Assembly (NCBI GenBank): GCA_964535655.1
Contig: CAZHTP010000002.1
Span: 90,054-154,053 of the forward strand
From: an uncultured Gammaproteobacteria bacterium
GTDB lineage: Bacteria; Patescibacteriota; Microgenomatia; JALYQM01
Reading direction: 5' to 3'
DNA length: 64,000 nt
Part shown: positions 1 through 64,000 of the stretch, piece after piece
How positions within the stretch are numbered: the stretch's first letter is position 1
How the letters are laid out: every line of letters starts with the position of its first letter
Notes under the pieces: generated by a model
The model's database searches: none
What the model was told of the DNA's origin: nothing
The model's input: the letters and a program-made list of their open reading frames with translations, nothing else
Made by a program: the position numbers and the translations under genes

Positions 1-2
1 CT

Positions 3-905
3 GACGATACTCCAGCCGGGATCGAGAGTGTTTATGGTAGTATTCCGATCATCAAGGAATATAAATCAAATATTACCCAATTGTTATATAAGCCAATTTT
101 TCCACTTGGTGCCTATCTAAATAATTTTGCGTATCAATTTAGTCACAGTTTTTACGGGCACACCAATTATATTGATGGTGTATTTAAAGATCAGGGGATT
201 TGGTATTACATTCCGCTTGTCTTTACAGTCAAAAACTCCGTTATCCTAATCTTTAGCTTATTCGGAGGGTTAGCGTTGCTTTTCACTCGTAAAAGGTCTC
301 AAAATCCGCTTTATTATTATCTATGGTTATGGATTCTATTAGTTCTTTTTTGGTCGATACAATCAAAAATACAGCTGGGTGTTCGCTACGTCATGCCTTT
401 TTATCCGTTCATGCTTATTGCAGCCGCAGCAGGGCTCTGGTATTGGTCCACAACAGTAGTAAATCAAAAATATGCTCATGTCGTAGTAATCATCTTGTGC
501 TTTTGGTACGCATGCACAACTTTGTGGACAAAAACGGCGTATTTTACATACATCAGCGAGCTGTATAAAGGTAATAATCCTATAGATTTAGTTTTTGATT
601 CAGACTACGATTGGGGTCAGGACGTATATTTAGTGCGTACTGAACAGAAAAGTAAGAACTTATACCCACTTTATTTTCGTCCCTATATTGGCGGTAATTT
701 ATCCTATGAACATATTCAAAGCGTTGATGATCCAGGAAGAGCCCTTGTTAATAAGAAAAATGGGTATTACGCATTTTCACATTCATCCCTTGTTAATGCG
801 CGTGAACATGAGCCAGCAGTATTCACATATTTTTATTCCCGTAAGCCACACTATATAATTAACCGAGTCATTTATGTCTACAAAGTCTCTTTTGATGAAA
901 AATAA
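3..905 (+). CDS. Polytopic membrane protein, C-terminal part of a GT-C-fold glycosyltransferase-like protein. The 5' end lies upstream of the window
   Basis: Reading frame is open from nt 3 to the listed ATG at 81 (no stop). Several TM helices (YYYLWLWILLVLFW...) are followed by a soluble tail. Only weak resemblance to PMT/ArnT-type enzymes. Confidence 0.35.
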   Translation, partial: DDTPAGIESVYGSIPIIKEYKSNITQLLYKPIFPLGAYLNNFAYQFSHSFYGHTNYIDGVFKDQGIWYYIPLVFTVKNSVILIFSLFGGLALLFTRKRSQNPLYYYLWLWILLVLFWSIQSKIQLGVRYVMPFYPFMLIAAAAGLWYWSTTVVNQKYAHVVVIILCFWYACTTLWTKTAYFTYISELYKGNNPIDLVFDSDYDWGQDVYLVRTEQKSKNLYPLYFRPYIGGNLSYEHIQSVDDPGRALVNKKNGYYAFSHSSLVNAREHEPAVFTYFYSRKPHYIINRVIYVYKVSFDEK

Positions 906-2136
906 CAAGTATTTAGTAGCGATAGTGCTTTTTTGTGTACTTCTTGGTGATCTAGGACGAATACCCCTTGGATCTAATCTTTTCATCAGTCTCTTGGACG
1001 TTTCAGTTGCCGTATACATAGCATTAGTAATCATGCCTATTCTTCACAGCAAAGAACCGTTGTTGAAAACGTATCTTACCTGGACAGTATTTATATTTAT
1101 AATAATGATTAATTCGCTTCTCTTCAGAAGTGCGAGTCTCCCCATCAAAGAAATTGCCATCGCGGGTCTATATCCAATAAGATGGTTTTTATACGCATTA
1201 ATTCCACTGGGAATTGTCATTACGGTCCAATCGCAGGAATTATCTCAAATTCAACTTCTCAGCTGGCTTCATAAAACAGTTATATATTTAGCTTTACTTG
1301 GATTCTTACAGTTAATCTTTTTTCCGAATTTAGGTATAATTCAACAATTCGGCTTTGATCCACATTATCTCAGGTTAGTAGGAACGTGGCTTGATCCAAA
1401 CTTCATTGGACTTGCTTTTATTTTAGGTCTGCTTGTAGTTGAAAGTACTCTTGCCAGCAGCAGCCGAAAATATGTTGTAATGGTTGCGCTCTTCCTTGCC
1501 TTGCTTGCAACCTTTTCTCGAAGCAGCTATTTGGGGTTTGCAATTTCAGGTTTAATTTACGCATTATTTCAAAGGTCTTGGCAAAAAGCAGGTATGGTGC
1601 TAGGAGCAATACTCGTACTCTATTTATCTTTTGCAATCCCTCGTCAAAACTTAGAAAAAAGCAGAAACATTGATCGAGTAGTCTCGGCAGGATCTCGATT
1701 ACAGTCGTATTCTCAGGGCATTCAGCTGTTTGAAATGCACCCCCTATTTGGCATTGGGTATAATCTTATACGTTTCGAAAAGAAGCAGCTCGGCATGCTT
1801 GACCCATCTGGCGGAGGGAATAGCGGAGCTGGAATTGATTCAAGCTGGATCTTAGTTCTTGCTACCATGGGTACAATAGGATTACTGACCTATCTTTGTT
1901 ACTGGATTCGCTTATTTTATCTTCTTATCGAGCCGGGTATCTCTGCTAAAACAAAAATGTTCCACTCCATATTGTATTCCTTAGTTCACGCTTCTCCACT
2001 TGAACATGCTGCAGCTGCGTTTGCTGTAGGGTGGTCAGTGCACAGTTGGTTTGTTAATTCATTATTTTTCACGCTTTTATCCACAATTTGGGGTATTGCT
2101 CTCGGAATAGTGTTTGTCAACAAGATTCAAAAGTAA
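874..2136 (+). CDS. Polytopic membrane protein, O-antigen ligase/Wzy_C-like
   Basis: 420 aa, ~10 TM segments, with a central periplasmic loop motif (FSRSSYLGFAISGL) reminiscent of the O-antigen polymerase/ligase family. Overlaps the upstream gene by 32 nt. Confidence 0.45.
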   Translation: MSTKSLLMKNNKYLVAIVLFCVLLGDLGRIPLGSNLFISLLDVSVAVYIALVIMPILHSKEPLLKTYLTWTVFIFIIMINSLLFRSASLPIKEIAIAGLYPIRWFLYALIPLGIVITVQSQELSQIQLLSWLHKTVIYLALLGFLQLIFFPNLGIIQQFGFDPHYLRLVGTWLDPNFIGLAFILGLLVVESTLASSSRKYVVMVALFLALLATFSRSSYLGFAISGLIYALFQRSWQKAGMVLGAILVLYLSFAIPRQNLEKSRNIDRVVSAGSRLQSYSQGIQLFEMHPLFGIGYNLIRFEKKQLGMLDPSGGGNSGAGIDSSWILVLATMGTIGLLTYLCYWIRLFYLLIEPGISAKTKMFHSILYSLVHASPLEHAAAAFAVGWSVHSWFVNSLFFTLLSTIWGIALGIVFVNKIQK

Positions 2137-2138
2137 TA

Positions 2139-2885
2139 TTACGGATTGTATGTAATTTTTCTTGATACATCAACGGATTTATTCCCAGCGTCATCTTTAG
2201 CATACATAGTTAGGATATTCTCACCTGGTTGTAGCTGCACTTTTTGCGAAAAACTTCCATCAGCATTAAGGATACCGCGCGATCCGTTTATGTAAACCTC
2301 GGTTGCTTCATCAGTTTTTCCTTTTACTTCGACTATTGTTTGCGATGCCCCACCAAAAGTGTCCCCGTTGTTAGGGTTACTCACATCCAACTTAGGCGCA
2401 CGAGTATCCAGGAAAACAGTATAAACAGAAGTAGATAAGCTTTTTCGACCGTTAGAATCTTTTGTATACGCTGAAAAGCTGTTAGAACCTTCTTGCATCG
2501 TGACATTGGCAAAGGTAAAGGATCCGCTATTATCGGCAATAACGGAAGGAGTTTCAGTGCCATTGAAAGTTAATTGAACAGACAATCCTGGTTCAGCTCT
2601 CCCTGTAATGGTAAGAGTTGCACTGTTGGTCGCATCAAATGGCAAAGAGTTAAAGCTCGGCCTTTGCAGTGGGATGGTAAGGTCGGTGTTCGTTTTATTC
2701 GGTACATTAGAGTTGCGTGTCGTATCCCATACATCGGCAATTTTAACCATAGCAGGAATTGCAAAATAGATAACTAGCACAATTCCAGCAAGGCAGAATA
2801 CAGAAATAATCGCAATTCGTCGAATTAAAGCTTGTTCGTGCTTTCGTGCAAGTAAATCTTTTTTGGGCATATATTGATTTTTCAT
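2139..2885 (-). CDS. Membrane-anchored protein with bacterial Ig-like/beta-sandwich repeats
   Basis: N-terminal TM helix, then repeated LTITGRAEPG...FTFANVT / VEVKGKTDEATEVYINGS-type Ig-like segments. The start is taken at an internal Met because the longest ORF (to 2897) runs into tRNA-Thr. Confidence 0.5.
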   Translation of the reverse strand: MKNQYMPKKDLLARKHEQALIRRIAIISVFCLAGIVLVIYFAIPAMVKIADVWDTTRNSNVPNKTNTDLTIPLQRPSFNSLPFDATNSATLTITGRAEPGLSVQLTFNGTETPSVIADNSGSFTFANVTMQEGSNSFSAYTKDSNGRKSLSTSVYTVFLDTRAPKLDVSNPNNGDTFGGASQTIVEVKGKTDEATEVYINGSRGILNADGSFSQKVQLQPGENILTMYAKDDAGNKSVDVSRKITYNP

Positions 2886-2891
2886 AATCTG

Positions 2892-2964
2892 AGCCACCTC
2901 CGGGACTCGAACCCGGGACCTCGGCTTTACGAAAGCCTTGCTCTACCACTAAAGCTAAGGTGGC
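2892..2964 (-). tRNA. tRNA-Thr (anticodon CGT)
   Basis: Cloverleaf read on the minus strand: GCCACCT-TA-GCTT-TAGTGGTA-GAGC-A-AGGCT-TTCGTAA-AGCCG-AGGTC-CCGGG-TTCGAGT-CCCGG-AGGTGGC-T. The 7-bp acceptor pairs, the T-loop is TTCGAGT, and the anticodon loop TTCGTAA gives CGT. Confidence 0.8.
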
Positions 2965-3422
2965 GCTCACTCGCATCAATTATACCAGTTAATATGCCAG
3001 CCTGGCCACTAAAGTAATCGTAGTATACCATCACAAAGCTGACAAGTAATGACAATCCGCACGAACTTGGTAAATTGGCCAATAATCGGTAACGACCAAA
3101 ATAGCTAACAAACTGAAATGAAGAATTCGCGTGACCATCGAGTATCTTGAACCACGCTCAAATTTCTTCTTTAAAATCTTAGTTAACTTTGGCAAACTCA
3201 AAGAATTGTATAATTGCTCCTAGATGGAACTTATTCATTTATCCCACTGCGTCTACCACTGTGATTACCACATCGTAACTCTTTTAGTGGAGCGGGAGAC
3301 GCAAACTATTTCGAACTCTCTGAACAACAGCTCTTTCAAACTCTAGCTCATTTTAGCAAACTCATGGAGTTATATCAACTTTCGAACAAGATAGATATCT
3401 TGTAAGCTCTTAATATACAATA

Positions 3423-3707
3423 TTAAGTTAACCTCTCTGTCGCTTTCAAAAATATCTCAGATTCCCTTGGATAAGTAATAAGTTCAGCAGTTTTCTCTCT
3501 TGAAAACCACCCGTGTTCAACAATCTTATCCCAGGAACCTAATTTAGCATTACCGGCAATTTCCAATAAATAGAAATGTGTTATTCCTTTTTTACCAGCG
3601 CGATCGGGTCTCGTATCGTCATATGTAAGCGTATTAATATATGAGGTGTCTCTGAATACAGACTTATCTACAGTTAAGCCAATCTCCTCATTTAGTTCCC
3701 TAACCAA
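3423..3707 (-). pseudogene. Truncated NUDIX hydrolase remnant (C-terminal ~94 aa only, TTG-initiated ORF)
   Basis: The peptide begins in the middle of the Nudix box (..VRELNEEIGL..). The frame upstream runs straight into the hicA stop codon with no Gly-rich first half of the Nudix motif, so the N-terminal ~50 aa are missing. Confidence 0.55.
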
Positions 3708-3752
3708 AGCACAGCATAAATAGTGTCGTTCATATATTGAGATAAAGTAATG

Positions 3753-3977
3753 TCATCTAGCTTCTTCTAAATCTTTAACCGTTAGTCCAGATTGTCGTAA
3801 AATCGCCCGGAGTGTTCCAGTAGGGATCGGTTTTGAGTGTACAGCTACTTGAGTCCATTTCCCATTTGGATGAGTAAGTTTTAAGTGACTGCCCTTCACG
3901 CCATTTTCTACAAAGCCTCGTTTTCTAAGAAGAGCGATGAATTTTTGCGGTTTAATATTACTAGGAATTTGCGGCAT
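3753..3977 (-). CDS. hicA: HicA-family mRNA interferase toxin (YcfA-like)
   Basis: Residues KPQKFIALLRKRGFVENGVKGSHLKLTHPNGKWTQVAVHSKPIPTGTLRAILRQSGL match the HicA fold signature (GSH..., H-x-K). The start is placed at the internal Met one nt after the hicB stop. Confidence 0.7.
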   Translation of the reverse strand: MPQIPSNIKPQKFIALLRKRGFVENGVKGSHLKLTHPNGKWTQVAVHSKPIPTGTLRAILRQSGLTVKDLEEAR

Positions 3978-3978
3978 A

Positions 3979-4251
3979 TTATAAAGCGAGTCGGACGCTG
4001 CTAGATACAAATACTTCTGCTGAAGCAATAATTTGTGTTTGAATATGATCTGTTGGTACTTCCTTGCCGTCCTTGGCTAAAGATTCAATTGCAAGTTCAA
4101 TACCATCTTTTATAGAGGAGAGTACTTCTTCGATAGTGTCACCGTAATCTACGACGTCGAGTGTTGGGCAATAGGCGTTATAGACCAAACTACCATCAGG
4201 ATAGCTCTCCGGTTCGATTATTATACGATAGTTTAATACCTGTTTATCCAT
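3979..4251 (-). CDS. hicB: HicB-family antitoxin (UPF0150/RNase H-like fold)
   Basis: MDKQVLNYRIIIEPESYPDGSLVYNAYCPTLDVVDYGDTIEEVLSSIKDGIELAIESL is a typical HicB N-terminal domain. It lies immediately upstream of hicA. Confidence 0.65.
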   Translation of the reverse strand: MDKQVLNYRIIIEPESYPDGSLVYNAYCPTLDVVDYGDTIEEVLSSIKDGIELAIESLAKDGKEVPTDHIQTQIIASAEVFVSSSVRLAL

Positions 4252-4422
4252 ACAGATATTATACCATGCTGAAAAGTGCTCTAACTCAATAATGTTTTTT
4301 ATTGATAAAAAACAAAAATAGAGCATTCAATAGAGAGTTTTGGGGAATAGCACATTGAACACCGAGATTAGCCCATTATATCAAGACATTATGCGTGTTG
4401 ATAACCAACACTTTTCATTCAG

Positions 4423-4494
4423 AGCGGAGGATGGGACTCGAACCCACGACGTCCACCTTGGGAAGGTGGCATTCTACCACTGAATTACCTCCGC
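4423..4494 (-). tRNA. tRNA-Gly (anticodon CCC)
   Basis: Minus-strand cloverleaf GCGGAGG-TA-ATTC-AGTGGTA-GAAT-G-CCACC-TTCCCAA-GGTGG-ACGTC-GTGGG-TTCGAGT-CCCAT-CCTCCGC-T. Confidence 0.8.
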
Positions 4495-4527
4495 ATTGTT
4501 ACACTCGTATAGTACTTGAGATTAACT

Positions 4528-5379
4528 TTATTGGCAAGTAAAGGTAAACGTATTCCCGGGATGAATTATGCCAGGGTGAATCAGTTTATTCTGCCTAGCT
4601 ATTGAACTCCACGCATAGCTATTAGTACATTTAGCTTGAGCGATACTCCACAGCGTATCACCATGGACGACCGTGTATGTTATAGCACCTTGAGGGGTTG
4701 TTTCAGCCGGCTGTAGAGGAGCAACGACAGATGCACCACCAATTGCTGGCGCAGGGCTCATGGAAGCTTTGGGAGTCGATGTCGGAGCTTGCGCTACTTG
4801 GCTTTTATCAGTTGAAGCTGCGGAAATCATCTCCACTTTAGGAACAGTAAGTACTTGCCCTTTTTCTAAAGTATTTGCGCGAGCAATTTTATTTGCAGTG
4901 GCGATATTCTTCCATTGATACCCGGTTCCATAGAACTTTTCTGATACTACCCACAATGAGTCACCTGCTTGTACTGTGTAAGTAGTAGGAAGTGTTTTAC
5001 TCTCAGTTACAGGAGCCGATGCTTGCATTACTTGCGGAGCAACACTCGCCTTTGGAGATGTAGCTGGAGAAATAGTAGGCTTAGTATTGACGGCTGTTTG
5101 AGGTGATGTTGTTACTTTAGCAGCCATAGTTACAACCGGTGATGGGCGAGTAACTTTGGCGGCGAGTACGCTGCTTGATGTTGCGCTCGGTGTTAATCCT
5201 TCACTCTTTGGCATTGAGGAGGAAACCGCAACTGATTTTTGTCCTTGATCCTTTATTAGTTTTGGAGTCTGATTATTAAAATAATTAAAAAGAAGAATTC
5301 CGGATACTACAACTACAAGAGCACCTAAGCCCATGCTTATCAATGAATCATCCCACTTTTTACCGTTATCTTCTGACAT
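4528..5379 (-). CDS. Membrane-anchored protein with two C-terminal LysM peptidoglycan-binding domains and a Ser/Thr/Ala/Pro-rich spacer
   Basis: N-terminal TM helix, and two LysM signatures (YTVQAGDSLWVVSEKFYG...VLTVP and YTVVHGDTLWSIAQAK...). Confidence 0.7.
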   Translation of the reverse strand: MSEDNGKKWDDSLISMGLGALVVVVSGILLFNYFNNQTPKLIKDQGQKSVAVSSSMPKSEGLTPSATSSSVLAAKVTRPSPVVTMAAKVTTSPQTAVNTKPTISPATSPKASVAPQVMQASAPVTESKTLPTTYTVQAGDSLWVVSEKFYGTGYQWKNIATANKIARANTLEKGQVLTVPKVEMISAASTDKSQVAQAPTSTPKASMSPAPAIGGASVVAPLQPAETTPQGAITYTVVHGDTLWSIAQAKCTNSYAWSSIARQNKLIHPGIIHPGNTFTFTCQ

Positions 5380-5428
5380 AATACCTCCAAAAAAACTAAA
5401 GAGGGCAGAAGTTTAGTAAAATTAATTG

Positions 5429-5502
5429 CGGACCCGAGCGGATTCGAACCGCCGGTCTTCGCCGTGACAGGGCGACGTGTTAGGCCTCTACACCACGGGT
5501 CC
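5429..5502 (-). tRNA. tRNA-Asp (anticodon GTC)
   Basis: Minus-strand cloverleaf GGACCCG-TG-GTGT-AGAGGCCTAAC-ACGT-C-GCCCT(G)-CTGTCAC-GGCG-AAGAC-CGGCGG-TTCGAAT-CCGC..-CGGGTCC-G. The anticodon loop CTGTCAC gives GTC. Confidence 0.75.
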
Positions 5503-5666
5503 AATAAAAAGGAGATTAACATATTCACTTTCTCCCGTCAATAAAACAAAAAGAGATATTTTTGAAAGTCCTGTGAAAATTAGTGTGAAAATATAAAATA
5601 ATTGCATTTTATAATATTAACGGTATACTTAAGATAATTATTCACCATTAAGGGAGCTCGTCATTT

Positions 5667-6230
5667 ATGGCACCGCTACTCATCGTAATAGCAATTATAG
5701 TAGTAGTACTACTCTACATTTGGTCTTTATATAACGGACTCGTCGTTTCCAAGAAACGGGTAGAAGTATCATGGAATGATATTGATATCCAACTCAAGAA
5801 AAGATATGACTTGCTGCCAGATCTTGTTGAAACAGCTAAAAAGGCCGCTAATTTAGATGAAAGTATATTTACAAAAGTTGCTCAGGTACGTTCTCAGGCA
5901 ATGGACACCGCAAAGACTACCGAAGATCCGACAGTCCGGGCACAAGTAGAGAGTCAGCTGAGCTCAGCAATAAATGGCTTGCGAGTAGCAGTCGAAGCCT
6001 ACCCTGATATCAAATCTCATAGCGAGTTACTTAATTTAATGAATTTAAATCGAGACATTGAAGACAAAATTGCCTACTCGCGACAGTTCTATAATCAAAA
6101 TGTTCTCGATTACAATACAAGAATTGCGGTATTCCCAGCAGTTCTCTTTGCAGCATCGATGGGCTTCTTACCGGCAAAGGCTTTCGAAGCAGCAGCTTCC
6201 GAACGTGAGGATGTGAAGGTCCAGTTCTAA
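5667..6230 (+). CDS. lemA: LemA family protein
   Basis: N-terminal TM helix followed by the characteristic LemA segment (YNGLV..KKRVEVSWNDIDIQLKKRYDLLPDLVETAKKAA). Confidence 0.75.
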   Translation: MAPLLIVIAIIVVVLLYIWSLYNGLVVSKKRVEVSWNDIDIQLKKRYDLLPDLVETAKKAANLDESIFTKVAQVRSQAMDTAKTTEDPTVRAQVESQLSSAINGLRVAVEAYPDIKSHSELLNLMNLNRDIEDKIAYSRQFYNQNVLDYNTRIAVFPAVLFAASMGFLPAKAFEAAASEREDVKVQF

Positions 6231-6346
6231 TCGATATCAATCCTCCGAGTATGAACGAAACCTTCATCCCGGAACGAAGTGATGGGATTACCTTAATTAA
6301 TAATAACCGTTCTTAGCTCATTCTCAGCAAGCAATATATAAAGTAT

Positions 6347-7270
6347 ATGGCGCTACCAACAGTTTATAACCAGATCAACGACAACAAGCACAAAACCTAC
6401 TATTTAATGGCAGGTTTTGTTGTTTTTATCTCATTAGTAATATGGGTCTTTGCCCGTGCGATGAATTTTGGCTCGGTCGATGCGCTTGGCATTGTCGGAA
6501 TCTCTTTCCTTCTTACTGGAGTAATTAATATATTTTCCTATTATTATTCAGATAAAGTTGTTCTCGGGCTGTCACATGCCAGAGAAGTAAGCGAATCTGA
6601 AAGCCCGCAGCTGTATCATTTGGTTGAAAATCTGTCTACAGGGGCAGGAATTCCTACGCCTAAGATTTATATTATCGAGGACAGTGCTCCCAACGCCTTT
6701 GCCACCGGGAGGAATCCGCAACATGCCTCAATTGCGTTCACGACTGGTATTTTAGAAAAGTTAGAGCGCAACGAATTAGAGGGCGTCGCAGCTCACGAAT
6801 TGAGTCATGTTCGCAATTATGACACATTATATATGACGGTAGTCGTGATCCTGGTCGGGATGATTGCATTAGTTGCAGATATTTTTATGCGATCGCTCTG
6901 GTATGGAGGCGTAGGGCGCCGACGGAGCGATAATAGCAGCGCGGGAAGTGGCGGTGGAATATTTCTGTTGATTGGAATCGTTTTTGCGATACTCTCACCT
7001 TTGATCGCTAATCTTATTAAACTGGCGGTATCTCGTCAACGAGAGTATTTAGCCGATGCTTCTGCAGTCCTTCTTACACGCCATCCAGATGGCTTAGCAA
7101 ATGCCTTAATCAAAATCGATTCTGATCGTGAGCCACTTGAAGTGGCGAATAAAGCAACCGCACATATGTACATTGTGAATCCTTTGAAAGACTGGTCAGG
7201 TAAATTAAATAACCTATTCTCAACCCATCCTTCGATTGAAGATCGAGTGGCACGATTACGCCAAATGTAA
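6347..7270 (+). CDS. htpX: Zinc metalloprotease HtpX (peptidase M48)
   Basis: Two pairs of TM helices, HEXXH zinc motif (EGVAAHELSHVRNYD) and the conserved C-terminal region. Confidence 0.85.
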   Translation: MALPTVYNQINDNKHKTYYLMAGFVVFISLVIWVFARAMNFGSVDALGIVGISFLLTGVINIFSYYYSDKVVLGLSHAREVSESESPQLYHLVENLSTGAGIPTPKIYIIEDSAPNAFATGRNPQHASIAFTTGILEKLERNELEGVAAHELSHVRNYDTLYMTVVVILVGMIALVADIFMRSLWYGGVGRRRSDNSSAGSGGGIFLLIGIVFAILSPLIANLIKLAVSRQREYLADASAVLLTRHPDGLANALIKIDSDREPLEVANKATAHMYIVNPLKDWSGKLNNLFSTHPSIEDRVARLRQM

Positions 7271-7450
7271 TAAAAGCCTATAGCTTTGTGCTTAATTGAG
7301 TATCCTTTGTCATCTTGCCTTTCTTTTTCAGCGTAGTAGAATCGTTACATGGATGACGATATTGATGCAATAGAAGAATACGATATAGATTTCTGGGTCC
7401 TACTTTTTCCGTAAGCCCTTCACAAACTGTGCTCAATAGCATAGAATAGA

Positions 7451-7753
7451 GTGTATAGAATTATGTCATTAACAAGAGACGACGTACTGCATATTGCTAA
7501 ACTTTCCCGCATAACTTTAACCGACACTGAAGTCGAAAAATTTAAAGACCAATTATCTGCCATTTTGGGTTATATCGACAAATTGAATGAGATTGATACT
7601 TCCGGAGTTGAGCCAACAATCAATACTACCGGAATAATCGACCGTATGCGCGAAGATGTAGAAAAAGCTTCCTTTAATCAGGAGGAAGCACTACAAAATT
7701 CCAAAGAAACTCATAATGGGTTTTTTGCTGTACCTAATGTATTTGATAACTAG
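7451..7753 (+). CDS. gatC: Asp-tRNA(Asn)/Glu-tRNA(Gln) amidotransferase subunit C
   Basis: ~100 aa with the GatC-like motif (LTRDDVLHIAKLSRITLTDTEVEKFKDQLSAILGYIDKL). Immediately upstream of gatA. Confidence 0.8.
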   Translation: MYRIMSLTRDDVLHIAKLSRITLTDTEVEKFKDQLSAILGYIDKLNEIDTSGVEPTINTTGIIDRMREDVEKASFNQEEALQNSKETHNGFFAVPNVFDN

Positions 7754-7762
7754 GAGACCTCA

Positions 7763-9223
7763 ATGGATACCACGAAGCTTACAATTAAAGACGCGCATGA
7801 AGGCCTAGTTTCTAAGAAATTTTCTTCCACTGAATTAACGAAAAATTACCTTGAAAAAATTAAAAAGCATAATGCTTCATATAATGTGTACTTAACTGTA
7901 ACCGAAGAAGTGGCGCTCCAACAAGCTGAGAAAATTGATGTGAAAATTAAGAGCGGAGAACTAATAGCACCTCTCGCTGGAACTCCCGCAGCAGTTAAGG
8001 ATGTTATTGTAACTAAAAACATTCGCACTACTGCTTCCTCGAGAATGCTTGAAGACTTCAAACCGCCGTACGAATCAACAACAACAGGCAGGCTTAATGA
8101 GCAGGGAATGGTCTTGCTTGGTAAAACTAATTGCGATGCGTATGCTTTTGGAGCTTCTACTGAGAATTCCGGGTATGGACCGACTAAAAACCCCTGGGAT
8201 GGTAATAAGGTGCCCGGAGGTTCAAGCGGTGGTTCGGCCGCAGCAGTTGCCGCCGATCTTGCGGTGTATTCAATTGGTACGGACACGGGCGGATCAATCA
8301 GACAGCCCGCATCCTTCTGCGGCTCAGTTGGTCTGAAACTCACCTATGGAAGAGGATCACGTTTTGGTTTGATTGCTATGGCCTCAAGCTTTGATACGCC
8401 TGGGCCAATCACTAAAACAGTCGAAGATGCAGCGCTAGTTGCTGAAGCAATTTCAGGTTACGATGAAAAAGACGGAACAACAATTGAATTACCAGTACCT
8501 AAATTTTCACAGAATATTTCACAATCAATTAAAGGAATGAAAATAGGGGTGCTCAAAGAATCATATGGAGAAGGAGTGGAAGAAGGTGTGAAAAAAGCGT
8601 TTGATCAATCGTTGCAAACCTTTCGCGAATTAGGAGCAGAGCTCATAGACATCTCAATGCCTAAATTAGCATACGGAATCGCGGCCTACTACATTCTTGT
8701 TCCATCAGAAATCTCATCAAATATGGCCCGGTATGACGGGGTGCGCTACGGACACCGATCAAATAATGCAAAATCCCTTCTTGAACTACAAATGCTTTCT
8801 CGTGGAGAAGTTCTTGAAGATGAAGTTAAGCGTCGAATTATGCTCGGCAATTATGCCTTAAGCTCGGGGTACTACGATGCCTATTATTTGAAAGCAGCTA
8901 AAGTGAGAACAGTTATTAAACGTGAGTTTCACCAGGCATTCGAAAGGTTAGATGCGATTATCTGCCCAACCAGCCCGACAGTTGCGTTTGATATCGGCTC
9001 AAAATCCGACGATCCATTGGCCATGTACTTGGCAGATATCTTTACTTGTCCTGTAAATATCGCGGGAATCCCCGGGTTATCGGTACCTTGTGGTTTTTCA
9101 GAAGGGTTACCGGTAGGATTGCAAATTATGGGTAAAGCGTTTGATGAAGAAACAATTCTTCGTATTGGTCATAATTACGAACAGGCAACAGAGTGGCATA
9201 CTAAATTCCCGGAGGTCAAATAA
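7763..9223 (+). CDS. gatA: Glutamyl-tRNA(Gln)/aspartyl-tRNA(Asn) amidotransferase subunit A
   Basis: Amidase signature (GGSSGGSAAAVAADL, GTDTGGSIRQPA). 486 aa. Confidence 0.9.
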   Translation: MDTTKLTIKDAHEGLVSKKFSSTELTKNYLEKIKKHNASYNVYLTVTEEVALQQAEKIDVKIKSGELIAPLAGTPAAVKDVIVTKNIRTTASSRMLEDFKPPYESTTTGRLNEQGMVLLGKTNCDAYAFGASTENSGYGPTKNPWDGNKVPGGSSGGSAAAVAADLAVYSIGTDTGGSIRQPASFCGSVGLKLTYGRGSRFGLIAMASSFDTPGPITKTVEDAALVAEAISGYDEKDGTTIELPVPKFSQNISQSIKGMKIGVLKESYGEGVEEGVKKAFDQSLQTFRELGAELIDISMPKLAYGIAAYYILVPSEISSNMARYDGVRYGHRSNNAKSLLELQMLSRGEVLEDEVKRRIMLGNYALSSGYYDAYYLKAAKVRTVIKREFHQAFERLDAIICPTSPTVAFDIGSKSDDPLAMYLADIFTCPVNIAGIPGLSVPCGFSEGLPVGLQIMGKAFDEETILRIGHNYEQATEWHTKFPEVK

Positions 9224-10677
9224 TGAAATATCAGCCAATCATCGGACTCGAAGTTCATGTCGAATTAAACACTAACTCTAAAATGTTTTGCTCCTGTAGT
9301 GCCGAGCATTTTGCTGTTGCTCCCAACACTCATACGTGCCCTACATGTCTTGGTTTGCCAGGCGCGTTACCTATTGTCAACAAGGTTGCTTGTGAATATT
9401 GTCTTAAAATCGGATTAGCACTCAATTGTGAATTACTCGATCATGCGGTGTTTGCACGAAAACATTATGCATACCCCGACCTACCTAAAGGGTATCAAAT
9501 TTCACAATACGAGCTCCCATTTTGTGTAAATGGTTGGATAGAAGTTGGCGGCCGTAAAATTCGCATTAAACGTGTTCATATGGAAGAAGATACCGGCAAA
9601 TTACAACACGACATGGTTGATGGTAAAAGTGTTTCGCTGGTCGATTTTAATCGAGGCGGCGTACCTTTAGTGGAAATCGTGACCGAAGCAGATTTTCGCT
9701 CGGCTGAAGAAGTAGAAGAGTATGCTCGTAAACTACAACAGTTAATGCGCTATTTAAATGTTTCAACCGCTGACATGGACAAAGGTTCAATGCGCTTTGA
9801 AGCAAATATTTCAGTACTTAAAACAGATGAAGATATTTCTGACAAACCTATTCCTGACGGCGAGTTACCAAAATTTAAAGTTGAAGTAAAAAACCTTAAC
9901 TCCTTTAAATCTCTTTCTGGTGCAGTCCGCTATGAAACAAAAGAACAGGCTGAAATTCTAGAATCAGGAAAAATTCCTAAGCAAGAAACAAAAGGTTTCG
10001 ACGATGCAAAGCAAAAGACAACCACCCAGCGCGAAAAAGAAGATGCCCACGATTATCGCTATTTCCCAGATCCAGATATTCCTCCAATGCTCTGGATGCA
10101 TCCAACAAAAAACGAACTATTAAAAAGTCTTCCAGAATTGCCTTGGGAAAAGAAACAGCGCTTTATGAGTGAACTCGGATTATCTGAATATGATGCGTCG
10201 CTCCTAACAGGGGATGTCGAACTGGCAGCCTTTTATGAAGCAGGTCTAGAGACGAATAAATCTCATGCCAAAAAATTAGCAAACTGGCTAACCGGAGAAT
10301 ATTATCGTCTGCAAAATATTAATACTGTACCAATCAAAGACTTGAAATTTAAATCCTCAGATATTATCGAAATCATTGAATTGGTCGACTCCGGAAAAAT
10401 TTCCTCGACCAACGCTAAAGTAATTTTTGAAGAACTCTTTACAAACGGTGGAAAACCGAGCACAATAATGTCAGACAAAGGACTTGAGCAAATTACCGAT
10501 ACCGGAGCTATCGAGGAAGCAGTTAAGAAAGTAATTACAGAGCAACCCAAAGCAGTCGCCGATTACCGCGGCGGTAAAGAAACAGTTATCCAATTCCTTG
10601 TTGGAATGGTAATGAAAGAACTTAAAGGTAAAGGTAATACAGAAGAAATAAAAAAGATTTTAAAAGATAACCTATGA
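9223..10677 (+). CDS. gatB: Aspartyl/glutamyl-tRNA amidotransferase subunit B
   Basis: GatB N-terminal motif (PIIGLEVHVELNTNSKMFCSC) and a C-terminal YqeY-like domain. Start overlaps the gatA stop. Confidence 0.9.
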   Translation: MKYQPIIGLEVHVELNTNSKMFCSCSAEHFAVAPNTHTCPTCLGLPGALPIVNKVACEYCLKIGLALNCELLDHAVFARKHYAYPDLPKGYQISQYELPFCVNGWIEVGGRKIRIKRVHMEEDTGKLQHDMVDGKSVSLVDFNRGGVPLVEIVTEADFRSAEEVEEYARKLQQLMRYLNVSTADMDKGSMRFEANISVLKTDEDISDKPIPDGELPKFKVEVKNLNSFKSLSGAVRYETKEQAEILESGKIPKQETKGFDDAKQKTTTQREKEDAHDYRYFPDPDIPPMLWMHPTKNELLKSLPELPWEKKQRFMSELGLSEYDASLLTGDVELAAFYEAGLETNKSHAKKLANWLTGEYYRLQNINTVPIKDLKFKSSDIIEIIELVDSGKISSTNAKVIFEELFTNGGKPSTIMSDKGLEQITDTGAIEEAVKKVITEQPKAVADYRGGKETVIQFLVGMVMKELKGKGNTEEIKKILKDNL

Positions 10678-10868
10678 CCGATAAACGCGAGTCTGGAAAC
10701 TTAGTAAAAGAACCACCACAAGAGCCTGGAATCGGGAAGATAATTGATGCCGTTCCCTTACGTACATTAAGTCCTATAGATACATTAATTCAAATACTAG
10801 GTACTCAACAGCCAGATAGAACTCCTCCTGCTGAAGCACCTAAAGAAAAAGAAGTAGGTAAACCCTAA
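10674..10868 (+). CDS. Small Pro-rich hypothetical protein (64 aa)
   Basis: ORF start overlaps the gatB stop codon (ATGA). No recognisable domain. Confidence 0.3.
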   Translation: MTDKRESGNLVKEPPQEPGIGKIIDAVPLRTLSPIDTLIQILGTQQPDRTPPAEAPKEKEVGKP

Positions 10869-10874
10869 TACTAT

Positions 10875-12485
10875 ATGGCAGAAGATATAATAGAGACCCG
10901 TGAAGGGCCAATTGATGCAAGAAATGCGGTTGATAAAGTTAAAGCATTCATGGATGCTGACGGAAAATCGTATGAACCTCCTCCAATACCTGACAGTCTT
11001 AAAGAGCTTAAAGTAAGCGCTATCGAAGCCGTTGCACTGATTGCCGAAGATGTTCAATTGCCCGGAGAAGTCAAAAAAATATTCAATCGCGAAAACCCTC
11101 GAGATTTCCCCGCTGATGCAGAACACGTCAGGCAAATGTACTTTAATGCAGAAAAGCTCAAAGATATCTATGTCGATAAAACAACTGGTCTTGAAACTAC
11201 TGCAGTAATGCGTAGAAAACTACTAGTAGATCTACGAGGTCACCTAACACAAGTACGTGATGTAATTGCTGAGTCAGGATCAATTGATGAAGCTGTTGCT
11301 GCAGTTAGAGGGAAATTGAGTGATGAATATCAAGATCAGCTTGATAAAGAGCTGCGAGTCGCGGCAACTGCAACGCACGAAGACATTGGTGATGATCCAG
11401 TCAAACAAGCAGCTGCGCGAGAAAAATTGACAAAACATATACTAGAACGAAATTTCCTACTTTCACATATGTCCACCATCGCCGTAGGAAGTTGCGATAT
11501 TCAGGGCATGAAAACTGCTAATACCTATTTTGAAATGAACCCTCGCAAGGATATGGACCCTGAAGATGCAACCAATATGCTTGGAATACGTAGACAAGGG
11601 AGAACGAAACAGGCAGTTACCAAATTGTCAGGAAATACAGAGTATAACGATTCACTTGCAAGTTTAGATGGTCAAACTGAGATAGTCTATTTTGACGAAA
11701 CAAAAGTAACACAGGTTTCCGGAGAATCATACGAGGCACGCGCCGGAGCTTTGTTAGGCGAAGAAAATCTAAAATTCCTGCGAGATAATAATATCCAAAT
11801 TATAGAATATCGTCGCCGAGTTGAAGCCGGCGATGAGGGTTCAGTTCTTGTAATCAAAGACCAAAAAACCCCAGATGGTAGACCTATCCCTATTAACAAT
11901 AAGAGACACAAAGAAAAAAATCGCACGGGTGAGCCTGATGACGTAGATGTACTTGAAAATGCATTAGCGCGAGCAAGTTATGTTCAAATTGGCGAATATA
12001 CAAAAAAACAGTCCAACAAAATAAAAAGCGTAATACGTTCATACTTCGGATGGCGTAGTTCTATTCCAGAGCAACAAGATACAGTCGAAGTGTATATTCA
12101 GGACAGAGTCTCCATTGTCAGAATGGATGAGGCACTTAAGCAATCAATTCAAGTTACCGATGCAGAGTATCAAGAAATTATGGAGAATCCAGAGCTTCTC
12201 ATCGAAAAAGCAATTGATGCTGCCTGGGCAGCTGCAGGGAATTCCATGGCCGAAGCGAAAGCCGATGAGCCCAAGAAGTATTTACGTGATGCGATTAACG
12301 GAGATCGCATGGCTCAATTGTATGTCGCTCAAAGTCACCTTAATGGCAGGGCTCTTGCTAACCCCGACAAACTTCGTCCACTTGTAACGGGTGCAGATTA
12401 TGTCGATAAGCGTAAGCTTAATCAACAGGAATTTGATGTTGTATATGCACAGGTCGAACAACGTACCTCAAAGTGGGATGAATAA
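10875..12485 (+). CDS. Acidic soluble hypothetical protein (536 aa)
   Basis: Long uninterrupted ORF with coding-like composition between gatB and dnaE. No TM helices and no recognisable motifs. Confidence 0.5.
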   Translation: MAEDIIETREGPIDARNAVDKVKAFMDADGKSYEPPPIPDSLKELKVSAIEAVALIAEDVQLPGEVKKIFNRENPRDFPADAEHVRQMYFNAEKLKDIYVDKTTGLETTAVMRRKLLVDLRGHLTQVRDVIAESGSIDEAVAAVRGKLSDEYQDQLDKELRVAATATHEDIGDDPVKQAAAREKLTKHILERNFLLSHMSTIAVGSCDIQGMKTANTYFEMNPRKDMDPEDATNMLGIRRQGRTKQAVTKLSGNTEYNDSLASLDGQTEIVYFDETKVTQVSGESYEARAGALLGEENLKFLRDNNIQIIEYRRRVEAGDEGSVLVIKDQKTPDGRPIPINNKRHKEKNRTGEPDDVDVLENALARASYVQIGEYTKKQSNKIKSVIRSYFGWRSSIPEQQDTVEVYIQDRVSIVRMDEALKQSIQVTDAEYQEIMENPELLIEKAIDAAWAAAGNSMAEAKADEPKKYLRDAINGDRMAQLYVAQSHLNGRALANPDKLRPLVTGADYVDKRKLNQQEFDVVYAQVEQRTSKWDE

Positions 12486-12627
12486 TTTATATCCAATGCA
12501 TGAAACATCCATTCTGAACAACTTTGTATCCTTGTCTTTCGTCTTCTAAAAGTCATACAATAAAGAAAAGTTCCATTAAAATTATTAAAGGATAGTTGCT
12601 AGATTTAGTCTAAAGGAAGCCATAATT

Positions 12628-15600
12628 ATGGGTGACTTTGTCCACTTGCACGTTCATACCGAGTACTCGCTGCTCGACGGTCTTTCCAAAATCAAAGATG
12701 CTATTAAGCGTGTCAAATCGTGTGGCATGGATGCTCTCGCCATTACCGACCACGGGTCAATGTTTGGAGTAATCGATTTTTATAAAGCGTGTTTAAAAGA
12801 AGAAATCAAACCGATCATCGGAGTCGAAACCTATGTGGCTCGTCGTGCTCACAATTTAAAAGAAGGACGACAAGATGCAGAGCCGTATCACTTGCTCTTA
12901 CTCGCCAAGAACTACACCGGCTATAAAAATTTAATGAAAATGATCTCTATCGCCCATATCGAAGGATATTACTATCGTCCGCGTGTTGACAAAGCCCTCT
13001 TAAGACAATTTCATGAAGGGATTGTTGCAACGAGTGCCTGTTTGGCAAATGACATCGCACGAGCGCATATTGCGGGTAATTACGACGAAGCAAAGCGAAT
13101 TGCACTGGAGTATCAAGATATATTTGGGGAAGGAAATTTCTTCCTGGAGATTCAGCGCCATCACTATCGTAATTATCTAAAAGAGCATGCCGTTGGGGAT
13201 GAAATCTATCGTGATCTTAATGACACCCAGGTAAAAGAAGATGCGGTGTATGAAGGTAACATAAAACTATCCCGCGAAACGGGGATACCGCTGGTTTGTA
13301 CGAACGACTGCCATTATGTTACCCAAGACGATGCCGAGGCCCAAGATTGCTTAATATGTATTGGTACCGGTAAGCAAATGGCGGAAACAACGAAGCGTCT
13401 ACGTATGGTTGATGCACGAGCGTATTATTTAGCTTCGGTCGAAGAGATGAAAGAGTGGTTCGCGGAAGTTCCTGATGCCGTTGAGAACACGGTGAAAATT
13501 GCCGAAATGTGTAATGTCGAAATTCCTATCGGAAAATCTGAGTTTCCGATCTTTGAAATTCCGGAAGGATTTGATCCTGACGGTTATTTAAGGCACCTCA
13601 CCTACGAAGGAGCTAAAACCCGTCTTGATATAAATGATCCGGTTGTTACAAAGCGTCTCGATTGGGAACTGGATATCATTAAAATGAAAGGGTATCCTAC
13701 CTATTTCATGATCGTAGCCGATTTTATGAACTGGGCAAGCAATAATGGGATTATCACCAATACCCGTGGCTCTGCAGCTGGATCACTCGTTTCCTATGCC
13801 ATGGGTATCACGTCAGTTAATCCACTCACGTACAATTTGCCATTTGAACGATTCTTAAACCCATTACGTCCTTCGACTCCAGATATCGATGCCGACATGT
13901 CAGACATTCATCGCGATGATCTTATTAATTATGTTAAAGAACGGTATGGGCATGATCGTGTTGCCCAAATCGGTACCTTTGGCAAATTAATGGCGCGCGC
14001 TGCAGTGCGTGACGTTGCCCGTACTCTAGGAATACCCATTAGTAAAGCCGATAAAATTGCCAAAATGGTTCCTGAAGGTTCACAAGGATTCGCTATGACT
14101 TTAACCCGTGCTCTGAATGAATCTTCAGAACTAAAGCAGTGGTACGATAGCGACTCCGAAGTCAGAAAAATCATTGATTTAGCTAAAAAAGTTGAAGGCA
14201 ATGTTCGTAACCCTTCAGTGCATGCCGCCGGCGTAGTTGTCTCGCCGGGACCAATGACTGACTTTACGCCACTTCGCATTGACGATGGAAAAATTATCAC
14301 CCAATACGATATGCATGGCGTTGAAGATGTTGGTCTGGTTAAGTTTGACTTTCTTGGTATTCGTAACCTTTCTATCCTCGGACTCGCGGTAGAAATGGTA
14401 AAAAAAGAAAAAGGTGTGGATATCGATTTGCATAAAATTCCCCTTGATGACCCAAAAACATTTGAGATTCTTGCCAAAGGGCAAACCATGGGTTTATTTC
14501 AGCTTGGTGGTTCAGGTATGACCAAATGGCTAGTTGAACTAAAGCCTGCTCGTATCGACGATCTAATGGCTATGGTTGCCTTATTCCGCCCTGGGCCAAT
14601 GGCGATTATTCCAGAATATATTAATCGCCGTTTTCATCCCGATAGAGTAAGTTACTTTGATCCACGCATGGAATCATTCTTAAAAACAACATATGGATTA
14701 ATCACATACCAAGACGATGTTTTAATGTGCGCTATTAATATGGCTGGCTACGATTGGCTCGAAGCAGATAAATTCCGTAAAGCAATGGGCAAGAAAATTC
14801 CCGAAGAGATGGCCAAGCAAAAAGAAAAATTCTTAAAAGGCTATGTTGAGCACGGCAAAGAATACAATGTTACCGATCAAAAAGCACAAGAACTTTGGAA
14901 ATTAATTGAACCATTCTCAGCATACGGATTTAACAAAGCCCATGCCGCAAGCTATGGAATCGTTGCCTACCAAACGGCCTATATGAAAGCAAACTATCCG
15001 GTGGAGTTTATGATGGCTGTCATGACTTGCGAATCAGGAAATATGGACACCATTACTGAGGCCGTTGCCGAATGTAAAAATATGGGAATTGAAGTGCTAC
15101 CTCCTGATGTAAATAAATCGCATATTGGATTTACCATCGAGAATGGTAAAGATATTCGTTTTGGAATGAACGCCATTAAAAACGTCGGTGAAGCCGCGGT
15201 TGAAGCAATTATCAAAGGTCGTGATGCTCATGGCTCGTTCACATCTCTTTATGATTTTTGTAAAAATGTTGATCTCAGGCCAGTAAACAAAAAAACTATT
15301 GAGTGTCTTATTAAAACGGGGGCAACTATCGCCTATGGCACTCGTTCAGCACAGTTATCAGTCCTTGAGCAAATTATGCAAGGTGCTGGTGCCGAACAAA
15401 AAAGTAAAGAAGCGGGTCAATCCTCGTTATTTGAAATTCTAGCAGCGGAAGCAACAGAAGACGATCCTGACGCAGGTAGCACTGAAATTCCTGTGCCAAA
15501 CTTGCCCGAGATAAATAAAAAGGAGATGCTTGCCTGGGAGAAGGAGTTACTGGGATTTTATTTAACCGAGCATCCACTTAAGGAAGCGCTTGAAAAGATA

Positions 15601-16350
15601 AATCCAGTCATCAACAAAAAACTAGGGGAGATTTCGATGGAAACTGATGTCGGGAAATATGTCAGACTCGGTGGTGCACTAGCCGAATGCCGCAAGATAA
15701 CAACCAAAGCCAGTGGCCAAGAAATGTGTTTTATCACGGTAGAAGATGATACAGGAAAGCTCGATGGGGTAGTGTTTCCGCGATTGTACGCTGAAACAAA
15801 ATTCTTTTGGGAGCAAGATCGCATCTTAATTATGGAAGTAAAAATTGAATCACGAGAAGAGAAAGTTTCTCTAATTGTTGACAAAGTCTGGGATTTAGAT
15901 CAGGTTGGAATAATTCCCGATTTTCAGGAGCGCATTGCAAGGCCACCTGGTGGCGGATTTGGCGGCGGAGGAAACTGGCCTAAAAAAGGAAATGCTGGAG
16001 AGGAAGGACAGGGTATAAAACGCATAAATCCCAATGATTATAAAATTGCGGAAGATGAACCAATCCTCCAGTCAATGCTTAGAGATAAACCCGCGAATAG
16101 GGGGGAAACAACCGTATCCTTAAAACGAAGCGATGAAGGATGCATTGAGGTCTATGTACCAGTCGGCACCACCAAGGAAAAATTATCAGAGCTGGCAATG
16201 CTTCTTCGTGAGCATAAAGGGCAGGATAAAATGGCCCTACTTGTCCCTAACGGCGAAGCTGACCTTAAACGAATCGACGTTCCGTACGGAATTCAGTACG
16301 GAATTGAGCTCAGGGAGATGGTGGAGGACCTTTTTATACCAAAGCCTTGA
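12628..16350 (+). CDS. dnaE: DNA polymerase III alpha subunit
   Basis: PHP domain ([13 protein letters not shown]), polymerase core, OB fold, then a Gly-rich linker ([11 protein letters not shown]) and a ~150-aa C-terminal extension. Confidence 0.9.
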
Positions 16351-16384
16351 TTTTATTATCAGGTATGTTAAAATCTCTATCTAT

Positions 16385-16756
16385 ATGGCATTAACATTTC
16401 AATCAACCAAAGTAGCAGATATTCGTGATTCAGCGCATATTGCAGATTTCCAAGTCGGTGATTCAGTTGTACTAGATACAAAAATCCAAGAAGGCGACAA
16501 AACTCGCGTTCAGAAATTTAAGGGAATTGTGATTCGAATTTCAGGTCGCGGTGAAAACAAAATGTTCACTGTGCGCCATATCAGCTCAGGTGGGATTGGT
16601 GTTGAAAGAACATTTCCAATCATCTCTCCATGGATCCAAAAACTTACAGTAGAAAAGCAAGGCGAAGTTCGCCGAGCTAAGCTCTATTACCTCCGCGATC
16701 GCAAAGGTAAAGCAGCTAAAGTAGTTAAAGCAAAAAATATTGCTAAAACCGCTTAG
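16385..16756 (+). CDS. rplS: 50S ribosomal protein L19
   Basis: Conserved L19 C-terminal motif ([18 protein letters not shown]). The start is placed at the Met of MALTFQ, because the listed longer ORF (16133) overlaps dnaE. Confidence 0.85.
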
Positions 16757-16775
16757 TTTTTAGTAAAGTAAGGGC

Positions 16776-17408
16776 ATGATTCTTGCTCATTCTCAATTTG
16801 AACAAAATTACTGGTCTTCAGGCAAAATGTATGTTGCCGGAATCGATGAAGTCGGGCGTGGCTGTTGGGCTGGCCCTGCCGTGGTTGGCGCAGTAATTTT
16901 TCCTCCTGAAGTTACGTTATCCTTTGAATTAGCTGATTCAAAATTACTCTCAGAAAAAAAGCGCGAAGAGATCGCAAGCCATATCTACGCCAGCGCATTA
17001 GCCTGTACCGTAGTCGAAGTTGCTTTATCAGATATAAATTCTGAAGGAGTGGGTAAGGCAATTCAAGACGGTTTTAGCACTGCGGCCGTTTCCATGCCGT
17101 TTGATCCAGATTTTGTGCTTATCGATGCATTCAAAATTAAGAATTACCCTGCAAAAAAGCAGTTAAACATCATTAAAGGCGACCAACAGTCAATTTCTAT
17201 CGCCGCAGCTTCAATAATTGCCAAAGTGTATCGAGATAAATTAATGAAGGAATTGCATCTCGAAGAATCCCGATATGGATTTAATATCAATAAGGGGTAT
17301 GGAACAAAAGCGCATCGCGAAGCCATTGCAAAACATGGCCTATGTCCTCATCATAGAAGTAGCTTTGATTTAGCAAAGTGGACTTCAGATGCCGAAAACA
17401 CACAATAA
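16776..17408 (+). CDS. rnhB: Ribonuclease HII
   Basis: RNase HII active-site region (GIDEVGRGCWAGPAVVGAVIF). The start may instead be the Met at 16827. Confidence 0.85.
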   Translation: MILAHSQFEQNYWSSGKMYVAGIDEVGRGCWAGPAVVGAVIFPPEVTLSFELADSKLLSEKKREEIASHIYASALACTVVEVALSDINSEGVGKAIQDGFSTAAVSMPFDPDFVLIDAFKIKNYPAKKQLNIIKGDQQSISIAAASIIAKVYRDKLMKELHLEESRYGFNINKGYGTKAHREAIAKHGLCPHHRSSFDLAKWTSDAENTQ

Positions 17409-17727
17409 ACTCTTGGGCGCGCAAGGCGAGGAACTCGCCACACGGTTCCTTATTCAATTGGGATACATCATTATTGAACGAAATTGGCGAACCCGCTATG
17501 GCGAAATCGACATCATTGTAAAAAAAGCCAATACACTTTACTGTGTTGAAGTTAAAACCAGAACCAACCTCTCGTACGGATATCCAATAGACGCAATCAC
17601 TCCTAAAAAAATCCAGCGAATGCAGTTAACAGCGCATATGTATGCTGCGTATACGCACTATACTGGTCCCTTAGAACTAATTATAGCCGAAGTAATTGGT
17701 AATCAATGCAGCCTTAGAAAAGTCTAA
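17389..17727 (+). CDS. yraN: YraN-family (UPF0102) endonuclease
   Basis: GEELATRFLIQLGYIIIERNWRTRYGEIDII motif. Overlaps rnhB by 20 nt. Confidence 0.75.
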   Translation: MPKTHNKLLGAQGEELATRFLIQLGYIIIERNWRTRYGEIDIIVKKANTLYCVEVKTRTNLSYGYPIDAITPKKIQRMQLTAHMYAAYTHYTGPLELIIAEVIGNQCSLRKV

Positions 17728-17803
17728 CTGCACCAATTGAACGTGTAGTGGTAAATTCCACTTAATAAGGGTATAATCATCATTACGGAAAAATAAGGAC
17801 TAT

Positions 17804-19645
17804 ATGGAACAGAAAAATATCAGAAATATCGCTATTATTGCTCACGTTGACCATGGTAAAACTACCTTGGTTGATGGGCTACTTAAGCAGTCTCACGTCT
17901 TTAGGGAGAACCAGGAAGAAATGTCTCAGACCACAATTTTAGACTCAAATACTCTTGAGCGCGAACGTGGTATTACCATTTTGGCAAAAAACACCGCCAT
18001 TCACTGGGGCGACTATAAGATCAATATTTTGGATACCCCAGGCCATGCTGACTTCTCAGGTGAGGTCGAACGCGTTCTTAATATGGCTGATGGCTGCCTT
18101 CTTGTGGTTGATGCTGCAGAGGGCGTTATGTCCCAGACAAGATTTGTTCTTAAGTTAGCTTTCAATGCTCACCTGACACCAATTGTTGTTATCAATAAAA
18201 TCGATAAAAAAGATGCCCGACCAACCGAGGTTCTCGAAGAAGTTAATGATTTATTCCTCGAGCTTGCTCAAGACGAATCTCAACTAGATTTCTCGGTAGT
18301 CTATGCAATCGGACGCGAAGGAATCGCTTCCGAGCATATCGAACAGAATACCGACGGCACCTGGGCTATAACTAAAGCAAAAGATTTATCGTATCTGTTC
18401 GAAGTAATTATCAATAAAATCCCGGCTCCAACAGGGGATGAAATGGGCGCATTTCAAATGCAGGTTACTTCCCTCGATAAAGACGACTACAAAGGAAAAT
18501 ATGTAATCGGTCGCGTCATGCGTGGAAAAGTGAAGAAAAACGATCAGTTAGGTATTTTACGTCCCGATGGTTCAAGTCAGAATAAAAAAGTTGAATATAT
18601 CTTTACCTACGAGGGCCTTCATAAAGTTGAGATCGAAGAAGCGGCAACCGGGGATATCATCGCTATCACCGGTTTTACCGAGGCAAATATTGGCGACACA
18701 TTAACGGATATAAATGTCAAAGAATCACTACCACCACTTCCCATTGAAGAGCCAACATTAAAGATGACTTTTTCTGTTAATACGTCCCCCTATGCCGGCA
18801 AAGAAGGAAAGTATTCAACGTCTCGCCAATTGCGTGATCGCCTCTATAAAGAGCTTGAAGCAAACGTTGGCTTGCGGGTTGAAGATGCTGAATCAACCGA
18901 TTCCTTCATCGTCTCAGGGCGTGGAGAGTTACATTTATCTATCCTTATTGAAACCATGCGCCGTGAAGGATATGAGTTCTCCGTATCTCGCCCTGAAGTT
19001 ATTTTTAAACAGGAAAATGGCCAGACAACCGAGCCATGGGAATTGTTAACAATTGAGGTTCCTGACGATTACACCGGTGTAGTAACAACCGAAATGGGCA
19101 TTCGAAAAGCTGAAATGGTAAACATGTTAAGCGATGGTAAAGGTGAAACTCGTTTTGATTATAAAATCGCTACACGTCACTTAATTGGATTTAGAAACCA
19201 ATTTATCTCAAATACATCTGGACGCGGCATTATGAACTCATTGTTCCTTGGCTATGAGCCTAAAGGCGACGACGTACCATTTAATCGCAACGGCGCGCTA
19301 ATTACTTCTGAATCAGGGGTTACTACAACATACGGACTTGCCAATGCTCAAGAGCGTGGTAACACTTTTGTTCCTCCGCAAACAAATGTATATGAAGGAA
19401 TGGTTATAGGCGTTAACGCTAAAAAAGAAGATATGCCCGTTAATGTATGCAAAGAAAAGAAATTAACTAACATGCGCGCTTCATCCGCTGATATTGCCGT
19501 AAAGTTAACGCCACCAATTATCATGTCGCTTGAACAATGCCTAGATTTCTTAGGGCCAGATGAACTGCTTGAAGTTACTCCGAAATCGTTGCGTCTGCGA
19601 AAACGCTATCTTACAGAGGTAGATCGACGTCGAGCATCCCGCTAA
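17804..19645 (+). CDS. typA: Translational GTPase TypA/BipA
   Basis: G1 motif AHVDHGKTTL, DTPGHADF, and EF-G-like domain order. 613 aa. Confidence 0.9.
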   Translation: MEQKNIRNIAIIAHVDHGKTTLVDGLLKQSHVFRENQEEMSQTTILDSNTLERERGITILAKNTAIHWGDYKINILDTPGHADFSGEVERVLNMADGCLLVVDAAEGVMSQTRFVLKLAFNAHLTPIVVINKIDKKDARPTEVLEEVNDLFLELAQDESQLDFSVVYAIGREGIASEHIEQNTDGTWAITKAKDLSYLFEVIINKIPAPTGDEMGAFQMQVTSLDKDDYKGKYVIGRVMRGKVKKNDQLGILRPDGSSQNKKVEYIFTYEGLHKVEIEEAATGDIIAITGFTEANIGDTLTDINVKESLPPLPIEEPTLKMTFSVNTSPYAGKEGKYSTSRQLRDRLYKELEANVGLRVEDAESTDSFIVSGRGELHLSILIETMRREGYEFSVSRPEVIFKQENGQTTEPWELLTIEVPDDYTGVVTTEMGIRKAEMVNMLSDGKGETRFDYKIATRHLIGFRNQFISNTSGRGIMNSLFLGYEPKGDDVPFNRNGALITSESGVTTTYGLANAQERGNTFVPPQTNVYEGMVIGVNAKKEDMPVNVCKEKKLTNMRASSADIAVKLTPPIIMSLEQCLDFLGPDELLEVTPKSLRLRKRYLTEVDRRRASR

Positions 19646-19956
19646 ATATGATATTCTACTAGTATGGATCAGGATATTATTATTGAAACAGACTTTCGCC
19701 CTGAAGCCCTCAAAAGGTTGCAATTAAAAACGGGCAAGATTTAAAAGACAAGCAGTGGCAGGAGTATGGAACTCTGTTTTAATGCAGCCATCGCATGGCT
19801 CATGACAATTTTGATTCAAAGGCTTTTTGCTTACAACCTGATACGTTCTGCCATTACATGCGTGATGTGGTTAACGAAGCCTCTTCAGAAATTTTATACT
19901 TTCAACCAAATACCAAAGAAAAAGTACTTGTCACCAGATAATAAAATGCTGGTTCA

Positions 19957-21528
19957 TCATGTCCCTGGTGCGCATCCACCCTTACCTGGGCCGAAACTTC
20001 CCGGATTATTATTCTGAACGAGTACTGGAATCTGTAATACACCAGTATCTGTTCCACCGCCTTTATCTACTGAACTTGTAACCATGGCCAGACAGTGCCA
20101 GCCATTCGTATATTGCGTAGTGTCCCAGGTAACACTTCCGCCAAAGGGTCCTGTTCCTTGTTTAAGTACCTTGCCAAAATTATCTGCTGCAAAAAGTGCA
20201 TCTACATTGACGCTATGCGTACCAGTGGCGATACCTCCGGAGCCAGGCTTCATGTTAGTGTTAAAGGTGTAACTTCCTGAAACTGGACCATATGGAATCT
20301 GGCTAAGGAATTGCGCATTTTCATAATTTGTACCAGTAAACCATCCACGAGCTTCAAGGAATGGAGGCGTTCGATACGTTTTTCCATGCCCATGAAACCA
20401 AGCCTGCCATCCAGTTGATGCATTAAGTCGTTGGCCATTCGAAAAATCACTAAAGAAACGAATACGGATTTCCTCATAGCCACTTAAGCTACTGGTTGGC
20501 ACATCGATAGGAACCCACCAGGTACAGGCGGCTTTCAAATCTGTCCCGTCTGAAGTACATTGAAGCGGTGGATTAAAGGATTTCTGAACTAGCGAAGTTC
20601 CACTTGGTCCTTTACCAATATCCAATTTAGAAATTTTTGAATTATTCCCTTTATGAATCATTAGACGCAAATCAAGATGCAATGTTGAACCGTTAAAGTC
20701 CTGATCCTGAGGAAAACAAGTTGCCGTATGTGTATGTCCACCAATTCCTTTTACTGATGTTTGTGTGGGAGTTTTGATTGAAGCAGTATCCATCCACCAT
20801 GCTTGAGTCTCAAGGAAAATACGTTTTTCAGGATAACGTGAGCAGTCGGTAGTATTCCCTCCACCAGAATCAGGGGGTGTAGGAACTGGGGTGCTCGTTG
20901 GCGTCGGAGTATTAGTTGAGTCAGGATTTGGCACAAAAATCACCACGTACATTGAATAGGCATTTCCTGGAATATCGCCAGCTTTTTCCATTTGATACGT
21001 CCCAGCACTTACTTGACGCTTATAAATATCATAAACTCCAATAAGCCCTTGGTCATTTTTGCGCAACAAGTACTGATTTAAATTAGAAAGATCATCGTTA
21101 GTTTGACGAGTATATTGAGTGGTAACCCATCCCGGAGCAAGCGATTGAAAAATATGTCGTGTTGCAATATACAGTGTTCCTGGTTGAGTGAGTGTTACGC
21201 TCCAACGTAAATTAGCATCATCTTTTATTTCAGTATTAGGAGTTTCAATTACGGTTCCTCCCGCCATTGCTGGATCAATACGAAAATATGTATAGCGCGG
21301 ATCACCAGAATACATCGTAGTATTGGTTTGTAAACATTTCTTGTTAAAGGTGAAACTGCCGTAACTCGTTATATTCGAAACATCACCGGGACATGCAGCT
21401 GCTTGAGTGGAATCAGACTTCCTTAAAGATTTAAATCCTGAAGATATAAATACAGCTACACCTATCATAAAGAGTGCAGGAATAATAAGGGACACAGAGT
21501 TAAATATTTTCATTCGACGATTCTTCAT
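19957..21528 (-). CDS. Secreted/membrane-anchored protein with a conserved N-terminal domain, Pro/Thr linker and large Gly/Thr-rich C-terminal domain. Paralog of 43666..44610
   Basis: N-terminal TM/signal segment, PTPTSTPVPTPP linker. The N-terminal ~200 aa align with the 43666..44610 product (e.g. QGLIGVYDIYKRQVSAGTYQM vs QGLIGLYDIYMKNIPAGTVQL). Confidence 0.6.
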   Translation of the reverse strand: MKNRRMKIFNSVSLIIPALFMIGVAVFISSGFKSLRKSDSTQAAACPGDVSNITSYGSFTFNKKCLQTNTTMYSGDPRYTYFRIDPAMAGGTVIETPNTEIKDDANLRWSVTLTQPGTLYIATRHIFQSLAPGWVTTQYTRQTNDDLSNLNQYLLRKNDQGLIGVYDIYKRQVSAGTYQMEKAGDIPGNAYSMYVVIFVPNPDSTNTPTPTSTPVPTPPDSGGGNTTDCSRYPEKRIFLETQAWWMDTASIKTPTQTSVKGIGGHTHTATCFPQDQDFNGSTLHLDLRLMIHKGNNSKISKLDIGKGPSGTSLVQKSFNPPLQCTSDGTDLKAACTWWVPIDVPTSSLSGYEEIRIRFFSDFSNGQRLNASTGWQAWFHGHGKTYRTPPFLEARGWFTGTNYENAQFLSQIPYGPVSGSYTFNTNMKPGSGGIATGTHSVNVDALFAADNFGKVLKQGTGPFGGSVTWDTTQYTNGWHCLAMVTSSVDKGGGTDTGVLQIPVLVQNNNPGSFGPGKGGCAPGT

Positions 21529-21605
21529 AATATATCTATAGTAAATGAGATAACTCACGTTATACAACAGTTAAAATTAATAGCAAAAAGTGATATAAAT
21601 AAAAT

Positions 21606-23180
21606 ATGTCAGAAAATGGAGAATATACAAAAATATCTGATCATATGATCGGAGTGAATGAAGTTGTTGAAAAAGATGCTGTTGATGATTGGAAAAGACA
21701 GCTCCACGGATTATCGTCTACTGCTCTAGTTGAAGAGTTTAATAGTGCCTTTATGTGGACCGATGCCGGGAGAACATTAGATTCCGGAGGTGTTGATCAC
21801 CTGGACTTAACAGAAAACGAACAGCACCGGGTGTTCCTTGCTCTTGAACTTATCAAAGCCGAGATGACAAAACGCGTTGATGCCGAACTTTCCGCAAAAA
21901 ATAAAACAAGGGCGCAGTTACTTAATGATTATTGGGGGCAAGGTAAAATAGATAATGAAGAACGCAGTGCAATACTTAATTATGGTCAAGCTGAGAATGC
22001 TCCGCGCGAACTATTAAACTACATTATCGTTTCTGAATTAGGGCGTGAAGAAGAACAAGCGAACCAAAAGAGTAAGGAAACCACTTATCATGCAAAGTTA
22101 ATAAAAAGCGTAACCAGAATGGCTGCCTCGGTTGTAGGTGGATTAAGCGTAATCGCTGCACTTGGAATGGCAACTACTCCACCAGTTGATCCCAGGATGG
22201 CAAGACAATCTGTAGATACACCAGAAAAATCACCATCGCCAGCTCCAACCGTGATACCAACGGAAGTGTTTACGATTACTTCAACACCCACTCGAACACC
22301 CGAACCAACAAGCGCTCCAAGCCCGACAGGAACCCCAGAACCTACACCTCATGCAATCACAGCAGAACAATATCTTATACAAACTGCCACCGCACTTCCC
22401 CCATCCGAAAGGAATACTTTAGTGCACAGTGAAGTATTTAGCAAAGAACAGATTCACGAGATCAAAAGAAGCAGTTACCAAGTGTTTATCGATAACGGTG
22501 GATGTTCAACAACAGTAATTGACAGGGACCATGAAAATATCACCTTATTGCTTGCTCGACACTGCTTCGTTTTCAGCATGAATAAAGATTTTTACATTCG
22601 AGAAAATCCTACAGTACTCCTTATTAATCCTGAAACTGGCGAGCAGACAAATATTCAAGTTGATGTTGATGGAATAATCTATAAACCAGGAAGATACGCA
22701 AGAGATGTTGCCTTAATCGTAGGAAAACTCGCTAATCCCAAATTTATTGCGCCTCCGTTCCCTAAGTCCAGAATTCTCTCAGACTATGCATTTAGTCCAG
22801 GTCAAGATACGCTTGTGACTGGATACCCTGCAATTTTAAATCAAGCAGGTCCAAGTCAAATTCGTTTTCTAACGGGAGAGGGCAAGTTTACTAAAAATCA
22901 GGACGTTGCTGAGTTGGGGGCCCCGGCTAAAGAAATGCAGTCTTTTATGTTTGAGCAAACACAAGAAATTTATACACCGATGGGTCCAGGTGCTAGTGGC
23001 GGAAGTGATTATGTAGTAATAGATGGAAAAACATATATCGTAGGGGTCAATTCTTATACTAATGTCGCGCTTATCAAGTATGATGGAACAATTCTTGATC
23101 CCATTCATGCCGGAATAAGTAATATTCCAGCCGAGTATTTAAACCAAGCCGAAGCAAAAATGAAGGCATTAAAGAAGTAA
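21606..23180 (+). CDS. Membrane-anchored protein with Pro/Thr linker and a C-terminal trypsin-like (S1-type) serine protease-like domain
   Basis: Internal TM helix at about residues 165-185 and a TPTRTPEPTSAPSPTGTPEPTP linker. Candidate catalytic triad contexts are LLARHCF (His), RDVALI (Asp) and GPGASGGSD (Ser, GDSGG-like). Confidence 0.45.
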   Translation: MSENGEYTKISDHMIGVNEVVEKDAVDDWKRQLHGLSSTALVEEFNSAFMWTDAGRTLDSGGVDHLDLTENEQHRVFLALELIKAEMTKRVDAELSAKNKTRAQLLNDYWGQGKIDNEERSAILNYGQAENAPRELLNYIIVSELGREEEQANQKSKETTYHAKLIKSVTRMAASVVGGLSVIAALGMATTPPVDPRMARQSVDTPEKSPSPAPTVIPTEVFTITSTPTRTPEPTSAPSPTGTPEPTPHAITAEQYLIQTATALPPSERNTLVHSEVFSKEQIHEIKRSSYQVFIDNGGCSTTVIDRDHENITLLLARHCFVFSMNKDFYIRENPTVLLINPETGEQTNIQVDVDGIIYKPGRYARDVALIVGKLANPKFIAPPFPKSRILSDYAFSPGQDTLVTGYPAILNQAGPSQIRFLTGEGKFTKNQDVAELGAPAKEMQSFMFEQTQEIYTPMGPGASGGSDYVVIDGKTYIVGVNSYTNVALIKYDGTILDPIHAGISNIPAEYLNQAEAKMKALKK

Positions 23181-23183
23181 ATT

Positions 23184-23744
23184 TTAATAATTTCCAACAT
23201 TATCAGGAATTCTTAATCCTAGATCATACTCTGTTTCATGGCATGCCACAGGAATTCCGTGGCAATAATTGCGTGAGGTGTCAATACCTTGTACAGCGCT
23301 TCTAAAACCTATGCAAGTGCAAGTGTGGCCTTTAGTACTCATAAATCCACTATCTCCAGACGGCTTTGGAAAAATAAATGCTATGAAGAGCAAGAGAAAA
23401 ATTATTTTATAAAGCCTTTTGCTAAGTTTACCTAATATGATAAACATGAGCGTATTAAATACTATGAATTCGAGCAAAACGTAATTAAGTAATTCTCCAC
23501 CGATAAAAATAGTTAGGGTATAAACAACTATACCCGGTATAAGCGTAGCGAGCCCCTTCTCCAGATATGAATTTTTGATTTTAGGTGTTACAGCACTGAT
23601 GCCGTAAAAAATTACTGATAAAATAAAGATACTTGGCACAATAGCCGGCTCAAGAAGGTTCATAAAAAAAGCATAAAATAGCTTTGAATTATTTTCAAGT
23701 ACAATTGTCAGGTGAAAAACTGAAGTGTATAAAAGTAGGCTCAA
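23184..23744 (-). CDS. Polytopic membrane protein, hypothetical
   Basis: 186 aa with 4-5 hydrophobic helices. Confidence 0.45.
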   Translation of the reverse strand: MSLLLYTSVFHLTIVLENNSKLFYAFFMNLLEPAIVPSIFILSVIFYGISAVTPKIKNSYLEKGLATLIPGIVVYTLTIFIGGELLNYVLLEFIVFNTLMFIILGKLSKRLYKIIFLLLFIAFIFPKPSGDSGFMSTKGHTCTCIGFRSAVQGIDTSRNYCHGIPVACHETEYDLGLRIPDNVGNY

Positions 23745-23838
23745 GTTACCACAGTTTCAACACCTCAGCAATGATATCTTTTTGGTTGAATCTATTGTGA
23801 ATGCAGCTAATCGAGGCTGGGTATCTCTGCCTGCGTAG

Positions 23839-24048
23839 TTAAAAATCAAACAACTCTTTCAACTTCACATCCAACGCATTAGCCAATTTCCAGATCGTGC
23901 GAAGCATCGGTTCTCTATGACCATTTTCAATCTCGTTGACTGAGGTAATATCTATTTTTGCTTTCAGCGATAGGTCAAGTTGTGTCATCTTCTTTTGCTC
24001 TCGTAGTTTTCGCATGCGAGCACCAAAGCGTTCAGTGATTGTAGCCAT
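23839..24048 (-). CDS. XRE-family helix-turn-helix transcriptional regulator
   Basis: 69 aa with a classic HTH_3 pattern (MRKLREQKKMTQLDLSLKAKIDITSVNEIENG). Confidence 0.7.
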   Translation of the reverse strand: MATITERFGARMRKLREQKKMTQLDLSLKAKIDITSVNEIENGHREPMLRTIWKLANALDVKLKELFDF

Positions 24049-24144
24049 AGCACGTTAATACCTCTTGCTGTGACTATGGCACCCATGCCATACTACGTCT
24101 GTGGCAAGGACGCCAAATAGTGAGCTAGGTATGAGCGTGGTTTT

Positions 24145-24696
24145 ATGAAAAGTAAGAAGAAACTATTTCTCGTTTTCGTGTGTGCAACATTGTTCAGCTA
24201 TGCTATTCGTGTGGGTGCAGATATCATCCGACCGTCGTTTAATCTTGCGTCGGACTATTGCTTGTTTGTTGACGTGGTACGCACTGAGTATAACGAAGAG
24301 ATTGGCGAAGAATACGATGTGGAAGAATGTACTGTCTTTAAGAATGATGTCGAACGTCAGAAGTATTATTATAACCGAGCCCTTGCGAGTCAAAATGGAG
24401 GTGGATTGTTTCTTTTGACGATGTTGGGTAGCGGTCTTTTTGGACTTTTGGTTGTACGTCTTTTGTTTCCCACCCAAGAGCGAACAGCGATTATCGGAAG
24501 TCCCTTTTTTGCAGTGGTTGTGATCGGCTCTATAAGTACCGTGGGAGCCTTTATGTTGTCCTATATTCTACCTGCACCCTCAAGCCATCTGCCTTTTATC
24601 GAATACCAGCATCAACGATGGAGTGATGAAATGGAGGTTCAACTTGAACAAAGAGTAGTAACTATTAACGAAGATGGAGTTATTACACGTCAATGA
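24145..24696 (+). CDS. Hypothetical membrane protein
   Basis: Signal/TM at the N-terminus and two further TM helices. 183 aa. Confidence 0.45.
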   Translation: MKSKKKLFLVFVCATLFSYAIRVGADIIRPSFNLASDYCLFVDVVRTEYNEEIGEEYDVEECTVFKNDVERQKYYYNRALASQNGGGLFLLTMLGSGLFGLLVVRLLFPTQERTAIIGSPFFAVVVIGSISTVGAFMLSYILPAPSSHLPFIEYQHQRWSDEMEVQLEQRVVTINEDGVITRQ

Positions 24697-24715
24697 AAAG
24701 GCATAATACAAACTA

Positions 24716-24952
24716 TTGAAAGGAACACTCATGACCAACTATTTGAACATGCGAACCCATCCATTTACTGCCTATACCATTCTGCTAGTGATAGGCTTAG
24801 TTATTGGAGGACTGATTGGCAACATTCTGATCTTAATAGGAACGTTTGGGCTAATAGGTGCCGTGTGGCGAAAGATGCTTCCAAAAAGAAAGCCAGATAT
24901 AATACCGATCCAAAAGACTACTAATAGTCCTAACCCGTCAGATGAAAAGTAG
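24716..24952 (+). CDS. Small hypothetical membrane protein
   Basis: 78 aa, two hydrophobic helices. Confidence 0.3.
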   Translation: MKGTLMTNYLNMRTHPFTAYTILLVIGLVIGGLIGNILILIGTFGLIGAVWRKMLPKRKPDIIPIQKTTNSPNPSDEK

Positions 24953-25166
24953 TCACAAAAAGATACTCCTAATCGTAACCATCCTTACAGTATTGTGCTT
25001 GGTGTACTCCATTCGGGCTGTATACGTAAGTAATATGTGTAAGGAAGAGATATACAAAATGCCTACTGAACAAAGCGAGTATGATGATTTTATAGTTGGT
25101 GCAGACTTTATGCTCACAACATGCTTGAAAGAGCAGTATGTCGTACCGCTTGAGATGTTCAAGTAG
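24942..25166 (+). CDS. Small hypothetical protein with N-terminal TM
   Basis: 74 aa ORF overlapping the previous gene by 11 nt. Confidence 0.25.
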   Translation: MKSSHKKILLIVTILTVLCLVYSIRAVYVSNMCKEEIYKMPTEQSEYDDFIVGADFMLTTCLKEQYVVPLEMFK

Positions 25167-25723
25167 TGGTAACGGAGAGATTATTGGTACAAAATATTGT
25201 GTAACTTTGTCGTCTAGCTGCATGAATGTAGTAGTATATGGGGTGAGCGAGTCGTAAAAATGAATACATTATATATCCAATATAAATAACCTATAGTATT
25301 TTTATTAAAGATGTGCTATACTGCCTTTTGCTCATAGAGTCACTAGGCTCACTTTCTAGCGTAACTGACTTTGTTGAGCGTAAGCTTTTAGAATGAGCTT
25401 AAGTACCTTAACAATAATTTAGTGGGGAAGATTGGGGTTTTGAGCTTGCATAGCCAAATAGACGCTTAAACATCGTCTTAAAGGCAAAGCATATAAGTTC
25501 AAAGCTCCAACAATTCCCTACTATCTAATGTAAGCAATAGAGAGAATAACTTCCACACTAGTTGGGACATTTGAGGTAAAAACTGCCTGTTTCTATCTGA
25601 AATGTCCCGAATAGTGAAAGGAGTGCCATGTAAGATGGTTTTGGAAAGGTAGCATAAATGCTACTCAAGTGACGCAAGTTGCTTGAACGTAATTCTTTAA
25701 CCACCTACTAAGGAGAACTAACC

Positions 25724-26155
25724 ATGCGTAAGTACGCCATCCTGTTCGCTCTGCTGGCCGCCCTGCTCGGGTTCATCAACACCGCCAACGCCGCCCCGGC
25801 TGAGTGCCGCCGCTGGACCTACACGCAGGACGCCGTGGACAACAAGCCCATCGCCACCGGCATCGAGCTGTTCAACCAGCAGTCGATCAGCATGACCTCG
25901 CCTGAGACGGGAGCCGTCCTTCGGTTCCGCAGCCTCAAGCCCTTCAGCGTGAATGGCGGCGAGGCCACCTGGACAGAGATCGCCCCCGGCGTCTTCACCT
26001 GGCAGTACGTCTACTACTTCCCCAAGGGGCACACCTACCGCATGAAGATCACGAACGTCGACGCCCGCGTCATCCCAACCATCCTGCCGGACGGCCCTGG
26101 CCGCGGCATCACCTGGACCAAGTGGTCGGCCCAATGCGGGGACTATCAGCAGTAG
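25724..26155 (+). CDS. Secreted small protein (143 aa, signal peptide, 2 Cys) encoded by a strongly GC-rich (~65% GC, high GC3) gene
   Basis: RBS AAGGAG 8 nt upstream of the ATG. Signal peptide MRKYAILFALLAALLGFINTANA. Codon usage (ctg, gcc, ggc, cgc) is sharply different from the rest of the window. Confidence 0.7.
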   Translation: MRKYAILFALLAALLGFINTANAAPAECRRWTYTQDAVDNKPIATGIELFNQQSISMTSPETGAVLRFRSLKPFSVNGGEATWTEIAPGVFTWQYVYYFPKGHTYRMKITNVDARVIPTILPDGPGRGITWTKWSAQCGDYQQ

Positions 26156-26756
26156 CAACTGCTAAGTCTCCACACTAGCTGACCCTACCTCTCTACTGCT
26201 TACCGCAGACAACGTTTTAAGTTGTGGTCGCCAATTGGCACCATGATTTTAAGATGACGTTTGCGATAAGATAGTAGGGAGGTAGTTATACAGTCAACGA
26301 ATCTGTATCTGATGAAGGCAAAATGAAGCCGAAACTACCAACTCAACTAACGTTAGTTCACGAAAAAAAACAACGGCGAAAAAAGTTAACACACAAACAA
26401 AGCAACCAAACACCACAACCACCCACCAACCCTCTGTTATTTATTCTCAACTAGCTATGTGTTCATGCTATTAATAAAACACAATCGTTTGATCGAGTTT
26501 TCCCCAACATTAACATTCAGACCATACAAAAAAGGCTCCTTTTGTGGAGCCATCTTTTGCGTCTTGGTTGTAAGATCTGTAGTTATAATACAGCCTATTG
26601 TTGCTGTATGTCAAACATGGATGGGCGTGATTTGCATTACATGATGTCTCATAGTTATCATCACAGTATTATTATCATGGTTGATAGGAGACGTGGAATG
26701 TTTTGGTTTAGCGGAAGCACTCTGGAGGAGATCACTGCTGTACACGAATTGGTTGT

Positions 26757-28367
26757 ATGGGTCGATCCCTCAAAGATCGTGCGAGTCTATACATCGCACA
26801 CAAGTACAGTGGATTAGTGGAGTATGAGATCTTATGGTTACTACTCCGTACTCGTTTAGAGCGTGAGCCTGAGCTCTTTGAAGTGGCACTCACCTACATG
26901 ACACTACTCCAAGAGTTTAAAGTTGAGCAAGGCTATCCGGATATTTTTACCAGTGCTCCTTTAATTTATGCGTTCATGACAGGTAATGACACAAGGCAGT
27001 ACAGCAAGTCTGGTAACGAGTTTGTTGCTAGTTTTACACCAGTAGTTAAACTGCTGATAGAGAAACAGGTCTTCCAACGATCTAGTTTGTACTACACTTT
27101 CAACAAGGCAGATAAACCTAATCAAGCACGATCTTTCCGGTTAACACCGAAGTTCTACCAATGGTTTAAGAATGTCTTAAGAAGGGAGATGGAACAGGGT
27201 AAGCTATTGAGCCACATGTTTAGTAAAGTGGCCTCAAAACGCACTACACAAGGCGACGGATGGGGTCACAACATCTCCAGGGTGCATCCACACCTGCAAA
27301 CGATGTATCACAAGTTACAAGCGGCTACGTTTGTGATTGACGTAGAGAAAGTGAACGATCTACTCGACATTACAGAACTTATCCGAGACGATAGTGGAGT
27401 TTTACATTTCTCACGCATGGTCAGTATTCGCCATGGATTATCCACGATTGCACTCACAAATACACCACAGCACCACGACAAGATTCATCTCCAACGATCG
27501 GGCAGACGGCACACGAAAGGTGGCTTACAAGCACTACCAAAAGAAGTCAGACGTGCAATCTTAAAACCCAATCAAGCAGGTCATGTATTGGTTGACTATG
27601 ATCTGGACTGTTGCCAGTTATTGCTTGCAGCGAAAGAACTTCACGCACAAAAGCTTATAGCCAAGATCACTGCTATAGTTGAGCGAGGCAGAGGTATTTG
27701 GAAGGCGATGAATATTCCAGTCTCAAAGACACACTTAAAAAAGGCAGTGTATGCACTGGTGTTTATGTGTCCCAAAGGACGAATCGTTGAATCAGTTAAA
27801 AACGAGATGGGAGATGCTGCGTTTACAACAGAACATCTCGAACAGCTGATCAGCTTCTTGGAAGATTTATACCCGCTGCGAGAGAAATGGAAAGCAAACA
27901 ACCGACAGGATTCGATTATCCGACATGAAGGCGAGAAAAACGAGCTTGGCTTAAAGTTTCATCTTGAAGAGGTTGGTAAACATGCGTTTAGTGGTGATCA
28001 ATATGCTGAATCCTACTTGCCCACCTATCGCAAGAGCCCGCAGAGCCAATACTTTGCGTGGAAGATGCAGAGCCGAGAGCAGTTCATCATTACCAGTCTT
28101 ATATCAACTCATGTCGATTATTTAATAGTCTGTGATTGCCATGATGGATTCCTACTCTCCATTCCAAAAGAGGAGGTGCACACAGCTACACAAGCTTACA
28201 GAACATTTCTCAAAGACAACTATGGCATGTATCTGAAAGGTGAAGTTTGGGAGGATGGGCAAGTTATTCCTGTCGATGAGTATGTAGACAACGATGAACA
28301 ATCGTTTGTTTTGCCAGTACCGACTTTCCAGAGTGTAGTACCTGCTTTTACCGGGGGTGGGGTATAA
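26757..28367 (+). CDS. Hypothetical 536-aa protein on the integrative element, candidate replication/primase-like protein
   Basis: Long ORF of intermediate GC. VLVDYDLD resembles the hhhDhD motif I of archaeo-eukaryotic primase-type primases. No other recognisable signature. Confidence 0.4.
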   Translation: MGRSLKDRASLYIAHKYSGLVEYEILWLLLRTRLEREPELFEVALTYMTLLQEFKVEQGYPDIFTSAPLIYAFMTGNDTRQYSKSGNEFVASFTPVVKLLIEKQVFQRSSLYYTFNKADKPNQARSFRLTPKFYQWFKNVLRREMEQGKLLSHMFSKVASKRTTQGDGWGHNISRVHPHLQTMYHKLQAATFVIDVEKVNDLLDITELIRDDSGVLHFSRMVSIRHGLSTIALTNTPQHHDKIHLQRSGRRHTKGGLQALPKEVRRAILKPNQAGHVLVDYDLDCCQLLLAAKELHAQKLIAKITAIVERGRGIWKAMNIPVSKTHLKKAVYALVFMCPKGRIVESVKNEMGDAAFTTEHLEQLISFLEDLYPLREKWKANNRQDSIIRHEGEKNELGLKFHLEEVGKHAFSGDQYAESYLPTYRKSPQSQYFAWKMQSREQFIITSLISTHVDYLIVCDCHDGFLLSIPKEEVHTATQAYRTFLKDNYGMYLKGEVWEDGQVIPVDEYVDNDEQSFVLPVPTFQSVVPAFTGGGV

Positions 28368-28525
28368 CTTTTTTAGGAGCGGTACCTGTTTTGTGCGAGA
28401 GCGGGTTTGTTGTATATATAATGTCGGCCCCTTTAACCCTTTTTTCTACAGAGGGGGTGTAGGTGCAAGGTTGCCACTGGCCAAACGTCTACTCAATGCT
28501 ATACTATAGTTGAAAGTAGTGACTC

Positions 28526-28720
28526 TTGGGAGGTATGAACCTCTTATTAACCAAGAGCACAAGTAAACAACCTACTATCGCCCAACTTCGTGAACTTCTT
28601 GGGCAAGATTATGCATCACTCCCCGACAGTGATGTTGTAGCTTTGTGGGAACATGTACTCTCCCTCACAGAGGCTTTATACCAAACAGGATTACATCTAT
28701 ATTATAAGAAAGGACAGTGA
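28526..28720 (+). CDS. Small hypothetical protein (64 aa)
   Basis: ORF immediately upstream of, and overlapping, the degenerate resolvase gene. Confidence 0.25.
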   Translation: MGGMNLLLTKSTSKQPTIAQLRELLGQDYASLPDSDVVALWEHVLSLTEALYQTGLHLYYKKGQ

Positions 28721-29157
28721 ATATGAACGCTGTTATTTACACTCGTTGTGCCGTTGAAGATAGTTTAGACATGCAGGAAAAAGCGTGTCGTCAATATGCT
28801 GAGTTGCAAGGCTACCAAGTAGTCAAAACTTATTCTGATAATGGTGTGTCGGGGCTTACATCTAATCGGGTAGGGTTGCAAAACTTATTACAGGAAATCG
28901 ATAAGGGATCAACAGTTATCGCTTACGATGATACTCGGTTGGCAAGATCTGTTGAGGAGATGCACCAGTTGTATAAGATTTTTGTACAGAAAGATGTTGA
29001 TGTTCATTTGGTTAAAGCAGGTTGTTTTCCGAAGAGTCCAACCGACAAATTAGCGTTTTACCTTACCGATTTAGTAAGAAGCTTTGATAACAATATTCGC
29101 TCGGAGAGAATAAAACGTGGTCTGCGAGCTAAGAAAAACAAAGGGCTTACAAACTAG
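28717..29157 (+). CDS. Serine-recombinase catalytic-domain-only paralog with the nucleophilic Ser replaced (YTRCAVED instead of YxRVSTDEQ), probably inactive
   Basis: 146 aa aligning along a resolvase catalytic domain (DDTRLARSVEE ~ DRLGRS; C-terminal E-helix IRSERIKRGLRAKKNKG). There is no DNA-binding domain, and Ser is replaced by Ala at the active-site position. Confidence 0.6.
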   Translation: MNMNAVIYTRCAVEDSLDMQEKACRQYAELQGYQVVKTYSDNGVSGLTSNRVGLQNLLQEIDKGSTVIAYDDTRLARSVEEMHQLYKIFVQKDVDVHLVKAGCFPKSPTDKLAFYLTDLVRSFDNNIRSERIKRGLRAKKNKGLTN

Positions 29158-29181
29158 CTCAAGCCGGGATATAAAATAGGC

Positions 29182-30711
29182 ATGAATGCGATCATCTATA
29201 CCAGAGTTTCAACAGATGAACAAGTTAAGGGATTTAGCTTGGGTACTCAGCTAAAGGACTGTCGGGAGTTCTGTGAGTCAAAGGGCTGGACTGTAGTTGA
29301 CGTCTTTCAAGAAGAGGGTGAAAGCGGCACTACTGACAATAGACCTGAACTGAAACGAATGCTTGCGTATCTACAGAAGCATCGAGGTTTAATCCAGTAT
29401 GTTGTAGTCTGGAAGATTGATCGCATTTCACGCCTAATGAAAGACCATTTCAAGATAACGGAGCTTATCGAGGAATGTGGTAGTGTGGTTGTGAGTAAAA
29501 CCGAGTCTTTCGATAAGACACTGTCAGGAGAGCTACAGCAGCGGATACTACAGGTGTTTAGTGAGTATGACAATAAAGTACGAGCTGAGCGATCAGTCAC
29601 AGGTACAAGAGGCGGATTAGAGAATGGTATCTGGATGAGAGGCATTCCAACAGGTTATAAAGGTAGAGATGCTCACAAAGTGCCTTTAGTTGATCCTATC
29701 ATGGGACCAATACTTGCGGATATTCTGGTTACTTTTTCTCGGGGTAATCATGAAGTAAAGCAGATAACGGAGCTTGCGAAACAAAGAGGATTGCTGACTC
29801 CTAAAGACGAAGAGGTTTCCGATAAGACCATGCATAAAATACTTCGTAACCCTTTTTACTATGGTTGGCTGTCGATGCAAGGTAAAAAGATACAGTATGG
29901 CGGGTATGGCAAACACCAGCCTTTAATAGACAAAGACACGTTCTTTAAGATTCAGTCGGCTATGCTCAGTCATAACAACAGATCAAACACACGTCATCGT
30001 AATAGAGAGGAGTTCCCTCTTAAGAAGTTGTTGAGGTGTGGTGTTTGTGGAGGAGATTTAACAGCTGGTTCATCCCCTAACAAAAAGAAAGTACTCTACT
30101 GGTATTATCACTGCCAAAAGTCTGAGCATCTACGTATTCCAAAAGATCTCATAGAGAAGCAGTTTGAAACTATGTTGGAGCGTATTCGTCCTACCGAAGG
30201 GATATTGAACCTATTTCGTTTGGCCATTAGAAACTTGGTCAATGAGCGAATGGGTGATGCGATAACTAATGTTCAACGAGTTGATAAGGAGCTGACAGCA
30301 CTCCGTGATGAAAAAAACGGATACGTGAGGATGAGAGCGAGAAACGAGCTTGATGAAGCATTGTTCTTTCAAATGCTGAGAGAGGTTGATGCTAAGATCA
30401 ACAAAAAAGAGATGATTCGTGCTGAGATGCGAGAGGAAGAAGTTGATATTGATAAGCTATTAGCTCTCTATGAAAGCCTTTTCAAAAATGTGGCGATGTG
30501 GTGGAGAGAAGCACCGCTAGAGTATAAGCAACAGATGCAACATCTGGTATACCCAAAAGGCATAACAGTTATGTCGAAGCTTGGAGAAATACAACACCCT
30601 GAATTAGGCTTAGCGTTCGCAATAGTTGATTCTTTGCGAAGTGGTAGTGCCTTGAGTAGCCCCGAGGGGAATCGAACCCCTGATCTCCAGGATGAGAACC
30701 TGGCGTCCTAG
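29182..30711 (+). CDS. Large serine recombinase (integrase)
   Basis: N-terminal resolvase domain (IYTRVSTDEQ), recombinase domain and Cys-rich zinc ribbon (CGVCGGDLTAG...YWYYHCQKS). The last ~18 codons (..PEGNRTPDLQDENLAS*) are encoded by the antisense of tRNA-Glu. Confidence 0.85.
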   Translation: MNAIIYTRVSTDEQVKGFSLGTQLKDCREFCESKGWTVVDVFQEEGESGTTDNRPELKRMLAYLQKHRGLIQYVVVWKIDRISRLMKDHFKITELIEECGSVVVSKTESFDKTLSGELQQRILQVFSEYDNKVRAERSVTGTRGGLENGIWMRGIPTGYKGRDAHKVPLVDPIMGPILADILVTFSRGNHEVKQITELAKQRGLLTPKDEEVSDKTMHKILRNPFYYGWLSMQGKKIQYGGYGKHQPLIDKDTFFKIQSAMLSHNNRSNTRHRNREEFPLKKLLRCGVCGGDLTAGSSPNKKKVLYWYYHCQKSEHLRIPKDLIEKQFETMLERIRPTEGILNLFRLAIRNLVNERMGDAITNVQRVDKELTALRDEKNGYVRMRARNELDEALFFQMLREVDAKINKKEMIRAEMREEEVDIDKLLALYESLFKNVAMWWREAPLEYKQQMQHLVYPKGITVMSKLGEIQHPELGLAFAIVDSLRSGSALSSPEGNRTPDLQDENLAS

Positions 30712-30730
30712 GCCGCTAGACGACGGGGCC
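30657..30730 (-). tRNA. tRNA-Glu (anticodon CTC)
   Basis: Minus-strand cloverleaf GGCCCCG-TC-GTCT-AGCGGCCTAGGAC-G-CCAGG-TTCTCAT-CCTGG-AGATC-AGGGG-TTCGATT-CCCCT-CGGGGCT-A, very close to canonical bacterial tRNA-Glu. Confidence 0.8.
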
Positions 30731-30995
30731 ATATGTATCAGTTTCCGCAATTATACAAAAATCGCTCGAATATATCAATTGAATGGTATAATAAGCTCAA
30801 TATGCATGAGCAGCCATGCCAAACGCTGTGGGACGTTAACTATGCCCCACAAAAAGACCATACTTCAGTAGTAGCCTATATCGCAGGTTTTTTCGTAATA
30901 CTACTTCCGTTACTTCCATTTTTAATTGGAGCGTCCTTACACGACTTAAGTGCAGCAATAAGTATCGCCTATTTCTGTACGGTTACCGCTCTGGT

Positions 30996-33350
30996 TTAAT
31001 TTTCGTTACTTCCAACCAATTGTAATTCTTTCCAGAGTAGCTGACTTGATTCTTTACCTACAGCATTCACAGAGATTTGCTGCGTTAATTCACGCCATCG
31101 AGTGTGCTCTTCAATTGGTTTATTATCCTTACCAGTCATTTCTTCACTATAGTGAATTGTTCGGCGCCCAGTCGACTCGACAATTATATTCTGCTTTTCA
31201 AACGATTTCGTATCATTCTGGTAATGAATTACGGGCTGTGTAATATACACATATTCTTTTACAAGTTCCCACAGCACGTCATTTACGGCTTCATTTGTCT
31301 CAGAAACGGGAAGGCCAAGTGTTTGTGCTTCAAAATAAACAATTGGATAGTGTGCTGAAGGATATCCCTGAGTTAATTGAGTTATAATCTTTGCAATATC
31401 AGTATCGCTTCTTTTATTTTTTGTACTTAATTTCATTAAGTTTGTACAAATTCGTTGAGTTAGCGCAAATTGGCGTGCAGCGGCGGCAGTTACCAATGGA
31501 TGAAACGGCGATTGTGAAGGATCCATTACTGCAGGTTGATCATCTTTTTGCTTAACAGTTTTAGTGGGTGTTGTTGCTGATGCCTGGAATATCTCACTAA
31601 TTGGCACAGAAGCAGATTCTTCGTTTAGTGCTTTTTGTAAAAGCATATGCGAAAACGTGGTATCAATGGGTGATAAAAATCCAAATGGATTCATTAATAT
31701 TGAATCAGCCGCCAGCGCAAACATTGTTGTTGCCATTGTCGATTCTTCTGGCAATATAACGTGCATTTCTTCACAGAATTCACGGATAAGTGTTGCCATT
31801 CTCCAAACGACCGTACTATCAGTATCCTGGATGAATGGAATAACAAAGAGCGACTTTTTCCTTCCTAATTTTCGTAGGTGGCTATACAGATAGCGCATAT
31901 CCTCCATTGCTAATTTGGCTTGAGCGGCATAAAAAACAAGTACTTTCCCATGAAGTGATTCTTCAAGTCGTTCTATTGCTTCCTGGGTATGTTCCCATGC
32001 TACCGGTGGCTTTCGTTGAGGGGCCATTGCTGCGACAGGTGCTTGTCGGGGAGCCTGTTGTGAACGCCGATCTTCTCGTTGCGGCTGACGCGGTGTTTCA
32101 GATCGAACATTCTCTATTCGTTGTTCAGGTTGTGACCGATCTCCAACCGGCTCCGGTTGCTGATTTCGCGGCGGACGAGCTTGCTGATCTTCTTGTCGTG
32201 GCCGTTGTTCCTCCTGTCGAGTAGGTTGCTCTTGCGGAGGCCTCGGTGGCTGAGTATTTTGTCGTGGTTGCTCTTGTCTTTGTTTCTGCTCTTGTTTTGG
32301 TTGGTCAGGTCTTGTCGGCGCAGATTGGACTGGCTGTTGTGGCTCCGGTTGCTGATTTACTGTCTCTTGAACAGGCATCTCTTGTGGTTGCTGTGTTTGT
32401 TGTTTAGGTTGCTGTGGTGGTGCCGGCTGAACAGCAGATACCGGTTTTTGTTGTTTGGGTGTCGGTGGCGCGGCTTGTTGTTGAGGAGCAGGCTGGACCG
32501 GTTGCGGTTTAGGTGCTTGTTGCTTCGGAGCAGGTGGTCTCTGTGGTGGTTGTGCTGGCTGTTGTTGAGGCATTGGTTGTTTGAACACCGAGTCAAGTGA
32601 AGGCAATGAGGGCGGTTGATTTGATGCGGCGGCTGCCATTGGTTGATTAAGCGGTGGTAATCGCTGACCGCCTGCAGGTGCGGGTGCAGACATACTTGGC
32701 GTATTTAATGGTGGCAGCCCAGGTGCGCTATTAGCTCCCTCAGGAGCATCAAATTGCAAACCACTACTCTTAAGTAAGTCGTCCAAACTTGGTAGATCGA
32801 AATTATCGTTGGGGGCATTGACTTGACCTTGCTTACTAAACGGCAACGGTGGAACTTGGCTTTGTACGGCCTGAGGAAGAGGCGCTGGTGCGGGAGAATT
32901 TTGTAGTGTAGGTGGGATCGGTGTTGCCGTCGCCTGTTCGGCCGCGGGAGATACCCCGTTAGTATAACTCTCCCACGCTAAGTCGGTTATACGTTTATAA
33001 ATCAGGTCAAAAGGGGATTTACGCATCTCTCCCTTAAGCCGCTGATAGCTCGTCATTGTTACAGTATTGTTCCCCATGGAGTCAACTACACTTAATGTTA
33101 CATCAGGAACATTTGGGGATGCCCCCGAATCATGAATTATATTAGGCAATTGAAAAAAACCAGTCTCCCTGCAATATTGGAGAGTTCCCATAACTTTATT
33201 ACGATCAATTTGCCGTTCTACAATATCTGTATCAGATTCAAAAATAAGCATTCGTCCGTTGTCGTAAATCTCAACATCGCCAGCACGAGAATTTGGCGGT
33301 AAAAGGCCACCACTCATTTTTACTAGTATTGCTAGATTTGAAACTGGCAT
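30996..33350 (-). CDS. Three-part protein: N-terminal domain, ~250-aa Pro/Gln-rich low-complexity spacer, C-terminal SDH/ClpP-class (S49-like) protease-like domain with the catalytic Ser apparently substituted
   Basis: The C-terminal segment FVIPFIQDTDSTVVW...ESTMATTMFALAADSILMNPFGFLSPID parallels the SDH-family ...HYAMSGGTLIALAADEIVMD...GPVDP, with Ala replacing Ser. The start is placed at an internal Met because the longest ORF overlaps tRNA-Lys(TTT). Confidence 0.45.
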   Translation of the reverse strand: MPVSNLAILVKMSGGLLPPNSRAGDVEIYDNGRMLIFESDTDIVERQIDRNKVMGTLQYCRETGFFQLPNIIHDSGASPNVPDVTLSVVDSMGNNTVTMTSYQRLKGEMRKSPFDLIYKRITDLAWESYTNGVSPAAEQATATPIPPTLQNSPAPAPLPQAVQSQVPPLPFSKQGQVNAPNDNFDLPSLDDLLKSSGLQFDAPEGANSAPGLPPLNTPSMSAPAPAGGQRLPPLNQPMAAAASNQPPSLPSLDSVFKQPMPQQQPAQPPQRPPAPKQQAPKPQPVQPAPQQQAAPPTPKQQKPVSAVQPAPPQQPKQQTQQPQEMPVQETVNQQPEPQQPVQSAPTRPDQPKQEQKQRQEQPRQNTQPPRPPQEQPTRQEEQRPRQEDQQARPPRNQQPEPVGDRSQPEQRIENVRSETPRQPQREDRRSQQAPRQAPVAAMAPQRKPPVAWEHTQEAIERLEESLHGKVLVFYAAQAKLAMEDMRYLYSHLRKLGRKKSLFVIPFIQDTDSTVVWRMATLIREFCEEMHVILPEESTMATTMFALAADSILMNPFGFLSPIDTTFSHMLLQKALNEESASVPISEIFQASATTPTKTVKQKDDQPAVMDPSQSPFHPLVTAAAARQFALTQRICTNLMKLSTKNKRSDTDIAKIITQLTQGYPSAHYPIVYFEAQTLGLPVSETNEAVNDVLWELVKEYVYITQPVIHYQNDTKSFEKQNIIVESTGRRTIHYSEEMTGKDNKPIEEHTRWRELTQQISVNAVGKESSQLLWKELQLVGSNEN
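31900..32640 (-). repeat. Low-complexity coding repeat (Pro/Gln/Glu/Arg-rich, ctg/ttg/ggt-rich DNA) inside 30996..33350
   Basis: Reiterated QQPxPQ / PKQQ peptide units. Generates long spurious antisense ORFs. Confidence 0.7.
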
Positions 33351-33476
33351 ATAAAAAGAGTGTATCCAAGATCGACATCTCTTGTCAATTGACCGCTGCC
33401 AGTGATACAGTATCCTAATCCAAGCGTAGACGGGTGTATATATCTCTGATATAATCATCACCGAGGAAATAGCAAT

Positions 33477-33548
33477 GGGTCGGTAGCTCAATGGTAGAGC
33501 AGCAGCCTTTTAAGCTGTTGGTTCTGGGTTCGAATCCCAGCCGACCCA
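33477..33548 (+). tRNA. tRNA-Lys (anticodon TTT)
   Basis: GGGTCGG-TA-GCTC-AATGGTA-GAGC-A-GCAGC-CTTTTAA-GCTGT-TGGTT-CTGGG-TTCGAAT-CCCAG-CCGACCC-A. Confidence 0.85.
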
Positions 33549-33600
33549 CACTATACAGTTTTTCACCTTCAATACTTGCATCATCTGTTAAAATATATTC

Positions 33601-34260
33601 ATGATAATAAATAAAAATAAGGTCATTACTATCCCTAAGGGTTTACGTGATTCGGATAATTCTTTCATTTGCCCGTGCCCAGTATGTGTCGAAAAAATGT
33701 ATGCCGAAAAAAACGAACGTGCACAGATCGAACAAGCGAAAAGCATAATCTCAAATATTTTTGAAACTTCTTCGTTAAACGTTAACGATTTACAGATCAA
33801 TGTAGCGTATGCCGACGAAATACCGATTAAACATCGCCATAGCACTCGCAGTGAACTTAAAAGCGCACAATCTGGCGTAAAAATGATTGCTACTTTTACA
33901 GCACAGTTCAATAAGAAATATCGCCATCCATTAATTTGTAAATTAAATCAGTTAGCTGAAGATTTACAGGTAGATTTAGACGACTATAATACTATGGTCG
34001 AATATGGTGATCTTATTGAAAGTCGACTATGGAAATTTGAAAGCATTGCAAAAGATTTTGAAGAGTTGCGAAATATTCTTTTTGAAGTAAATTCAGAAAA
34101 TTTTCTTGAAATAGAAAGAGTGCAAACAATACTTATTAAAATAAATGAAATTAGTAAAGAAAATAAACTACAGTTAAAAAAGCTATTTATTAAGGCGTTA
34201 AAAATTCCGGAATTTGAGCCACATTGCACTGCCGAAGATTTTCGATTAACCTATTACTAA
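33601..34260 (+). CDS. Hypothetical protein (219 aa) with an N-terminal CPCPVC motif
   Basis: ORF with coding-like composition and no recognisable domain. Confidence 0.4.
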   Translation: MIINKNKVITIPKGLRDSDNSFICPCPVCVEKMYAEKNERAQIEQAKSIISNIFETSSLNVNDLQINVAYADEIPIKHRHSTRSELKSAQSGVKMIATFTAQFNKKYRHPLICKLNQLAEDLQVDLDDYNTMVEYGDLIESRLWKFESIAKDFEELRNILFEVNSENFLEIERVQTILIKINEISKENKLQLKKLFIKALKIPEFEPHCTAEDFRLTYY

Positions 34261-34261
34261 T

Positions 34262-34714
34262 ATGAAACGTCTCCTAACACTAATCTTGCTGTGCGTCGGC
34301 GTTCTCGCTTTTATAGTATGGTCCTATCAGCGTAAAGAAGTTATTGGTAAAAAATATCTCAAAATTAATAATGTTGAAGTAATAGTTGAGTTAGCTCGCT
34401 CCGACGCGGAAAGAGCAAAAGGTCTTGGGTACCGGGATTCTTTGCCCGAAAATACTGGAATGCTTTTTGTTTTTAATGATCCAAAGCGCTGGGATTTTTG
34501 GATGGAAGGAATGCGTTTTGGTCTGGATTTCCTTTGGATAGAAAATGAAAGGGTAGTCGACATTACCGAGAGTGTTCCACCACCAAGCGAAACTGGAAAT
34601 GTTCCTGTATTTGTCCGGCCAAGAGCTGAAGTTCATTATGTTCTTGAAGTTAATAAAGGTTGGATTCAGCGACACGGACTGGCCATCGGAGATCGAGTGG
34701 AATTTCACATCTAG
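34262..34714 (+). CDS. DUF192 (COG1430) family protein
   Basis: N-terminal TM helix plus the conserved ...GLGYRDSLPENTGMLFVF...WMEGMRFGLDFLWI... pattern typical of DUF192. Confidence 0.6.
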   Translation: MKRLLTLILLCVGVLAFIVWSYQRKEVIGKKYLKINNVEVIVELARSDAERAKGLGYRDSLPENTGMLFVFNDPKRWDFWMEGMRFGLDFLWIENERVVDITESVPPPSETGNVPVFVRPRAEVHYVLEVNKGWIQRHGLAIGDRVEFHI

Positions 34715-34918
34715 CGTAGGGCATGGTACAACTATCGTCCTTGAGGAGGCGCACGATGGCAAACTTATTAGCAGCAATATTGTGTTCTTTATTGGATGGA
34801 CATCCACTCTATGGGGGCTCCCTGCATTAAAATCACTTTTAAAAGGTGCTTCTAAATCTCAATAGCCATTTACAGTCTCTCCCAACTACTTCTATAATAA
34901 GTATCACGGAGATACGCA

Positions 34919-36556
34919 ATGTTTGAACGTCCTATAGTTAAAATAACATTTGTTGTAAATACAAATGTATCTGTATCTTCACGAGATCTCGTGGAGGTGC
35001 GTAGTCTTTATGGAGAACTAAATCCCATTGATTCTGGTTCCTATTTTGAGACACTGCTGATTAACCGTTGGACAAAAGAAAAAATCTCTTACGATAAATT
35101 CTCTCAAAGCTATTACTATTCTTCAATTAATGATTCGTACAAGAAACTACCAGTTTCCCAGTATTTGCAGAGTCTTTCAATATGCACTCCTGAAATCATT
35201 ACGCGAATCATGAGTAAAGTTGAATCTATACGTAGGGAACATCCTTCTGCACAGCAAGTTGTCTTAACGCTTAGTATGAATAATGAACTAAGTGTCAATT
35301 CATTTATTGCTAACACTGATCGAATACTGCATTTTTCTCGAAGTAAAAACGACTTACAGGAAATACGTACTGGCAGCAAGAATGGCTCCGGTGTTGCGTT
35401 AGGTATGTATAAGCGAATATATAAAAAATCGGATACCTTTAGATTAGCAAAAAATACTATTATTGCGGGACCGTACGAAATTGTTAAAAACTGTGCTGAC
35501 AAACGAATTATTGGTCTCATTGTAATCCATGACGCAAAGCATCCCCACCAACACCTATCATTTTCAGGACCAAAAATAACCATCGACAGTAAATCTCTTA
35601 AAGGTCTTAAAGATGGAACCATTATCTCTCTAAATACAAGTAAAGGGGAGATTATACGTATAGGAAAAGTTCCTTCACCCAACAAACCAAAAAAGATAAC
35701 GCATAACGTATTTTATGAAGATTTTTCAATTCAAAATGGAAAATCAATCCAAGAGGCAAAAGGATATAGTTTTCTCAATGGAATGGAGTTGGTAAGGTCA
35801 ATTTTAAAGAATCATACGTCTGGTAGTTATACAGATGCCTTAGTTCATTATTTTATTCATGATCTAAAACTTAAGCCCGAAAAACCACTTCTGTATCAAT
35901 CATTATGTGTTAGTTCAGGATCTAAACATATTTTTGGAAAATCAGGTGGCCAGTATATTAGAGAAAACCCAGATTTTTTTATTGAAGAATTGGCGGCACT
36001 GCACAGGTTATTGTACATATATAATTTTATAGATATCACTCTCACACTTCCTTTTATTCGAACAGTTAAAGAACTCGAAGATGTTAAAAAACTAGTTATT
36101 CGTGAAAAACTGACAAGGTCGCATAAATTTAAACTCTTTATTACTCTTCAAGTACCATCTACAATTTTACAGTTAGAGGAGTATTTAGATGTCGGAATAG
36201 ATGGACTAATTATCGACCTGCAATGTCTTACTGACTTAACTTTAGGGATTGATTCACACGTATTTAAAAAGGATTACAAAAAAGCAGAGCATTCATATGC
36301 TTTTATGCAAGAGATCTATCAAAAAAATGATGGGGCTGGAGTAATCCAATTAAAGTATCTTGAAACAAATGGCATTACACTGGATTCAGCGATACAAAAA
36401 ATGATAAATCACTGCAATGAAGTGGCATCACGCAGAAGAATACCCTTGTTTGTATATATCCCTGATAGTTTTGAAGAAGAAGTTGAACAGGAAATTAAGA
36501 AGCAAACGCATCCCTTCGTTCCTCATAAGCTGGTGATCCATAGCCAGCATGTCTAA
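34919..36556 (+). CDS. Divergent PEP-utilizing-enzyme family protein (Enzyme I / PEP synthase-like: mobile His domain plus PEP-binding TIM-barrel domain, no ATP-grasp domain)
   Basis: GLIVIHDAKHPHQHLSFSGPKITIDSKSLKGLKDGTIISLNTSKGEI resembles the phospho-His swivelling domain. KLFITLQVPSTILQLEEYLDVGIDGLIIDLQCLTDLTLGI resembles the C-terminal IMIEIPSAA...VDFFSIGTNDLTQ region, but is degenerate. Confidence 0.45.
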   Translation: MFERPIVKITFVVNTNVSVSSRDLVEVRSLYGELNPIDSGSYFETLLINRWTKEKISYDKFSQSYYYSSINDSYKKLPVSQYLQSLSICTPEIITRIMSKVESIRREHPSAQQVVLTLSMNNELSVNSFIANTDRILHFSRSKNDLQEIRTGSKNGSGVALGMYKRIYKKSDTFRLAKNTIIAGPYEIVKNCADKRIIGLIVIHDAKHPHQHLSFSGPKITIDSKSLKGLKDGTIISLNTSKGEIIRIGKVPSPNKPKKITHNVFYEDFSIQNGKSIQEAKGYSFLNGMELVRSILKNHTSGSYTDALVHYFIHDLKLKPEKPLLYQSLCVSSGSKHIFGKSGGQYIRENPDFFIEELAALHRLLYIYNFIDITLTLPFIRTVKELEDVKKLVIREKLTRSHKFKLFITLQVPSTILQLEEYLDVGIDGLIIDLQCLTDLTLGIDSHVFKKDYKKAEHSYAFMQEIYQKNDGAGVIQLKYLETNGITLDSAIQKMINHCNEVASRRRIPLFVYIPDSFEEEVEQEIKKQTHPFVPHKLVIHSQHV

Positions 36557-36562
36557 AATATT

Positions 36563-37684
36563 ATGTATAAAATTGAAAAACTTACTGCTACTAAAATCCA
36601 ACACGGCCATAAACTGCAGCTAAATGTTGCGATTAAACTGGATAACGGTCTTCTAGTCCAAGGTGATATACCAGTATATAGTTCTAATCCCGAGGGAGAT
36701 ATCACTAAAGCCCTTGGCTTAATAAATGACATTATTGCGCAAATATTTGATGGAATAAATCCATTGCATCAAAAAGAACTCGATAAAATGCTTACAGAGT
36801 TAACCACCGTACACAATCAGGATGTTCTCGCGATAAATATTTCTTTAGGAATCTCTCTTATCCTACTAAAGGCTGCCGCTGCTTTACATAATAAACCGGT
36901 GCGGACATATCTCCAAACGATATACAGTTTAAAACAACCGTCAAGCAGGCGGATAGTGCCTGTTTTCAAATGTATAGCAGATAAAAGAGAACAAGGCCAA
37001 TTCAAAGAATTTTCAATTATACCGTCGCGAGCGTTTAGTATTGCCAAAGATTTTGAAATTTTTCGAAAAGTTAAGGCCGCCCTCGATGCAGAAATCAATA
37101 CTCCATCTGAGGTAATGAATACAGTACAACTTGAGATATTGCAAAATAAGATTTCTGAACTGGGATATACGCCTCATCGCGATATTTTTATTGGCATTAA
37201 GCCAGAATTATGTCAGGTAGCAGATAGTGAGTTTATCTGTAATGATATGGTAGGAAACGCGACACAAGATCAAATAATAGAATATTTTAGAGAGATCCAA
37301 ACGTTGTATGCCCCACTCATTACTGAAAACCCTTTCATTTATCACACGTTTAGTCCATACGCTGCGTTACATAAAGAAATTGGGGAGCAATCAATTCTCA
37401 CACTGAATACGGATATTATTAATAGTGCACATAAATGTAAGTATTTTGCTTCACTGATGCCAGGATCTATGCTTGCACTATATCCACCAAGTATCAAAAC
37501 AGTATCGCACTGTATTGAGTTAATCAAATTAGCCGAAGGAAATGATCTAAAAATAATGGTAGATACAAGTGGAATAAAAGGGAGCACTACGTTATCGGCT
37601 ATTGCCGAAGCCTTTGCTTGTGATTTTATCAAAATCGATTCGTGTACCGAGCAAGCAGAAAAGGAATTTTCTTATGTTGAATAA
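36563..37684 (+). CDS. Divergent enolase-superfamily protein (373 aa; shortened, several catalytic positions not conserved)
   Basis: N-terminus IEKLTATKIQHGHKLQLNVAIKLDNG ~ the enolase N-terminal beta-hairpin. AINISLGISLILLKAAAALHNKPVRTYL ~ GANAILAVSLAVAKAAA...PLYRYL. The C-terminus VDTSGIKGSTTLSAIAEAFACDFIKIDS ~ SHRSGETEDTTIADLAV...GQIKTGS. Confidence 0.5.
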   Translation: MYKIEKLTATKIQHGHKLQLNVAIKLDNGLLVQGDIPVYSSNPEGDITKALGLINDIIAQIFDGINPLHQKELDKMLTELTTVHNQDVLAINISLGISLILLKAAAALHNKPVRTYLQTIYSLKQPSSRRIVPVFKCIADKREQGQFKEFSIIPSRAFSIAKDFEIFRKVKAALDAEINTPSEVMNTVQLEILQNKISELGYTPHRDIFIGIKPELCQVADSEFICNDMVGNATQDQIIEYFREIQTLYAPLITENPFIYHTFSPYAALHKEIGEQSILTLNTDIINSAHKCKYFASLMPGSMLALYPPSIKTVSHCIELIKLAEGNDLKIMVDTSGIKGSTTLSAIAEAFACDFIKIDSCTEQAEKEFSYVE

Positions 37685-39251
37685 ACCTGTTAAACCGGTT
37701 GTATTACTCATTTTTGATGGCTTTGGCATCGCTCCTCCCAGTAATAGCAATGCGATAAGTTTAGCAAAAATGCCTAACTACCATAATTTTTCGGCGCGCT
37801 TCCCTCATGGTCGACTTCAAGCCAGTGGAACAGCAGTTGGTTTAACTCCCGGAGAAGTAGGGTCAACAGAGGTGGGGCATTTAAATCTCGGTGCGGGAAG
37901 AGTTGTTTATCAAGATTTACCTCGAATTAACATGTCAATTTCAGAGGGGACATTCCTCTCAATCCCGGCTCTGGTAAGCGCCGCTACTCATGCCAAAGAG
38001 AATAATTCTAATTTACATCTTATGGGGCTTGTTAGCAACGGAAATGTGCATGCTTCAATCGAACATCTGTATGCGTTAATGTGGTTTGCCAGGCAGCAAG
38101 GTATGCGATCCGATCAATTAAAAATTCATGCATTCCTTGATGGTCGCGATACCGCACCTACAGCAGGTGCAATGTTCTTGGCCGAAGTCGAGCAAAAAAT
38201 TCAAGAACTACAGATTGGACAAATTGCAAGTTTGGCAGGGCGCTACTATGCCATGGATAGAGATAACCGTTGGGATCGTATCGAAAAAGCATATAAGGCA
38301 TTAGTGTTTGCTCAGGGAGATACGGCACATTCTTCGCAGGAAGCGATTCAAAATAGTTATAAAAAAAATACGACGGATGAATTTGTCGTACCAACGATCA
38401 TCTTAGACGCAAATAATCAGCCAGTTGGTCAAATTAAAGATAATGACGCTGTAATATTTTTTAATTTTCGCTCTGACAGGCCTCGCGAATTAACGAGGGC
38501 CTTTGTCCTGGGTAATTTTAATTCTTCAGAAAAACCCACATTTGATCGCGGGAAGAGATTAGATAACGTATGCTTTGTAACTATGACTGAATATGATCGT
38601 GATGTACCAGTAAGCGGCATTGCTTTTCCGCAGGAAAAAGTAAATATGCCGCTTGCTCGAGTTCTCTCTAGTCACGATATGCGCCATTTACATATCGCAG
38701 AAACAGAAAAAGAGCGGTTTACTACTTTCTTCTTTAACGGTATGCGTGAAGATCCATTCCCCGGTGAAGAACGAATTTTTATACCCTCACCAAAAATCCC
38801 CACGTATGATCTAAAGCCAGAGATGTCCAGCTTTGAAATAACAGATACCATTCTAAAGAAATTGTCTCAGCAATCTTTTGATTTTGCCGTCATCAACTTT
38901 GCTGCTACAGACATGGTTGCGCATACAGGAAAATTAGAAGCAGCTATCAAATCATGTGAAGCTCTGGATATTTGTCTTGGAAAAATAGTTAATGCGGTAC
39001 TAATGGCTGGTGGTGCCGTAGTTCTTACTGCCGACCATGGAAATGTAGAAAAATTAATCGACGAAAATGGTGGACCTGATCCGGAACACACCAATAATCC
39101 TGTTCCTCTCTTAGTTTGCGCAGAAGGATTAACCAGTATGCAAATCCCCTATGGCATACTTGCCGATGTTGCCCCGACTATTCTTGCGTTAATGGGAATA
39201 CAAAAACCCTCAGAAATGACTGGACGAAATTTGTTACCTCAAATTCACTAA
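37674..39251 (+). CDS. gpmI: 2,3-bisphosphoglycerate-independent phosphoglycerate mutase
   Basis: N-terminus KPVVLLIFDGFG and metalloenzyme/iPGM domain order. The start is taken at the Met of MLNKPVKPV, 11 nt before the enolase-like stop. Confidence 0.85.
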   Translation: MLNKPVKPVVLLIFDGFGIAPPSNSNAISLAKMPNYHNFSARFPHGRLQASGTAVGLTPGEVGSTEVGHLNLGAGRVVYQDLPRINMSISEGTFLSIPALVSAATHAKENNSNLHLMGLVSNGNVHASIEHLYALMWFARQQGMRSDQLKIHAFLDGRDTAPTAGAMFLAEVEQKIQELQIGQIASLAGRYYAMDRDNRWDRIEKAYKALVFAQGDTAHSSQEAIQNSYKKNTTDEFVVPTIILDANNQPVGQIKDNDAVIFFNFRSDRPRELTRAFVLGNFNSSEKPTFDRGKRLDNVCFVTMTEYDRDVPVSGIAFPQEKVNMPLARVLSSHDMRHLHIAETEKERFTTFFFNGMREDPFPGEERIFIPSPKIPTYDLKPEMSSFEITDTILKKLSQQSFDFAVINFAATDMVAHTGKLEAAIKSCEALDICLGKIVNAVLMAGGAVVLTADHGNVEKLIDENGGPDPEHTNNPVPLLVCAEGLTSMQIPYGILADVAPTILALMGIQKPSEMTGRNLLPQIH

Positions 39252-39296
39252 AACTTGACAGGTACTTTTGAATAGTTCACAGTATATGCAGTAAAC

Positions 39297-39422
39297 ATGT
39301 TAGACTTTCTGCTTCGTCTCTATCGTTTTGCAACAGATACTTGCTACTTCTGTGGGAGGGCAACCGAAGAATATAGCTGGAATAAAGTCTATTGTAGTAA
39401 GTGTAATCGAAAGAGTTACTAA
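39297..39422 (+). CDS. Putative small zinc-ribbon protein (41 aa, C-x2-C-x13-C-x2-C)
   Basis: Unlisted short ORF MLDFLLRLYRFATDTCYFCGRATEEYSWNKVYCSKCNRKSY in the gpmI-lexA intergenic region. Confidence 0.25.
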   Translation: MLDFLLRLYRFATDTCYFCGRATEEYSWNKVYCSKCNRKSY

Positions 39423-39548
39423 TGATTAAAACTACTGCCAATATCTTACTATTCTTTGCAATACTACCACTCGTTATGCTTTTACGAATGGTAGTTCCAA
39501 ATACCGAAGAATAAAAAAACTCTTGTACGCAAAAAAAGAGCCCTTCTT

Positions 39549-40166
39549 TTATTGGTATTTACGTATTACTCCCACAACTTTACCTTGAATTTGTACATCG
39601 GTCGCATAAATAGGTTGCATCGTACTATTAGCTGGTTCAAGTCTAATCCTTGTTGGCTCTTTATAAAATCTCTTTAATGTTGCAAGTCCATTCTCAAGGA
39701 GTGCCACCACAATTTCACCGTTTCGCGCAGTTTCTTGTCTTTCAATAATGACAAAATCTCCATCTAAAATACCATCTTCAATCATCGATTCACCTTTAAC
39801 TTGCAAAACATAGGTAGGTTTCTTACCGGAAATCATCCCAGAGCTAACTGTCATAGCGGCATTTGGATCCGTAAAAGTTGCAATAGGTTGACCAGCTGCA
39901 ATATACCCAAGGATCGGCAGTTCAACACCTTCAAGCATATTTCCCATTTTCTTTTCAAGCACTTCTATCCCACGCACCATACCTTCGTATTTACGAATTA
40001 ACTTTTTCTTTGTTAAAGCCTGCAAGTGTTCATGTACTGTTGCAAGAGATTTAACATTTATTGCATCGGCAATTTCCTGAAGAGTAGGTGAGTAGCCATT
40101 CTTTTGAATATATTGTGAAATAAAATCTAGTATCTGACGCTGCTTTCGGTATACTATAACGGGCAT
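39549..40166 (-). CDS. lexA: LexA repressor
   Basis: N-terminal winged-helix domain (TLQEIADAINVKSLATVHEHLQALTKKKLI) and a C-terminal S24 peptidase domain (GESMIEDGILDGDFVIIE..., Ser/Lys dyad context). Confidence 0.85.
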   Translation of the reverse strand: MPVIVYRKQRQILDFISQYIQKNGYSPTLQEIADAINVKSLATVHEHLQALTKKKLIRKYEGMVRGIEVLEKKMGNMLEGVELPILGYIAAGQPIATFTDPNAAMTVSSGMISGKKPTYVLQVKGESMIEDGILDGDFVIIERQETARNGEIVVALLENGLATLKRFYKEPTRIRLEPANSTMQPIYATDVQIQGKVVGVIRKYQ

Positions 40167-40226
40167 GGTATCCTCCTGCTCTTTATAAAGTAATAATTAA
40201 AAATTCACTTTCGGTATATCCCTATT

Positions 40227-40247
40227 AAACCCGAAAGCTTCGGGTTT
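40227..40247. promoter_or_regulatory. Perfect 9-3-9 inverted repeat AAACCCGAA-AGC-TTCGGGTTT in the lexA / 40387-gene divergent promoter region
   Basis: Seen directly. It sits ~60 nt upstream of the lexA start, with no convergent gene that it could terminate. Confidence 0.4.
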
Positions 40248-40339
40248 TGTCAACAACATATATTTGGGTTTTTAACGGGTATACTATCAAAAGTAAACCT
40301 AAAATAGAATTAAGCAGTCAATTGTACAATTTAAGTAGT

Positions 40340-40354
40340 GTGTTATAATAACAC
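40340..40354. promoter_or_regulatory. 15-nt perfect palindrome GTGTTATAATAACAC overlapping a TATAAT -10-like hexamer
   Basis: Seen directly. Lies ~35 nt upstream of the 40387 ORF and ~175 nt upstream of lexA. ATTGTACAAT (40321-40330) is another nearby palindrome. Confidence 0.35.
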
Positions 40355-40386
40355 TATAATTATTTATATAAGGAAGTAGTAGATAT

Positions 40387-40812
40387 ATGAGAATTACAGC
40401 CGGTATTGTAGGTGTACTTCTTATCTTAGCAATAGTTTATTTTATCCTACCAGTAGGGGTAAAAAGAGTTGTTAACCCTTTTTATAAAAACACTACAACC
40501 GCTACCCGAACCTCCCCAGCTCCATCATCGCGTGCAGCAGTTTCCTCCGATGCCCCCGACCTATTTGTTAATGCAACCACAACACCACGGGCGTCTGCAA
40601 CAGCAATCGCTTTAGCATCAACAAAAGCTACTGCAACACCACGAGCAAGTGCAAGTGTTGACCCGTTTGCAACAGCATCTCCAAACGGAACAAGAGTAGC
40701 CGGATTACCTGGAACCGGTGATGAAGAAAGAAATCCAGAATTTTTAGTTATAGAGTTACTCGCAAGTGTGCTCGTCATTATGTTCGGGTATAAACTAAGT
40801 AAACATCTCTAA
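40387..40812 (+). CDS. Hypothetical membrane protein with Ala/Thr/Ser-rich extracellular region and C-terminal TM
   Basis: N-terminal TM (ITAGIVGVLLILAIVYFIL), a low-complexity TATPRASA repeat region, and a C-terminal hydrophobic segment. Confidence 0.4.
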   Translation: MRITAGIVGVLLILAIVYFILPVGVKRVVNPFYKNTTTATRTSPAPSSRAAVSSDAPDLFVNATTTPRASATAIALASTKATATPRASASVDPFATASPNGTRVAGLPGTGDEERNPEFLVIELLASVLVIMFGYKLSKHL

Positions 40813-40907
40813 ATTCCTCTCAAACTTACATTCACACCATACTATATACTAGGACATGCAACTTGCCCCACAGCTAAAACCAGAATGATCTAGATTTTCG
40901 GTTTTTA

Positions 40908-42923
40908 TTGGGTTACAATATCCTAATGGAAGACACCAAGTTTCAGCTTGAATCAGACTTTAAACCAACAGGCGATCAGCCACAAGCGATCGAAACCTTA
41001 ATAAAAGGACTTCAAAAAGGCGACAAAAATCAGACACTATTAGGTGTTACTGGAAGTGGTAAAACGTTCTCAATAGCCAACGTTATTCAGCAGGTGCAAA
41101 AGCCAACTCTCGTCATCTCACACAATAAAACATTAGCAGCACAACTCTATCAGGAGTTTCGCGACTTCTTCCCCAAAAACGCAGTCGAGTATTTCGTTTC
41201 CTATTACGACTACTATCAGCCAGAAGCATACGTACCACAAACCGATACCTACATTGAAAAAGAAACTGAAATAAACGAAGAAATAGATAAACTGCGACTC
41301 TCTGCCACAACGTCATTACTCACTCGTCGCGATGTAATAGTTGTGGCTTCAGTATCGTGTATCTATAATATCGGTTCTCCTAAAGAATATCAGGAAGCGA
41401 TTCTAACGGCTCATGTTGGTCAGTTCACTAACATGGACTTAGCGATGAAAGTACTTTCGCGCATGTCCTATACTCGCAACGATTTTGAATTTGCCCGCGG
41501 TATCTACCGTAGGCGCGGGGACACTCTTGATGTGTATCCATCTTATACCGATTATTTTATTCGTATCGAATTTTTAGGTGATCAAATTGATCGTATCAGT
41601 CAAATTGACCCGATGAGCGGGGAGGTTCTTGATCGCCCTAAAATGATCTCGGTATATCCGGCGAAACATTACGTCACCCCAGTTGACCGTATGGAGCAGG
41701 CGATTAAAGAAATTCGTGAAGATTTAGAAATTCGTGTGGAGCAACTTAAAGCTGAAGGCAAAACAATGGAGGCCTATCGCCTTAATCAGAGAACCAACTA
41801 TGATTTAGAGATCATTCAGGAAATCGGCTATTGCAACGGTATTGAAAACTACTCCCGCTATTTTGATGGTCGAAAACCTGGTGAAGCGCCAAATTCCATG
41901 TTGGAATTTTTTCCTAAGGATTACTTGCTTGTTGTAGACGAATCACATATCACCATTCCTCAAATTCGCGGGATGTATAATGGCGACCAGGCACGCAAAA
42001 AAACACTAGTTGATTTTGGCTTTCGGCTGCCTGCTGCTATGGATAACCGCCCCTTAAAGTTTGATGAATTCCTTCGCCGTGTTAACCAGACCATTTATGT
42101 TTCAGCAACACCGAATGACTATGAGTTGAACTTATCCGATCAAGTTGTAGAACAGCTTATTCGCCCAACAGGGATTGTTGACCCAGAAATTGAAATCCGC
42201 AAAACCGAAGGTCAAATTAAAGATTTAATGAATGAAATCCTAATAAGAGCCGAAAAAAACGAAAAAGTACTAGTTACGACCTTAACAAAACGAATGTCTG
42301 AAGATTTAACAACCTTCTTAACTGAGAAAAAAGTTAAAGTTGCGTATCTTCACTCTGAAGTGGAAACACTTGATCGTAGCGATATTCTTGACGACTTACG
42401 CCGAGGGATATATGACGTTGTTGTCGGAGTTAACTTACTACGCGAAGGGCTCGATCTTCCAGAGGTTTCGCTTGTCGCGATTCTTGATGCCGACAAAGAA
42501 GGATTTCTTCGTTCACACACCAGTTTGGTGCAAACCATGGGGCGCGCCGCACGCCACATTAATGGCAAAGTAATCATGTACGCCGATCAGGAAACAAAAT
42601 CAATGAAGTCAGCAATCGACGAAGTAAATCGTCGCCGCGAAGTACAACTTGAGTACAATAAAAAACATGATGTCACTCCGGTACAAATTACTAAAAAAAT
42701 TCGAGAAAAATTAATTGACAGAATTGTAGAAGAAGAGCCAGAAAAAGTTAAAGAAAATCGTGCTGAAGCTGTATATAATCAGGCCCTTGCAGGTGAGATT
42801 ATCCCACAAGATAAAACCAAACTGATTGTCTACTTAACCAAGAAAATGAAAGAAGCAGCAAAAGAGTTCAGGTTTGAAGAAGCAGCAGTAATAAGGGATA
42901 AGATCTCAAAACTAAAAGATTAG
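40908..42923 (+). CDS. uvrB: Excinuclease ABC subunit B
   Basis: PTGDQPQAIETL, Walker A GVTGSGKTF, and helicase motifs. The start could be the Met at 40926. Confidence 0.9.
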   Translation: MGYNILMEDTKFQLESDFKPTGDQPQAIETLIKGLQKGDKNQTLLGVTGSGKTFSIANVIQQVQKPTLVISHNKTLAAQLYQEFRDFFPKNAVEYFVSYYDYYQPEAYVPQTDTYIEKETEINEEIDKLRLSATTSLLTRRDVIVVASVSCIYNIGSPKEYQEAILTAHVGQFTNMDLAMKVLSRMSYTRNDFEFARGIYRRRGDTLDVYPSYTDYFIRIEFLGDQIDRISQIDPMSGEVLDRPKMISVYPAKHYVTPVDRMEQAIKEIREDLEIRVEQLKAEGKTMEAYRLNQRTNYDLEIIQEIGYCNGIENYSRYFDGRKPGEAPNSMLEFFPKDYLLVVDESHITIPQIRGMYNGDQARKKTLVDFGFRLPAAMDNRPLKFDEFLRRVNQTIYVSATPNDYELNLSDQVVEQLIRPTGIVDPEIEIRKTEGQIKDLMNEILIRAEKNEKVLVTTLTKRMSEDLTTFLTEKKVKVAYLHSEVETLDRSDILDDLRRGIYDVVVGVNLLREGLDLPEVSLVAILDADKEGFLRSHTSLVQTMGRAARHINGKVIMYADQETKSMKSAIDEVNRRREVQLEYNKKHDVTPVQITKKIREKLIDRIVEEEPEKVKENRAEAVYNQALAGEIIPQDKTKLIVYLTKKMKEAAKEFRFEEAAVIRDKISKLKD

Positions 42924-42924
42924 A

Positions 42925-43608
42925 TTATTCTCGTTGTGAAGACAAAATCTTGTAAAATACGCTAGCCAGTTCATATCCCCAACCGAGTGTTACAAGCCCT
43001 ATCATACTAGCTATAGATTCAATATATTGCTCTTTGATCATAGGATACCAATCGAAGATTGCCAGGATTATGCATCCCACAACAATTGGAATAAAAAACA
43101 GAGTAAACAACGTTAAAGGCGTTAACTTATATTTAACTCCAAGAAAATAAAAACCTACAATACCAACAGTTATAAGAGTTAAAAGTAGAGGAATTAAAAA
43201 AACTTCGCTTACAGAGCCGTAATAATCTTTTGAGATAACTAACAGTTCACGAAGCAGTGAACGATATTGAGAAAAAATATAGGATTCAATAAAAATACAA
43301 AACGAGAATGTTATCCAAAAGTAAATATAAGGAAAAGAAAATAAAGGAGCAAGAAAAGGCTGGTCATTAGTAAAAAAGAATCTACTTTTAAATTCTTTTT
43401 CTAACGATCGTGGCGTATATTTTAGTAAAATTAACAGGACAAGGAGCGCAACTAGAAGCGGATAACCAACCAAATATAATGGCAACTCACCAACTATACA
43501 ATGAATAAAAACTCTGATACTCACAGCAAAAGCAAAAATGACCAGAGCGAATCTGACAAAATCAGCTACATAATCATTCCATAAGGAAGTAAAAGAACGA
43601 GAAGACAT
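42925..43608 (-). CDS. Polytopic membrane protein, hypothetical
   Basis: 227 aa, 6-7 hydrophobic helices. Confidence 0.45.
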   Translation of the reverse strand: MSSRSFTSLWNDYVADFVRFALVIFAFAVSIRVFIHCIVGELPLYLVGYPLLVALLVLLILLKYTPRSLEKEFKSRFFFTNDQPFLAPLFSFPYIYFWITFSFCIFIESYIFSQYRSLLRELLVISKDYYGSVSEVFLIPLLLTLITVGIVGFYFLGVKYKLTPLTLFTLFFIPIVVGCIILAIFDWYPMIKEQYIESIASMIGLVTLGWGYELASVFYKILSSQRE

Positions 43609-43665
43609 GCAACTATAGTAGCAGGGTTAACAGTCAAAATATAGTCAAAGATTGATCGTTACAGA

Positions 43666-44610
43666 CTAGGGAAGTTTAAACAAGTCTAAAATGTCGTTTG
43701 AAACTTGCGTATGCCTATGAGGTAAACCAGTGTCAATCTCTTTGTAATTTACATCGCCATTATTATAACGATCAGTCATATCTGCTCCACATGCTGACGC
43801 AATTGACCCTGAAACTCCGGGATGGAGTCGAATGTAAGTTGTTATGTCATAAAGATGTCGCCCAGTACCATTATCATATACAGTATAACAGTCTGTAGGC
43901 TTATTGTGCTGCTTTGCAATTTCAAGTAAAGGGTCAGGTGTCGCAGTTGGCGTTGGGCTGCTAGTGGGAGTAGGGCTTGCTGATGGGTTGTTGGGCGAAA
44001 AAGCAGTAATATACATCGAATAAGCCAGACTATTCAAGCTTGAAGCAGGACCCAATTGAACCGTACCTGCCGGAATGTTTTTCATATAAATATCATATAG
44101 ACCAATCAACCCTTGCTCATTTTTTCTTTTGAAGAATTGATCAATATGCGAAAGATCAGTAGTCGTCTGCTTGCTAAAACCTTGAGAAATCCATTGTGGG
44201 GCCTGCTCAAGTCCTGGTATATGTCTAGTCATAAGAAATAACTTCCCATTGCGTTGTGTTGTTATTGACCACGACAAAGTAGTACTGTCCTTAATATCTA
44301 TATTACTAGTTTGCACATACGCGAGGTTGTTAATTGTCTCATTAGGTAGAAAAAACCTAAAACGCAAGTCATCAGAATATATCTGTCCATTGGGTACAAT
44401 ACAGCTTTTTGCAAATGATCTCCCAGCGGGGCTTAAAACAGCAAAAACAGAAGTATCACACGAAGTTTGAGCAAGTAAAGGATCTACTTTCTTCAAATCG
44501 GAATCAAGCTTCTGCGTACGTAAAGTTGCATAAACTATTAGGCAAAGCAATAAGGCTGAGATTACTACAAAAAGATTTAAGAGTAAGCCGGCATCTCGTT
44601 TCACATTCAT
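43666..44610 (-). CDS. Secreted/membrane-anchored protein, paralog of 19957..21528, with Pro/Thr/Ser linker and a small Cys-containing C-terminal domain
   Basis: N-terminal TM, shared N-terminal domain, SASPTPTSSPTPTATPDP linker. Confidence 0.6.
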   Translation of the reverse strand: MNVKRDAGLLLNLFVVISALLLCLIVYATLRTQKLDSDLKKVDPLLAQTSCDTSVFAVLSPAGRSFAKSCIVPNGQIYSDDLRFRFFLPNETINNLAYVQTSNIDIKDSTTLSWSITTQRNGKLFLMTRHIPGLEQAPQWISQGFSKQTTTDLSHIDQFFKRKNEQGLIGLYDIYMKNIPAGTVQLGPASSLNSLAYSMYITAFSPNNPSASPTPTSSPTPTATPDPLLEIAKQHNKPTDCYTVYDNGTGRHLYDITTYIRLHPGVSGSIASACGADMTDRYNNGDVNYKEIDTGLPHRHTQVSNDILDLFKLP

Positions 44611-44766
44611 AACTAACTAAGTGTAATTAAGAAACATTCGCAAAGTCAATTGCCTTGTCTTAGACTAGAAATTCCTTTACAAACATGGTACACTGATTAA
44701 CGCTTTATACCCGAAAATAACCGGAAAGCATCGAACACTAACAGTATAAAATTAAGGAGATTAGGC

Positions 44767-47700
44767 ATGTCCAAAGACCTCATATCGATTAAAGGTGCGC
44801 GTGAAAATAATCTGAAAAATATTGACGTCGACATTCCCAAACATAAGTTAGTTGTATTTACCGGGCTTTCTGGCTCAGGAAAATCGTCACTTGCTTTTGA
44901 CACTATTTACGCTGAAGGTCAAAGACGATATGTGGAGTCGCTATCATCCTATGCAAGGCAATTTCTTGGAGTAATGGACAAGCCCGATGCCGATTACATC
45001 GAAGGGCTATCACCAGCAATTTCAATCGATCAGAAAGCCGCATCGCATAATCCACGCTCAACTGTTGGTACAACTACAGAAATATATGACTATCTCCGGT
45101 TGCTTTTTGCCCGGGTTGGCCATCCGCATTGTCCAAAATGTGGTCGCGAAATCCAGCATATGTCTATTGATCAAATCGTTGACTCAGTATTTCGGCTCGC
45201 CGGCGATATCATGTCTAAAGATAAACAGGTCGCTATTCGTGGTGCTCGGCTATTTATTCTGTCTCCTGTTGTAAAAGAACGAAAGGGCGAATTTAGTAAT
45301 CTTTTTGCCGACTTGCGCAAAAAAGGATTTGCCCGTGCTCGTATCGATGGCACCGTTCGTGATCTTTCTGATGACTTTGGCCTTATTAAAACCAATAAAC
45401 ATTCAATTGATGCTCTTGTTGATCGCATTGTTATTTCACAAGACGTTAGTCAATTATTTGTTAAACAGTCAAAAGAAGGTAAAGAAGCCCTCACAACCGA
45501 TGATTTTGACAAACTGCAAAGTATCCGCACTCGGGTTTCGCAGTCGGTCGAACAAGCACTAAAGCTATCAGAAGGCACAGCAATCGTATCAGATATTCAG
45601 GATAACGATCTAAACTTTCCTCAAAACCCTCAAAAAATGGAAGATCACCTATTTTCAGAAAATTTTGCCTGTCCCTTTGACAATATTTCCTTACCAGAAA
45701 TCGAACCACGCACATTTTCTTTTAATTCGCCACAAGGCGCTTGTCCCAATTGCGCCGGGCTCGGCACAGAACTAAAAATTGATGCCGATTTAATCCTTAA
45801 CCCAAACTTAAGTATCTCTGAAGGGGGAATTTTACCTTGGAATCGCCTTTCAAGCACTGAAACGTGGTTTACTCGCATCATCAATGAAGTGGCCGCTGTA
45901 AAAGGATTTGCTATAAAGGTTCCCATTAAAGAGCTTTCATCAGAAGCGATCAATATTTTGTTAAAAGGCACCGGTAACGAGACATTTTTTGTAAAAGGCG
46001 AAAATCGCCAAGGCAAACAGACTGGATTTGAAACTGTCTTTGAAGGAGTGATTCCTAACTTACTTCGTCGTTACAAAGAAACCGAGTCAGATTATGTTCG
46101 TGGTGAAATAGAAAAATATATGCGCTCAGAAATTTGTCCAATTTGCGAAGGCAAGCGACTCAAGCCAGAGGCACTTTCTGTGACAATTAATAAAGATTCA
46201 ATTTACGACATCACAAATAATTCTATAAAAAATGCCCTTACCTGGGTGCATTCTCTACAAGCCGATAAAACCCTCTCAGATCGCGAAACCACAATCGGCA
46301 AGCCAATTCTTAAAGAAATAGTTAATCGACTACAGTTTTTAATCGACGTCGGACTCGACTACCTTACCCTCAACCGTACATCAGCAACTTTAGCAGGGGG
46401 AGAAGCACAAAGAATTCGTCTAGCTTCACAAATTGGGTCCGGGCTAACGGGAGTTTTGTACGTGCTTGACGAGCCTTCAATCGGATTGCATCAACGCGAC
46501 AATACCAAATTAATCAAAACGCTCAAGCGACTTCGTGATTTAGGAAATAGTGTCATTGTTGTCGAACATGACGAAGAAACAATGGAAGACTCAGACTATA
46601 TCTTTGACTTTGGCCCAGGTGCAGGCGAGCACGGAGGACAAATTATTGCGCACGGTACCCCCGAGGAAATTAAAAAAGATAAGAAGTCCATTACTGGTCA
46701 ATATCTATCAGGCAAAAAAATCGTTGAAGTAGATAAAAACTTCTCAGTAAAAGCTCTTATGGAGTCAGATCAGCGCCGACGGAAAAAGGTCAATGAAAAT
46801 GTAATGGAGATAAAAATTCTTGGAGCAAAAGAGCACAATTTAAAAAATATTGATGTTTCAATCCCGCTTGGCAAATTCGTTACGGTAACCGGCGTTTCGG
46901 GGTCAGGAAAATCTACATTAGTCCATGACATTTTATATAAATCACTATCCGAACATTTTTTCCATTCCAAAGATAAGCCCGGAAAACACGACGATATTGT
47001 CGGCCTTGAAGCACTCGACAAATGTGTGATGATCGATCAGTCACCTATTGGTCGTACACCACGCTCTAACCCGGCAACATACACAGGAGCCTTTACCTAT
47101 ATTCGCGAGCTTTTTGCTCGAACAACAGAAGCCCAAGTCCGTGGCTATGGCCCGGGTCGCTTTAGCTTTAATGTTAAAGGCGGGCGCTGTGAAGTGTGTC
47201 AGGGTGACGGCATGATTAAAATTGAAATGCAATTTTTACCCGATGTGTATGTAAATTGCGATGCCTGTGAAGGCAAGCGCTATAATCGTGAAGCGCTTGA
47301 AGTTCATTATCGCGGCAAGAATATCTTCGATGTTCTCAACATGACGGTCGAAGAAGGACTAGATTTCTTTGGCAGCATCCCAGCATTAAGAAACAAACTC
47401 GAAACGTTATATGATGTTGGGCTAGGATACATCCGCCTAGGCCAACCTGCAACACAACTTTCTGGTGGAGAAGCCCAGCGCATTAAGCTCGCTTCCGAAT
47501 TATCCAAACGTCCAACAGGTCACACAATGTATATCCTCGACGAACCAACAACTGGCTTGCATTTTGCCGACATCTCTCGCCTGCTTTCTATCCTGCGCAG
47601 GTTAGTCAACCATGGAAATACAGTCTTAGTAATTGAGCATAATCTTGATGTGATTAAAAACGCCGATTGGCTTATTGATCTTGGCCCTGAAGGCGGCGAC

Positions 47701-47817
47701 GGAGGTGGCACACTTGTGGCGCAAGGTTCGCCCGAAGAACTTGCCGAAGTCAAAGAAAGCTATACAGGGAAGTATTTAAAGAAAATGTTTGATAAGCAAA
47801 AAGTTTTAGGGAAGTAG
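44767..47817 (+). CDS. uvrA: Excinuclease ABC subunit A
   Basis: Two ABC ATPase modules (GLSGSGKSS; GVSGSGKST) and zinc-finger Cys clusters (CPKCGRE; CEVCQGDG...CDACEGKR). Confidence 0.9.
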
Positions 47818-47842
47818 TAAGCTCTGGTATAGTATTAGAGCA

Positions 47843-49651
47843 ATGAAAAAATTTATATTTTTTTCGGCTGTGCTACTATCTCTGGTTTTTGTAAGCCAAG
47901 CATCTGCTGATTCAGAATTTAGTGAAAAAGATTCTGTTTTGTATAACATCAACGAAGATGGCTCAACCCATGTTACGCAAAACATCAAAGTCACCAACAA
48001 AACCGCAGAGTATTACACCAATAAGTACTCGTTAAGGGTAGGAACACAAAAAATAACCAATCTAAAAGCATACGATAAGGCGCGCGCCATTAAAGCAGAT
48101 CTACAAGAAGGGACTGCTGCGGCAATAACCCTTGACTTCCCCGATCAAATAATCGGCAAAAATAGCACTCGCAGTTTTACAATTGAATACGACACGCAAT
48201 CGATTGCCCAAAAGCTCGGAACATCCTGGAGCATCACAATCCCACGAGTCTCAAGTAATGATCTTGACGAATATCTAGTAGCAATTTCAGTACCACAATC
48301 ACTTGGTGCTGCTTCAACCATTTTTCCTAAGCCCGAAAGTGAGACAATTAAAGGAATAAGAACAGAATATACTTTTAGCACTGAACAAATGACTAGCTCA
48401 GGTGTAACGCTAAGTTTTGGGGATAAGCAAGTATATACTTTAGGATTAACTTATCACTTGAGTAACACGCAAAAAAATAGCGTTTACACCGAGATCGCCT
48501 TGCCGATGAACACTCCTCACCAAACCATTGTTTACGAATCACTTAACCCAAGTCCTCAATCCATCTATGCCGACCAAGATGGTAATTATATAGCTCGCTA
48601 TATTCTCAAGCCCAAAGAAAGTATTCAGGTACAATCAATCGCCAAAGCAATTGTGTACATTAATAAGCAGTACAAAGATAACAATCTGTCTGAGTCACAA
48701 AAGAGCATATATTTAGAAAAGCAGCCATACTGGGAAAGTGATGATAAAAAAATTGTAAACCTAGCAAGTGAATTAAAAACGCCCGAGCAAATATATCGCT
48801 ACGTAGTTTCAACATTAACCTATAATGCGGCGAAAGTAAGCAACAATTTTGACCGGATAGGAGCGGCCAAAATTCTATTAAGCCCCAAAAACAGTGTTTG
48901 TATGGAATTTACCGATCTATTTGTCGCGCTTGCCAGAGCTGCTAAAATCCCCGCTCGCGAGATCAACGGCTACGCGTATACAAGCGACGCAACCCTTCGC
49001 CCAGCATCACTCTCACAAGACACTCTTCACGCTTGGCCTGAATATTATGACGATGACCAAGGTTGGGTTCAAGTCGACCCAACCTGGGAAAACACCACAC
49101 ACGGTGTTGACTACTTTAATTCTTTTGATCTCAATCACGTTGCGTTTGTAAAAAAAGGTGTAAGTAGCCAGACACCGTATCCCGCTGGTGCGTACAAAGG
49201 TGTAGATGAAAATACGCACGATGTCGTTGTTAACTTTATCTCCGAAGAACCACAGATTAATAAGGCTATTAATACAACGCTTGATACCCCAAAAAGCCAT
49301 GTTGCAGGCGCAACTTTGAATTGGAAAATAGGGATTAAAAACACCGGCAACACTGGATTTTTGGGAGACATCCTTGAGGAGGTCCAGTTTAAAGATAAAA
49401 AAACTTCACAACAGTTTCCTGTTATAGTCCCACCATTTGGATCAACAAGTATTACGGGTAATGGTCTAAAAACCGAAATGAAAGACAGTGGTACAGCTTT
49501 GATTACAGTCAAAGCCCTTGACCACGTTGTAGATAAGCAGGTAGAGATTGTTCCATTTTATCGCCACTCGGCTACTTTAGTGGGATTTCTGTATTTACTT
49601 GGTGCACCACTAGTTGCCATCTTTTCGTACAGAGTACTCCACAAAAAATAA
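47843..49651 (+). CDS. Secreted transglutaminase-like cysteine protease superfamily protein with C-terminal TM anchor
   Basis: Signal peptide, Cys-His-Asp core (CMEFTDLFVALARAAKIPAREINGY ... HAWPEYY ... WVQVDPT), and a C-terminal hydrophobic helix. Confidence 0.65.
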   Translation: MKKFIFFSAVLLSLVFVSQASADSEFSEKDSVLYNINEDGSTHVTQNIKVTNKTAEYYTNKYSLRVGTQKITNLKAYDKARAIKADLQEGTAAAITLDFPDQIIGKNSTRSFTIEYDTQSIAQKLGTSWSITIPRVSSNDLDEYLVAISVPQSLGAASTIFPKPESETIKGIRTEYTFSTEQMTSSGVTLSFGDKQVYTLGLTYHLSNTQKNSVYTEIALPMNTPHQTIVYESLNPSPQSIYADQDGNYIARYILKPKESIQVQSIAKAIVYINKQYKDNNLSESQKSIYLEKQPYWESDDKKIVNLASELKTPEQIYRYVVSTLTYNAAKVSNNFDRIGAAKILLSPKNSVCMEFTDLFVALARAAKIPAREINGYAYTSDATLRPASLSQDTLHAWPEYYDDDQGWVQVDPTWENTTHGVDYFNSFDLNHVAFVKKGVSSQTPYPAGAYKGVDENTHDVVVNFISEEPQINKAINTTLDTPKSHVAGATLNWKIGIKNTGNTGFLGDILEEVQFKDKKTSQQFPVIVPPFGSTSITGNGLKTEMKDSGTALITVKALDHVVDKQVEIVPFYRHSATLVGFLYLLGAPLVAIFSYRVLHKK

Positions 49652-49713
49652 AAAAAATCCCACCGAGGTATTACTGATGTTGTAAACAACAAAAGTAGGA
49701 TACCCCGGTGGGG
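49641..49713 (-). terminator. Rho-independent terminator for the minus-strand GC-rich gene, probably acting bidirectionally
   Basis: 13-bp stem CCCACCGAGGTAT/ATACCCCGGTGGG with one mismatch. On the minus strand it is followed by a T-run (complement of the 49641-49657 A-run). Confidence 0.55.
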
Positions 49714-49724
49714 CGAATACAAGG

Positions 49725-50714
49725 CTAGGCGCACTTGGCGACTAGAGCGCGAAGTCTCTCGACTTCGGCTAGCCAGTAACGCCCTGTGGCGGTAAGGTCG
49801 TTTCGATCGCTTTCAAGGTCACCTAGGACGTCTTGCGCTATGATGATCTGGCCGTGCTTTGTCTCAATCTGAGACTCAATGCCAGCTATCTGCGCCTTCG
49901 TGTCCTGTATTTCTCCCTTAACCTCTTGGATTGACTGCATCAGTCGGGACCTTGTCTCTCGATCAGGCTCATCCCTTAGCTCTGCCTGCAGCTTGGCGAG
50001 CTCCTCTTGAAGAGATACTAAAAGGTCCTCGGCAGCAGCCAGCTCTCTAACCAGCGCGCGCTCTGCCGCTATTAACCCTTCGAGAGTCGACTTTTGGGTC
50101 GCGATCCGACCTTCGACCTGCCGTAGGGATTTCGCGATCTCCTTAGCCTTTTCCTGTGCAGCGGCGAGCAGCGCACGAAGCTCGTTGCAGTCGCCTGACG
50201 CGGCTGCAGGTGACGGCGACGGCGCCGAGGTCGGGGCGGGTTGCGACTCGTCGTCGTTGTTCTGTTGGGCCGCTTGGTAACCACCATTGACATAGAATGC
50301 CCACAGCTCATCGCGATCTCTGACGGCTTGCCCATATTTCGCATGGTATTGCGGCTCTGTAATAACCCATGCGTTGATGTCCTGCCATTCTTGATAGGCC
50401 TTGCTCGTGGTCATATACCCTAGCGGGTTCCACACTGGCCCTACCAGAATGATGCTATAATCTCCCGCACGCGGGAGATCGTCCGTAGGCAAAACGTCAT
50501 TGATACCGACCGACTCCGGTGGTGACGTTGGCGCTGTTTCCACTGATTCCGGGGCCGCCGTTGGTGCCGATGGCACTGCGGTTGCGGCCGGCCGAGCAGG
50601 CGGCGGGGCAGGGGGGAGACAATCCCCTGTGTCCCTGCACCCAGCGCTCACTGGCGAAACCCCGAGGAGGATCCCGATCACCACTGCGAACACGAGCCAA
50701 ATTCTGGTTCTCAT
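49725..50714 (-). CDS. Secreted/lipoprotein-like protein with Pro/Ala-rich region and a long C-terminal coiled coil, encoded by a GC-rich (~60%) gene
   Basis: Start taken at MRTRIWLVFAVVIGILLGVSPVSAGC, with RBS AAGGAGG 5 nt upstream. C-terminal heptad-like LRALLAAAQEKAKEIAKSLRQVEG... region. Composition contrasts with the AT-rich flanks. Confidence 0.65.
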   Translation of the reverse strand: MRTRIWLVFAVVIGILLGVSPVSAGCRDTGDCLPPAPPPARPAATAVPSAPTAAPESVETAPTSPPESVGINDVLPTDDLPRAGDYSIILVGPVWNPLGYMTTSKAYQEWQDINAWVITEPQYHAKYGQAVRDRDELWAFYVNGGYQAAQQNNDDESQPAPTSAPSPSPAAASGDCNELRALLAAAQEKAKEIAKSLRQVEGRIATQKSTLEGLIAAERALVRELAAAEDLLVSLQEELAKLQAELRDEPDRETRSRLMQSIQEVKGEIQDTKAQIAGIESQIETKHGQIIIAQDVLGDLESDRNDLTATGRYWLAEVERLRALVAKCA

Positions 50715-51030
50715 TGCGCCCTCCTTAACGAGCAAGAATAGGGGAACATCCCCATATCAAATTCTTGCCCTTGGCACACGAGAGGCTCATACAAATGAGC
50801 GCCTTGTGTGCCAAAGGAGGATTTATTTATAGCCTTGTAAACGTGCAAATATGTATTCTGTATAGTAAATTAAATTAAGAAATTCTTAATCATTCGCCTA
50901 CAGAATCCCCGTAGTATATCAAAAATAACAGACGCAGTCAACTACTATAGGCCTACGTCGTAATACCTCAAAACTCTGGTGAAAAAGTTTAACGATGTAC
51001 TGAAAATATTAAAATTGTTAACATACACCT

Positions 51031-52341
51031 ATGTCTGAGATCAAAGACTCACTAAAAGAAACTTTAAAATCCCTGCCCGAAAAGCCAGGAGTATATCTCT
51101 ACCACGACGCAGGGAATAAAATCATATATGTCGGTAAAGCAATAAACCTGAAAAATCGCGTCCGTTCCTATTTCCAGTCGCCAGATAAGCTAGGGCCAAA
51201 AACAGCAGCACTTGTTGCCAATATTGAAAGGATCGAATATTGGGAGGTAGACAGCGAAATCGAAGCCCTTTTGCTTGAAGCAGAGCTTATCAAGCTTCAT
51301 AAGCCTCGGTACAACATAATCTTAAAAGACGATAAGTCGTATCTTTATATCAAAATCAGCACCAATGAAGAAATTCCTCGTATTTCAACCGCTCGTCGCG
51401 AAAATATTGAAGGTGTAACGTATTTTGGCCCTTTCCCTAGTGCGCAGACTGCTAAAAACGTTTTAAAGACCATTCGTCGCGTTTTTCCGTATTGTTCCTG
51501 TAGCCCTGGGCAAAACACGCAGAAAGCATGCTTTTACAATCATATTAATCTTTGCCCGGCGCCGCGTGCTGGGCTAGTAAGTCCTGAGGCGTATAAAGAT
51601 CAGTACATAAAGCAAATCACGCTATTTTTAAGTGGTAAGAAAAAACTAGTCATTAAAGAAATTGAAAAAGAGATGAATACGGCAGCGAAAGATTTGCGCT
51701 TTGAAGATGCATCCAAGCTTAAAAAGAAACTCGATGATCTAATCTATATTACGCAGTCCGTAAGAAAGCCAGCGGACTACATAGAAAACCCCAATCTAGT
51801 GGAGGACCAACGAATAAAAGTACTCGAAGAACTGCAAGCCCATATTAATAAATATATTAATTTGCCAACTCTACCCAATAGAATAGAATGTTACGATATT
51901 TCCAATATTCAAGGCAAAGAAGCCGTAGGGGCAATGGTTGTTTTTACCAATGCTCAGCCAGATAAGGGCGAATATCGCAAGTTTAAAATTCGTACAAAAG
52001 ACACACCAGACGACTTTACTATGATGTCTGAAATGCTGCGCAGGCGGCTAAACAATGATTGGGAGTTACCAGACTTAATTGTAATCGATGGTGGTAAAGG
52101 CCAACTCCAAGCAGCGCTTGACACTTTAAAAGAAGTCGGAGCCACGATTCCCGCAATTTCACTTGCAAAACGTCTCGAAGAAATATACTTTAAAGTAGAG
52201 GGTGATTTCGAAAAGATTCTCTTGCCACGCAACTCAAAGCCATTACAGTTATTGCAACACATGCGCGACGAAGCGCACCGCTTTGGAATAACTTTTCACA
52301 GGTCACTGCGCAGCAAAAAGTTACTTTCGGAAAAAATTTAA
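51031..52341 (+). CDS. uvrC: Excinuclease ABC subunit C (short form lacking the C-terminal HhH2 domain)
   Basis: GIY-YIG domain (GVYLYHDAGNKIIYVGKAINLKNRVRSYF), UvrB-interacting region, and a C-terminal RNase H-like endonuclease domain (HMRDEAHRFGITFHRSLR). 436 aa. Confidence 0.8.
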   Translation: MSEIKDSLKETLKSLPEKPGVYLYHDAGNKIIYVGKAINLKNRVRSYFQSPDKLGPKTAALVANIERIEYWEVDSEIEALLLEAELIKLHKPRYNIILKDDKSYLYIKISTNEEIPRISTARRENIEGVTYFGPFPSAQTAKNVLKTIRRVFPYCSCSPGQNTQKACFYNHINLCPAPRAGLVSPEAYKDQYIKQITLFLSGKKKLVIKEIEKEMNTAAKDLRFEDASKLKKKLDDLIYITQSVRKPADYIENPNLVEDQRIKVLEELQAHINKYINLPTLPNRIECYDISNIQGKEAVGAMVVFTNAQPDKGEYRKFKIRTKDTPDDFTMMSEMLRRRLNNDWELPDLIVIDGGKGQLQAALDTLKEVGATIPAISLAKRLEEIYFKVEGDFEKILLPRNSKPLQLLQHMRDEAHRFGITFHRSLRSKKLLSEKI

Positions 52342-52760
52342 TGAAACATATTATCCGCAATATTTTAATTGCTATCGGTGGAATCTATTTGTTAACCTTC
52401 CTTAATAGTGGATTCACCTATTCGGGAGATTATCGTACGCTTCTTTTGGCTGGCTTTGTCATGTTTTTTCTTGACACCATTGTTGAGCCTATTCTTAACA
52501 TAATTTTTATCCCGATTAATTTTCTTACAGCGGGGCTATTTAAGTGGATTGTAGCGGTTGGACTATTTTACGCTCTAGTCTACTTTGTCCCTGCTATTCA
52601 TATTAGTTCTTGGTTTTTTTCTGGCTATTCCTTAGTAGTCCCAAAGTTTAATACCATCCATATTCCTTCATACAACTTTGCCTTTTGGCCAAATTTAGTT
52701 CTATTGTCCTTTATGTATAACTTTGTAGTAGGATGGTTAAAATGGCTTTGTAGTGATTAA
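52341..52760 (+). CDS. Hypothetical membrane protein
   Basis: 139 aa, 4 TM helices. Start overlaps the uvrC stop. Confidence 0.4.
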   Translation: MKHIIRNILIAIGGIYLLTFLNSGFTYSGDYRTLLLAGFVMFFLDTIVEPILNIIFIPINFLTAGLFKWIVAVGLFYALVYFVPAIHISSWFFSGYSLVVPKFNTIHIPSYNFAFWPNLVLLSFMYNFVVGWLKWLCSD

Positions 52761-52807
52761 AAGCATTGGTTTGCGCTCCAGTCGCGCTTAGTATATAATC
52801 CTAAGGT

Positions 52808-53026
52808 ATGAAAATTCTTCAGATAATACAAATCACTCAGATTATTGTCTCTGTACTGCTTATCGTTGTGGTTTCTATTCAAGGCAAGGGGGCAGGGCTT
52901 TCCTCAACATTCGGCGGGGGAGCACTGTACAGCACACGTCGTGGAGCTGAAAAATTTGTTTTTTACGCGACCATTATTCTCGGAATCCTATTTGCCGGCC
53001 TTTCTCTCACAACATTATTTATATAA
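52808..53026 (+). CDS. secG: Preprotein translocase subunit SecG
   Basis: 72 aa, two TM helices flanking the Gly-rich motif QGKGAGLSSTFGGG. Confidence 0.6.
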   Translation: MKILQIIQITQIIVSVLLIVVVSIQGKGAGLSSTFGGGALYSTRRGAEKFVFYATIILGILFAGLSLTTLFI

Positions 53027-53044
53027 TCAGTTATAATAGCTACT

Positions 53045-54460
53045 ATGAATAAGCAGATCCGGTTCTATTCCTGGATGATTCAGGGGTATATTCGTAAGCA
53101 CACACTTAAAACACTTTTTATACTCTCCCTAATTATTATTTCAGGCTATGGGATATCTCTGTGGATTCCAACAATTACCAAGCCCAATGAAGATATTTTT
53201 ATTGAAGGGTACGTTGGTAAGTTTACTAAACGTAATTTACCACCGCAAATTCTAGACTATATCAGTTATGGTTTAGTAACAACTGACGTCCAAGGCAAAC
53301 CGATACCAAAAGCGGCCGAATCAATTGAATCAGATGGAACTGGCAAAAAATTTACCGTCAAACTACGAAAAGATATTAAATGGCATAACGGCACACCACT
53401 CCTTTCGACAGACTTAACGTATAACCTTGCTGATGTACAGATTGATAGGCCTGACGAGCACACCTTAGTTTTTACTCTTAAAGATTCCTTTGCACCATTC
53501 CCTACATTGTTAACAGGTCCACTCATTAAAATTACCTCTTCAAATGACGAAGTGCTGGGAATAGGTGATTACTACCTTGCTACAGAAGAGTACCGACAGA
53601 CTCAGTATATAACTACTATTGAATTACGTTCAGTAAAAAAATCTCCGCATATTGTAAGAATTAAATTTTATCCAACGGAACAGGATGCCGTTACTGCATT
53701 AAAGCTTGGGCAAATTCAAGGACTACGAATAACTAATTCTCAAGAAGTAAGAGATTGGAATAATGTAGTGGTGTATGAAAAAGTCATTCCTAAGCGATTT
53801 GTAGGAGTATTTTTTCAGTTAAAAGATAATTTAGTAGGGGGCAAAGAGCCTATTCTTAGACAAGCACTATCAGCAGCAATACCCGACATACCTAAGGAGC
53901 TACAATTTAAAGGGCCATTCCCCCCAGGATCATGGGCCGAATCTTCAATTGAAAGCAAATACCATAGTGCCCCCGATAAAGCGAAACTACTTCTTGATCA
54001 ATACAAGAAAAATAATAAAGGCTCAACTCAAGATCTCTCAATAACACTGTCAACGTTACCTGCGTACAAAAACACGGCCGATCACGTAGCTCTTGCCTGG
54101 GCAAATATTGGAGTAAAAACGAAAATAAATATTGTTGATAAAATCCCAGAAAATTTTCAAGCGCTTATCATTGGACAAGAAATCCCCGCCGATCCAGATC
54201 AATACAGTTTATGGCATTCCACTCAAAAGCAATCGAATATAACGAACTATGATTTTAACAAGCGAGTGGACAAAGATTTGGAAGATGCCCGAAAGACTAT
54301 TAATGAAAATGTCAGAAAAGAAAAATATGCGGATTTTGAAAAGCAGATATTAGAAGATGTCCCTGTAATCTACTTGTATCAACCTTATTATGAGTACGTA
54401 TTACTCAAGAAAAAAAATACTGAACAGGTAAAGCAGTTTAAAGGGTTTTCTTCAAAGTAG
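53045..54460 (+). CDS. Extracellular solute-binding protein, family-5-like (peptide/oligosaccharide ABC transporter SBP-like), membrane anchored
   Basis: N-terminal TM and ~450-aa periplasmic-type domain. Weak family-5 SBP resemblance only. Confidence 0.4.
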   Translation: MNKQIRFYSWMIQGYIRKHTLKTLFILSLIIISGYGISLWIPTITKPNEDIFIEGYVGKFTKRNLPPQILDYISYGLVTTDVQGKPIPKAAESIESDGTGKKFTVKLRKDIKWHNGTPLLSTDLTYNLADVQIDRPDEHTLVFTLKDSFAPFPTLLTGPLIKITSSNDEVLGIGDYYLATEEYRQTQYITTIELRSVKKSPHIVRIKFYPTEQDAVTALKLGQIQGLRITNSQEVRDWNNVVVYEKVIPKRFVGVFFQLKDNLVGGKEPILRQALSAAIPDIPKELQFKGPFPPGSWAESSIESKYHSAPDKAKLLLDQYKKNNKGSTQDLSITLSTLPAYKNTADHVALAWANIGVKTKINIVDKIPENFQALIIGQEIPADPDQYSLWHSTQKQSNITNYDFNKRVDKDLEDARKTINENVRKEKYADFEKQILEDVPVIYLYQPYYEYVLLKKKNTEQVKQFKGFSSK

Positions 54461-54570
54461 GGTTAATCTAATGAGCATCCTGTCGAGCTCTATTCTGCGC
54501 ATACTTATCAGCGCGCGCCTTCCCGCCACTTCGTGCAACTCTTTTTCTTGTTTCTACATCTGCATAGTAT

Positions 54571-54590
54571 AAACCGCGCGGTTTTGATTT
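54571..54590 (+). terminator. Candidate rho-independent terminator (AAACCGCGCGGTTT palindrome followed by a T-rich tract)
   Basis: Seen directly ~110 nt downstream of the SBP gene. Confidence 0.3.
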
Positions 54591-54599
54591 CTGACTTCG
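54587..54599 (+). repeat. 13-nt direct repeat ATTTCTGACTTCG (first copy). The second copy is at 54964-54976, inside the recombinase A 3' coding region
   Basis: Exact match seen directly. The two copies bracket the tRNA-Arg/tRNA-Lys pair. Confidence 0.5.
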
Positions 54600-54766
54600 T
54601 GTCATAGCTGCCTCCAGATATTTATATCAAATATATAATAATAATGTATAATAAGATTATCATATAAAAATATTTTGTTCAACAGGAAAAATGCGCAAAA
54701 GATATAATTTAGTTTTGTATCTCTGTTGTGATATAATTCCTAAGAACAAATCGTTAGTTTCTATCC

Positions 54767-54839
54767 GCCTTCGTAGCTTAATGGATAGAGCAGTTGGCTT
54801 CGAACCAACCGGTTGGGGGTTCGAGTCCCTCCGAAGGCA
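54767..54839 (+). tRNA. tRNA-Arg (anticodon TCG)
   Basis: GCCTTCG-TA-GCTT-AATGGATA-GAGC-A-GTTGG-CTTCGAA-CCAAC-CGGTT-GGGGG-TTCGAGT-CCCTC-CGAAGGC-A. Confidence 0.8.
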
Positions 54840-54882
54840 CCGAGCAGAAGCCAGTCTCGCGACTGGTTTTTAGTTGTTTTTT

Positions 54883-54953
54883 GGGCTGGTAGCTCAGCGG
54901 TAGAGCAGTTGCCTCTTAAGCAATTGGTCCTGGGTTCGAATCCCAGTCAGCCC
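54883..54953 (+). tRNA. tRNA-Lys (anticodon CTT). The 3' 38 nt are also the antisense of the 3' end of recombinase A
   Basis: GGGCTGG-TA-GCTC-AGCGGTA-GAGC-A-GTTGC-CTCTTAA-GCAAT-TGGTC-CTGGG-TTCGAAT-CCCAG-TCAGCCC-A. Confidence 0.8.
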
Positions 54954-56715
54954 ACAAGTTATCATTTCTGACTTCGAACTTTCCTTCGCTGGCAAGCCGT
55001 TGCATTATGTCTTGCGGTAAGCGTAAATCTATTCTTACTTGGTACGGTATTACTTGGTCTTCCTTCTTTCGACCCGCTATAACGTCTTTTTTTGTCGCTT
55101 TTCGAGTGTAAACATGGATTCTATCAACGATAAGATGTATTAAAGTTGACACTTCTTGCCTGTCTGTCATTAGCCCGTCTAAAAATGGTTTATATTGCTT
55201 TGCGAATAACTTAAAGGTTCGAGCATAAACGTTTGAAATTTCACCTTCACCGATTTGAAATTGTATTGTTGCTAAGTCTTTCTTTAATTCGACTTCTTTT
55301 CTATTTATGTTGTCCATTTTTTCGTCATATTCTGCGTCGCTAATATCGCCTCGCTCATACATACGTTTTACGTTTTGACGTCGTCGTGGCAATTCGTTTA
55401 GAACTTTTGTTATATCTGATTGTTTTTTCTCTAGCAGTCTTTTTCTGGCCTTTGTCGATTGAAGTGAATTAACATGGTTGTAGACGCTTTGGGGGTCATT
55501 TAGTAAGTCTTTTACAAAGTTCGATACAAATTGTTCTATCTCGTCGGCTGGGAAGGGAATAGCCCTACAAACAGTCGAATACTTTTTTGTATTCTTTGCA
55601 CCACATTGGTAGTAGTAAGCCCGTTTACCGTTCTTCTTAATAACCTTACTTGTTCCCGTCCAGTTAAGCGGGTCACGGTCAGAATAAGGGTCGTAGCAAG
55701 CATGACATTTTAGAAGACCAGACAATAAATAAAGGTGATTATCAGCCGTTTTCTGGCTATTTCGTAAGGCGATATCTTCTTTAATGCGTTGTTGCGCCAA
55801 TTCAAATATACCGAAGTCGATAATTGCGTCATGCTGGTATGGCGATTTTTCCCATAAAGACCTGTCAAGACGCTTACTTCCCTGGTTCTTGTTGTAATAA
55901 TAAATACCTAAATACACTTCGTCTTTAATAATTGCTCTAACAGTCGAATCGCGCCAAAAATGTGGGTCATTTATCTTCGTGCGGCCTGCCCGTCTTTTGC
56001 CATATTTAATCGCGGAAGGCGAAGGTGTGAGAACTTTTTTATCTATTAGGTAGTCAGCAATTTGCTGGGTATTTCTTTTTTCGACTACAAAAAGTTCAAA
56101 AATGTTGCGCACAATTTCAGTTTCAGGTTGTAAAATTTGAAGCCGCTTATCTTTATCCTTTTTATAGCCATAAGGCGCGTTTGCACCCATATAGACGCCA
56201 CGTTCTATCGCTTGCTTTTTGCCACCCTGCGTTCTATCTTTTGTTGTTTCCCTTTCGAGTTCAGCTACTACCCCGATAATACCTAGCATTGCTTTACCGA
56301 AGGGCGTAGAGGTATCTATACTTTCATTCGCAGAAATGAATTTTATGTCGTGAGCCTCGAAGTATTCAGTTACTTCCAGTAGGATTTTTAGCTTACGGGC
56401 GAATCTATCAATACGATAAACAAGAACAATATCAAAAGGTTTTACGCCACCTGGCGCGTTTTCTATATCTTCTTTCATTCGTATAAACGCGGGTCTTTGC
56501 TCTAAGGGCGTTGTGCCACTAACACCTTCTTCTTTGTATAAATACTGTTTGCCAGCTAAAACCATAGCGGGTTTACCGTTATCAAGATTGCCTTTAGACG
56601 CAATAATCCCTTCTATTGAAGCCTTTTGCAAAGGAATGCCGTATTTTTCCATTTGTTCGTCCGTAGATACTCGAAGATATCCCGCGGCACGAAGTGTTAC
56701 TTGTTGTTTATTCAT
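54916..56715 (-). CDS. Large serine recombinase A
   Basis: YLRVSTDEQ catalytic motif, recombinase domain, and Cys-containing zinc-ribbon region (CHACYDP...YYYQCGAKN). The C-terminus ..WADWDSNPGPIA* is translated from the antisense of the tRNA-Lys T-arm and acceptor. Confidence 0.85.
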   Translation of the reverse strand: MNKQQVTLRAAGYLRVSTDEQMEKYGIPLQKASIEGIIASKGNLDNGKPAMVLAGKQYLYKEEGVSGTTPLEQRPAFIRMKEDIENAPGGVKPFDIVLVYRIDRFARKLKILLEVTEYFEAHDIKFISANESIDTSTPFGKAMLGIIGVVAELERETTKDRTQGGKKQAIERGVYMGANAPYGYKKDKDKRLQILQPETEIVRNIFELFVVEKRNTQQIADYLIDKKVLTPSPSAIKYGKRRAGRTKINDPHFWRDSTVRAIIKDEVYLGIYYYNKNQGSKRLDRSLWEKSPYQHDAIIDFGIFELAQQRIKEDIALRNSQKTADNHLYLLSGLLKCHACYDPYSDRDPLNWTGTSKVIKKNGKRAYYYQCGAKNTKKYSTVCRAIPFPADEIEQFVSNFVKDLLNDPQSVYNHVNSLQSTKARKRLLEKKQSDITKVLNELPRRRQNVKRMYERGDISDAEYDEKMDNINRKEVELKKDLATIQFQIGEGEISNVYARTFKLFAKQYKPFLDGLMTDRQEVSTLIHLIVDRIHVYTRKATKKDVIAGRKKEDQVIPYQVRIDLRLPQDIMQRLASEGKFEVRNDNLWADWDSNPGPIA

Positions 56716-57103
56716 GGTCGTTATTAGTTCCTGGTATGTTATCTTTAACTACCTGCTCGTCTTTTGCGCGAAATCCATGTGTCAATTTATGAAGTAGTTG
56801 CTTATCCTCGGTTTCAGACGACCTTATAACCACTTCTAGCTTCCGTACACCTGTATTCTGCTTGAAGTCTATTGAATACTTATTCAGAACGAGAATGTCC
56901 AGCAAAACCCCACCTAGAGCCTGTAAATCGCTTTCTTTATAAGGTTCTTCCATATCCTGAAACTGGCTCGATTTGAAGTTTTTGTAAGGAATACCCCATT
57001 TATAAATGCACGCATTCCTTTCTATGAGAACAGACATTAGGTCGTCTGGTTGAAATAAGCCGTCTGCTTCTTCGGGAAGTTCGTATTTAGAGTTCTTTTT
57101 CAT
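56708..57103 (-). CDS. Hypothetical 131-aa protein co-transcribed with recombinase A (8-nt overlap)
   Basis: ORF overlaps the recombinase start. No recognisable domain. Its position fits an accessory or directionality factor. Confidence 0.4.
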   Translation of the reverse strand: MKKNSKYELPEEADGLFQPDDLMSVLIERNACIYKWGIPYKNFKSSQFQDMEEPYKESDLQALGGVLLDILVLNKYSIDFKQNTGVRKLEVVIRSSETEDKQLLHKLTHGFRAKDEQVVKDNIPGTNNDHE

Positions 57104-57152
57104 AAATGTTATTTCTAATTATAGCTTAAAGATGTATAATTTAGTATAAGTT

Positions 57153-57341
57153 ATGCCAAGTAAAACAAAACTACTGCGAATAAGGGAAGCCGCCGAACTG
57201 TTAGGCGTAAATCCCGAAACGTTACGACGCTGGGACAATGAAGGGCGTCTAAAGGCTATTCGCATAGGTAAAAGGCAAGATAGAAGATATAAGCCAGAAG
57301 ACGTTCAAAGGATTATTGAAGGTAAAACAAACAATGAGTAA
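57153..57341 (+). CDS. Excisionase/AlpA-like (HTH_17, MerR-superfamily) DNA-binding protein
   Basis: LLRIREAAELLGVNPETLRRWDNEGRLKAIRIG matches the Xis-type HTH pattern. Confidence 0.6.
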   Translation: MPSKTKLLRIREAAELLGVNPETLRRWDNEGRLKAIRIGKRQDRRYKPEDVQRIIEGKTNNE

Positions 57342-58818
57342 CGATAAGGGAAATACACAGCCAAAAATACTTTTTTCAGACCACTTTAATGTAGATAAAA
57401 AGGCACTTGACGAATATGGTGCTTTCGATATTTCATTAGTTGCGGATTTCCCCTTATTCATTGACCCTTTCCTTCTTTTTAATAGTAAAAAGCCTGAATA
57501 CCAGCAACTGCATGACGGAATGATTGCCTATTTGCGATTCTTACGAGACAAGTCGGTTTCCCAGCCAATAGATAAAGGATTATTAGCGGCGTGGTATCGC
57601 TTCAAAGAAGTCAAACAAAATTGGTTAGGTTTTTCTGTAGACGGAAATAGCGGTAGCGCGTTAGGGGCGGACTTTGCTAAAGCATTAAATGAAAACTTTG
57701 CGAAAATCTTTACCGATTACGGTGAAGAAAAGGTAACAAGAAGTTCCCATTTAGAAAAATTGTGTCTGATAAAAGACGGTGTTGGTAAAGACAATATAAG
57801 TGATTTCACGACTAATCTCACCTTAGACTTCTTGCTTCAATATACCCAGTCATTCGCCAAGAAATATATTGACCCCTCACTTTGCAAGGAATTCCGAATC
57901 CCTCGCGTTCGCTTTAACTATGAAACTGAATCGTGGGAAGAAGGTACTTACACACTACCGTCTTATCAAAATGACTTCGTAATTTTAACCCCAAAAGACT
58001 TACTGACAAAAGATGAAACCTGGATAAATAAAGACGACCTTGTTGAAGATTTTTATAATATCCCGAATGCTATTTCTAATGATGAACTTCGTGCGAAAAT
58101 CAACAACTACTTTAGAAGCGTATTGCCAAAAGACCCTAAAAAGAAAGACGAAAAAGAAGCTGCTATAAAAACGATACTAGAATTCCCTGAACTTATTGAC
58201 TACTACATTAAACACAAGGAAGATAACGGCGACAGAGCTACAAGCATTAGCGAACAGAAAGTAGCCCATTCAGAGTTGATGTATGTAGACCAATTTACGG
58301 CTTTCGCAAAACTGCTTGCCGAAAAGACGGACTTTTATAAAACGCCGTATGATTCTTATGACGAAGCTATGCAGCGGGTACAATACCTAAAATCAGTTAT
58401 TGAAAATAACGATGGGTACAGGTTCTTTTATGTAGATAATGAGCCGATAAGACGCGAAGAAGACTTAAAAATTGCCTACCGCCTTACTTGGCGTGGTTCT
58501 ACATTCGATTTTAATACCGAAGTAAATAATGGCCGTGGCCCAGTCGATGTAAAAGTGTCTAAAGGTTCGGCCGATAAAAGTCTTGTCGAACTGAAACTAG
58601 CTACAAATACACAACTTGAAAGGAATTTGCAAAACCAGGTGGGTGTTTATGAAGAAGCAAACAACACGAAGAAAAGTATCAAAGTTATTATCTACTTTAC
58701 CTTTCAAGAATTGCGACGCGTTCAAGGAATACTTAAAAGGTTAGGCCTCGAAGGAAAAGAAAATGTCGTTTTAATTGACGCACGGAAAGATAACAAAACG
58801 TCGGCTTCAAAAGTATAA
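57316..58818 (+). CDS. Hypothetical 500-aa protein with a C-terminal PD-(D/E)xK-like motif (candidate nuclease)
   Basis: The C-terminal segment GRGPVDVKVSKGSADKSLVELKLA fits a PD-x(n)-ExK nuclease motif. The gene ends 3 nt before the methyltransferase gene. Confidence 0.4.
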   Translation: MKVKQTMSNDKGNTQPKILFSDHFNVDKKALDEYGAFDISLVADFPLFIDPFLLFNSKKPEYQQLHDGMIAYLRFLRDKSVSQPIDKGLLAAWYRFKEVKQNWLGFSVDGNSGSALGADFAKALNENFAKIFTDYGEEKVTRSSHLEKLCLIKDGVGKDNISDFTTNLTLDFLLQYTQSFAKKYIDPSLCKEFRIPRVRFNYETESWEEGTYTLPSYQNDFVILTPKDLLTKDETWINKDDLVEDFYNIPNAISNDELRAKINNYFRSVLPKDPKKKDEKEAAIKTILEFPELIDYYIKHKEDNGDRATSISEQKVAHSELMYVDQFTAFAKLLAEKTDFYKTPYDSYDEAMQRVQYLKSVIENNDGYRFFYVDNEPIRREEDLKIAYRLTWRGSTFDFNTEVNNGRGPVDVKVSKGSADKSLVELKLATNTQLERNLQNQVGVYEEANNTKKSIKVIIYFTFQELRRVQGILKRLGLEGKENVVLIDARKDNKTSASKV

Positions 58819-58820
58819 TT

Positions 58821-59831
58821 ATGAAATATATTGCATATACAGTAAAAGGCCTTGAAGATGTCGCTAGGCAAGAAATTAAAGATTTAATCCGTGAAGTGAA
58901 CTTTGCAGACTTAAAACCTAAAAGGATTATCTTCGAAACTAACGATACTAACGCATTAACTAGCTTAAAAACGATTGATGATATTTGTTTACTACTTGTT
59001 ACAAGTGAAGTATCAAACGTCGACGAAGTTTTAGACACTTTTAAGGATATAAACCTAGAAGCGGCAAGGGAACACATAGAACAATATCGAAAGATTGGGG
59101 ATACTTTTTCTGTTACTTTTAGTTTGGCTAAAACGAAGATTAAAACAGAAGAACTTCAAAGCTCTCTAAGTAAGATTATTAGCGAGCGTTACAACTGGGA
59201 ATATACAGAACTCGACCACTCTAATTTCGATGTACGCGTTTTTATAGATAATAAAGAACTGTATGTCTCGGTGCGTCTTACAGAAAAGCCATTATTCCAT
59301 AGAAGTTACCGCACAGTTTCTTCTAAAGGTGGTTTAAGACCTAGTATTGCCGCCGCCCTGGTTAAACTTGCCACAATGGATAGCAAAGGTACTGTCGTAG
59401 ATAATTTCTGTGGTAGTGGAACGATACTCGCCGAAGCATACCTTGCAGGTAATGATATTTACGGTGGGGATATTGAAAATACAGCAGTCGAAGCTACTTT
59501 ACAGAACCTATCTAATTTAGGGTGTAAAACAGACGGTAAGATTAAAAGGTTAGACGCTCTAAAAGCACCATGGAAGGATAATCAATTCGATTTTGCTATA
59601 TCTAACTTGCCATGGGACAAGCAAATTGAAATTAAAAGCGTTACCGATTTATATGTCGGTTCGCTATCAGAATATGCTCGTATCTTAAAACCAGACGGAA
59701 GATTATGTCTATTAGTATCCAAACCAGATTTGCTAATCAAACACGCTAAGACATTTTTCCCAAAGAAGAAGATAGAAAAGATTCAAATAGGATTTTTAGG
59801 GCAAACACCTTCAATAATTACGATTATTTAA
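58821..59831 (+). CDS. SAM-dependent methyltransferase with N-terminal THUMP-like domain (RlmL/Trm14/UPF0020-like)
   Basis: N-terminus MKYIAYTVKGLEDVARQEIKDL (THUMP-like), motif I VDNFCGSGTILAEA (cf. DPMCGSGT), and catalytic motif IV-like ISNLPWD (cf. DPPY/NPPW). Confidence 0.55.
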   Translation: MKYIAYTVKGLEDVARQEIKDLIREVNFADLKPKRIIFETNDTNALTSLKTIDDICLLLVTSEVSNVDEVLDTFKDINLEAAREHIEQYRKIGDTFSVTFSLAKTKIKTEELQSSLSKIISERYNWEYTELDHSNFDVRVFIDNKELYVSVRLTEKPLFHRSYRTVSSKGGLRPSIAAALVKLATMDSKGTVVDNFCGSGTILAEAYLAGNDIYGGDIENTAVEATLQNLSNLGCKTDGKIKRLDALKAPWKDNQFDFAISNLPWDKQIEIKSVTDLYVGSLSEYARILKPDGRLCLLVSKPDLLIKHAKTFFPKKKIEKIQIGFLGQTPSIITII

Positions 59832-60328
59832 GAAGGTTTTATATTTTCTTCAATCCACTTATCTAAATTCATTTGTTGATTGTAGGTAATATATTCTTCG
59901 TCTTCGGTGGGTTCTTCAAACATATCTAATGCTCGTTTAAGTGTTACTTCTTCGAGCTGACCCCGTTCTTGTGTTTTTTCGTTGATTTCCCACCGTCTTT
60001 TGATTTCCTCTAATGGAACATTAAGATAGATAACATTAAACTTTTTCCCTAAACTTTCCGCTATATTTCTGGCTGTTTGTCGCTCGCTTCTTTTAAGATT
60101 ACCCAGGTCTAAAACGACCGTTTTGTCTTCTTTCAGTAGCTTTTTTAGCTTTTCGTATCCTTCTGAATAAACGGTATTCCAGTCTTCTTGTGTCATATCT
60201 TCCACTTCAAAGCCTTTTTCGTCTATAACGTCGTCCATAGAAACTTTGATAAACCCAAAACGATTTACGAGTTCTTTAGTTAAAGTTGTTTTTCCTGAAT
60301 ATGGAAGCCCTGTTAATATATAAAGCAT
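59828..60328 (-). CDS. Small P-loop NTPase/kinase (AAA_33/polynucleotide-kinase-like)
   Basis: Walker A GLPYSGKTT within a 166-aa single-domain protein. Its stop overlaps the methyltransferase stop (convergent). Confidence 0.5.
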   Translation of the reverse strand: MLYILTGLPYSGKTTLTKELVNRFGFIKVSMDDVIDEKGFEVEDMTQEDWNTVYSEGYEKLKKLLKEDKTVVLDLGNLKRSERQTARNIAESLGKKFNVIYLNVPLEEIKRRWEINEKTQERGQLEEVTLKRALDMFEEPTEDEEYITYNQQMNLDKWIEENIKPS

Positions 60329-60352
60329 GTTTAGATTATATCTGATAACGCA

Positions 60353-60952
60353 TTATTTAGCTTCTTGTTCTTTGCTTCTTACGTAATCGTGGTGTCGATT
60401 AAGAAGGTTTTCAAGTAACCTGGCTTCTTCTTCGTTTCTTGGTGCGCCAAGTTGTTGTGAATCACCTCGTTTTTTATTTAATTTTTCAAAGTATTTCATT
60501 TGGTCTAAATACCACATTGCGGCACGAACATTTGGTTGTCTTTCTGATACTAGAATATAAATTGTTTCTTTCGTTAAAGGGTGCGTAAAGGCACGGTAAC
60601 ATGGCTTACGCCCCTCTATAGCAAATGCCAAAGCTAATTGCGCTTGCATTGTTAAATTGTCCTTTGCCAGGCTAGCGACCCGCTGAAATGTTTCAGAGCT
60701 GGCCATGTATTTTTGCCGAGTATTTTCAGGGATATGTGCGTAAATAGCCGAATTTTTGTACGTATGGCCGAGGGATAGATAAAACAAAAAGTTATGAAGT
60801 TTTTCGGCGGTTAATTCTATCTTTCTACCACGCCTTTTTGGGTCTTTCGCGTTAGACAATTCTTTTACAATACTGCGATACACGCTATCAGAAACGTGTT
60901 GTTGAATAAATTCTTCTTCAAATGTTTGTATTACTTCTTTTCTTATATCCAT
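60353..60952 (-). CDS. Hypothetical protein (199 aa)
   Basis: ORF immediately downstream of recombinase B. The basic N-terminal segment (KRRGRKIELTAEKLHNFLFYL) could be DNA-binding. Confidence 0.35.
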   Translation of the reverse strand: MDIRKEVIQTFEEEFIQQHVSDSVYRSIVKELSNAKDPKRRGRKIELTAEKLHNFLFYLSLGHTYKNSAIYAHIPENTRQKYMASSETFQRVASLAKDNLTMQAQLALAFAIEGRKPCYRAFTHPLTKETIYILVSERQPNVRAAMWYLDQMKYFEKLNKKRGDSQQLGAPRNEEEARLLENLLNRHHDYVRSKEQEAK

Positions 60953-60956
60953 AGGC

Positions 60957-62864
60957 TTAATTAGCTAGGCTTTGTAGAAAACTGTTATTTCTAGAAGCAA
61001 AGTGAAGAATTTTAAGGTCAATATCGTTATAATAGAACTGTAACGGAAGTATTTCTTTCTTGTTTAGTTCTGGGTCAGAAATGCTGTCCCACCATTTATC
61101 ATTTTCCACCGTGAACCCAGAATCCAATAAGTTATTTAACATATTATGTGGTAATTTAATCTGGATATCTATCCCATTTGGGATCATTTGGTTGTCTTTT
61201 TTTTGACCAGCTATTTTGTCTTCTTCATTGCGTGGTCTTGCCTGAACAATAATTTTATCTACGATTGAACTAATTAGTTCTTTCAAGAGTTTTGGATCTC
61301 TATTTGTGCTTTGTAAAAAGTCTTTGTATTTTGTCTTAAATTGTTCAAAAACATCCAAATACCCGTCATATAAAATGAAATCACTCAATTGCCGATCAAT
61401 TTCAATAATCTTGTTTTCATAATCTAATTGCTTTTTAATAATTTGTTCTTTATACGCTTGTGCTTTTTCAGCAGAATACACTCCGTGCAATAACGCTTCT
61501 TCATTTCGTGCAATTTGTGCAGGTATACCACCAAGCAATTTCTTGTACTGCTTAATATCGTCTTGCAACTTATCCTTAGCTAATCTTGTAGATTTAAGAT
61601 CACCATAGTGTTTGTAAACTGCTGTAGGGTCTTTTAAGAGGTTTAGTATAAATTGTGTGACATACGCTTCAATTTGCTTAGCAGGAATAGGAATCACAGG
61701 GCATACAGTATCAAACTTTTTTCGGTTTTTCCTATTGCATTGGTAATAGTAAATATATTCTGTCTTGGCTTTATTTTTATGTTTAACACCAGTCCATCCG
61801 AATGATTGATTTTTGGTTAGTAACTTATTTTGATCCAAACTTTCACAATATTTACACTGCAAAAGACTTCCTAATAAATATTCATTTGTATTCGGCTGAT
61901 GATTTATTTTCCTCTCCTTTAGATCTGCGACTCGTAACTGTACAAGCTCAAATAAATGAAAGGGAATGATTGCTGGTTGACTGTATTTTGAGAGAGTCCA
62001 CTCATCTTTAGCGAGCTTTTTACCTTTTTTGGTTTTATTAAAGTAGTAACTACCAGTATATATATCATTTGTTAAAATTTTTTTGACTTGCTCTGCTCTC
62101 CAAAAGAAAATACTATTTTTTTTATTACTATCACCAAGTCTTTTATTGTTTATTATGGCTGAGTCTTCGGGACTTTCTATCATTTCTTCTTGTAGTAAAT
62201 CTGCAATCTGCTGATAAGTGTATTTATGGACACTAAAAAGTTCATGTATTCTTTGAACAATTTTTTCCTCACTAGGTAAAATAATCAATTTCTTATCTTC
62301 ACCACGAATGTATCCATATGGGGGTTGTTTTCCTGCTACCGAACCTTTGTTTTTTGCTACTTCTAGTCCTGACTGAGTTCTTTCAAGAATAACCTCACGT
62401 TCTAGCTCAGCTATCACTCCCATTATGCCAAGCATAGCCCTACCGAACGAATTTGAGGTATCGATGCTTTCTAATGCCGATATGAATTCAACTTTATTCT
62501 TAGCTAGAAAGTCACTTATTTCAAGTAAAATTGTTAGTTTTCTAGCGAATCTATCAATTTTATACACAAGTACAACATCAAAAGGTTTATTTTCACCAGC
62601 ATTTACTAAGTCTTCAATTAGCCTAGAAAACGCTGGACGTTCGTTAATGGGGGTGGTTCCTGAAATGCCATCATCAACATAAACATAGTTCTCACCAGCG
62701 AGAATCATTCGAGGTCTATTATCGTCAAGTACTCCTTTTGTTTTGATAATTGCTTCTACTGTTGCACGTTGCATTTCCAGACCGAACCTCTCTTTCTGAT
62801 CTTCGGTGGAAACTCGTAAATATATTGCAGCTTTTATTTGAGTTTGGGTATTTTCAATTATCAT
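60957..62864 (-). CDS. Large serine recombinase B (paralog of A)
   Basis: IYLRVSTEDQ catalytic motif. Aligns with recombinase A through the N-terminal ~170 aa at high identity. Zinc-ribbon Cys cluster (CKYCESLD...YYYQCNRKN). Confidence 0.85.
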   Translation of the reverse strand: MIIENTQTQIKAAIYLRVSTEDQKERFGLEMQRATVEAIIKTKGVLDDNRPRMILAGENYVYVDDGISGTTPINERPAFSRLIEDLVNAGENKPFDVVLVYKIDRFARKLTILLEISDFLAKNKVEFISALESIDTSNSFGRAMLGIMGVIAELEREVILERTQSGLEVAKNKGSVAGKQPPYGYIRGEDKKLIILPSEEKIVQRIHELFSVHKYTYQQIADLLQEEMIESPEDSAIINNKRLGDSNKKNSIFFWRAEQVKKILTNDIYTGSYYFNKTKKGKKLAKDEWTLSKYSQPAIIPFHLFELVQLRVADLKERKINHQPNTNEYLLGSLLQCKYCESLDQNKLLTKNQSFGWTGVKHKNKAKTEYIYYYQCNRKNRKKFDTVCPVIPIPAKQIEAYVTQFILNLLKDPTAVYKHYGDLKSTRLAKDKLQDDIKQYKKLLGGIPAQIARNEEALLHGVYSAEKAQAYKEQIIKKQLDYENKIIEIDRQLSDFILYDGYLDVFEQFKTKYKDFLQSTNRDPKLLKELISSIVDKIIVQARPRNEEDKIAGQKKDNQMIPNGIDIQIKLPHNMLNNLLDSGFTVENDKWWDSISDPELNKKEILPLQFYYNDIDLKILHFASRNNSFLQSLAN

Positions 62865-62953
62865 AATAGTTCATGGTAGAGTATCTCTGTTTAGTAAAAT
62901 TATTATGATTATCCTATATAACTGTGAACTATATCAAGAGTTTGTTATGAGTT

Positions 62954-63571
62954 TTAAGCCCATTCAATGTCTCGTGTGCTTGCTAGCTCTTTTCCATATT
63001 TTTGCAAGATTCGTTTTATACGGTCTTCTCCTGCTTGCTTACTTTCCTGAACTACTGGTTCAGTATGGACTGTTAAGGTGATGTTAAGTTTTGGAATCAT
63101 ATCCATAGCAAGTTTCATTGATTCAAAATATGTTCTAGTTTTGTACGAGCGTTTGATTGTATCTGTTTCTTGGTACATTTGTTCACGGAAGTAAGGAACG
63201 TCGATAACAAGGAACTGTTTTATTTGCTCTGATAGCGTTTCCTTGACGTTTATCTTCTCTATATCGAATTTTTGTTGCTCCTTTACTAGTGGTTTTGTGC
63301 TTACTTCTGAGGGTGTGAAGTGTTTATTTCGATAGTTATAAAGTGCGGTTCTGCTTGGTAGTGGTGTATTCGGATAGCTATCCGTTAATTGTTTAAGTAT
63401 TGAAGATGGGGAATAGTGTTGTTTGAGTAGTTTATCTATGTTTTGTTTTATCTCAGTTGGCAGTGATTGAATGCCGTCAACAAATCCTGCTTTTCGTATT
63501 TGTCTGGCTTTGTGTAATTGCCGTAGACGGTGGTTCTTGGTGTGTTTCGATACTTTACTCATACTGGACAT
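62954..63571 (-). CDS. Hypothetical basic protein (205 aa)
   Basis: ORF upstream of recombinase B on the same strand. Confidence 0.4.
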   Translation of the reverse strand: MSSMSKVSKHTKNHRLRQLHKARQIRKAGFVDGIQSLPTEIKQNIDKLLKQHYSPSSILKQLTDSYPNTPLPSRTALYNYRNKHFTPSEVSTKPLVKEQQKFDIEKINVKETLSEQIKQFLVIDVPYFREQMYQETDTIKRSYKTRTYFESMKLAMDMIPKLNITLTVHTEPVVQESKQAGEDRIKRILQKYGKELASTRDIEWA

Positions 63572-63697
63572 AGTACACCCTTTTTTGACTCATTTAGCAA
63601 GGTGATTATGTAGTGTACTGGACGGTTTTTGAATATTTTATTTGAAACTCCCTCTATCTGAACTTACTATATTGGGAGTTTTCCAATACTGTATTTT

Positions 63698-63922
63698 CTA
63701 TACAGTTGAAGGGTATAAGTCGTCTACCGTTGCATTGAGTGCTTTTGCAATTCGGTAAAGGTTATATGAAGACGGTGTAATTCGGGCATTTTCGATCAAG
63801 TTTATATACGTTCTGGAAAACCCTGATTCGCCAGATAGATCATCAAGGGTCAAATTCTTCTTTTTTCGTATATTTCGGATATTGTTTCCGACTATTTCCA
63901 TAAACTTTGACTTGGAAAGCAT
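63698..63922 (-). CDS. XRE-family helix-turn-helix transcriptional regulator
   Basis: IRNIRKKKNLTLDDLSGESGFSRTYINLIENA is a classic HTH_3 pattern. Confidence 0.7.
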   Translation of the reverse strand: MLSKSKFMEIVGNNIRNIRKKKNLTLDDLSGESGFSRTYINLIENARITPSSYNLYRIAKALNATVDDLYPSTV

Positions 63923-64000
63923 GCCTTATTTATAGGAAAATGGACAAATTTTCACATCATAATATCGTTAACATTAGTTATTGATAATGCTATTAAGTAA

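What the first reader, a model, noticed from the sequence alone, without database searches (positions are those of the whole stretch)
2892..4494. hicBA toxin-antitoxin pair and a decapitated NUDIX gene sandwiched between tRNA-Thr and tRNA-Gly
The TTG-initiated NUDIX fragment begins mid-Nudix-box, and its frame continues directly from the hicA stop codon. This suggests hicBA was inserted into, or displaced the 5' part of, a NUDIX gene. The 1.4-kb block sits between two tRNAs, a typical integration hotspot. Short tRNA-Gly-like fragments (tctaccactg..attacc at 3253-3269; gagcggga at 3290-3298) lie at its left edge.
Basis: partly seen in the sequence, partly recalled or inferred. Interest (0 to 1): 0.55.

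Follow-up and report, generated by a model that had tools for sequence, protein, structure and literature searches.

The report
Decaying hicBA–NUDIX islet beside tRNA-Gly
A small, horizontally exchanged DNA insert next to a tRNA-Gly gene of a Saccharibacteria-like bacterium carries an intact HicB-HicA toxin-antitoxin pair and a NUDIX gene killed by an internal 121-base deletion, not by the insertion of the toxin-antitoxin genes; this is ordinary genome-island decay.

Summary
The features are real and sit at the stated coordinates, all on the minus strand. They are tRNA-Gly(ccc), hicB (90 aa), hicA (74 aa), a 94-codon NUDIX remnant in hicA's frame, a 458-nt non-coding spacer and tRNA-Thr(cgt).

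The proposed mechanism is wrong. The native NUDIX start codon and its first seven codons (MNDTIYA) survive 19 nt after the hicA stop. A 121-nt internal, frameshifting deletion removed codons ~8-48.

Relative L001 carries the intact 143-aa NUDIX at the same site, directly after a deleted-down hicB remnant. So hicBA and an intact NUDIX once coexisted, and the two lineages decayed in opposite ways.

The hotspot idea holds. The three closest relatives have an empty site of 116-247 nt between the two tRNAs. Other relatives carry unrelated cargo there.

The window and L001 copies of the block are far more alike (dS about 0.6; neutral stretches about 87% identical) than the flanking genes, whose synonymous sites are saturated. 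This indicates horizontal exchange.

hicA is independently broken in three of four lineages, while hicB stays under strong purifying selection. The tRNA-like fragments are borderline and cannot be told from chance.

Verdict: a new member of known kinds, of low to moderate interest.

The parts
4422..4494 (-). tRNA-Gly(ccc). The variable insert begins immediately after its 3' end.
   Evidence: ARAGORN and Rfam 67.5 bits. Homology to the empty-site relatives L012, L013 and L015 stops exactly at 4422.
4339..4421 (-). Islet leader shared with L001 (87% identical) and absent from the empty-site relatives. It contains the hairpin GTGTTG-loop-CAACAC and a promoter-like site (TTATCA, 18-nt spacer, TG, TATAAT).
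4258..4266 (-). Extended -10 element TGGTATAAT, ending 6 nt before the hicB ATG. This predicts a leaderless hicBA transcript.
   Evidence: The same element at the same spacing is conserved in L009 (TGTTACAAT) and L010/L011 (TGTTATAAT), although the upstream flanks are unrelated. The function is inferred.
3979..4251 (-). hicB, a short (90 aa) HicB-family antitoxin without a DNA-binding domain. It is intact.
   Evidence: dN/dS is 0.04-0.06 against L009 and L010.
3753..3977 (-). hicA, a 74-aa HicA toxin. It is intact and keeps the conserved G-S-H motif.
3692..3733 (-). Surviving native 5' end of the NUDIX gene. It reads ATG plus codons 1-7 (MNDTIYA), then the deletion junction GCTG|TGCT, then out-of-frame codons to TAA at 3694-3692.
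   Evidence: Alignment to the intact L001 gene. Direct reading of the sequence.
3423..3707 (-). 3' two-thirds of the NUDIX gene, a pseudogene remnant. Gene callers report it as a 94-aa TTG ORF.
   Evidence: Pfam NUDIX positions 49-121 of 134. 82-83% aa and 84-85% nt identity to residues 50-143 of L001 NUDIX P0002.
2965..3422 (-). Non-coding spacer with no homologue in any relative fetched. It contains the borderline tRNA-like strings (3301-3285 and 3269-3252, which form an imperfect 13-bp hairpin). The last ~60-90 nt (about 3053-2965) hold the tRNA-Thr promoter region shared with L012.
2891..2964 (-). tRNA-Thr(cgt), the distal border of the variable slot.

Best explanation
The 1,457 nt between tRNA-Gly(ccc) and tRNA-Thr(cgt) are a small, integrase-less, horizontally exchanged islet in a Saccharibacteria-like (CPR/Patescibacteria) genome.

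Its cargo was a hicB-hicA type II toxin-antitoxin cassette followed by a 143-aa NUDIX hydrolase gene. In this lineage the NUDIX gene was later inactivated by a 121-nt internal frameshifting deletion. That deletion removed the N-terminal strands and the first half of the Nudix box but left the start codon and seven codons in place. hicBA stayed intact.

Inferred mechanism (not tested): HicA is a ribosome-independent mRNA-cleaving toxin that HicB neutralises by direct binding. The pair is probably transcribed as a leaderless mRNA from an extended -10 promoter. It acts as an addiction or stress module that can help the islet persist after its other cargo has died.

The 94-codon NUDIX ORF is a non-functional remnant. 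Its phase with hicA is incidental.
For: 1. Internal deletion. Pairwise alignment with the intact L001 gene shows the leader, ATG and codons 1-7 retained, a single 121-nt gap, then 84-85% identity to the stop. More distant homologues L006, L007 and L008 are full length at 142-143 aa.

2. Coexistence and reciprocal decay. L001 has the hicB start and about 90 nt of hicB, 88% identical and broken by several deletions. This remnant is fused to the NUDIX leader, and hicA is gone.

3. Hotspot. The site is empty in L012, L013 and L015 (233, 247 and 116 nt; GatA 79-81% identical). It holds unrelated cargo in L017 (a different NUDIX), L018 and L019.

4. Horizontal exchange. Between window and L001, flanking genes have pS of 0.75-0.92. 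LemA is 89% identical in protein yet has pS 0.915. The NUDIX 3' part has pS 0.41, and the neutral stretches are 87-88% identical.

5. hicBA identity and intactness.

6. Selection. hicB dN/dS is about 0.05. hicA is inactivated three different ways: deleted in L001, a 1-nt frameshift in L009, and an 84-nt in-frame deletion that removes the GSH motif in L010/L011.

7. Genetic code. TGA is a stop here: 3 of 36 long ORFs end in TGA.

8. Assembly. Two independent run assemblies (L004, L005) match the window 100% across the deletion.
Against: - No integrase, att repeat or other mobility gene is present, so the route of transfer is unknown. It could be homologous recombination anchored on the tRNA or a lost integrase.
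- The window's own HicB scores below the Pfam cut-off.
- The toxicity of HicA, the leaderless transcript and any stabilising role are inferences.
- The divergence contrast rests on a single pair of genomes and on short sequences (94 codons plus about 210 nt of neutral DNA).
- L004 and L005 come from sequencing runs with adjacent accession numbers, possibly the source population of the window, so they may not be independent of it.
Confidence: 0.8

Rival explanations
1. One reading: hicBA inserted into the NUDIX gene and removed or displaced its 5' part.
For: The NUDIX ORF starts mid-Nudix-box and is in phase with the hicA stop. Distant relatives L006, L007 and L008 have NUDIX only 10-18 nt after tRNA-Gly with no hicBA. 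So hicBA did at some point enter between the tRNA and NUDIX.
Against: The NUDIX leader, ATG and seven codons lie intact 19 nt downstream of hicA. The lesion is a separate internal 121-nt deletion. L001 shows a hicB remnant followed by an intact NUDIX.
Confidence: 0.03
2. Purely vertical history: the block is ancestral to the whole clade and was deleted in L012, L013 and L015. No horizontal transfer is involved.
For: The tRNA-Asp, LysM, tRNA-Gly, NUDIX order also occurs in the distant relatives L007 and L008. Deletions are clearly frequent at this locus.
Against: Neutral DNA of the block is 87-88% identical between window and L001. Synonymous sites of every flanking gene are saturated, and the inter-tRNA spacers of closer relatives cannot be aligned at all.
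Confidence: 0.12
3. The truncated NUDIX ORF is still expressed and functional. It could be a new small protein, or a HicA-NUDIX fusion made by read-through of TGA.
For: The ORF has stayed open for 94 codons and is in phase with hicA. The window branch shows no excess of amino-acid changes, with about 5 derived changes against 4 on the L001 branch.
Against: It lacks about 48 N-terminal residues, including the first half of the catalytic Nudix box. The only candidate start is a TTG, and no ribosome-binding site was looked for. TGA is used as a stop in this genome. Only contigs identical in DNA carry the ORF. The open frame is simply explained by a recent deletion.
Confidence: 0.04
4. The short tRNA-Gly-like strings at 3301-3252 are remnants of an attachment site or of decayed tRNA genes left by site-specific integration.
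For: On the same strand, 15 of 17 nt match the 3' end plus CCA of the L007 tRNA-Gly, and 16 of 18 match positions 5-22 of the resident tRNA-Gly. Only 0-4 of 100-300 shuffles reach these scores. The islet starts exactly at the tRNA-Gly 3' end.
Against: The tRNA covariance model gives no hit. Several tRNAs were tested. The strings match the resident tRNA's own 3' end poorly and have no counterpart in L001 or any other relative. The fold z-score is -1.3. A 5' tRNA fragment is not what tRNA-targeted integration leaves behind.
Confidence: 0.15

Closest known systems
HicAB type II toxin-antitoxin systems (E. coli HicAB, Burkholderia pseudomallei HicAB, Thermus TTHA1913 = PDB 1whz)
   Same: The HicA domain is full length with the conserved Gly-x-His motif. 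A small HicB N-terminal-type partner lies in the same operon, 1 nt away. The family is common in CPR genomes: 614 HicB homologues were found, and HicAB has been reported in ultra-small groundwater bacteria (PMC9938205).
   Different: The antitoxin gene comes first (hicB-hicA). HicB is only 90 aa and has no C-terminal RHH/HTH DNA-binding domain. The transcript is predicted to be leaderless. Activity is untested.
tRNA-adjacent genomic islands and integration hotspots
   Same: The insert begins exactly at a tRNA 3' end. Content is hypervariable among relatives and the closest ones have empty sites. The block is more similar between lineages than the surrounding genome.
   Different: It is tiny, 1.1-1.5 kb. 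It has no integrase and no clear direct repeat of the tRNA 3' end. It sits between two tRNA genes, and the transfer mechanism is unknown.
MutT/NUDIX hydrolase pseudogenes (Pfam PF00293)
   Same: The 3' part matches the NUDIX domain and retains REUxEExGU. Intact orthologues of 142-143 aa exist.
   Different: The copy here lacks codons ~8-48 and is frameshifted, so it is a pseudogene and not a family member in function.

Membership tests
HicA toxin (PF07927) | Full-length HicA domain scoring above the curated threshold | tested here: met
   60.5 bits against a cut-off of 27, covering model positions 3-58 of 58. PDB 1whz matches at E=1.4e-11. PHROG 353 matches at 2e-17.
HicA toxin (PF07927) | Conserved catalytic histidine (Gly-x-His motif) | tested here: met
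   KGSH aligns with KGGH of 1whz and RGSH of 9svk. The catalytic role is taken from established knowledge of the family and was not assayed.
HicA toxin (PF07927) | RNase toxicity that HicB neutralises | not testable with these tools
   Requires expression experiments.
HicB antitoxin (PF15919 HicB_lk_antitox) | Domain match above the curated threshold | tested here: inconclusive
   The window protein scores 18.7 bits, below 27. 31 of 38 homologues hit the model, best E=3.2e-5. PHROG 497 'HicB-like' matches at 9.5e-8. The best PDB hit is HicB 6g1c at E=0.14. NCBI names family members as HicB antitoxins.
HicB antitoxin (PF15919 HicB_lk_antitox) | Encoded next to hicA in one operon | tested here: met
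   There is a 1-nt gap in the window. The same pairing occurs in L009, L010 and on the contig of P0007.
HicB antitoxin (PF15919 HicB_lk_antitox) | C-terminal DNA-binding domain (RHH/HTH) for autoregulation, as in canonical long HicB | tested here: not met
   The protein is 90 aa, and only the N-terminal-type domain matches, at residues 33-74. It therefore resembles the short HicB forms.
HicB antitoxin (PF15919 HicB_lk_antitox) | Partial RNase-H-like fold | not tested
NUDIX hydrolase (PF00293) | Complete Nudix box GX5EX7REUXEEXGU within a complete domain | tested here: not met
   Only model positions 49-121 of 134 are present. The first half of the box and the N-terminal strands are deleted.
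tRNA-targeted integrative island | Integrase gene and direct repeat of the tRNA 3' end at the distal border | tested here: not met
   No integrase ORF is present. Only a borderline 14-17-nt tRNA-like string lies inside the insert, and it gets no covariance-model support.
tRNA-targeted integrative island | Presence/absence polymorphism at a tRNA 3' end, with anomalous similarity between lineages | tested here: met

The most novel reading that the evidence does not exclude
A minimal hicBA cassette, running from its -10 box to the hicA stop (about 515 nt), moves on its own among CPR genomes. Together with small cargo genes such as NUDIX hydrolases, it forms integrase-free mini-islands that home to the 3' end of tRNA-Gly(ccc). 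A second, unrelated NUDIX gene occupies the same slot in L017, which hints at a selective or mechanistic link between this slot and NUDIX genes.
Probability: 0.12. Interest if true: 0.55.

Novelty: new member of a known kind. Interest (0 to 1): 0.3.

Why it matters
**Annotation.** The 94-aa 'NUDIX' ORF, present in public protein collections as P0001, should be annotated as a pseudogene fragment. The lesion is an internal deletion, not an insertion scar.

**Biology.** The locus shows gene flux and decay in a reduced CPR genome:
- a tRNA-flanked slot whose content differs in almost every relative;
- a block shared horizontally between diverged lineages;
- reciprocal loss of its two cargoes;
- repeated independent loss of the toxin while the antitoxin stays conserved.

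None of this departs from what is known about toxin-antitoxin systems or genomic islands.

Tried and rejected
- **Alternative genetic code (TGA as sense, giving a HicA-NUDIX fusion).** Rejected because TGA ends 3 of 36 long ORFs.
- **tRNA pseudogene at 3245-3303.** Rfam found no tRNA hit, either in 4.5 kb or in 121 nt. The fold is not significant.
- **Homology of the 458-nt spacer to relatives or to the rest of the window.** None found by blastn or tblastx.
- **Phage or viral origin.** No DNA match in the phage collection and no HicB relative in viral contigs.
- **Defence-system libraries.** PADLOC gave no hit for HicA or HicB.
- **Inverted repeats flanking hicBA (pair I14) as cassette ends.** Not conserved in L009 or L010, and many such pairs occur by chance.
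- **Compositional anomaly.** None seen.
- **NUDIX paralogue elsewhere in the window.** None.
- **Excess amino-acid change in the NUDIX remnant.** None: about 5 derived changes against 4 on the L001 branch, consistent with a recent deletion.

Full report
**Observation**

All features lie on the minus strand.
- ARAGORN and Rfam find tRNA-Thr(cgt) at 2891-2964 and tRNA-Gly(ccc) at 4422-4494.
- Between them lie hicB (4251-3979, 90 aa) and hicA (3977-3753, 74 aa, starting 1 nt after the hicB stop).
- Then comes a TTG-initiated 94-codon ORF (3707-3423), followed by 458 nt without a credible gene.
- HicA is unambiguous. Pfam gives 60.5 bits against a cut-off of 27 over the whole model. PDB 1whz matches at E=1.4e-11 with the G-x-H motif aligned. 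PHROG 353 matches at 2e-17.
- HicB scores below the Pfam cut-off on its own, at 18.7 bits. It belongs to a family of 614 proteins of about 90 aa, mostly from CPR bacteria. In that family, 31 of 38 sampled members hit HicB_lk_antitox. It also hits PHROG 497 'HicB-like' at 9.5e-8.
- The 94-aa ORF matches Pfam NUDIX positions 49-121 of 134 and starts at RELNEEIGL, the second half of the Nudix box.
- Its frame is open back to the hicA TGA and in phase with it.

**What happened to NUDIX**

- A protein search found only the identical 94-aa protein and one 143-aa relative, P0002 (83% identity).
- P0002 lies on contig L001, which has the same gene order as the window: LemA, tRNA-Asp, LysM, tRNA-Gly, NUDIX, then tRNA-Thr, a Big-like gene and Wzy.
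- Aligning the two loci shows that the window keeps the NUDIX leader, the ATG at 3733-3731 and codons 1-7 (MNDTIYA; P0002 begins MNDTIYAALAII).
- A single 121-nt gap follows, with junction GCTG|TGCT. After it the sequences are 84-85% identical to the stop codon.
- Because 121 is not a multiple of three, the native frame ends after 13 codons (MNDTIYAVLWLGN*, TAA at 3694-3692). The rest of the gene falls into the frame that happens to be hicA's.
- More distant homologues (L006, L007, L008; 56% identity) are 142-143 aa. The short form is therefore the derived state.
- The remnant shows no excess of amino-acid changes, about 5 derived against 4 on the L001 branch, and it is still open. The deletion is probably recent.
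- Two run assemblies (L004, L005) are 100% identical to the window across the junction.

**hicBA did not cause the lesion**

- In L001, the stretch between tRNA-Gly and the intact NUDIX contains the hicB start (GTGGATAAACAAGTAT) and about 90 nt of hicB.
- This remnant is 88% identical to the window and is interrupted by several deletions.
- It is joined directly to the NUDIX leader, and hicA is gone.
- So hicBA and an intact NUDIX were once neighbours, and the two lineages then lost opposite halves.

**The slot is a hotspot and the block is horizontally shared**

A GatA search supplied closer relatives. The content of the interval from tRNA-Gly to tRNA-Thr in each lineage is:

| Locus | GatA identity to window | Interval length | Content |
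|---|---|---|---|
| L012 | 81% | 233 nt | no genes |
| L013 | 81% | 247 nt | no genes |
| L015 | 79% | 116 nt | no genes |
| window | n/a | 1,457 nt | hicBA plus NUDIX remnant |
| L017 | 74% | 677 nt | a different 178-aa NUDIX, starting 2 nt after the tRNA |
| L018 | 73% | 832 nt | a 259-aa ORF with no Pfam family |
| L019 | 72% | 2.9 kb | MerT-like and glycosyltransferase genes |
| L001 | 69% | 4.4 kb | hicB remnant, intact NUDIX, three further ORFs |

- In L012, L013 and L015, homology to the window stops exactly at the tRNA-Gly 3' end and resumes in the tRNA-Thr promoter region.
- Between window and L001, the flanking genes have saturated synonymous sites, with pS of 0.75-0.92. LemA shows pS 0.915 despite 89% protein identity.
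- In contrast, the NUDIX 3' part has pS 0.41 (dS about 0.59).
- The neutral stretches are 87-88% identical: the 83-nt post-tRNA leader, the hicB remnant and the NUDIX leader.
- The block from the tRNA-Gly 3' end to the NUDIX stop therefore shares a more recent ancestor than the genomes around it.
- No integrase or clear att repeat is present, so the route of transfer is unknown.

**The hicBA cassette elsewhere**

- Close hicB relatives lie next to the Big-like gene in L009 (80% aa) and L010/L011 (90% aa). Homology to the window runs only from the -10 box to the hicA stop.
- In all three lineages an extended -10 element (TGnTAnAAT) ends 6 nt before the hicB ATG. This predicts a leaderless transcript (inference).
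- hicB is under strong purifying selection, with dN/dS of 0.04-0.06 and dS of 1.4-2.6.
- hicA carries a 1-nt frameshift in L009 and an 84-nt in-frame deletion removing the GSH motif in L010/L011. It is deleted in L001.
- The window is the only one of the four lineages with both genes intact.

**tRNA-like fragments**

- The strings exist. 3301-3285 matches the 3' end plus CCA of the L007 tRNA-Gly at 15 of 17 positions. 3269-3252 matches positions 5-22 of the resident tRNA-Gly at 16 of 18 positions.
- Only 0-4 of 100-300 shuffles reach these scores, but several tRNAs were tried.
- The tRNA covariance model finds nothing.
- The hairpin the two strings form is not unusually stable, with z = -1.3.
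- No relative has counterparts.
- I leave them unexplained.

**Mechanism and verdict**

- Shown: the gene identities, the internal deletion, the presence/absence polymorphism, the contrast in divergence, and the pattern of decay.
- Inferred from knowledge of the family: HicA cleaves mRNA and is neutralised by HicB binding; the pair may stabilise the islet or serve in stress or phage responses.
- The organism is a CPR/Patescibacteria bacterium, probably Saccharibacteria-like. This rests on the record title of L006 and on the names given to the HicB and GatA relatives.
- This is a new member of known kinds, useful mainly as an annotation correction and as a clear example of islet decay.
- HicAB in ultra-small bacteria has already been reported (PMC9938205).

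Noticed in passing
L017:5797-6333 (minus strand): A different NUDIX gene occupies the same tRNA-Gly to tRNA-Thr slot in another relative, starting 2 nt after tRNA-Gly. It is 178 aa, scores Pfam 8.8e-15, and has only 25% local identity to P0002. NUDIX genes also follow tRNA-Gly by 10-18 nt in L006, L007 and L008. This is a recurrent, unexplained association.
   Followed up: partly
L009:1056-1550 (minus strand); L010:29-307; L018:409-1045: Other toxin-antitoxin modules cluster around the same neighbourhood in relatives. L009 has a second, divergent hicAB pair. L010 has an MNT-type nucleotidyltransferase. L018 has a MazE-Fic pair beside the Big-like/Wzy genes.
   Followed up: no
window 4395-4411 and L001 5826-5842: The hairpin just after tRNA-Gly keeps its 6-bp stem (GTGTTG/CAACAC) while its loop differs between window and L001 (GTTAT versus ACCGT). 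A promoter-like site scoring 10 of 12 follows it. This may be a conserved regulatory or processing element of the islet leader.
   Followed up: no
window 2139-2897 (minus strand): The mechanical GTG start of the 252-aa Big-like surface-protein ORF overlaps tRNA-Thr by 7 nt. The true start is probably the downstream ATG near 2870, since relatives have 243-255 aa.
   Followed up: no
window 3168-3211 and 3332-3375: A 44-nt direct repeat, 73% identical, flanks the tRNA-like strings inside the orphan spacer. It may be chance.
   Followed up: no
L001:6629-9778: Three ORFs (482, 417 and 93 aa) with no significant Pfam or PADLOC family fill the rest of the slot in L001. Their function is unknown.
   Followed up: partly

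Follow-up and report, generated by a model that had tools for sequence, protein, structure and literature searches.

A mobile element probably inserted at the 3′ end of tRNA-Glu(CTC) by a large serine recombinase whose gene reads into the tRNA

We consider it likely that ~9.05 kb of the 64,000-nucleotide stretch of DNA analysed here (the window), from ~21.6 to 30.66 kb, is a mobile element inserted at the extreme 3′ end of a tRNA-Glu(CTC) gene by its own large serine recombinase (LSR), LSR1. The last codons of LSR1 are read from the antisense strand of that tRNA, and the best-supported reading is that they are host DNA lying across the junction and not element DNA. The features of the locus are collected in Table 1.

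Table 1. Features of the probable LSR1 element and of its integration site, in window coordinates
Feature	Position	Strand	Basis
Left junction (attL-type), bracket	21536..21610		blastn and Smith-Waterman against L006
524-aa ORF (+) and 186-aa ORF (-), orphan cargo	21606..23744		absent from empty L006 site
XRE/Cro-type HTH regulator, 69 aa	23839..24048	-	Pfam HTH_3, 1.5e-15
Three small ORFs (183, 78, 74 aa), divergent from HTH gene	24145..25166	+	hydrophobic by eye
Conserved non-coding block (small-RNA, leader or origin candidate)	25268..25414	+	conservation with L010
143-aa protein, function unassigned	25724..26155	+	counterpart is L010 166-aa gene, tblastx 38%
GC-rich terminator-like hairpin, T-runs on both strands	26534..26551		between 143-aa and polymerase-like genes
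536-aa divergent protein, predicted family-A DNA polymerase fold	26757..28367	+	AlphaFold2 and Foldseek
64-aa ORF	28526..28720	+	directly upstream of recombinase module
146-aa resolvase-domain-only protein	28717..29157	+	Pfam PF00239, 1.4e-28
Large serine recombinase LSR1, 509 aa	29182-30711	+	PF00239, PF07508, PF13408 (Pfam)
Right junction (attR-type), boundary bracket	30639..30660		comparison with L005, L006
tRNA-Glu(CTC), intact, without encoded CCA	30656/30657-30730	-	ARAGORN; Rfam tRNA, 60.5 bits
Sigma-70-like promoter TTGATA-17-TATAAT	30750..30778	-	11/12 consensus matches, pattern match only

The recombinase gene and its overlap with the tRNA

The 509-residue recombinase had been described in an initial annotation as converging on tRNA-Glu(CTC), and ARAGORN, Rfam and Pfam agree on this arrangement. 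The tRNA is identical to the copy in a related locus (L005), and a tRNA-Glu(CTC) stands at the matching position of a further locus whose site is empty (L006); it is the target (attB-derived) gene. Directly upstream of it, on the host side, a consensus scan predicted a sigma-70-like promoter. Across the window and its non-coding stretches, Rfam returned tRNAs only. The ORF of LSR1 is unbroken and retains the catalytic motif, YTRVSTDEQ with Ser10, which aligns with that of other LSRs, together with three domains: resolvase (PF00239, 6.5e-32), Recombinase (PF07508, 1.3e-12) and a borderline Zn_ribbon_recom (PF13408, 25.7 bits, the cut-off being 25.3). LSR1 is 100% identical to P0001, and the next homologue shares 31% identity.

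The convergent genes overlap by 56 nt (30656-30711), and the C-terminus of LSR1, ...ALSSPEGNRTPDLQDENLAS followed by the stop codon, is encoded by the strand opposite the acceptor, T and anticodon arms. The tail taken from antisense tRNA, proposed earlier to be ~18 codons from 55 nt, is real, but comprises ~19 codons from 56 nt. These codons fall in sequence that is common to other genomes (the tRNA plus 3 nt).

Occupied and empty sites

In L006 (GCA_964403585.1) the site is empty: typA and a 506-aa gene are followed by 118 nt, tRNA-Glu(CTC), a 72-aa gene and an 822-aa gene. The corresponding two flanking points are 9.1 kb apart in the window, and L006 is without this ~9.1 kb. In L005, the same tRNA is occupied by a different LSR, which has 28% identity to LSR1 and an identical tRNA-encoded tail. 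Comparison with sister genomes, which the initial annotation had recommended, thus bears out an LSR element integrated at tRNA-Glu(CTC); since the L006 site is empty and that of L005 holds a different LSR, the objection that the arrangement is a fixed, invariant feature fails. The proposed extent did not survive the same comparison. Against the empty site the insertion starts at ~21.54-21.61 kb instead of 25170, and the element measures ~9 kb (~21.6-30.66 kb) instead of 5.5 kb. L006 represents a different species, with flanking genes at ~70-78% nucleotide identity to the window, so that several events could have added up to the 9.1-kb difference. At 42.4%, the GC content is even across the insertion and near the values of the flanks, so that composition shows no break inside it.

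An exact scan for the tRNA returned L005 only among genome contigs and nothing among metagenomes. The neighbouring 831-aa protein gave no match in a metagenome profile search, its C-terminal domain gave none in a protein search, and an exact look-up found the full sequence absent from the collection. Groundwater is the source of one relative.

At the right junction, unbroken nucleotide identity between the window and L005 starts at 30653. The occupied sites (window and L005) read TGA/GT and the empty site of L006 reads AAT/GT, and we propose the GT at 30656-30657 as the crossover dinucleotide. The 11-mer AAGTGGTAGTG (30639-30649), presumed to lie on the element side, is also found in the empty flank of L006; the right boundary could therefore be up to 17 nt further left, and the shared 11-mer could be a sign of a crossover at least 17 nt outside the tRNA. 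We also considered whether the L006 flank might descend from the 3′ end of an LSR gene, but its similarity past the 11-mer is not significant (p = 0.73). On the left, host homology to L006 stops at ~21535 in both blastn and Smith-Waterman alignments, and the left GT may be that at 21608-21609. Read by eye, positions 21588-21605 (AAGTGATATAAATAAAAT) and AAGTGGTAGTGACAAAAT of the L006 flank agree without gaps in 13 of 18 letters; a gapped local alignment is not significant (p = 0.3-0.5). The left junction is accordingly given only as a bracket.

The initial annotation had found no left att repeat, in keeping with the lack of any direct tRNA copy of at least 10 nt anywhere in the window; the direct copy (at least 12 nt) of the tRNA-Glu 3′ end for which it had advised a search is absent from the window. 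Nor did the window hold tRNA fragments when up to 3 mismatches in 16 nt were allowed. Nothing in the inserted region, left junction included, matched the L006 flank significantly; there was no direct repeat, and P/P′ inverted repeats stayed at background. LSR pseudogene remnants, looked for as a sign of tandem elements at this tRNA, are absent from the insertion. The inverted 10-nt match, rightly set aside before, lies at 25660-25669 and is at chance level (31 10-mers found versus an estimated ~23 expected; shuffled queries gave a mean of 0.55 hits). Neither it nor a 13/16 inverted match at 28489 rises above background as a P′ half-site. The terminator at 26551-26534 (-) was rejected as the orphaned tRNA terminator of a 4.1-kb element, as L006 puts the boundary at ~21.6 kb, and the inverted repeats I5 and I8 of L005, considered as a tRNA remnant, were judged on reading the sequence to be chance.

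tRNA-encoded tails, proposed mechanism of insertion and known systems

Overlap with a tRNA is not confined to LSR1. The same layout was seen in contigs carrying L001 at tRNA-Glu(TTC), L002 at tRNA-Arg(ACG) and L004 at tRNA-Ala(CGC), and an antisense T-arm motif lies within the last 30 residues of 70 of the 114 full-length homologues, whereas its background rate is 0.022 per 30 aa. Together these figures indicate that the LSR1/tRNA overlap is not due to chance, and the antisense-tRNA tail is, as judged from the homologues compared, a trait of the clade. The initial annotation had proposed a family of tRNA-targeting LSR elements; tRNA overlap is indeed typical of the clade, but the two LSRs of the window on which the proposal was based are only 25% identical and thus represent two subclades sharing one habit and not close relatives. 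For L001, L007, L009 and L012 either both junctions or two contexts could be compared, and they place the crossover right at the tRNA end, with a core no longer than 12 bp. The direct repeat of L001 spans 12 nt, AAATGGTACTCC; to the eye, its left copy is followed by an apparent old tRNA terminator. The LSR2 element of the window has a 97.8% identical copy in L007 that is located at tRNA-Glu(TTC), and a third tRNA is used in L012; its attP is an imperfect palindrome with a 10-nt inverted repeat. The LSR3 element of the window has a 96.7% identical copy in L009, adjoining tRNA-Lys. In L011 a clade ORF reads through a tRNA-end-like core (~9-10 nt) into non-tRNA DNA, and its alignment with P0003 ends exactly at ...NMVP. 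Tail swapping is thus seen directly in the LSR2 and LSR3 elements and in clade members.

By analogy with these resolved relatives, attP would lie at the very 3′ end of the LSR1 gene, and attB would comprise the tRNA 3′ end and the downstream flank. Only a minimal core would be common to the two sites: 12 bp in L001, and probably GT at tRNA positions 73-74 for LSR1. Such a core at the end of the tRNA would account for the intact tRNA, for the lack of a long direct repeat and for the final ~19 codons being host tRNA DNA. We infer that attP lies inside the gene and that integration alters the C-terminus of LSR1; excision would give the protein a different end, predicted to be ...ALSQKMENIQKYLII before the stop codon. 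The modelled attP reads ...GGTAGTGCCTTGA-GT-CAGAAAATGGAG... (junction sequence GGTAGTGCCTTGAGTCAGAAAATGGAG) and the modelled attB ...AATAAAATAT-GT-AGCCCCGAGGGG... (empty-site sequence AATAAAATATGTAGCCCCGAGGGG), with a modelled element extent of 9,048 bp. No contig with the attP junction of the LSR1 element was found, and no circular or excised form was seen. Tails in relatives range from 0 to ~45 residues, and LSR1 reads its tail in a frame that few others in the clade use. We therefore take the tail to be, most probably, a side effect of the position of attP and not a required part of the enzyme.

Three other accounts of the locus were weighed. The overlapped 3′ part of the tRNA could be element DNA, brought in by an attP with ~55 nt of tRNA, with the original 3′ end lost or decayed. 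In islands that integrate at tRNA genes, classically by tyrosine integrases, attP usually carries tRNA 3′ sequence, so that this would be the usual layout. Since the window and L005 have tRNAs that are 100% identical, comparing these two cannot by itself assign ownership of the DNA. However, no tRNA fragment is left behind in the window even at the relaxed threshold, the repeat in L001 is only 12 nt, and L011 has only ~9-10 nt resembling a tRNA end before non-tRNA DNA. Moreover, since the 97.8% identical LSR2 element adjoins a different tRNA body in each of three places, the tRNA body cannot be element DNA. We consider an element-borne tRNA end highly improbable. It is equally hard to credit that the arrangement is a fixed, domesticated chromosomal feature, whether a developmentally used or a decayed recombinase. 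The unobserved excised form, the unrecognisable attL, the singleton status of LSR1 (homologues at no more than 31% identity) and the inactive resolvase-domain gene that adjoins it would fit domestication, but the empty and differently occupied sites in L006 and L005 and the intact LSR1 ORF, with its catalytic motif and three domains, speak against it. So do the near-identical copies of the other LSR elements of the window at different tRNAs in other samples, which indicate that this type of element is currently mobile. The LSR1 element itself may still be mobile.

A smaller element, confined to the right-hand part (~25.2-30.7 kb, the extent first annotated, or ~23.8-30.7 kb), with 21.6-23.8/25.2 kb as an independent variable island or as host genes peculiar to the lineage and missing by chance from L006, is a less remote alternative, albeit distinctly unlikely. 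The block in common with L010, a second LSR element in the same genome as the window, has its left end either at the HTH gene or at 25268. The genes of the leftmost 2.2 kb, for proteins of 524 and 186 aa, have no match in other LSR elements, no homologue in any locus compared and no family match, and their membership of the LSR1 element is less certain than that of the rest. The lineage also has other indels: three genes located between UPF0102 and typA in L006 are missing from the window. On the other hand, 21.6-30.6 kb is free of att-like sequences, of pieces of tRNA and of homologues of the host flank, none of the L006 host genes maps to the inserted region, small regulators like the HTH gene are usual in these elements, and the uniform GC content offers no compositional break. 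Insertion of the whole ~9 kb by LSR1 remains the preferred account.

Integration into tRNA genes by serine recombinases is known but rare. In Mycobacterium, AICEs integrate into a tRNA-Leu gene through serine recombinases, an event termed 'rare' by the authors (Ghinet et al. 2011, PMC3218068). As described there, they resemble the LSR1 element in pairing a serine recombinase of the PF07508 'Recombinase' type with a tRNA gene as attB, and differ in host phylum and in the conjugation/replication cargo of actinomycete elements; a recombinase ORF crossing the junction into the tRNA is absent from that portion of the AICE description (PMC3218068). The filamentous phages phiRSM1/3 use a serine recombinase at the 3′ end of tRNA-Ser, with a 13-nt common sequence (Askora et al. 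2011; PMC4471427). Their integrase is, unlike LSR1, of the small resolvase/invertase type without Recombinase and zinc-ribbon domains, and their attP lies between two genes, whereas that of LSR1 would lie at the end of the integrase ORF. The phiC31, Bxb1, TP901-1 and A118 integrases have the three-domain architecture of LSR1 and short att sites with minimal identity, which would explain the lack of flanking repeats here, and the imperfect palindrome of the LSR2 attP is of their classic type; known phage serine integrases target protein-coding or intergenic sites, whereas LSR1 targets a tRNA. Durrant et al. (2022), cataloguing LSRs, sorted the targets by protein gene clusters and made no mention of tRNA (PMC10083194).

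Serine integrases are major genome-engineering tools whose natural targets are usually taken to be protein-coding genes. A clade that uses tRNA 3′ ends, which are short, highly conserved and present in every genome, broadens this range, and at least one member is found at three tRNAs. With a crossover at the tRNA end and no long repeat, such elements would be missed by direct-repeat searches, and the annotated C-termini of their integrases are partly host sequence, a point relevant to cloning. Integration-dependent immunity in the mycobacteriophage BPs reportedly involves a repressor gene and a tyrosine integrase, the C-terminal change being said to act via a degradation tag. In BPs and its relatives attP sits within a gene, at its 3′ end, and integration changes the C-terminus of the protein (PMC4557955). 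BPs thus alters a repressor, whereas the LSR1 element would alter the serine integrase itself. The literature searched yielded no description of the gene-across-att layout or of the polymerase cargo; the LSR clade with this layout is a large, little-described group in which the layout is common.

Cargo of the element

The 536-aa cargo protein has no match in Pfam, PHROG, NCBIfam or PADLOC. It has 27 remote homologues; 0 of 24 members of the family matched Pfam (DNA_pol_A included), and a PDB sequence-profile search found none. The AlphaFold2 model (pLDDT 84, pTM 0.82) nevertheless retrieved family-A polymerases as all of the top 50 Foldseek matches in the PDB (E 2.5e-7 to 3e-6, probability 1.00, ~330 aligned columns), including Pol I, Taq, Bst, Pol theta and the apicoplast polymerase, at TM 0.35-0.43 and 10-15% identity. 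Invariant residues in alignment A5, D282 in DLxSAQL, K324/K328/Y332 and D463 in QYDG, were tentatively matched by eye to the family-A motifs A (D..SQ.EL), B (K...Y) and C (.DE/.D.). From fold and motifs only, the protein is predicted to adopt a family-A DNA polymerase fold, with palm, fingers and thumb.

Together with the XRE regulator, the non-coding block, the small hydrophobic proteins and a dead resolvase-domain protein, the family-A-fold protein suggests a self-replicating element. Cargo with so divergent a polymerase-like protein hints that little-known uncultivated bacteria harbour a whole family of small elements of this kind. Pipolins, often located in tRNA genes, are reportedly integrative elements that replicate themselves by means of a primer-independent PolB. 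They would resemble the LSR1 element as small integrative elements at a tRNA gene with their own DNA polymerase, and differ in having a family B polymerase and a tyrosine recombinase, compared with a family-A fold and a serine recombinase here. A bolder reading, which we regard as unlikely, is that a large, widespread clade with attP in its own last codons, directed at the universally conserved 3′ end and T-arm of tRNA genes, has in the tail a sensor of the integration state, and that in this lineage the family-A-like polymerase, unrecognised by sequence models, marks a new class of self-replicating integrative elements. Integration would then place tRNA-encoded residues on the integrase C-terminus and excision would restore another tail, and the state of the tail could bias directionality or stability, to be used by the cell or by the element.

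Among the remaining cargo, PADLOC, PHROGs and NCBIfam gave matches only for the HTH gene and the recombinase domains. The 146-aa protein, the sole other recombinase-like sequence within 19.6-29.2 kb, has Ala in place of the catalytic Ser (YTRCAVED, with RVST aligned to RCAV in alignment A7) and is predicted from this to be catalytically dead. The 64-aa protein is weakly similar (14-31%) to small ORFs upstream of LSRs in L001, L002, L004, L005 and L010, and is a candidate accessory or directionality factor. A hydrophobic N-terminus, read in the translation, suggests that the 143-aa protein may be secreted. L010, L001 and L009 also have an HTH gene at this position, and the three small ORFs, which have no family matches, correspond in position to plus-strand genes that follow the HTH gene in L010. 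The LSR1 element and L010 share the order HTH (-), plus-strand genes, non-coding block, 143/166-aa gene and polymerase-like gene; this shared order, and the lack of a second recombinase remnant in the insertion, favour a single unit. The non-coding block is 87% identical to L010 3108-3254, compared with ~67% for the polymerase-like gene. It is preceded by an extended -10-like sequence, TGTGCTATACT, is without an Rfam family, and its plus strand folds with z = -3.0.

Insertion at tRNA-Glu(CTC)

The gene for LSR1, a large serine recombinase (LSR), converges on tRNA-Glu(CTC) and overlaps it by 56 nt. The C-terminus of the protein (...ALSSPEGNRTPDLQDENLAS, then stop) is read from the opposite strand of the tRNA's acceptor, T and anticodon arms, confirming the initial annotation, which had traced the tail to antisense tRNA. 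That annotation had found no left att repeat; likewise, in the whole 64 kb we detected no stretch of ≥10 nt that repeats the tRNA in direct orientation, and none with up to 3 mismatches per 16 nt within 19–29.2 kb. The inverted 10-mer that it had dismissed (25660–25669) is at chance level.

Features at the two tRNA sites (window positions)
Feature	Position	Strand	Remarks
tRNA-Glu(CTC)	30656–30730	minus	
LSR1 ORF, 509 aa	29182–30711	plus	Domains Resolvase, Recombinase, Zn_ribbon_recom
146-aa protein	28717–29157		Resolvase domain only; directly upstream of LSR1; catalytic Ser replaced by Ala (YTRCAVED)
tRNA-Lys(CTT)	54883–54955		
LSR2 element	~54956–61087		6.1 kb; between tRNA-Lys and the older LSR3 element
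LSR3 element	61088 to beyond 64000		

Comparison with two sister genomes carrying the same tRNA shows that the LSR1 region is an insertion. L006 (GCA_964403585.1, a 1.57-Mb contig), reached via a cluster-mate (≥90% identity) of the TypA protein of the window, has the order typA, a 506-aa gene, 118 nt, tRNA-Glu(CTC), a 72-aa gene, an 822-aa gene and tRNA-Lys(TTT). In blastn, L006 12004–13447 matched window 20027–21458 and L006 13557–13682 matched window 30639–30761; therefore ~9.1 kb of the window is absent from L006. The limits of the inserted DNA relative to L006 are 21536–21610 on the left and 30639–30660 on the right, so that 25170, the start initially proposed, is not the boundary of the inserted DNA. 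L005 (MAG JALYQM010000012.1) was the sole other genome matched in an exact scan for tRNA-Glu(CTC) with one genome per species. On the right-hand side of the tRNA, synteny with the window is retained (~70% nucleotide identity), and identity begins at window 30653, 3 nt beyond the tRNA. The left-hand side carries another LSR (519 aa), which shares just 28% identity with LSR1; the last 20 residues of the two proteins are identical. With the site empty in one relative and occupied by another LSR in the other, the arrangement is not a fixed chromosomal feature, and its reading as an insertion stands.

Between UPF0102 and typA, L006 has three extra genes (5613–9941) that are absent at window ~17.7 kb, another indel in the same neighbourhood that marks the lineage as rich in such differences. 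Upstream of the recombinase module in L005, ~2.5 kb (1–2500) of low GC content (31–38%) contains no ORF >82 aa. The 831-aa neighbour of tRNA-Glu (window 30996–33491), for which an exact-sequence look-up in a large protein collection returned no entry, has a long Pro/Gln-rich, GC-rich middle (53% GC at 32–33 kb); its C-terminal domain is conserved and ClpP/SDH-like.

Antisense-tRNA tails and the position of attP

The closest homologues of LSR1 are 27–31% identical, and nearly all end in ...[LM]V..G[FIV]EP..., the antisense of CCA, acceptor stem and T-arm. The antisense T-arm motif occurs within the last 30 residues of 70 of the 114 full-length homologues (0.022 expected per 30 residues), almost always in one frame, which bears out the earlier proposal of a family of LSR elements adapted to tRNA sites. 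The three homologues whose contigs were checked overlap tRNA-Glu(TTC), tRNA-Arg(ACG) and tRNA-Ala(CGC), all convergently like LSR1. In L001, where both element ends are visible, a 12-nt direct repeat (AAATGGTACTCC) is made up of the 9 nt at the tRNA 3' end and 3 nt of flanking DNA. The left copy of the repeat separates housekeeping genes from element genes, and after it comes an apparent old tRNA terminator (read by eye); the LSR ORF extends ~32 nt past the core into the tRNA. In L011, where there is no tRNA, the ORF of a clade member reads through a core resembling a tRNA end (ATGGTACCCC) and on into DNA that is not tRNA; its alignment with a 44%-identical, tRNA-sited relative stops exactly at ...NMVP. 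Inspection of L001 3680–3711 and 11420–11460 by eye places the old tRNA terminator at the left junction and a hairpin (GGAGCC-TTTA-AGGCTCC plus a T-run on the tRNA strand) within the 3' end of the LSR gene; this hairpin could be a replacement terminator for the tRNA.

Direct proof that such tails depend on context comes from LSR2 and LSR3. The LSR2 element (window 59575–54932) is 97.8% identical in L007, where it is joined to tRNA-Glu(TTC), and the L012 copy adjoins a third tRNA. Every junction has ...AACTTGTG and diverges after it, and the tails over these contexts are WADWDSNPGPIA, none at all and WAVRDSNP. L009 has a 96.7%-identical LSR3 element that abuts tRNA-Lys(CTT) directly, in a host neighbourhood matching that of the window; in the window itself, the LSR2 element is inserted between LSR3 and the tRNA, and the LSR3 ORF runs on into its far end, so that the tail changes from ...WWVGRDSNPRPTA to a 45-residue read-through. 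The junctions of L001, L011, LSR2 and LSR3 thus place attP, the element's recombination site, right where the integrase gene ends and the crossover at the tRNA 3' end, the tRNA-derived codons being host DNA.

LSR2-type integrases ≥90% identical are found at three tRNA genes: tRNA-Glu(TTC) in L007 and L008, the L012 tRNA (anticodon GAC read by eye; the contig end cuts the tRNA) and tRNA-Lys(CTT) in the window. This suggests that the enzyme is not tied to a single tRNA but recognizes the conserved discriminator and T-arm. Window 54883–64000 is a tandem array at tRNA-Lys(CTT). A perfect 10-nt inverted repeat, CATTTCTGAC / GTCAGAAATG, lies a few nt inside the LSR2 element ends (54963–54972 and 61074–61083), and joining these ends yields an attP around ...AACTTGTGG|GACAG... 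that is palindromic, as is classic for serine integrases.

The LSR1 junctions

We infer that LSR1 follows the same layout, with attP at the gene end, crossover at the tRNA 3' end and a tail of host DNA. The occupied sites (window, L005) read TGA followed by GT and the empty L006 site reads AAT followed by GT, which suggests exchange at the GT (tRNA positions 73–74, window 30656–30657). The left flank bears a weak likeness to the L006 flank (13/18 positions ungapped; gapped alignment p = 0.3–0.5), and no P/P' inverted repeat stands out for this element. An 11-mer, AAGTGGTAGTG, lies 6–7 nt outside the tRNA 3' end in both the occupied window site (30639–30649) and the empty L006 flank (13557–13567); the bases around it differ between the two, and it is absent from L005. 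It may be a recognition motif common to the B and P arms; alternatively, the crossover may be sited further out from the tRNA, or the 11-mer may be host flank. Exchange at the GT, with a matching GT at 21608–21609, would set the element length at 9,048 bp, with ...ALSQKMENIQKYLII as the LSR1 tail predicted after excision.

Serine-recombinase integration into tRNA genes is documented and termed rare, with eight Mycobacterium AICEs in tRNA-Leu (PMC3218068) and phage phiRSM, with a small serine recombinase, at the tRNA-Ser 3' end (PMC4471427) as examples. In their large survey of LSRs, Durrant et al. nowhere mention tRNA (PMC10083194). No description of a serine integrase gene spanning attP was found in the literature searched. 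The nearest analogue is the integration-dependent immunity of mycobacteriophage BPs, in which attP lies in the repressor gene (PMC4557955), whereas in the elements described here it is in the integrase gene. The mechanism of the LSR1 element, LSR site-specific integration, is ordinary, and its layout is unusual and widespread.

Extent and cargo of the LSR1 element

The only other recombinase-like sequence within 19.6–29.2 kb is the 146-aa ORF adjoining LSR1. No counterpart of this Ser-to-Ala protein was seen in related elements; either a regulatory role or decay of a duplicate could account for it. Further evidence on extent comes from a 536-aa protein upstream, whose single close homologue (52%) is recorded on the 234-kb contig to which the window belongs and was located in L010 (Logan SRR8893623_131986, 10,061 nt). 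L010 is a further LSR element, encoding a 506-aa LSR, a 540-aa polymerase-like protein and, following the latter, a helicase-like gene; its LSR runs into what by eye resembles an antisense tRNA cut short where the contig ends (ARAGORN calls none there). The genome would thus hold at least four LSR elements. L010 and the window share the order HTH (minus strand), plus-strand small genes, a 148-nt non-coding block, a 143/166-aa gene and the 536/540-aa gene, which ties together at least 23.8–30.66 kb. The 524-aa and 186-aa genes (21.6–23.7 kb) have no counterpart in any locus compared, and it is solely their absence from L006 that assigns them to the LSR1 element.

We did not find an earlier description of this cargo in the literature searched. 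The 536-aa protein has no match in Pfam, PHROGs, NCBIfam or PADLOC; an exhaustive HMMER search gave 27 remote relatives, in whose alignment D282 (DLxSAQL), K324/K328/Y332 and D463 (QYDG) vary little or not at all. Its AlphaFold2 model is confident (pLDDT 84, pTM 0.82), family-A DNA polymerases are the only PDB structures that it matches (E ~1e-7, probability 1.00, ~330 aligned columns), and we read the protein as a very divergent PolA-like polymerase. The non-coding block (25268–25414; L010 3108–3254) shows 87% identity between the LSR1 element and L010, compared with only ~67% for their polymerase-like genes. It matches no Rfam family, opens with an extended −10-like sequence, folds into two hairpins as the plus strand (z = −3.0), and is a candidate small RNA, leader or origin. 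At 25718–26158, a full-length antisense ORF accompanies the 143-aa cargo gene.

Follow-up and report, generated by a model that had tools for sequence, protein, structure and literature searches.

Genomic setting of the GC-rich gene

An open reading frame (ORF) encoding 143 amino acids is located at positions 25724–26155 on the forward strand of the window, by which we mean the whole 64-kb stretch of DNA that was analysed. It is GC-rich according to its composition and codon usage and an orphan according to database searches. The housekeeping genes gatA/B, dnaE, typA and uvrABC identify the window as part of a bacterial chromosome. DnaE is 87–90% identical to the proteins of two MAGs and ~50% identical to those of Magasanikbacteria, Nomurabacteria, Uhrbacteria and other Patescibacteria, and judged from its sequences the host is a lineage of Patescibacteria (CPR) that stands apart from the named candidate phyla.

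The ORF lies within an integrated element of ~9.1 kb (21580–30640), as had been proposed in an earlier note on this DNA, which placed the gene on a tRNA-Glu integrative element. In the related genome GCA_964403585.1 (L086), whose DnaE shows ~90% amino-acid identity, a tRNA-Glu(CUC) gene stands ~120 nt past the homologue of window positions 19957–21567 and precedes the homologue of 30996–33491. The tRNA-Glu site of that genome is empty and the ~9.1 kb are absent; therefore the window carries an insertion, roughly at 21.58–30.64 kb. The element abuts the 3′ end of the tRNA-Glu(CUC) gene (30656–30730, reverse strand). No direct repeat of tRNA-Glu (att repeat) was found and the boundaries were taken from synteny, which makes the left edge approximate; ~15 nt separate the right edge from the 3′ end of the tRNA. 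The lack of a tRNA-derived direct repeat is expected for serine recombinases.

Two genes for recombinases of this type lie side by side in the element, both on the forward strand. The product of the smaller gene (28717–29157) consists of the resolvase catalytic domain only (Pfam PF00239, E = 1.4e-28, with NCBIfam matches), and the large serine recombinase (LSR; 29182–30711) is CcrB/XisF-like and combines Resolvase, Recombinase and Zn_ribbon_recom domains (PF00239, PF07508 and PF13408). The domain architecture of an LSR thus adjoins an insertion that is missing from a related genome, which is what characterizes elements mobilized by such enzymes. Further genes of the element encode a Cro/CI-type HTH regulator (23839–24048, reverse strand; Pfam HTH_3, E = 1.5e-15), small membrane proteins, a 524-aa protein that has a GASGG motif and by eye the look of a trypsin-type protease, and a 536-aa backbone protein (26757–28367, forward strand). 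Among 5.8 billion proteins the 536-aa protein has a single homologue (P0005, 52% identity), which is encoded by a sister element, L084, probably located in the same genome. It is possibly a polymerase-like replication protein. Its assignment as a polymerase was not adopted, the only match being a motif C-like one to a PDB 'DNA polymerase' chain with a non-significant E-value of 0.16. A comparison with PHROGs gave no match, and no virion proteins were recognised in the element.

Composition, reading frame and assembly

The ORF has a GC content of 64.6% (0.646), compared with a mean of 40.5% (0.405) for the window, and the values by codon position are 0.53 (GC1), 0.49 (GC2) and 0.92 (GC3). No other 432-nt stretch in the 64 kb is as GC-rich, and the value lies 5.2 SD above the average for stretches of this length. 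Its GC3 exceeds that of 20 host and element genes (mean 0.358, SD 0.037) by ~15 SD; the neighbouring element genes have GC3 values of 0.37–0.44. The 5′ boundary is sharp, with GC rising at most ~10 nt from the ATG behind an AT-rich leader of 100 nt. On the 3′ side GC amounts to 52% at 26156–26215 and 39% at 26216–26315, the background being regained ~60 nt past the stop codon.

When a codon model based on high-GC genes is scored against a host model, the ORF reaches +0.93 bits per codon towards high-GC usage, as against −0.66 to −1.23 for all host and backbone genes. The GARP amino-acid fraction of the protein is 0.30, which is higher than in every host gene (0.18–0.26) and inside the high-GC reference range (0.29–0.38). 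The FYMINK fraction, which is the share of residues with AT-rich codons, is host-like at 0.27. The codon usage of the ORF is foreign, and the ORF is intact. These windowed values agree with the earlier description of a gene of ~65% GC embedded in AT-rich DNA. The accompanying claim that its codons are unlike those of every other gene in the window is correct with respect to foreign usage and incorrect with respect to uniqueness, as a gene at 49725–50714 (reverse strand) has 58% GC and a GC3 of 0.61. The GC1 of that second gene is 0.66, its product is a lipoprotein-like coiled-coil protein, and its neighbours are a transglutaminase-like gene and uvrC. A GC bump at 31889–32995 was considered as a further foreign segment and rejected; it corresponds to a Pro/Gln-rich linker with normal GC3.

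An antisense ORF of 146 aa (25718–26158) is also open, and it is this ORF that was called in the public Logan contig annotation in place of the forward one. The idea that there is no forward-strand protein gene at all, because either the antisense ORF is real or the segment is non-coding, nevertheless appears extremely improbable. The forward frame is supported by its GC periodicity at the third position, whereas the antisense ORF, with 0.90/0.48/0.54 by codon position, would require a GC1 of 0.90. A consensus Shine-Dalgarno sequence at the right spacing (AAGGAG at 25710–25715, 8 nt 5′ of the ATG, read from the sequence) and a canonical signal peptide are found on the forward strand only, and both had been pointed out in the earlier note. 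Moreover, an open antisense frame is routine in high-GC3 genes. The coding frame is that of the forward strand. For GC3-rich genes in AT-rich genomes, the preference of gene callers for the antisense ORF constitutes an annotation problem, as a result of which such genes are absent from protein databases. The 143-aa protein itself is on record from just three short contigs, probably because the gene call took the antisense ORF.

An assembly chimera or contamination, in which the GC-rich segment would be foreign to this genome, would be compatible with the abrupt compositional change and with the antisense ORF picked by gene callers in public records. However, three independent single-run assemblies reproduce both GC junctions exactly. 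Logan contigs from SRR8893621 (L001), SRR8893624 (L002) and SRR8893623 (L085, 12.8 kb) are 100% identical to window positions 24925–26431, 25546–26948 and 17842–30684, respectively. The chimeric assembly that the earlier note had raised as a concern is therefore excluded, and the probability left to an artefact of this kind is practically negligible.

The encoded protein

The 143-aa protein starts with a predicted Sec signal peptide (residues 1–23), recognised by inspection from the sequence MRK, a hydrophobic core and the junction ANA/AP. The mature part of 120 aa is rich in Trp, Tyr and Thr and contains Cys28 and Cys138. AF2 single-sequence models of the full and the mature protein are all-beta at low confidence (pLDDT 46 and 52). 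Taken together with these models, the protein is probably a small secreted orphan with an all-beta structure.

No homologue was found in ~15 billion proteins or in the DNA collections searched. The protein matched only itself in an index of 5.8 billion proteins, full HMMER over 1.84 billion representatives gave no true homologue, and none of 185,579 GTDB species representatives encodes it. JGI metagenomes, IMG/VR, INPHARED phages and PLSDB plasmids contain no homologue, and there was no match in PDB, Pfam and PHROGs. Two weak HMMER matches, one to a phage-tail repeat protein and the other to a SpaA-repeat protein, were discarded as noise caused by many short repeats. Owing to the absence of a homologue from all searched collections, a donor, actinobacterial or other, cannot be named. 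The earlier suggestion of an actinobacterial host as the donor is thus not supported, as the searches revealed no homologue in Actinobacteria or in another high-GC lineage that could be the source. The broader proposal of a recent inter-phylum transfer retains the intact gene with its foreign codon usage and loses the donor.

The cargo slot and its counterpart in the sister element

Comparison with L084 delimits a variable slot around the gene. Its upstream edge is a conserved non-coding block (25268–25416, forward strand) with promoter-like sites, which is 87% identical to L084 3108–3254, whereas the flanking proteins of the two elements are only 52% identical. The block contains a promoter-like site at 25365–25394, found by a consensus scan only, and TGCTATACT, which by eye is extended −10-like. 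A second conserved block (26309–26447 in the window, 5520–5667 in L084) is 70% identical, and the gene for the 536-aa protein forms the downstream slot edge. What the two blocks bracket is unrelated between the elements: ~0.9 kb with the GC-rich gene in the window, and ~2.3 kb with four ORFs in L084. A CA-rich tract and a terminator-like GC hairpin (26534–26551, consensus scan only) come after the ribozyme motif described below, the hairpin being located between this motif and the next gene. The GC-rich gene is therefore placed as accessory cargo is, between conserved backbone genes, replaced in the sister element and with a GC3 of 0.92 compared with 0.37–0.44. Inverted repeats at 25515–25544 and 26189–26280 were considered as transposon termini and rejected, as they are not colinear and are absent from the sister element. 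IMG/VR and JGI contigs yielded no further members of the family when scanned for exact patterns of the conserved block and of the hammerhead subtype.

The four slot ORFs of L084 have GC3 values of 0.71, 0.80, 0.72 and 0.58, in comparison with 0.31–0.40 in its backbone genes, and three of them score +0.23 to +0.57 bits per codon towards high-GC usage. Their GC-rich codons are combined with AT-type amino acids (GARP 0.17–0.25, FYMINK 0.27–0.43). The intergenic parts of the slot have 35–42% GC, the GC-rich tracts in L084 begin 40–60 nt 5′ of the ORFs, and a ribosome-binding site of the RGGAGAA type is common to the cargo ORFs of both elements. As slot ORFs are GC3-rich on both elements, GC3-rich cargo is a property of the slot and not a one-off event.

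Such a property could have arisen inside the element family through recoding or through selection on codons, by which ORFs in the slot would become or stay GC3-rich; their GC would then not be the signature of a donor. Possible causes include the stability of ribozyme-processed transcripts with a 5′-OH, avoidance of A/U-specific RNases and local biased repair. On the one hand, this explanation accommodates the recurrence of GC3-richness in five or more ORFs, which are spread over two elements and three cargo units, the location of the GC excess mostly at third positions and within ORFs, the AT-type amino acids of the sister cargo and the single style of ribosome-binding site in all units. On the other hand, no known mechanism yields it, and the GC-rich tracts ahead of the L084 ORFs, as well as the 60 nt of moderately GC-rich sequence 3′ of the target stop codon, are as in imported fragments. 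In addition, the GC3 spread from 0.58 to 0.92 between units is expected for differing donors or ages, and the GARP fraction of the target falls outside the host range. We consider recoding unlikely, and import from a high-GC source remains our preferred reading of the codon usage.

Hairpin and hammerhead motifs

The cargo units share one order of parts, in which a long stable hairpin is followed by one or more ORFs with an RGGAGAA-type site and then by a type III hammerhead motif. In the window an imperfect hairpin of ~30 bp, visible as an inverted repeat, precedes the ORF (25549–25624, forward strand), and its RNA fold has a predicted energy of −40.1 kcal/mol (z = −7.75). The two hairpins of L084, at ~4409–4491 (−41.9 kcal/mol, z = −7.3) and ~3347–3412 (−36.5 kcal/mol, z = −5.5), are of comparable stability. 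The 3′ base of the window hairpin holds the 13-mer TAGTGAAAGGAGT (25612–25624), which recurs in L084 (4478–4490), there also at a hairpin base. This 13-mer is the only homology that the three cargo units show in their leaders and trailers.

The hammerhead motif of the window is located at 26281–26339 (forward strand) and is homologous to L084 5495–5549; together with L084 4275–4334 there are three copies, one after each cargo unit, and the MFE fold of every copy is a three-way junction. The window copy consists of helix III (GGUAGU/ACUACC), helix I (AUACAG/CUGUAU), the core CUGAUGA, helix II (GGC/GCC) and a subsequent GAAA, with a cleavage triplet GUU and predicted cleavage at 26287/26288. One extra A (26316) directly follows the CUGAUGA core, whereas both L084 copies have a full core; with this insertion next to the core, the window ribozyme may be inactive. 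Covariation was compared by hand in these three sequences only. Helix I reads AUACAG/CUGUAU, UACGAG/CUCGUA and GUAGCG/CGCUAC, which keeps its pairing, two copies have GGC/GCC as helix II where the remaining one has GCC/GGC, and at the outer position of helix III a G-C pair is replaced by U-A. The Rfam model RF00008 scores L084 5495–5549 at 23.9 bits and L084 4275–4334 at 21.7 bits, both below the gathering score of 48.5, and cmscan at E ≤ 10 did not report the window copy. At the same E-value no other ribozyme classes or known RNAs were detected in the slot.

A possible second sequence context of the gene

A contig of 1.1 kb from another run (L003, SRR8857867) is identical to window positions 25623–26206, and its upstream part belongs to a different genome. 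That part has 58% GC and comprises msrA and ~90 nt from the 3′ end of a 5S rRNA gene, the latter inverted relative to the ORF. The nearest named relatives of the MsrA protein are found in Planctomycetes (~75% identity), followed by Gemmatimonadota and Chloroflexi MAGs, and relatives of this high-GC bacterium have an intact 23S-5S-msrA locus. The two parts meet within the 13-mer, at the 3′ base of the hairpin, and share 3 nt of exact microhomology there. A second contig of that run (L093) carries sister-element cargo and also starts inside the 13-mer, 3–8 nt from the L003 junction. The discontinuities of both contigs and the start of L002 map to the base of the hairpin at 25549–25624. Of the other element proteins that were looked up, none was found in SRR8857867. 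A look-up of the host ribosomal protein L19 returned a contig from SRR8893621 and a second contig for which the run was not listed.

If L003 represents a real insertion in a 5S rRNA gene, the hairpin-ORF-hammerhead unit, or the leader and ORF, would be a cassette that moves between unrelated genomes, and the high-GC, possibly planctomycete-like bacterium of L003 would be a candidate for the donor or for a further recipient. Such movement overlaps with recent import. It would explain the identical copy next to 5S rRNA and msrA in a bacterium whose relatives keep the locus intact, the position of the junction so close to the start of L093 and the failure to see other looked-up element proteins in that run; the codon usage of the ORF also suits a genome of the L003 type. 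The evidence nevertheless consists of one 1.1-kb contig with 3 nt of microhomology at its join and a 5S rRNA gene that is incomplete and runs opposite to the ORF. Strong hairpins classically cause polymerases to stall and to switch template. The hairpin base is likewise an end of contig L002, which comes from the project that produced the MAG, and this suggests a technical cause for the join in L003. Moreover, the occurrence of the sister cargo in SRR8857867 means that this run contains the CPR strain or its elements, and no recombinase known for such sites was identified. L003 is the sole physical tie of the ORF to high-GC DNA and may be an artefact; that it is a real second context of the leader and ORF is possible but rather doubtful, and autonomous movement of the unit is unlikely.

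A bolder form of this idea seems to us very unlikely. It holds that hairpin-ORF-hammerhead units are undescribed mobile cassettes that are swapped, identical in sequence, between the Patescibacteria element and an unrelated, high-GC planctomycete-like bacterium, that L003 is a real 5S insertion at a motif of the hairpin base, and that GC3-rich codons mark genes coming from or shared with high-GC partners.

Origin of the gene

We are moderately confident that the ORF is a real, intact and recently acquired moron-like cargo gene in the variable slot of the element. The slot would be transcribed from the conserved block at 25268–25416, and the hairpin and the ribozyme would cut or stabilise the transcript, by which the cargo mRNA would be parted from the backbone mRNA. 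The product would then be exported by the Sec pathway. The GC3 of 92% would be the codon signature of a high-GC source, and because this signature appears unameliorated, acquisition is likely to have been recent.

Import is favoured by the codon model, by the GARP fraction of 0.30, by the junctions seen in three assemblies, by the empty tRNA-Glu site and by the LSR architecture. The sister element adds to this with different, GC3-raised ORFs (0.58–0.80) in the same slot, and the units show stable hairpins (z from −5.5 to −7.8) and hammerhead folds that covary. Several observations point in the other direction. It is composition that argues for transfer, no donor or homologue having appeared in the collections searched. 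The 100-nt leader is AT-rich and the 5′ boundary lies ~10 nt from the ATG, whereas plain high-GC donor DNA would bring GC-rich flanks. The FYMINK fraction of the protein is host-like, and the sister cargo, with its GC-rich codons and AT-type amino acids, fits codon selection at least equally well. Finally, the window hammerhead is below the Rfam thresholds and has the extra A by its core.

Should the gene be a recently acquired cargo gene, it would represent a clean and very recent entry of a foreign gene into Patescibacteria on a small serine-recombinase element, in a group for which few good descriptions of mobile elements and cargo genes exist. The anatomy of the slot, with its promoter block, hairpin, ORF(s) and hammerhead, and the GC3-rich ORFs on two elements make it a testable system.

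Comparison with known systems

Morons, a concept associated with Hendrix and Juhala, are extra genes that temperate phages and integrative elements carry as cargo. Like a moron, the GC-rich gene sits between backbone genes, has a distinct composition and differs at the same place in the sister element; its flanking sites are promoter-like and terminator-like by consensus only, and a small secreted protein is its predicted product. Unlike typical morons, it is carried by a Patescibacteria element without recognisable virion genes, its contrast in GC3 (0.92 versus 0.36) is extreme, and its unit is delimited, beyond the promoter-like and terminator-like sites, by a hammerhead motif and the long hairpin.

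The slot also resembles an integron array in that promoterless, heterogeneous ORFs, each with an imperfect hairpin, would depend on a common upstream promoter, which is predicted. In contrast to integrons, there is no IntI tyrosine recombinase and there are no attC R/L boxes or a GTTRRRY core, the hairpin stands before the ORF, and the recombinases of the element are serine-type and apparently serve integration of the whole element. Reading the hairpins as attC sites was rejected, as AAC/GTT is found at the hairpin centre and not at its ends and only serine recombinases are present. With SCC Ccr, XisF and phage LSR elements, the element shares the combination of Resolvase, Recombinase and zinc-ribbon domains, a small cargo element, site specificity and the lack of long direct repeats. 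It differs from these types in that it targets the sequence flanking a tRNA gene on the 3′ side and in that an extra resolvase consisting of the catalytic domain only adjoins the large recombinase.

The hammerheads are best compared with those of prophages. In the portion of Perreault et al. 2011 (PMC3088659) considered here, hammerheads in prophages are located near integrases and often flank single genes or short blocks of non-constant identity, with a function that was unknown. As in those cases, motifs in sense orientation flank variable genes in integrase-bearing elements, and L084 has two hammerheads in tandem around a two-ORF block. A difference from the hammerheads in that portion of the paper is that all three copies described here are below the Rfam gathering threshold and that a single extra nucleotide adjoins the core of the window copy. 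GC3-rich cargo and the pairing of a ~30-bp hairpin with a hammerhead are not among the descriptions in that same portion, and no Patescibacteria host for such hammerheads was found in the literature searched.

Two components of the locus are already known in kind, namely passenger genes of foreign composition on integrative elements and hammerheads that flank variable genes. The slot system bears on the question, asked since 2011, of why hammerheads flank variable genes, and on whether such units move alone. What appears to be new in comparison with the systems above is the setting in Patescibacteria, the unit formed by hairpin and hammerhead, the consistent GC3-richness of the slot and a possible identical copy across phyla.

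Structured elements of the cargo units

Each cargo unit, in the element of the window and in its sister element L084, is preceded by a hairpin of about 30 bp (window 25549-25624; L084 approximately 3347-3412 and 4409-4491) and followed by a type III hammerhead ribozyme motif (window 26281-26339, plus strand; L084 4275-4334 and 5495-5549). The three hairpins are exceptionally stable (z = -5.5 to -7.8), two of them have the 13-mer TAGTGAAAGGAGT in common at the 3′ base, and hairpin bases are where the contig ends or junctions are located in all three of the contigs L002, L003 and L093.

Helices I and II of the hammerhead motifs covary across the three copies, one from the window and two from L084. 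The scores of all three stay below the gathering threshold of Rfam; in the window, the motif carries an additional A next to the core. Immediately 3′ of the motif both elements present a CA-rich tract of about 100 nt, apparently without structure (window 26340-26450; L084 5550-5660). A small ORF (MKPKL…) begins within helix II, but its length differs between the elements and therefore it is probably not a gene.

On one contig the target is joined to a high-GC locus. In L003 (SRR8857867), positions 1-520 hold msrA together with a 5S rRNA gene that is both truncated and inverted, fused to the identical target leader and ORF. The 5S rRNA/msrA part comes from a bacterium with about 60% GC, in whose relatives the 23S-5S-msrA locus is intact; the join at the 5S rRNA gene may be either a real insertion or a library chimera.

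Promoter-like sites around the slot

Upstream of the slot, a non-coding block (window 25268-25416; L084 3108-3254) is 87% identical between the two elements, whereas their proteins share only about 52%. It holds promoter-like sites and hairpins with GNRA loops (GAGC-GUAA-GCUY), and no Rfam family matched it; the block may represent a promoter followed by a structured 5′ leader. At 26585-26614, the minus strand holds a promoter-like site close to the consensus (TTGACA, 18-nt spacer, TATTAT; 11 of 12 positions), which is directed into a bidirectional terminator-like hairpin at 26534-26551, about 35 nt away. This site could be the source of a short antisense RNA, or it could be a chance match.

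Gene calling and other regions of unusual composition

Protein databases systematically miss such GC3-rich genes. The public gene call on L085, a contig identical to part of the window, is an antisense ORF of 146 aa (7877-8317, corresponding to window 25718-26158, minus strand) and not the real plus-strand gene, and the GC3-rich ORFs of L084 have records from Logan contigs only and none from the NCBI record.

A second gene of odd composition (49725-50714, minus strand; 58% GC, GC1 0.66, GC3 0.61) is flanked by a transglutaminase-like gene and uvrC, with no hammerhead nearby. Its product combines a coiled-coil C-terminus with a lipoprotein-like signal (…VSAGC) and a linker rich in Pro, Ala and Thr; it is the single member of its 90%-identity cluster. 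The GC bump of 53-56% at 31889-32995, inside the minus-strand ORF 30996-33491, is not foreign DNA: GC1 rises up to 0.84 while GC3 is normal (0.32), and the bump is driven by the amino acids of a low-complexity Pro/Gln/Ala-rich linker.

Recombinase gene and backbone protein

The large serine recombinase ORF (29182-30711) extends 56 nt into the 3′ part of tRNA-Glu (30656-30730), which is encoded on the opposite strand.

The backbone protein at the downstream edge of the slot (536 aa, window 26757-28367; 540 aa, L084 5978-7600) belongs to a family of two among 5.8 billion proteins. Against PDB profiles its top match, a 'DNA polymerase' chain, is not significant (E = 0.16); by eye, VDYDLDCCQLLL and CDCHDGFLLSIP recall the motifs of the polymerase palm domain.

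Follow-up and report, generated by a model that had tools for sequence, protein, structure and literature searches.

Two strongly diverged genes and a phosphoglycerate mutase gene follow one another in the window, the whole 64,000-nucleotide stretch of DNA that was analysed, and their order matches the chemistry of lower glycolysis (3-PG to 2-PG to PEP to pyruvate), which raises the question of whether such a pathway still operates from this locus. Our results indicate that, despite its appearance, the cluster probably does not represent lower glycolysis, and that its first two genes, designated A and B, are probably repurposed non-enzymes. The reading that we favor, with some reservation, is that A and B form a co-inherited pseudoenzyme pair which descended in place from pps and eno and took on another, probably non-catalytic role. 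No description of a bacterial pair of a pseudo-enolase and a pseudo-PpsA was found in the searched literature.

Organization of the locus and the phosphoglycerate mutase

The open reading frames of gene A (34919..36556, 545 aa) and gene B (36563..37684, 373 aa) lie on the forward strand where the original prediction had placed them, followed on the same strand by gpmI (37674..39251, 525 aa), encoding a cofactor-independent phosphoglycerate mutase. These genes had been described as fused to gpmI, but they are three separate open reading frames, with a gap of 6 nt between A and B and an overlap of 11 nt between B and gpmI. The gpmI gene starts at the ATG at 37674 with AAGGAA just upstream, and the arrangement suggests that it is translationally coupled to B through the overlap. 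Directly upstream of A there is a predicted sigma-70-like promoter (34869..34898, forward strand; TTTACA, 18 nt, TATAAT) that scored 11 of 12 in the promoter scan and is followed by a GGAG Shine-Dalgarno sequence ahead of A. Both hexamers of this putative promoter are kept in the relatives L001 and L004 despite the saturation of synonymous sites in the flanking genes.

The description of gpmI as canonical agrees with its score of 611.7 bits, where the cut-off is 330.65, and with its retained metal ligands, although the nucleophile Ser62 is replaced by threonine throughout the clade. Within the clade, gpmI shows 82-85% identity and a dN/dS of 0.04. In our preferred explanation, gpmI is the sole member of the trio that is still an enzyme of the original kind.

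Loss of catalytic residues in genes A and B

Profile searches confirmed the proposed homology of B to enolase (EC 4.2.1.11; TIGR01060, PF03952 and PF00113) and of A to PEP-utilizing enzymes, with matches far beyond chance and far below the family cut-offs. B reached 75.6 bits against TIGR01060 (E 2.9e-21; cut-off 300), and the profile of its family matched enolases in the PDB with an E value of 2.5e-25. Superposition of its AF2 model recovered the enolase fold, with the N-terminal capping domain and the barrel (TM 0.84 at 17-20% identity; matches to the enolases of Mycobacterium tuberculosis, Coxiella, and Chloroflexus), even though B has 373 residues compared to about 430 in enolase.

The suspected catalytic substitutions in B proved to be real and more extensive than claimed. 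They were called from three independent alignments (phmmer, MAFFT, and profile), in which B and enolase share approximately 20% identity, so that single positions, notably D320, could be off by one or two residues. The L1 loop is 14-18 aa shorter and the GDEGG motif is deleted together with E211, while D246 is replaced by lysine or arginine in all six family members, D320 by asparagine, serine, or glycine, and K345 by tyrosine, cysteine, asparagine, threonine, or glutamine. His159 is also lost, aligning to aspartate or asparagine or to a gap depending on the alignment, as are H373 and R374, which correspond to Asp/Thr or to gap/Thr-Ala, again depending on the alignment. The general acid and base (E211 and K345), two of the three Mg(I) ligands, and the phosphate-binding arginine are all absent, and only E168, E295, and K396 are kept among the catalytic positions.

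Gene A is best described as a truncated and catalytically degenerate homologue of PEP synthase (PpsA; pyruvate, water dikinase; TIGR01418, NF005057), which provided its best match in both sequence and structure. The sequence match to NF005057 (E 2e-13) is limited to residues 347-455, and A scored 46.5 bits against the PEP synthase model, whose cut-off is 739.75. Using Foldseek, the AF2 model of A matched the PEP synthase 2ols and pyruvate phosphate dikinases (PPDKs) with E values of 8e-17 to 1e-11 over 595-670 aligned columns. The original prediction had regarded A as Enzyme I-like, and A does share with Enzyme I of the PTS a swivel domain and a PEP-binding barrel (Foldseek matches to 2wqd and 2hro, E 1e-10 to 2e-7). 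However, PpsA and PPDK gave stronger matches, the N-terminal domain of A aligns to the PpsA ATP-grasp domain and not to the HPr-binding subdomain, and Enzyme I family models in Pfam and NCBIfam did not match A.

The domains of A follow the order of those in PpsA. Residues 1-131 (34919..35311, forward strand) are what remains of the ATP-grasp (PPDK_N) domain, from its C-terminal third; the boundaries of this domain were taken from the proteins P0040 and P0047. In hmmsearch, positions ~20-130 of A corresponded in single continuous stretches to residues ~200-310 of full-length PpsA, and this segment alone gave a weak yet collinear match (hhalign, E 0.026). Since full-length PEP synthases align from their residue ~200 to residue ~20 of A, we conclude that A is a PpsA without its first ~190-200 residues. 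The predicted swivelling domain is present (residues 149-250; 35363..35668, forward strand), but its histidine is not conserved: the catalytic column reads His, gap, Gly, Gly, and His across five family members, and no conserved phospho-carrier histidine was found in this domain across the family.

The PEP/pyruvate-binding barrel (residues 265-530; 35711..36508, forward strand) is the most conserved part of the A family and retains the PFxRTxxE and GxDG framework motifs, whereas none of the seven active-site residues checked is kept (R>Q, R>S/Q/H, E>Q, N>Q, D>C, R>S, and C>Y). Both phosphate-binding arginines, both Mg ligands, and the cysteine are thus gone, the last replacement by tyrosine being the degenerate Cys motif noted originally. 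Besides, the phosphate-binding loop carries a 15-aa deletion, and the barrel stops ~50 residues before the end of the canonical domain. Altogether, most of the catalytic residues of A and B are gone.

Ancestry of the gene pair

In the distant relatives L014 and L018, genes for PGM_PMM, PGI, a PpsA-like protein, and an enolase are followed by LexA on the opposite strand, with UvrB also present in L014, where a His_Phos_1 gene lies downstream of the enolase gene. The occurrence of PGI, PpsA-like, enolase, and mutase-like genes at this syntenic site indicates that pps and eno gave rise to A and B in place. Wherever an A-like and a B-like gene occur together they are neighbors, from an overlap of 4-8 nt up to a gap of 44 nt. 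In the relative L011, the A-like gene encodes 399 aa and the B-like gene only the barrel, at 239 aa, with E295 replaced by alanine and the N-terminal domain gone; gpmI is absent. Domains were progressively lost along the series L014, window, and L011, and the persistence of the reduced pair after the loss of gpmI argues that the glycolysis-like gene order, which was borne out as such, reflects ancestry and not a running pathway.

Degeneration is widespread in the PpsA-like proteins of the nearest relatives, as 25 of the 31 nearest full-length proteins lack at least two of eight catalytic residues. The same adjacent gene pair occurs in L016, L018, and L014, where the PpsA-like proteins P0047, P0055, and P0042 keep zero to two of the eight residues, similar to A; the pairs of L014 and L018 also share the LexA synteny. 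In L016, a PpsA-like protein with none of the eight residues is paired with an enolase that carries H159I, E211M, D246N, D320N, and K345Q and, although catalytically dead by sequence, still clears the TIGR01060 cut-off at 423.6 bits. The enolases of L014 and L018 keep 9-10 of 12 catalytic positions. The proteins of these pairs have retained their full length (about 720-750 and 418-420 aa) and still pass Pfam, whereas A and B have shrunk and diverged much further.

The original prediction allowed for repurposed paralogs, and A and B could have diverged freely if lower glycolysis were maintained from elsewhere in the genome by a canonical eno together with either a pyruvate kinase or a PPDK gene, which is a possible explanation, though not the one we prefer. 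The scan covered 64 kb of a contig that is at least 234 kb long, a related genome has a 1.57-Mb contig, and one contig of L017 carries two PpsA-like genes, which leaves room for such copies. However, A and B sit exactly where the outgroup operons have pps and eno, ahead of LexA on the opposite strand and UvrB, and therefore look like original genes and not extra copies. The non-canonical status of A and B would be the same with spare copies.

Selection on A and B and their possible role

In the comparison with L015, at a dS of ~0.57, A had a dN/dS of 0.12 and B one of 0.146, which indicates constraint on the amino acid sequence beyond the reading frame alone. The open reading frames are intact in at least six genomes at saturated synonymous sites, and together with the conserved promoter and Shine-Dalgarno sequence these values support repurposing. 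The rate of evolution of both genes is about four times that of gpmI and far above that of UvrB or LexA: from the window to L004, L011, and L014, identity was 92, 82, and 62% for UvrB, but 49, 34, and 24% for A and 49, 26, and 22% for B. Blocks of ~80-100% identity stand inside A and B family proteins that are 47% identical overall. Near the former active site, the invariants of the A family include YQSxC and DLQCLTDLTxGxDSH, with QxP also conserved, and the B family has the invariant polar residues E149, E191, H205, D207, D228, E255, D334, K357, and D359 and the conserved motifs KEF, MNTxQLE, HxD, CND, ITEN, MxD, and DFIKxD.

In our preferred reading of a pseudoenzyme pair, an ancestral glycolytic operon of pgi, pps, eno, and a mutase gene would have existed in an uncultured bacterial lineage with small genomes, perhaps CPR-like to judge by one Patescibacteria-labelled match and by the genome sizes, and in the clade of the window the genes derived from pps and eno would have lost their catalytic residues and become shorter. 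A and B would still be transcribed from the conserved predicted promoter, tightly coupled and under purifying selection, in a new role such as binding, scaffolding, or regulation. We infer that neither protein is a catalyst and that the enolase step is missing from the lineage. The conserved adjacency and parallel reduction suggest a joint action of the two proteins, which plausibly are each other's partners.

It is less probable, and in our view rather doubtful, that A, B, or both catalyze a different reaction in a rebuilt active site. Such a site might be metal-independent, with lysine where Mg was once bound, and its substrate might be a related phospho- or carboxy-metabolite, for example the 2-phosphoglycerate from the adjacent gpmI. 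The former active-site lining is among the best conserved parts of both families, B appears tightly coupled in translation to a strongly constrained gpmI in the window clade, and the enolase superfamily and PEP-utilizing barrels support varied chemistry. Nonetheless, L011 keeps its reduced pair without gpmI, E295, or the N-terminal domain of B, the QC and DSH motifs of the window clade are not kept in the ~400-aa relatives, and the stepwise loss of whole domains is easier to reconcile with binding or a structural function than with a defined active site. A point against our preferred reading is that the invariant polar residues near the former sites of A and B could, beyond stabilizing the fold, make up a new site for catalysis or for a ligand.

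The fast evolution, the stepwise domain loss across L014, window, and L011, and the overlap of gpmI with B in the window clade would also suit decaying relics whose open reading frames persist only as read-through for expression of the coupled gpmI, but this is improbable given the constraint on the amino acid sequence, the highly conserved blocks, and the survival of both reduced genes in L011 despite the loss of gpmI. Enolase is normally among the slowest-evolving proteins. A genuine, extremely divergent enolase and PEP-utilizing enzyme that complete the pathway with gpmI are very unlikely, because the pathway-like gene order, the true homology, the right folds, and the caveat that divergent enzymes missed by HMMs in CPR genomes are not excludable (Jaffe et al., 2020; PMC7304191) are outweighed by the loss from B of the mechanism-defining K345, E211, and two Mg ligands, by the loss from A of the conserved phospho-histidine, two arginines, the glutamate, asparagine, aspartate, and cysteine, and ~190-200 residues at the N-terminal end of the ATP-grasp domain, and by a rate of evolution about four times that of gpmI and far above that of UvrB.

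If A and B are indeed a repurposed pair, B has parallels among moonlighting and pseudoenzyme enolases. Proteins with the enolase fold are retained for non-catalytic roles as an RNA-degradosome component, surface adhesin, tau-crystallin, and the archaeal enolase-like PRK08350. We regard these parallels as leads only. B matched the 341-aa PRK08350 'hypothetical protein' model weakly (E 0.0055), a score that does not establish membership.

Upstream of the promoter, between DUF192 and A, the relatives L001, L004/L005, and L011 keep at the same site a small membrane peptide of 38-45 aa with the motif FFIGWT..LWGLPAL. The window carries a remnant of this open reading frame (34756..34865, forward strand) with an AGGAGG Shine-Dalgarno sequence, in which a 28-nt deletion has put the ATG at 34756 in a different frame from the conserved C-terminal part, which ends at 34865.

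Organization of the locus and the mutase gene

The cluster consists of three ORFs read in one direction on the plus strand: gene A (34919-36556), called as encoding a 545-aa homologue of PEP synthase (PpsA); gene B (36563-37684), called as encoding a 373-aa protein with an enolase fold; and gpmI (37674-39251), encoding a 525-aa cofactor-independent phosphoglycerate mutase (iPGM) from an ATG at 37674 with AAGGAA 5' of it. The original prediction spoke of a fused cluster, which does not hold, since the three are separate ORFs with 6 nt between A and B and an 11-nt overlap between B and gpmI. A sigma-70-like promoter (34869-34898; TTTACA, 18 nt, TATAAT) precedes A, and in relatives with saturated synonymous sites both hexamers persist, along with A's GGAG Shine-Dalgarno sequence. 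Upstream of A lie a gene for a 219-aa protein without a confident family match, a DUF192 protein gene, a vestigial small membrane-peptide ORF and then the promoter, the last two filling the 204 nt between the DUF192 gene and A, while LexA (minus strand) and UvrB are encoded downstream of gpmI. Searched with Rfam at the gathering threshold, the whole window gave seven tRNAs and no other structured RNA or riboswitch. A reading of A and B as parts of a defence system was rejected, as PADLOC matched neither of them, nor their upstream neighbours, nor the versions found at the related locus L011.

The small ORF corresponds to a gene for a 38-45-aa hydrophobic peptide, with the motif FFIGWT..LWGLPAL and a strong AGGAGG Shine-Dalgarno sequence, that lies between DUF192 and A in relatives (L001, 9807-9944; L005, 9809-9946; L011, 7841-7957). 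The window copy (34715-34865) carries a 28-nt deletion that puts the ATG at 34756 in a different frame from the conserved C-terminal part, and therefore the gene is broken, shortened to a GTG start at 34782, or affected by an assembly error.

The expectation of a canonical gpmI was borne out by score and by metal ligands. The protein reaches 611.7 bits on TIGR01307 (cut-off 330.65), 265.8 bits on iPGM_N, 216.5 bits on Metalloenzyme and 537 bits against the Bacillus stearothermophilus iPGM, whose structure (1ejj) served as the reference. In the alignment with 1ejj, the Mn ligands D12, D403, H407, D444, H445 and H462 are all identical, as are the substrate residues H123, R153, D154, R185, R191, R261, R264 and K336. 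Two deviations are common to all four gpmI orthologues of the clade, in which the metal ligands are intact: the nucleophile Ser62 (B. stearothermophilus numbering) is Thr65 in the window protein (GSTEVGH; codon 37866-37868), and the SDGGVHSH motif reads SNGNVHAS (residues 121-128). Threonine is the nucleophile in other enzymes of the alkaline phosphatase superfamily, so that activity of this mutase would be plausible.

Homology and lost catalytic residues of A and B

That A and B are real homologues of the expected families, that B is short and that catalytic residues have been lost was confirmed by profiles, folds and alignments. For A, scores against the PpsA models are far below the cut-offs (46.5 bits on TIGR01418, cut-off 739.75; 49.3 on NF005057, cut-off 598), the PEP synthase model match is limited to residues 347-455 (E 2e-13), and the Pfam family PEP-utilizers_C is narrowly missed (20.8, cut-off 22.8). 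A profile built from the A family found 904 relatives with hmmsearch, among them PEP synthases of about 750 aa whose residues from about 200 to about 665 align continuously to residues from about 20 to about 450 of A; in these full-length proteins the approximate domain limits are 20-310 for PPDK_N, 360-430 for the mobile domain and 450-745 for the PEP-binding domain. The structure predicted for A by AF2 (pLDDT 84.1, pTM 0.52) has the three-domain fold of PEP synthase and PPDK, the relative orientation of the domains not being comparable at this pTM. The best Foldseek match was the PEP synthase 2ols (E 7.8e-17), and PPDKs matched at about 1e-14 over 595-670 columns. The N-terminal segment alone aligns to PpsA weakly but collinearly in hhalign (E 0.026, probability 1.9%), and its homology is therefore argued mainly from the continuous full-length alignments and the fold match.

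From these alignments and the ranking of folds it follows that A is a PpsA minus its first 190-200 residues or so, without a complete N-terminal ATP-grasp nucleotide-binding domain, rather than a protein of Enzyme I-like architecture, as had been proposed. The 204 nt that separate A from the DUF192 gene leave no space for the missing part. No model of PTS Enzyme I matches A, Enzyme I structures rank below PEP synthase and PPDK among its Foldseek matches, and the N-terminus aligns with the remnant of the PpsA ATP-grasp domain instead of an HPr-binding domain.

The catalytic residues of PpsA were scored against six canonical references carrying all eight of them (P0012, P0013, P0018, P0044, P0046 and P0105). 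The column of the phospho-carrier His (GGxTSHAAI) reads H, gap, G, G and H in five members of the A family, and the surrounding motif is absent. None of the seven PEP/pyruvate-site residues is kept in the family: the Arg of the YR motif is Gln, the Arg of GxRG is Ser, Gln or His, the Mg ligand Glu is Gln, the Asn and the Mg ligand Asp of the ND motif are Gln and Cys, respectively, the Arg of the DR motif is Ser, and the Cys is Tyr. Moreover, the phosphate-binding loop has lost a 15-aa stretch, and the barrel lacks its final 50 or so residues. The family is rare, with five close relatives of A among 5.8 billion proteins, and the nearest labelled outgroup protein is a partial PEP-binding protein of the Patescibacteria group (28% identity).

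Similarly, B scores 75.6 bits (E 2.9e-21) on the enolase model TIGR01060, below its cut-off of 300, and falls just under both Pfam cut-offs (Enolase_N 34.6, cut-off 35; Enolase_C 20.9, cut-off 21.5), and the B-family profile matches enolases of the PDB at E 2.5e-25. The AF2 model (pLDDT 77.5) shows the two-domain enolase fold; all of the best 50 Foldseek matches are enolases (TMq 0.78-0.84), on which the model superposes with a TM of 0.84 at 17-20% identity. About six members of the family were found among 5.8 billion proteins, and a profile search for more added a single canonical enolase.

Among the enolase catalytic positions (yeast numbering), B retains equivalents of Glu168, Glu295 and Lys396 only, and phmmer, MAFFT and profile alignments agree on the losses. 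The mobile L1 loop (Ser39, Mg II) is 14-18 residues shorter than in enolase, the GDEGG segment with the catalytic acid Glu211 is deleted, His159 is replaced, according to the alignment, by Asp/Asn or a gap, and His373 and Arg374 are likewise replaced (Asp/Thr, or gap/Thr-Ala). Across the family, the catalytic base Lys345 reads Y, C, N, T, Q and T. As to the Mg(I) ligands, Glu295 is kept, Asp320 is N, S or G, and Asp246 gives way to Lys in five members and to Arg in P0003. This cationic side chain, placed at the old metal site beside two kept carboxylates, appears to stand in for the metal in stabilizing the fold.

Ancestry of the pair and selection on it

Related loci form a series at one genomic position. 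In the more distant L014 and L018, the neighbourhood is that of the window and comprises PGM_PMM, PGI, a PpsA-like gene (724-749 aa), an enolase (419-420 aa) and then LexA on the minus strand, and in L014 the enolase is also followed by a His_Phos_1 gene, with UvrB downstream; in the enolases 9-10 of the 12 catalytic positions are kept, in their PpsA-like partners 0-2 of 8. L013 combines DUF192 with an A-like gene of 464 aa and a B-like gene in which Asp246 is still present. The arrangement of a 545-aa A, a 373-aa B and gpmI is shared by the window, L001, L004/L005, L015 and the contigs of P0003/P0007 and P0005/P0010. Finally, L011 (GCA_964525495.1), with the same flanks as the window, has a 399-aa A-like gene without the swivel domain, a 239-aa B-like gene reduced to the barrel in which Glu295 is Ala, and no gpmI. 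Wherever both occur, the A-like and B-like genes are adjacent, from a 4-8-nt overlap to a 44-nt gap, and a scan of GTDB representatives yielded two loci only. This stepwise series indicates that A and B are positional descendants of pps and eno, and on the same comparison of gene order the glycolysis-like arrangement appears to be inherited and the pair appears to outlast the neighbouring mutase. The locus thus provides a rare sequence of stages, from an intact operon through residue loss and domain loss to loss of the neighbouring mutase, in which core metabolic genes are seen turning into pseudoenzymes.

At the position of the clade's gpmI, L014 (10032-10652) and L017 (8365-8991) carry a His_Phos_1 (dPGM-like) gene, which suggests that mutases of the dPGM-like and the unrelated iPGM type have been swapped in place, or else that the His_Phos_1 protein is an unrelated phosphatase.

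Enolase is normally among the most conserved bacterial proteins. Between the window and L004, L011 and L014, respectively, UvrB is 92, 82 and 62% identical, whereas A is 49, 34 and 24% and B 49, 26 and 22% identical, and A and B seem clearly to have been released from their original constraint. Comparisons among the window, L001 and L004 are saturated at synonymous sites, and A and B have a dN of about 0.47, compared with 0.11 for gpmI and 0.02 for LexA. Against L015, which is closer (85% identity; dS about 0.57), dN/dS is 0.12 for the C-terminus of A, 0.146 for B and 0.04 for gpmI. In addition, the ORFs of A and B are intact in relatives at saturated dS, and near-invariant blocks remain despite an overall identity of only about 47%. 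The low dN/dS and these blocks make pseudogene decay unlikely. Taking a pseudoenzyme operationally as a homologue of an enzyme family that has lost its catalytic residues and is under purifying selection, both A and B are pseudoenzymes by residue loss, dN/dS and intact ORFs.

Evolutionary rates within the syntenic block of the window spread unusually widely. LexA (39549-40166, minus strand) is 99-100% identical in protein to L001 and L004 and 95% to L011, with saturated synonymous sites (78.7-84.1% nucleotide identity), and DnaE (12628-16350), UvrA (44767-47817) and BipA (17804-19645) fall into clusters of at least 90% identity with a 1.57-Mb genome, as against only 46-59% identity for neighbouring genes.

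Role of the pair, wider occurrence and other features of the window

On balance, we consider A and B to be pseudoenzymes that descend from pps and eno, have been inherited together and are kept without the original chemistry, an explanation that we regard as somewhat better than even. The two would be expressed with gpmI from the conserved promoter, retained for a role that does not need the ancestral reactions, and could plausibly act as each other's partners. Of the alternatives originally offered, divergent enzymes or repurposed paralogs, repurposing is favoured over divergent function, and the series at the locus replaces paralogy by direct ancestry. Pseudoenzymes that arose from core metabolic enzymes are already known as a kind; our literature search found no paper on a bacterial pair of pseudo-enolase and pseudo-PpsA, and nothing relevant on bacterial pseudo-enolases or on a degenerate PpsA in Patescibacteria.

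This explanation is compatible with a canonical eno elsewhere in the genome, which we hold to be possible but doubtful; within the 64-kb window, Pfam searches of ORFs of at least 150 aa detected no other glycolytic genes. It is rather unlikely that A and B have rebuilt active sites with a new chemistry: the polar residues around the old sites are indeed conserved, but the motifs are not kept in the relatives of about 400 aa, and domains have been lost progressively. Still less probable is that the two are functionless relics kept only for the expression of gpmI, which is contradicted by their dN/dS and by L011, where gpmI is absent. A genuine but divergent enolase and PEP enzyme is the least credible reading, given the residues missing from both proteins.

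Degenerate PpsA-like proteins extend beyond this clade. Of the 31 full-length PpsA-like proteins nearest to the A profile, all eight catalytic residues are present in only six, and 19 have three or fewer. At L016 (Logan ERR4837132), a PpsA-like protein with none of the eight adjoins a 418-aa enolase (8263-9519) that bears H159I, E211M, D246N, D320N, K345Q and H373G, is otherwise close to the enolases of L014 and L018, and reaches 423.6 bits on TIGR01060 (cut-off 300), so that standard pipelines would annotate it as an enolase. Besides, L017 has two PpsA-like genes (6001-8121 and 12623-14121) on one 35-kb contig; P0043, one of the PpsA-like proteins of this locus, has one of eight catalytic residues and the other is 822 aa long, and degenerate and possibly intact copies may occur together in some genomes.

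The locus matters directly for the inference of lower glycolysis in uncultured bacteria with small genomes, whose metabolic reconstruction depends on HMM matches. Enolase, PGM, pyruvate kinase and PEP synthase are reported to be patchy across the CPR, PEP synthase has been suggested as a stand-in for pyruvate kinase, and divergent enzymes missed by HMMs were left as a possibility (Jaffe et al., 2020; PMC7304191). In the present case, such "divergent enzymes" are homologues without catalytic residues that are still under selection. It is conceivable, and we put it forward as a conjecture less probable than its negation, that the pair of pseudo-PpsA and pseudo-enolase is a conserved functional module with a joint non-glycolytic role across a wide CPR-like radiation of small genomes, in which PpsA-like catalysis was lost first and enolase later in some lineages, and that the lower glycolysis attributed to many such genomes is in part an annotation artefact, because some degenerate proteins still pass enolase or Pfam thresholds. 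If this were general, lower glycolysis would be over-predicted in part of the radiation, and the PpsA-like and enolase-like pair would have an unrecognized selected function.

Elsewhere in the window, three ORFs of 536 aa proved unrelated to each other, their equal length being a coincidence. A large serine recombinase (29182-30711, plus strand; PHROG integrase, E 2e-78), whose 3' end overlaps tRNA-Glu (30656-30730, minus strand), follows some 9 kb of ORFs without a Pfam or PHROG match (19957-28367); the equivalent place in L004 holds recombinase, relaxase and TraG-like genes, and a mobile element has probably integrated here. Another large serine recombinase (54916-56715, minus strand; Resolvase, Recombinase and Zn-ribbon domains) overlaps tRNA-Lys (54883-54955) at its 3' end, with tRNA-Arg (54767-54841) adjoining and a 500-aa ORF downstream (57316-58818, plus strand) matching the phage family phrog_30194 of unknown function (E 7e-40), and may mark a second integrated element. 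Lastly, an 831-aa protein (30996-33491, minus strand) whose long middle part is of low complexity and rich in Pro and Gln, and which ends in a weak ClpP-like SDH-protease domain, is encoded at the same position in L001, L004 and L011, with 53-71% identity.
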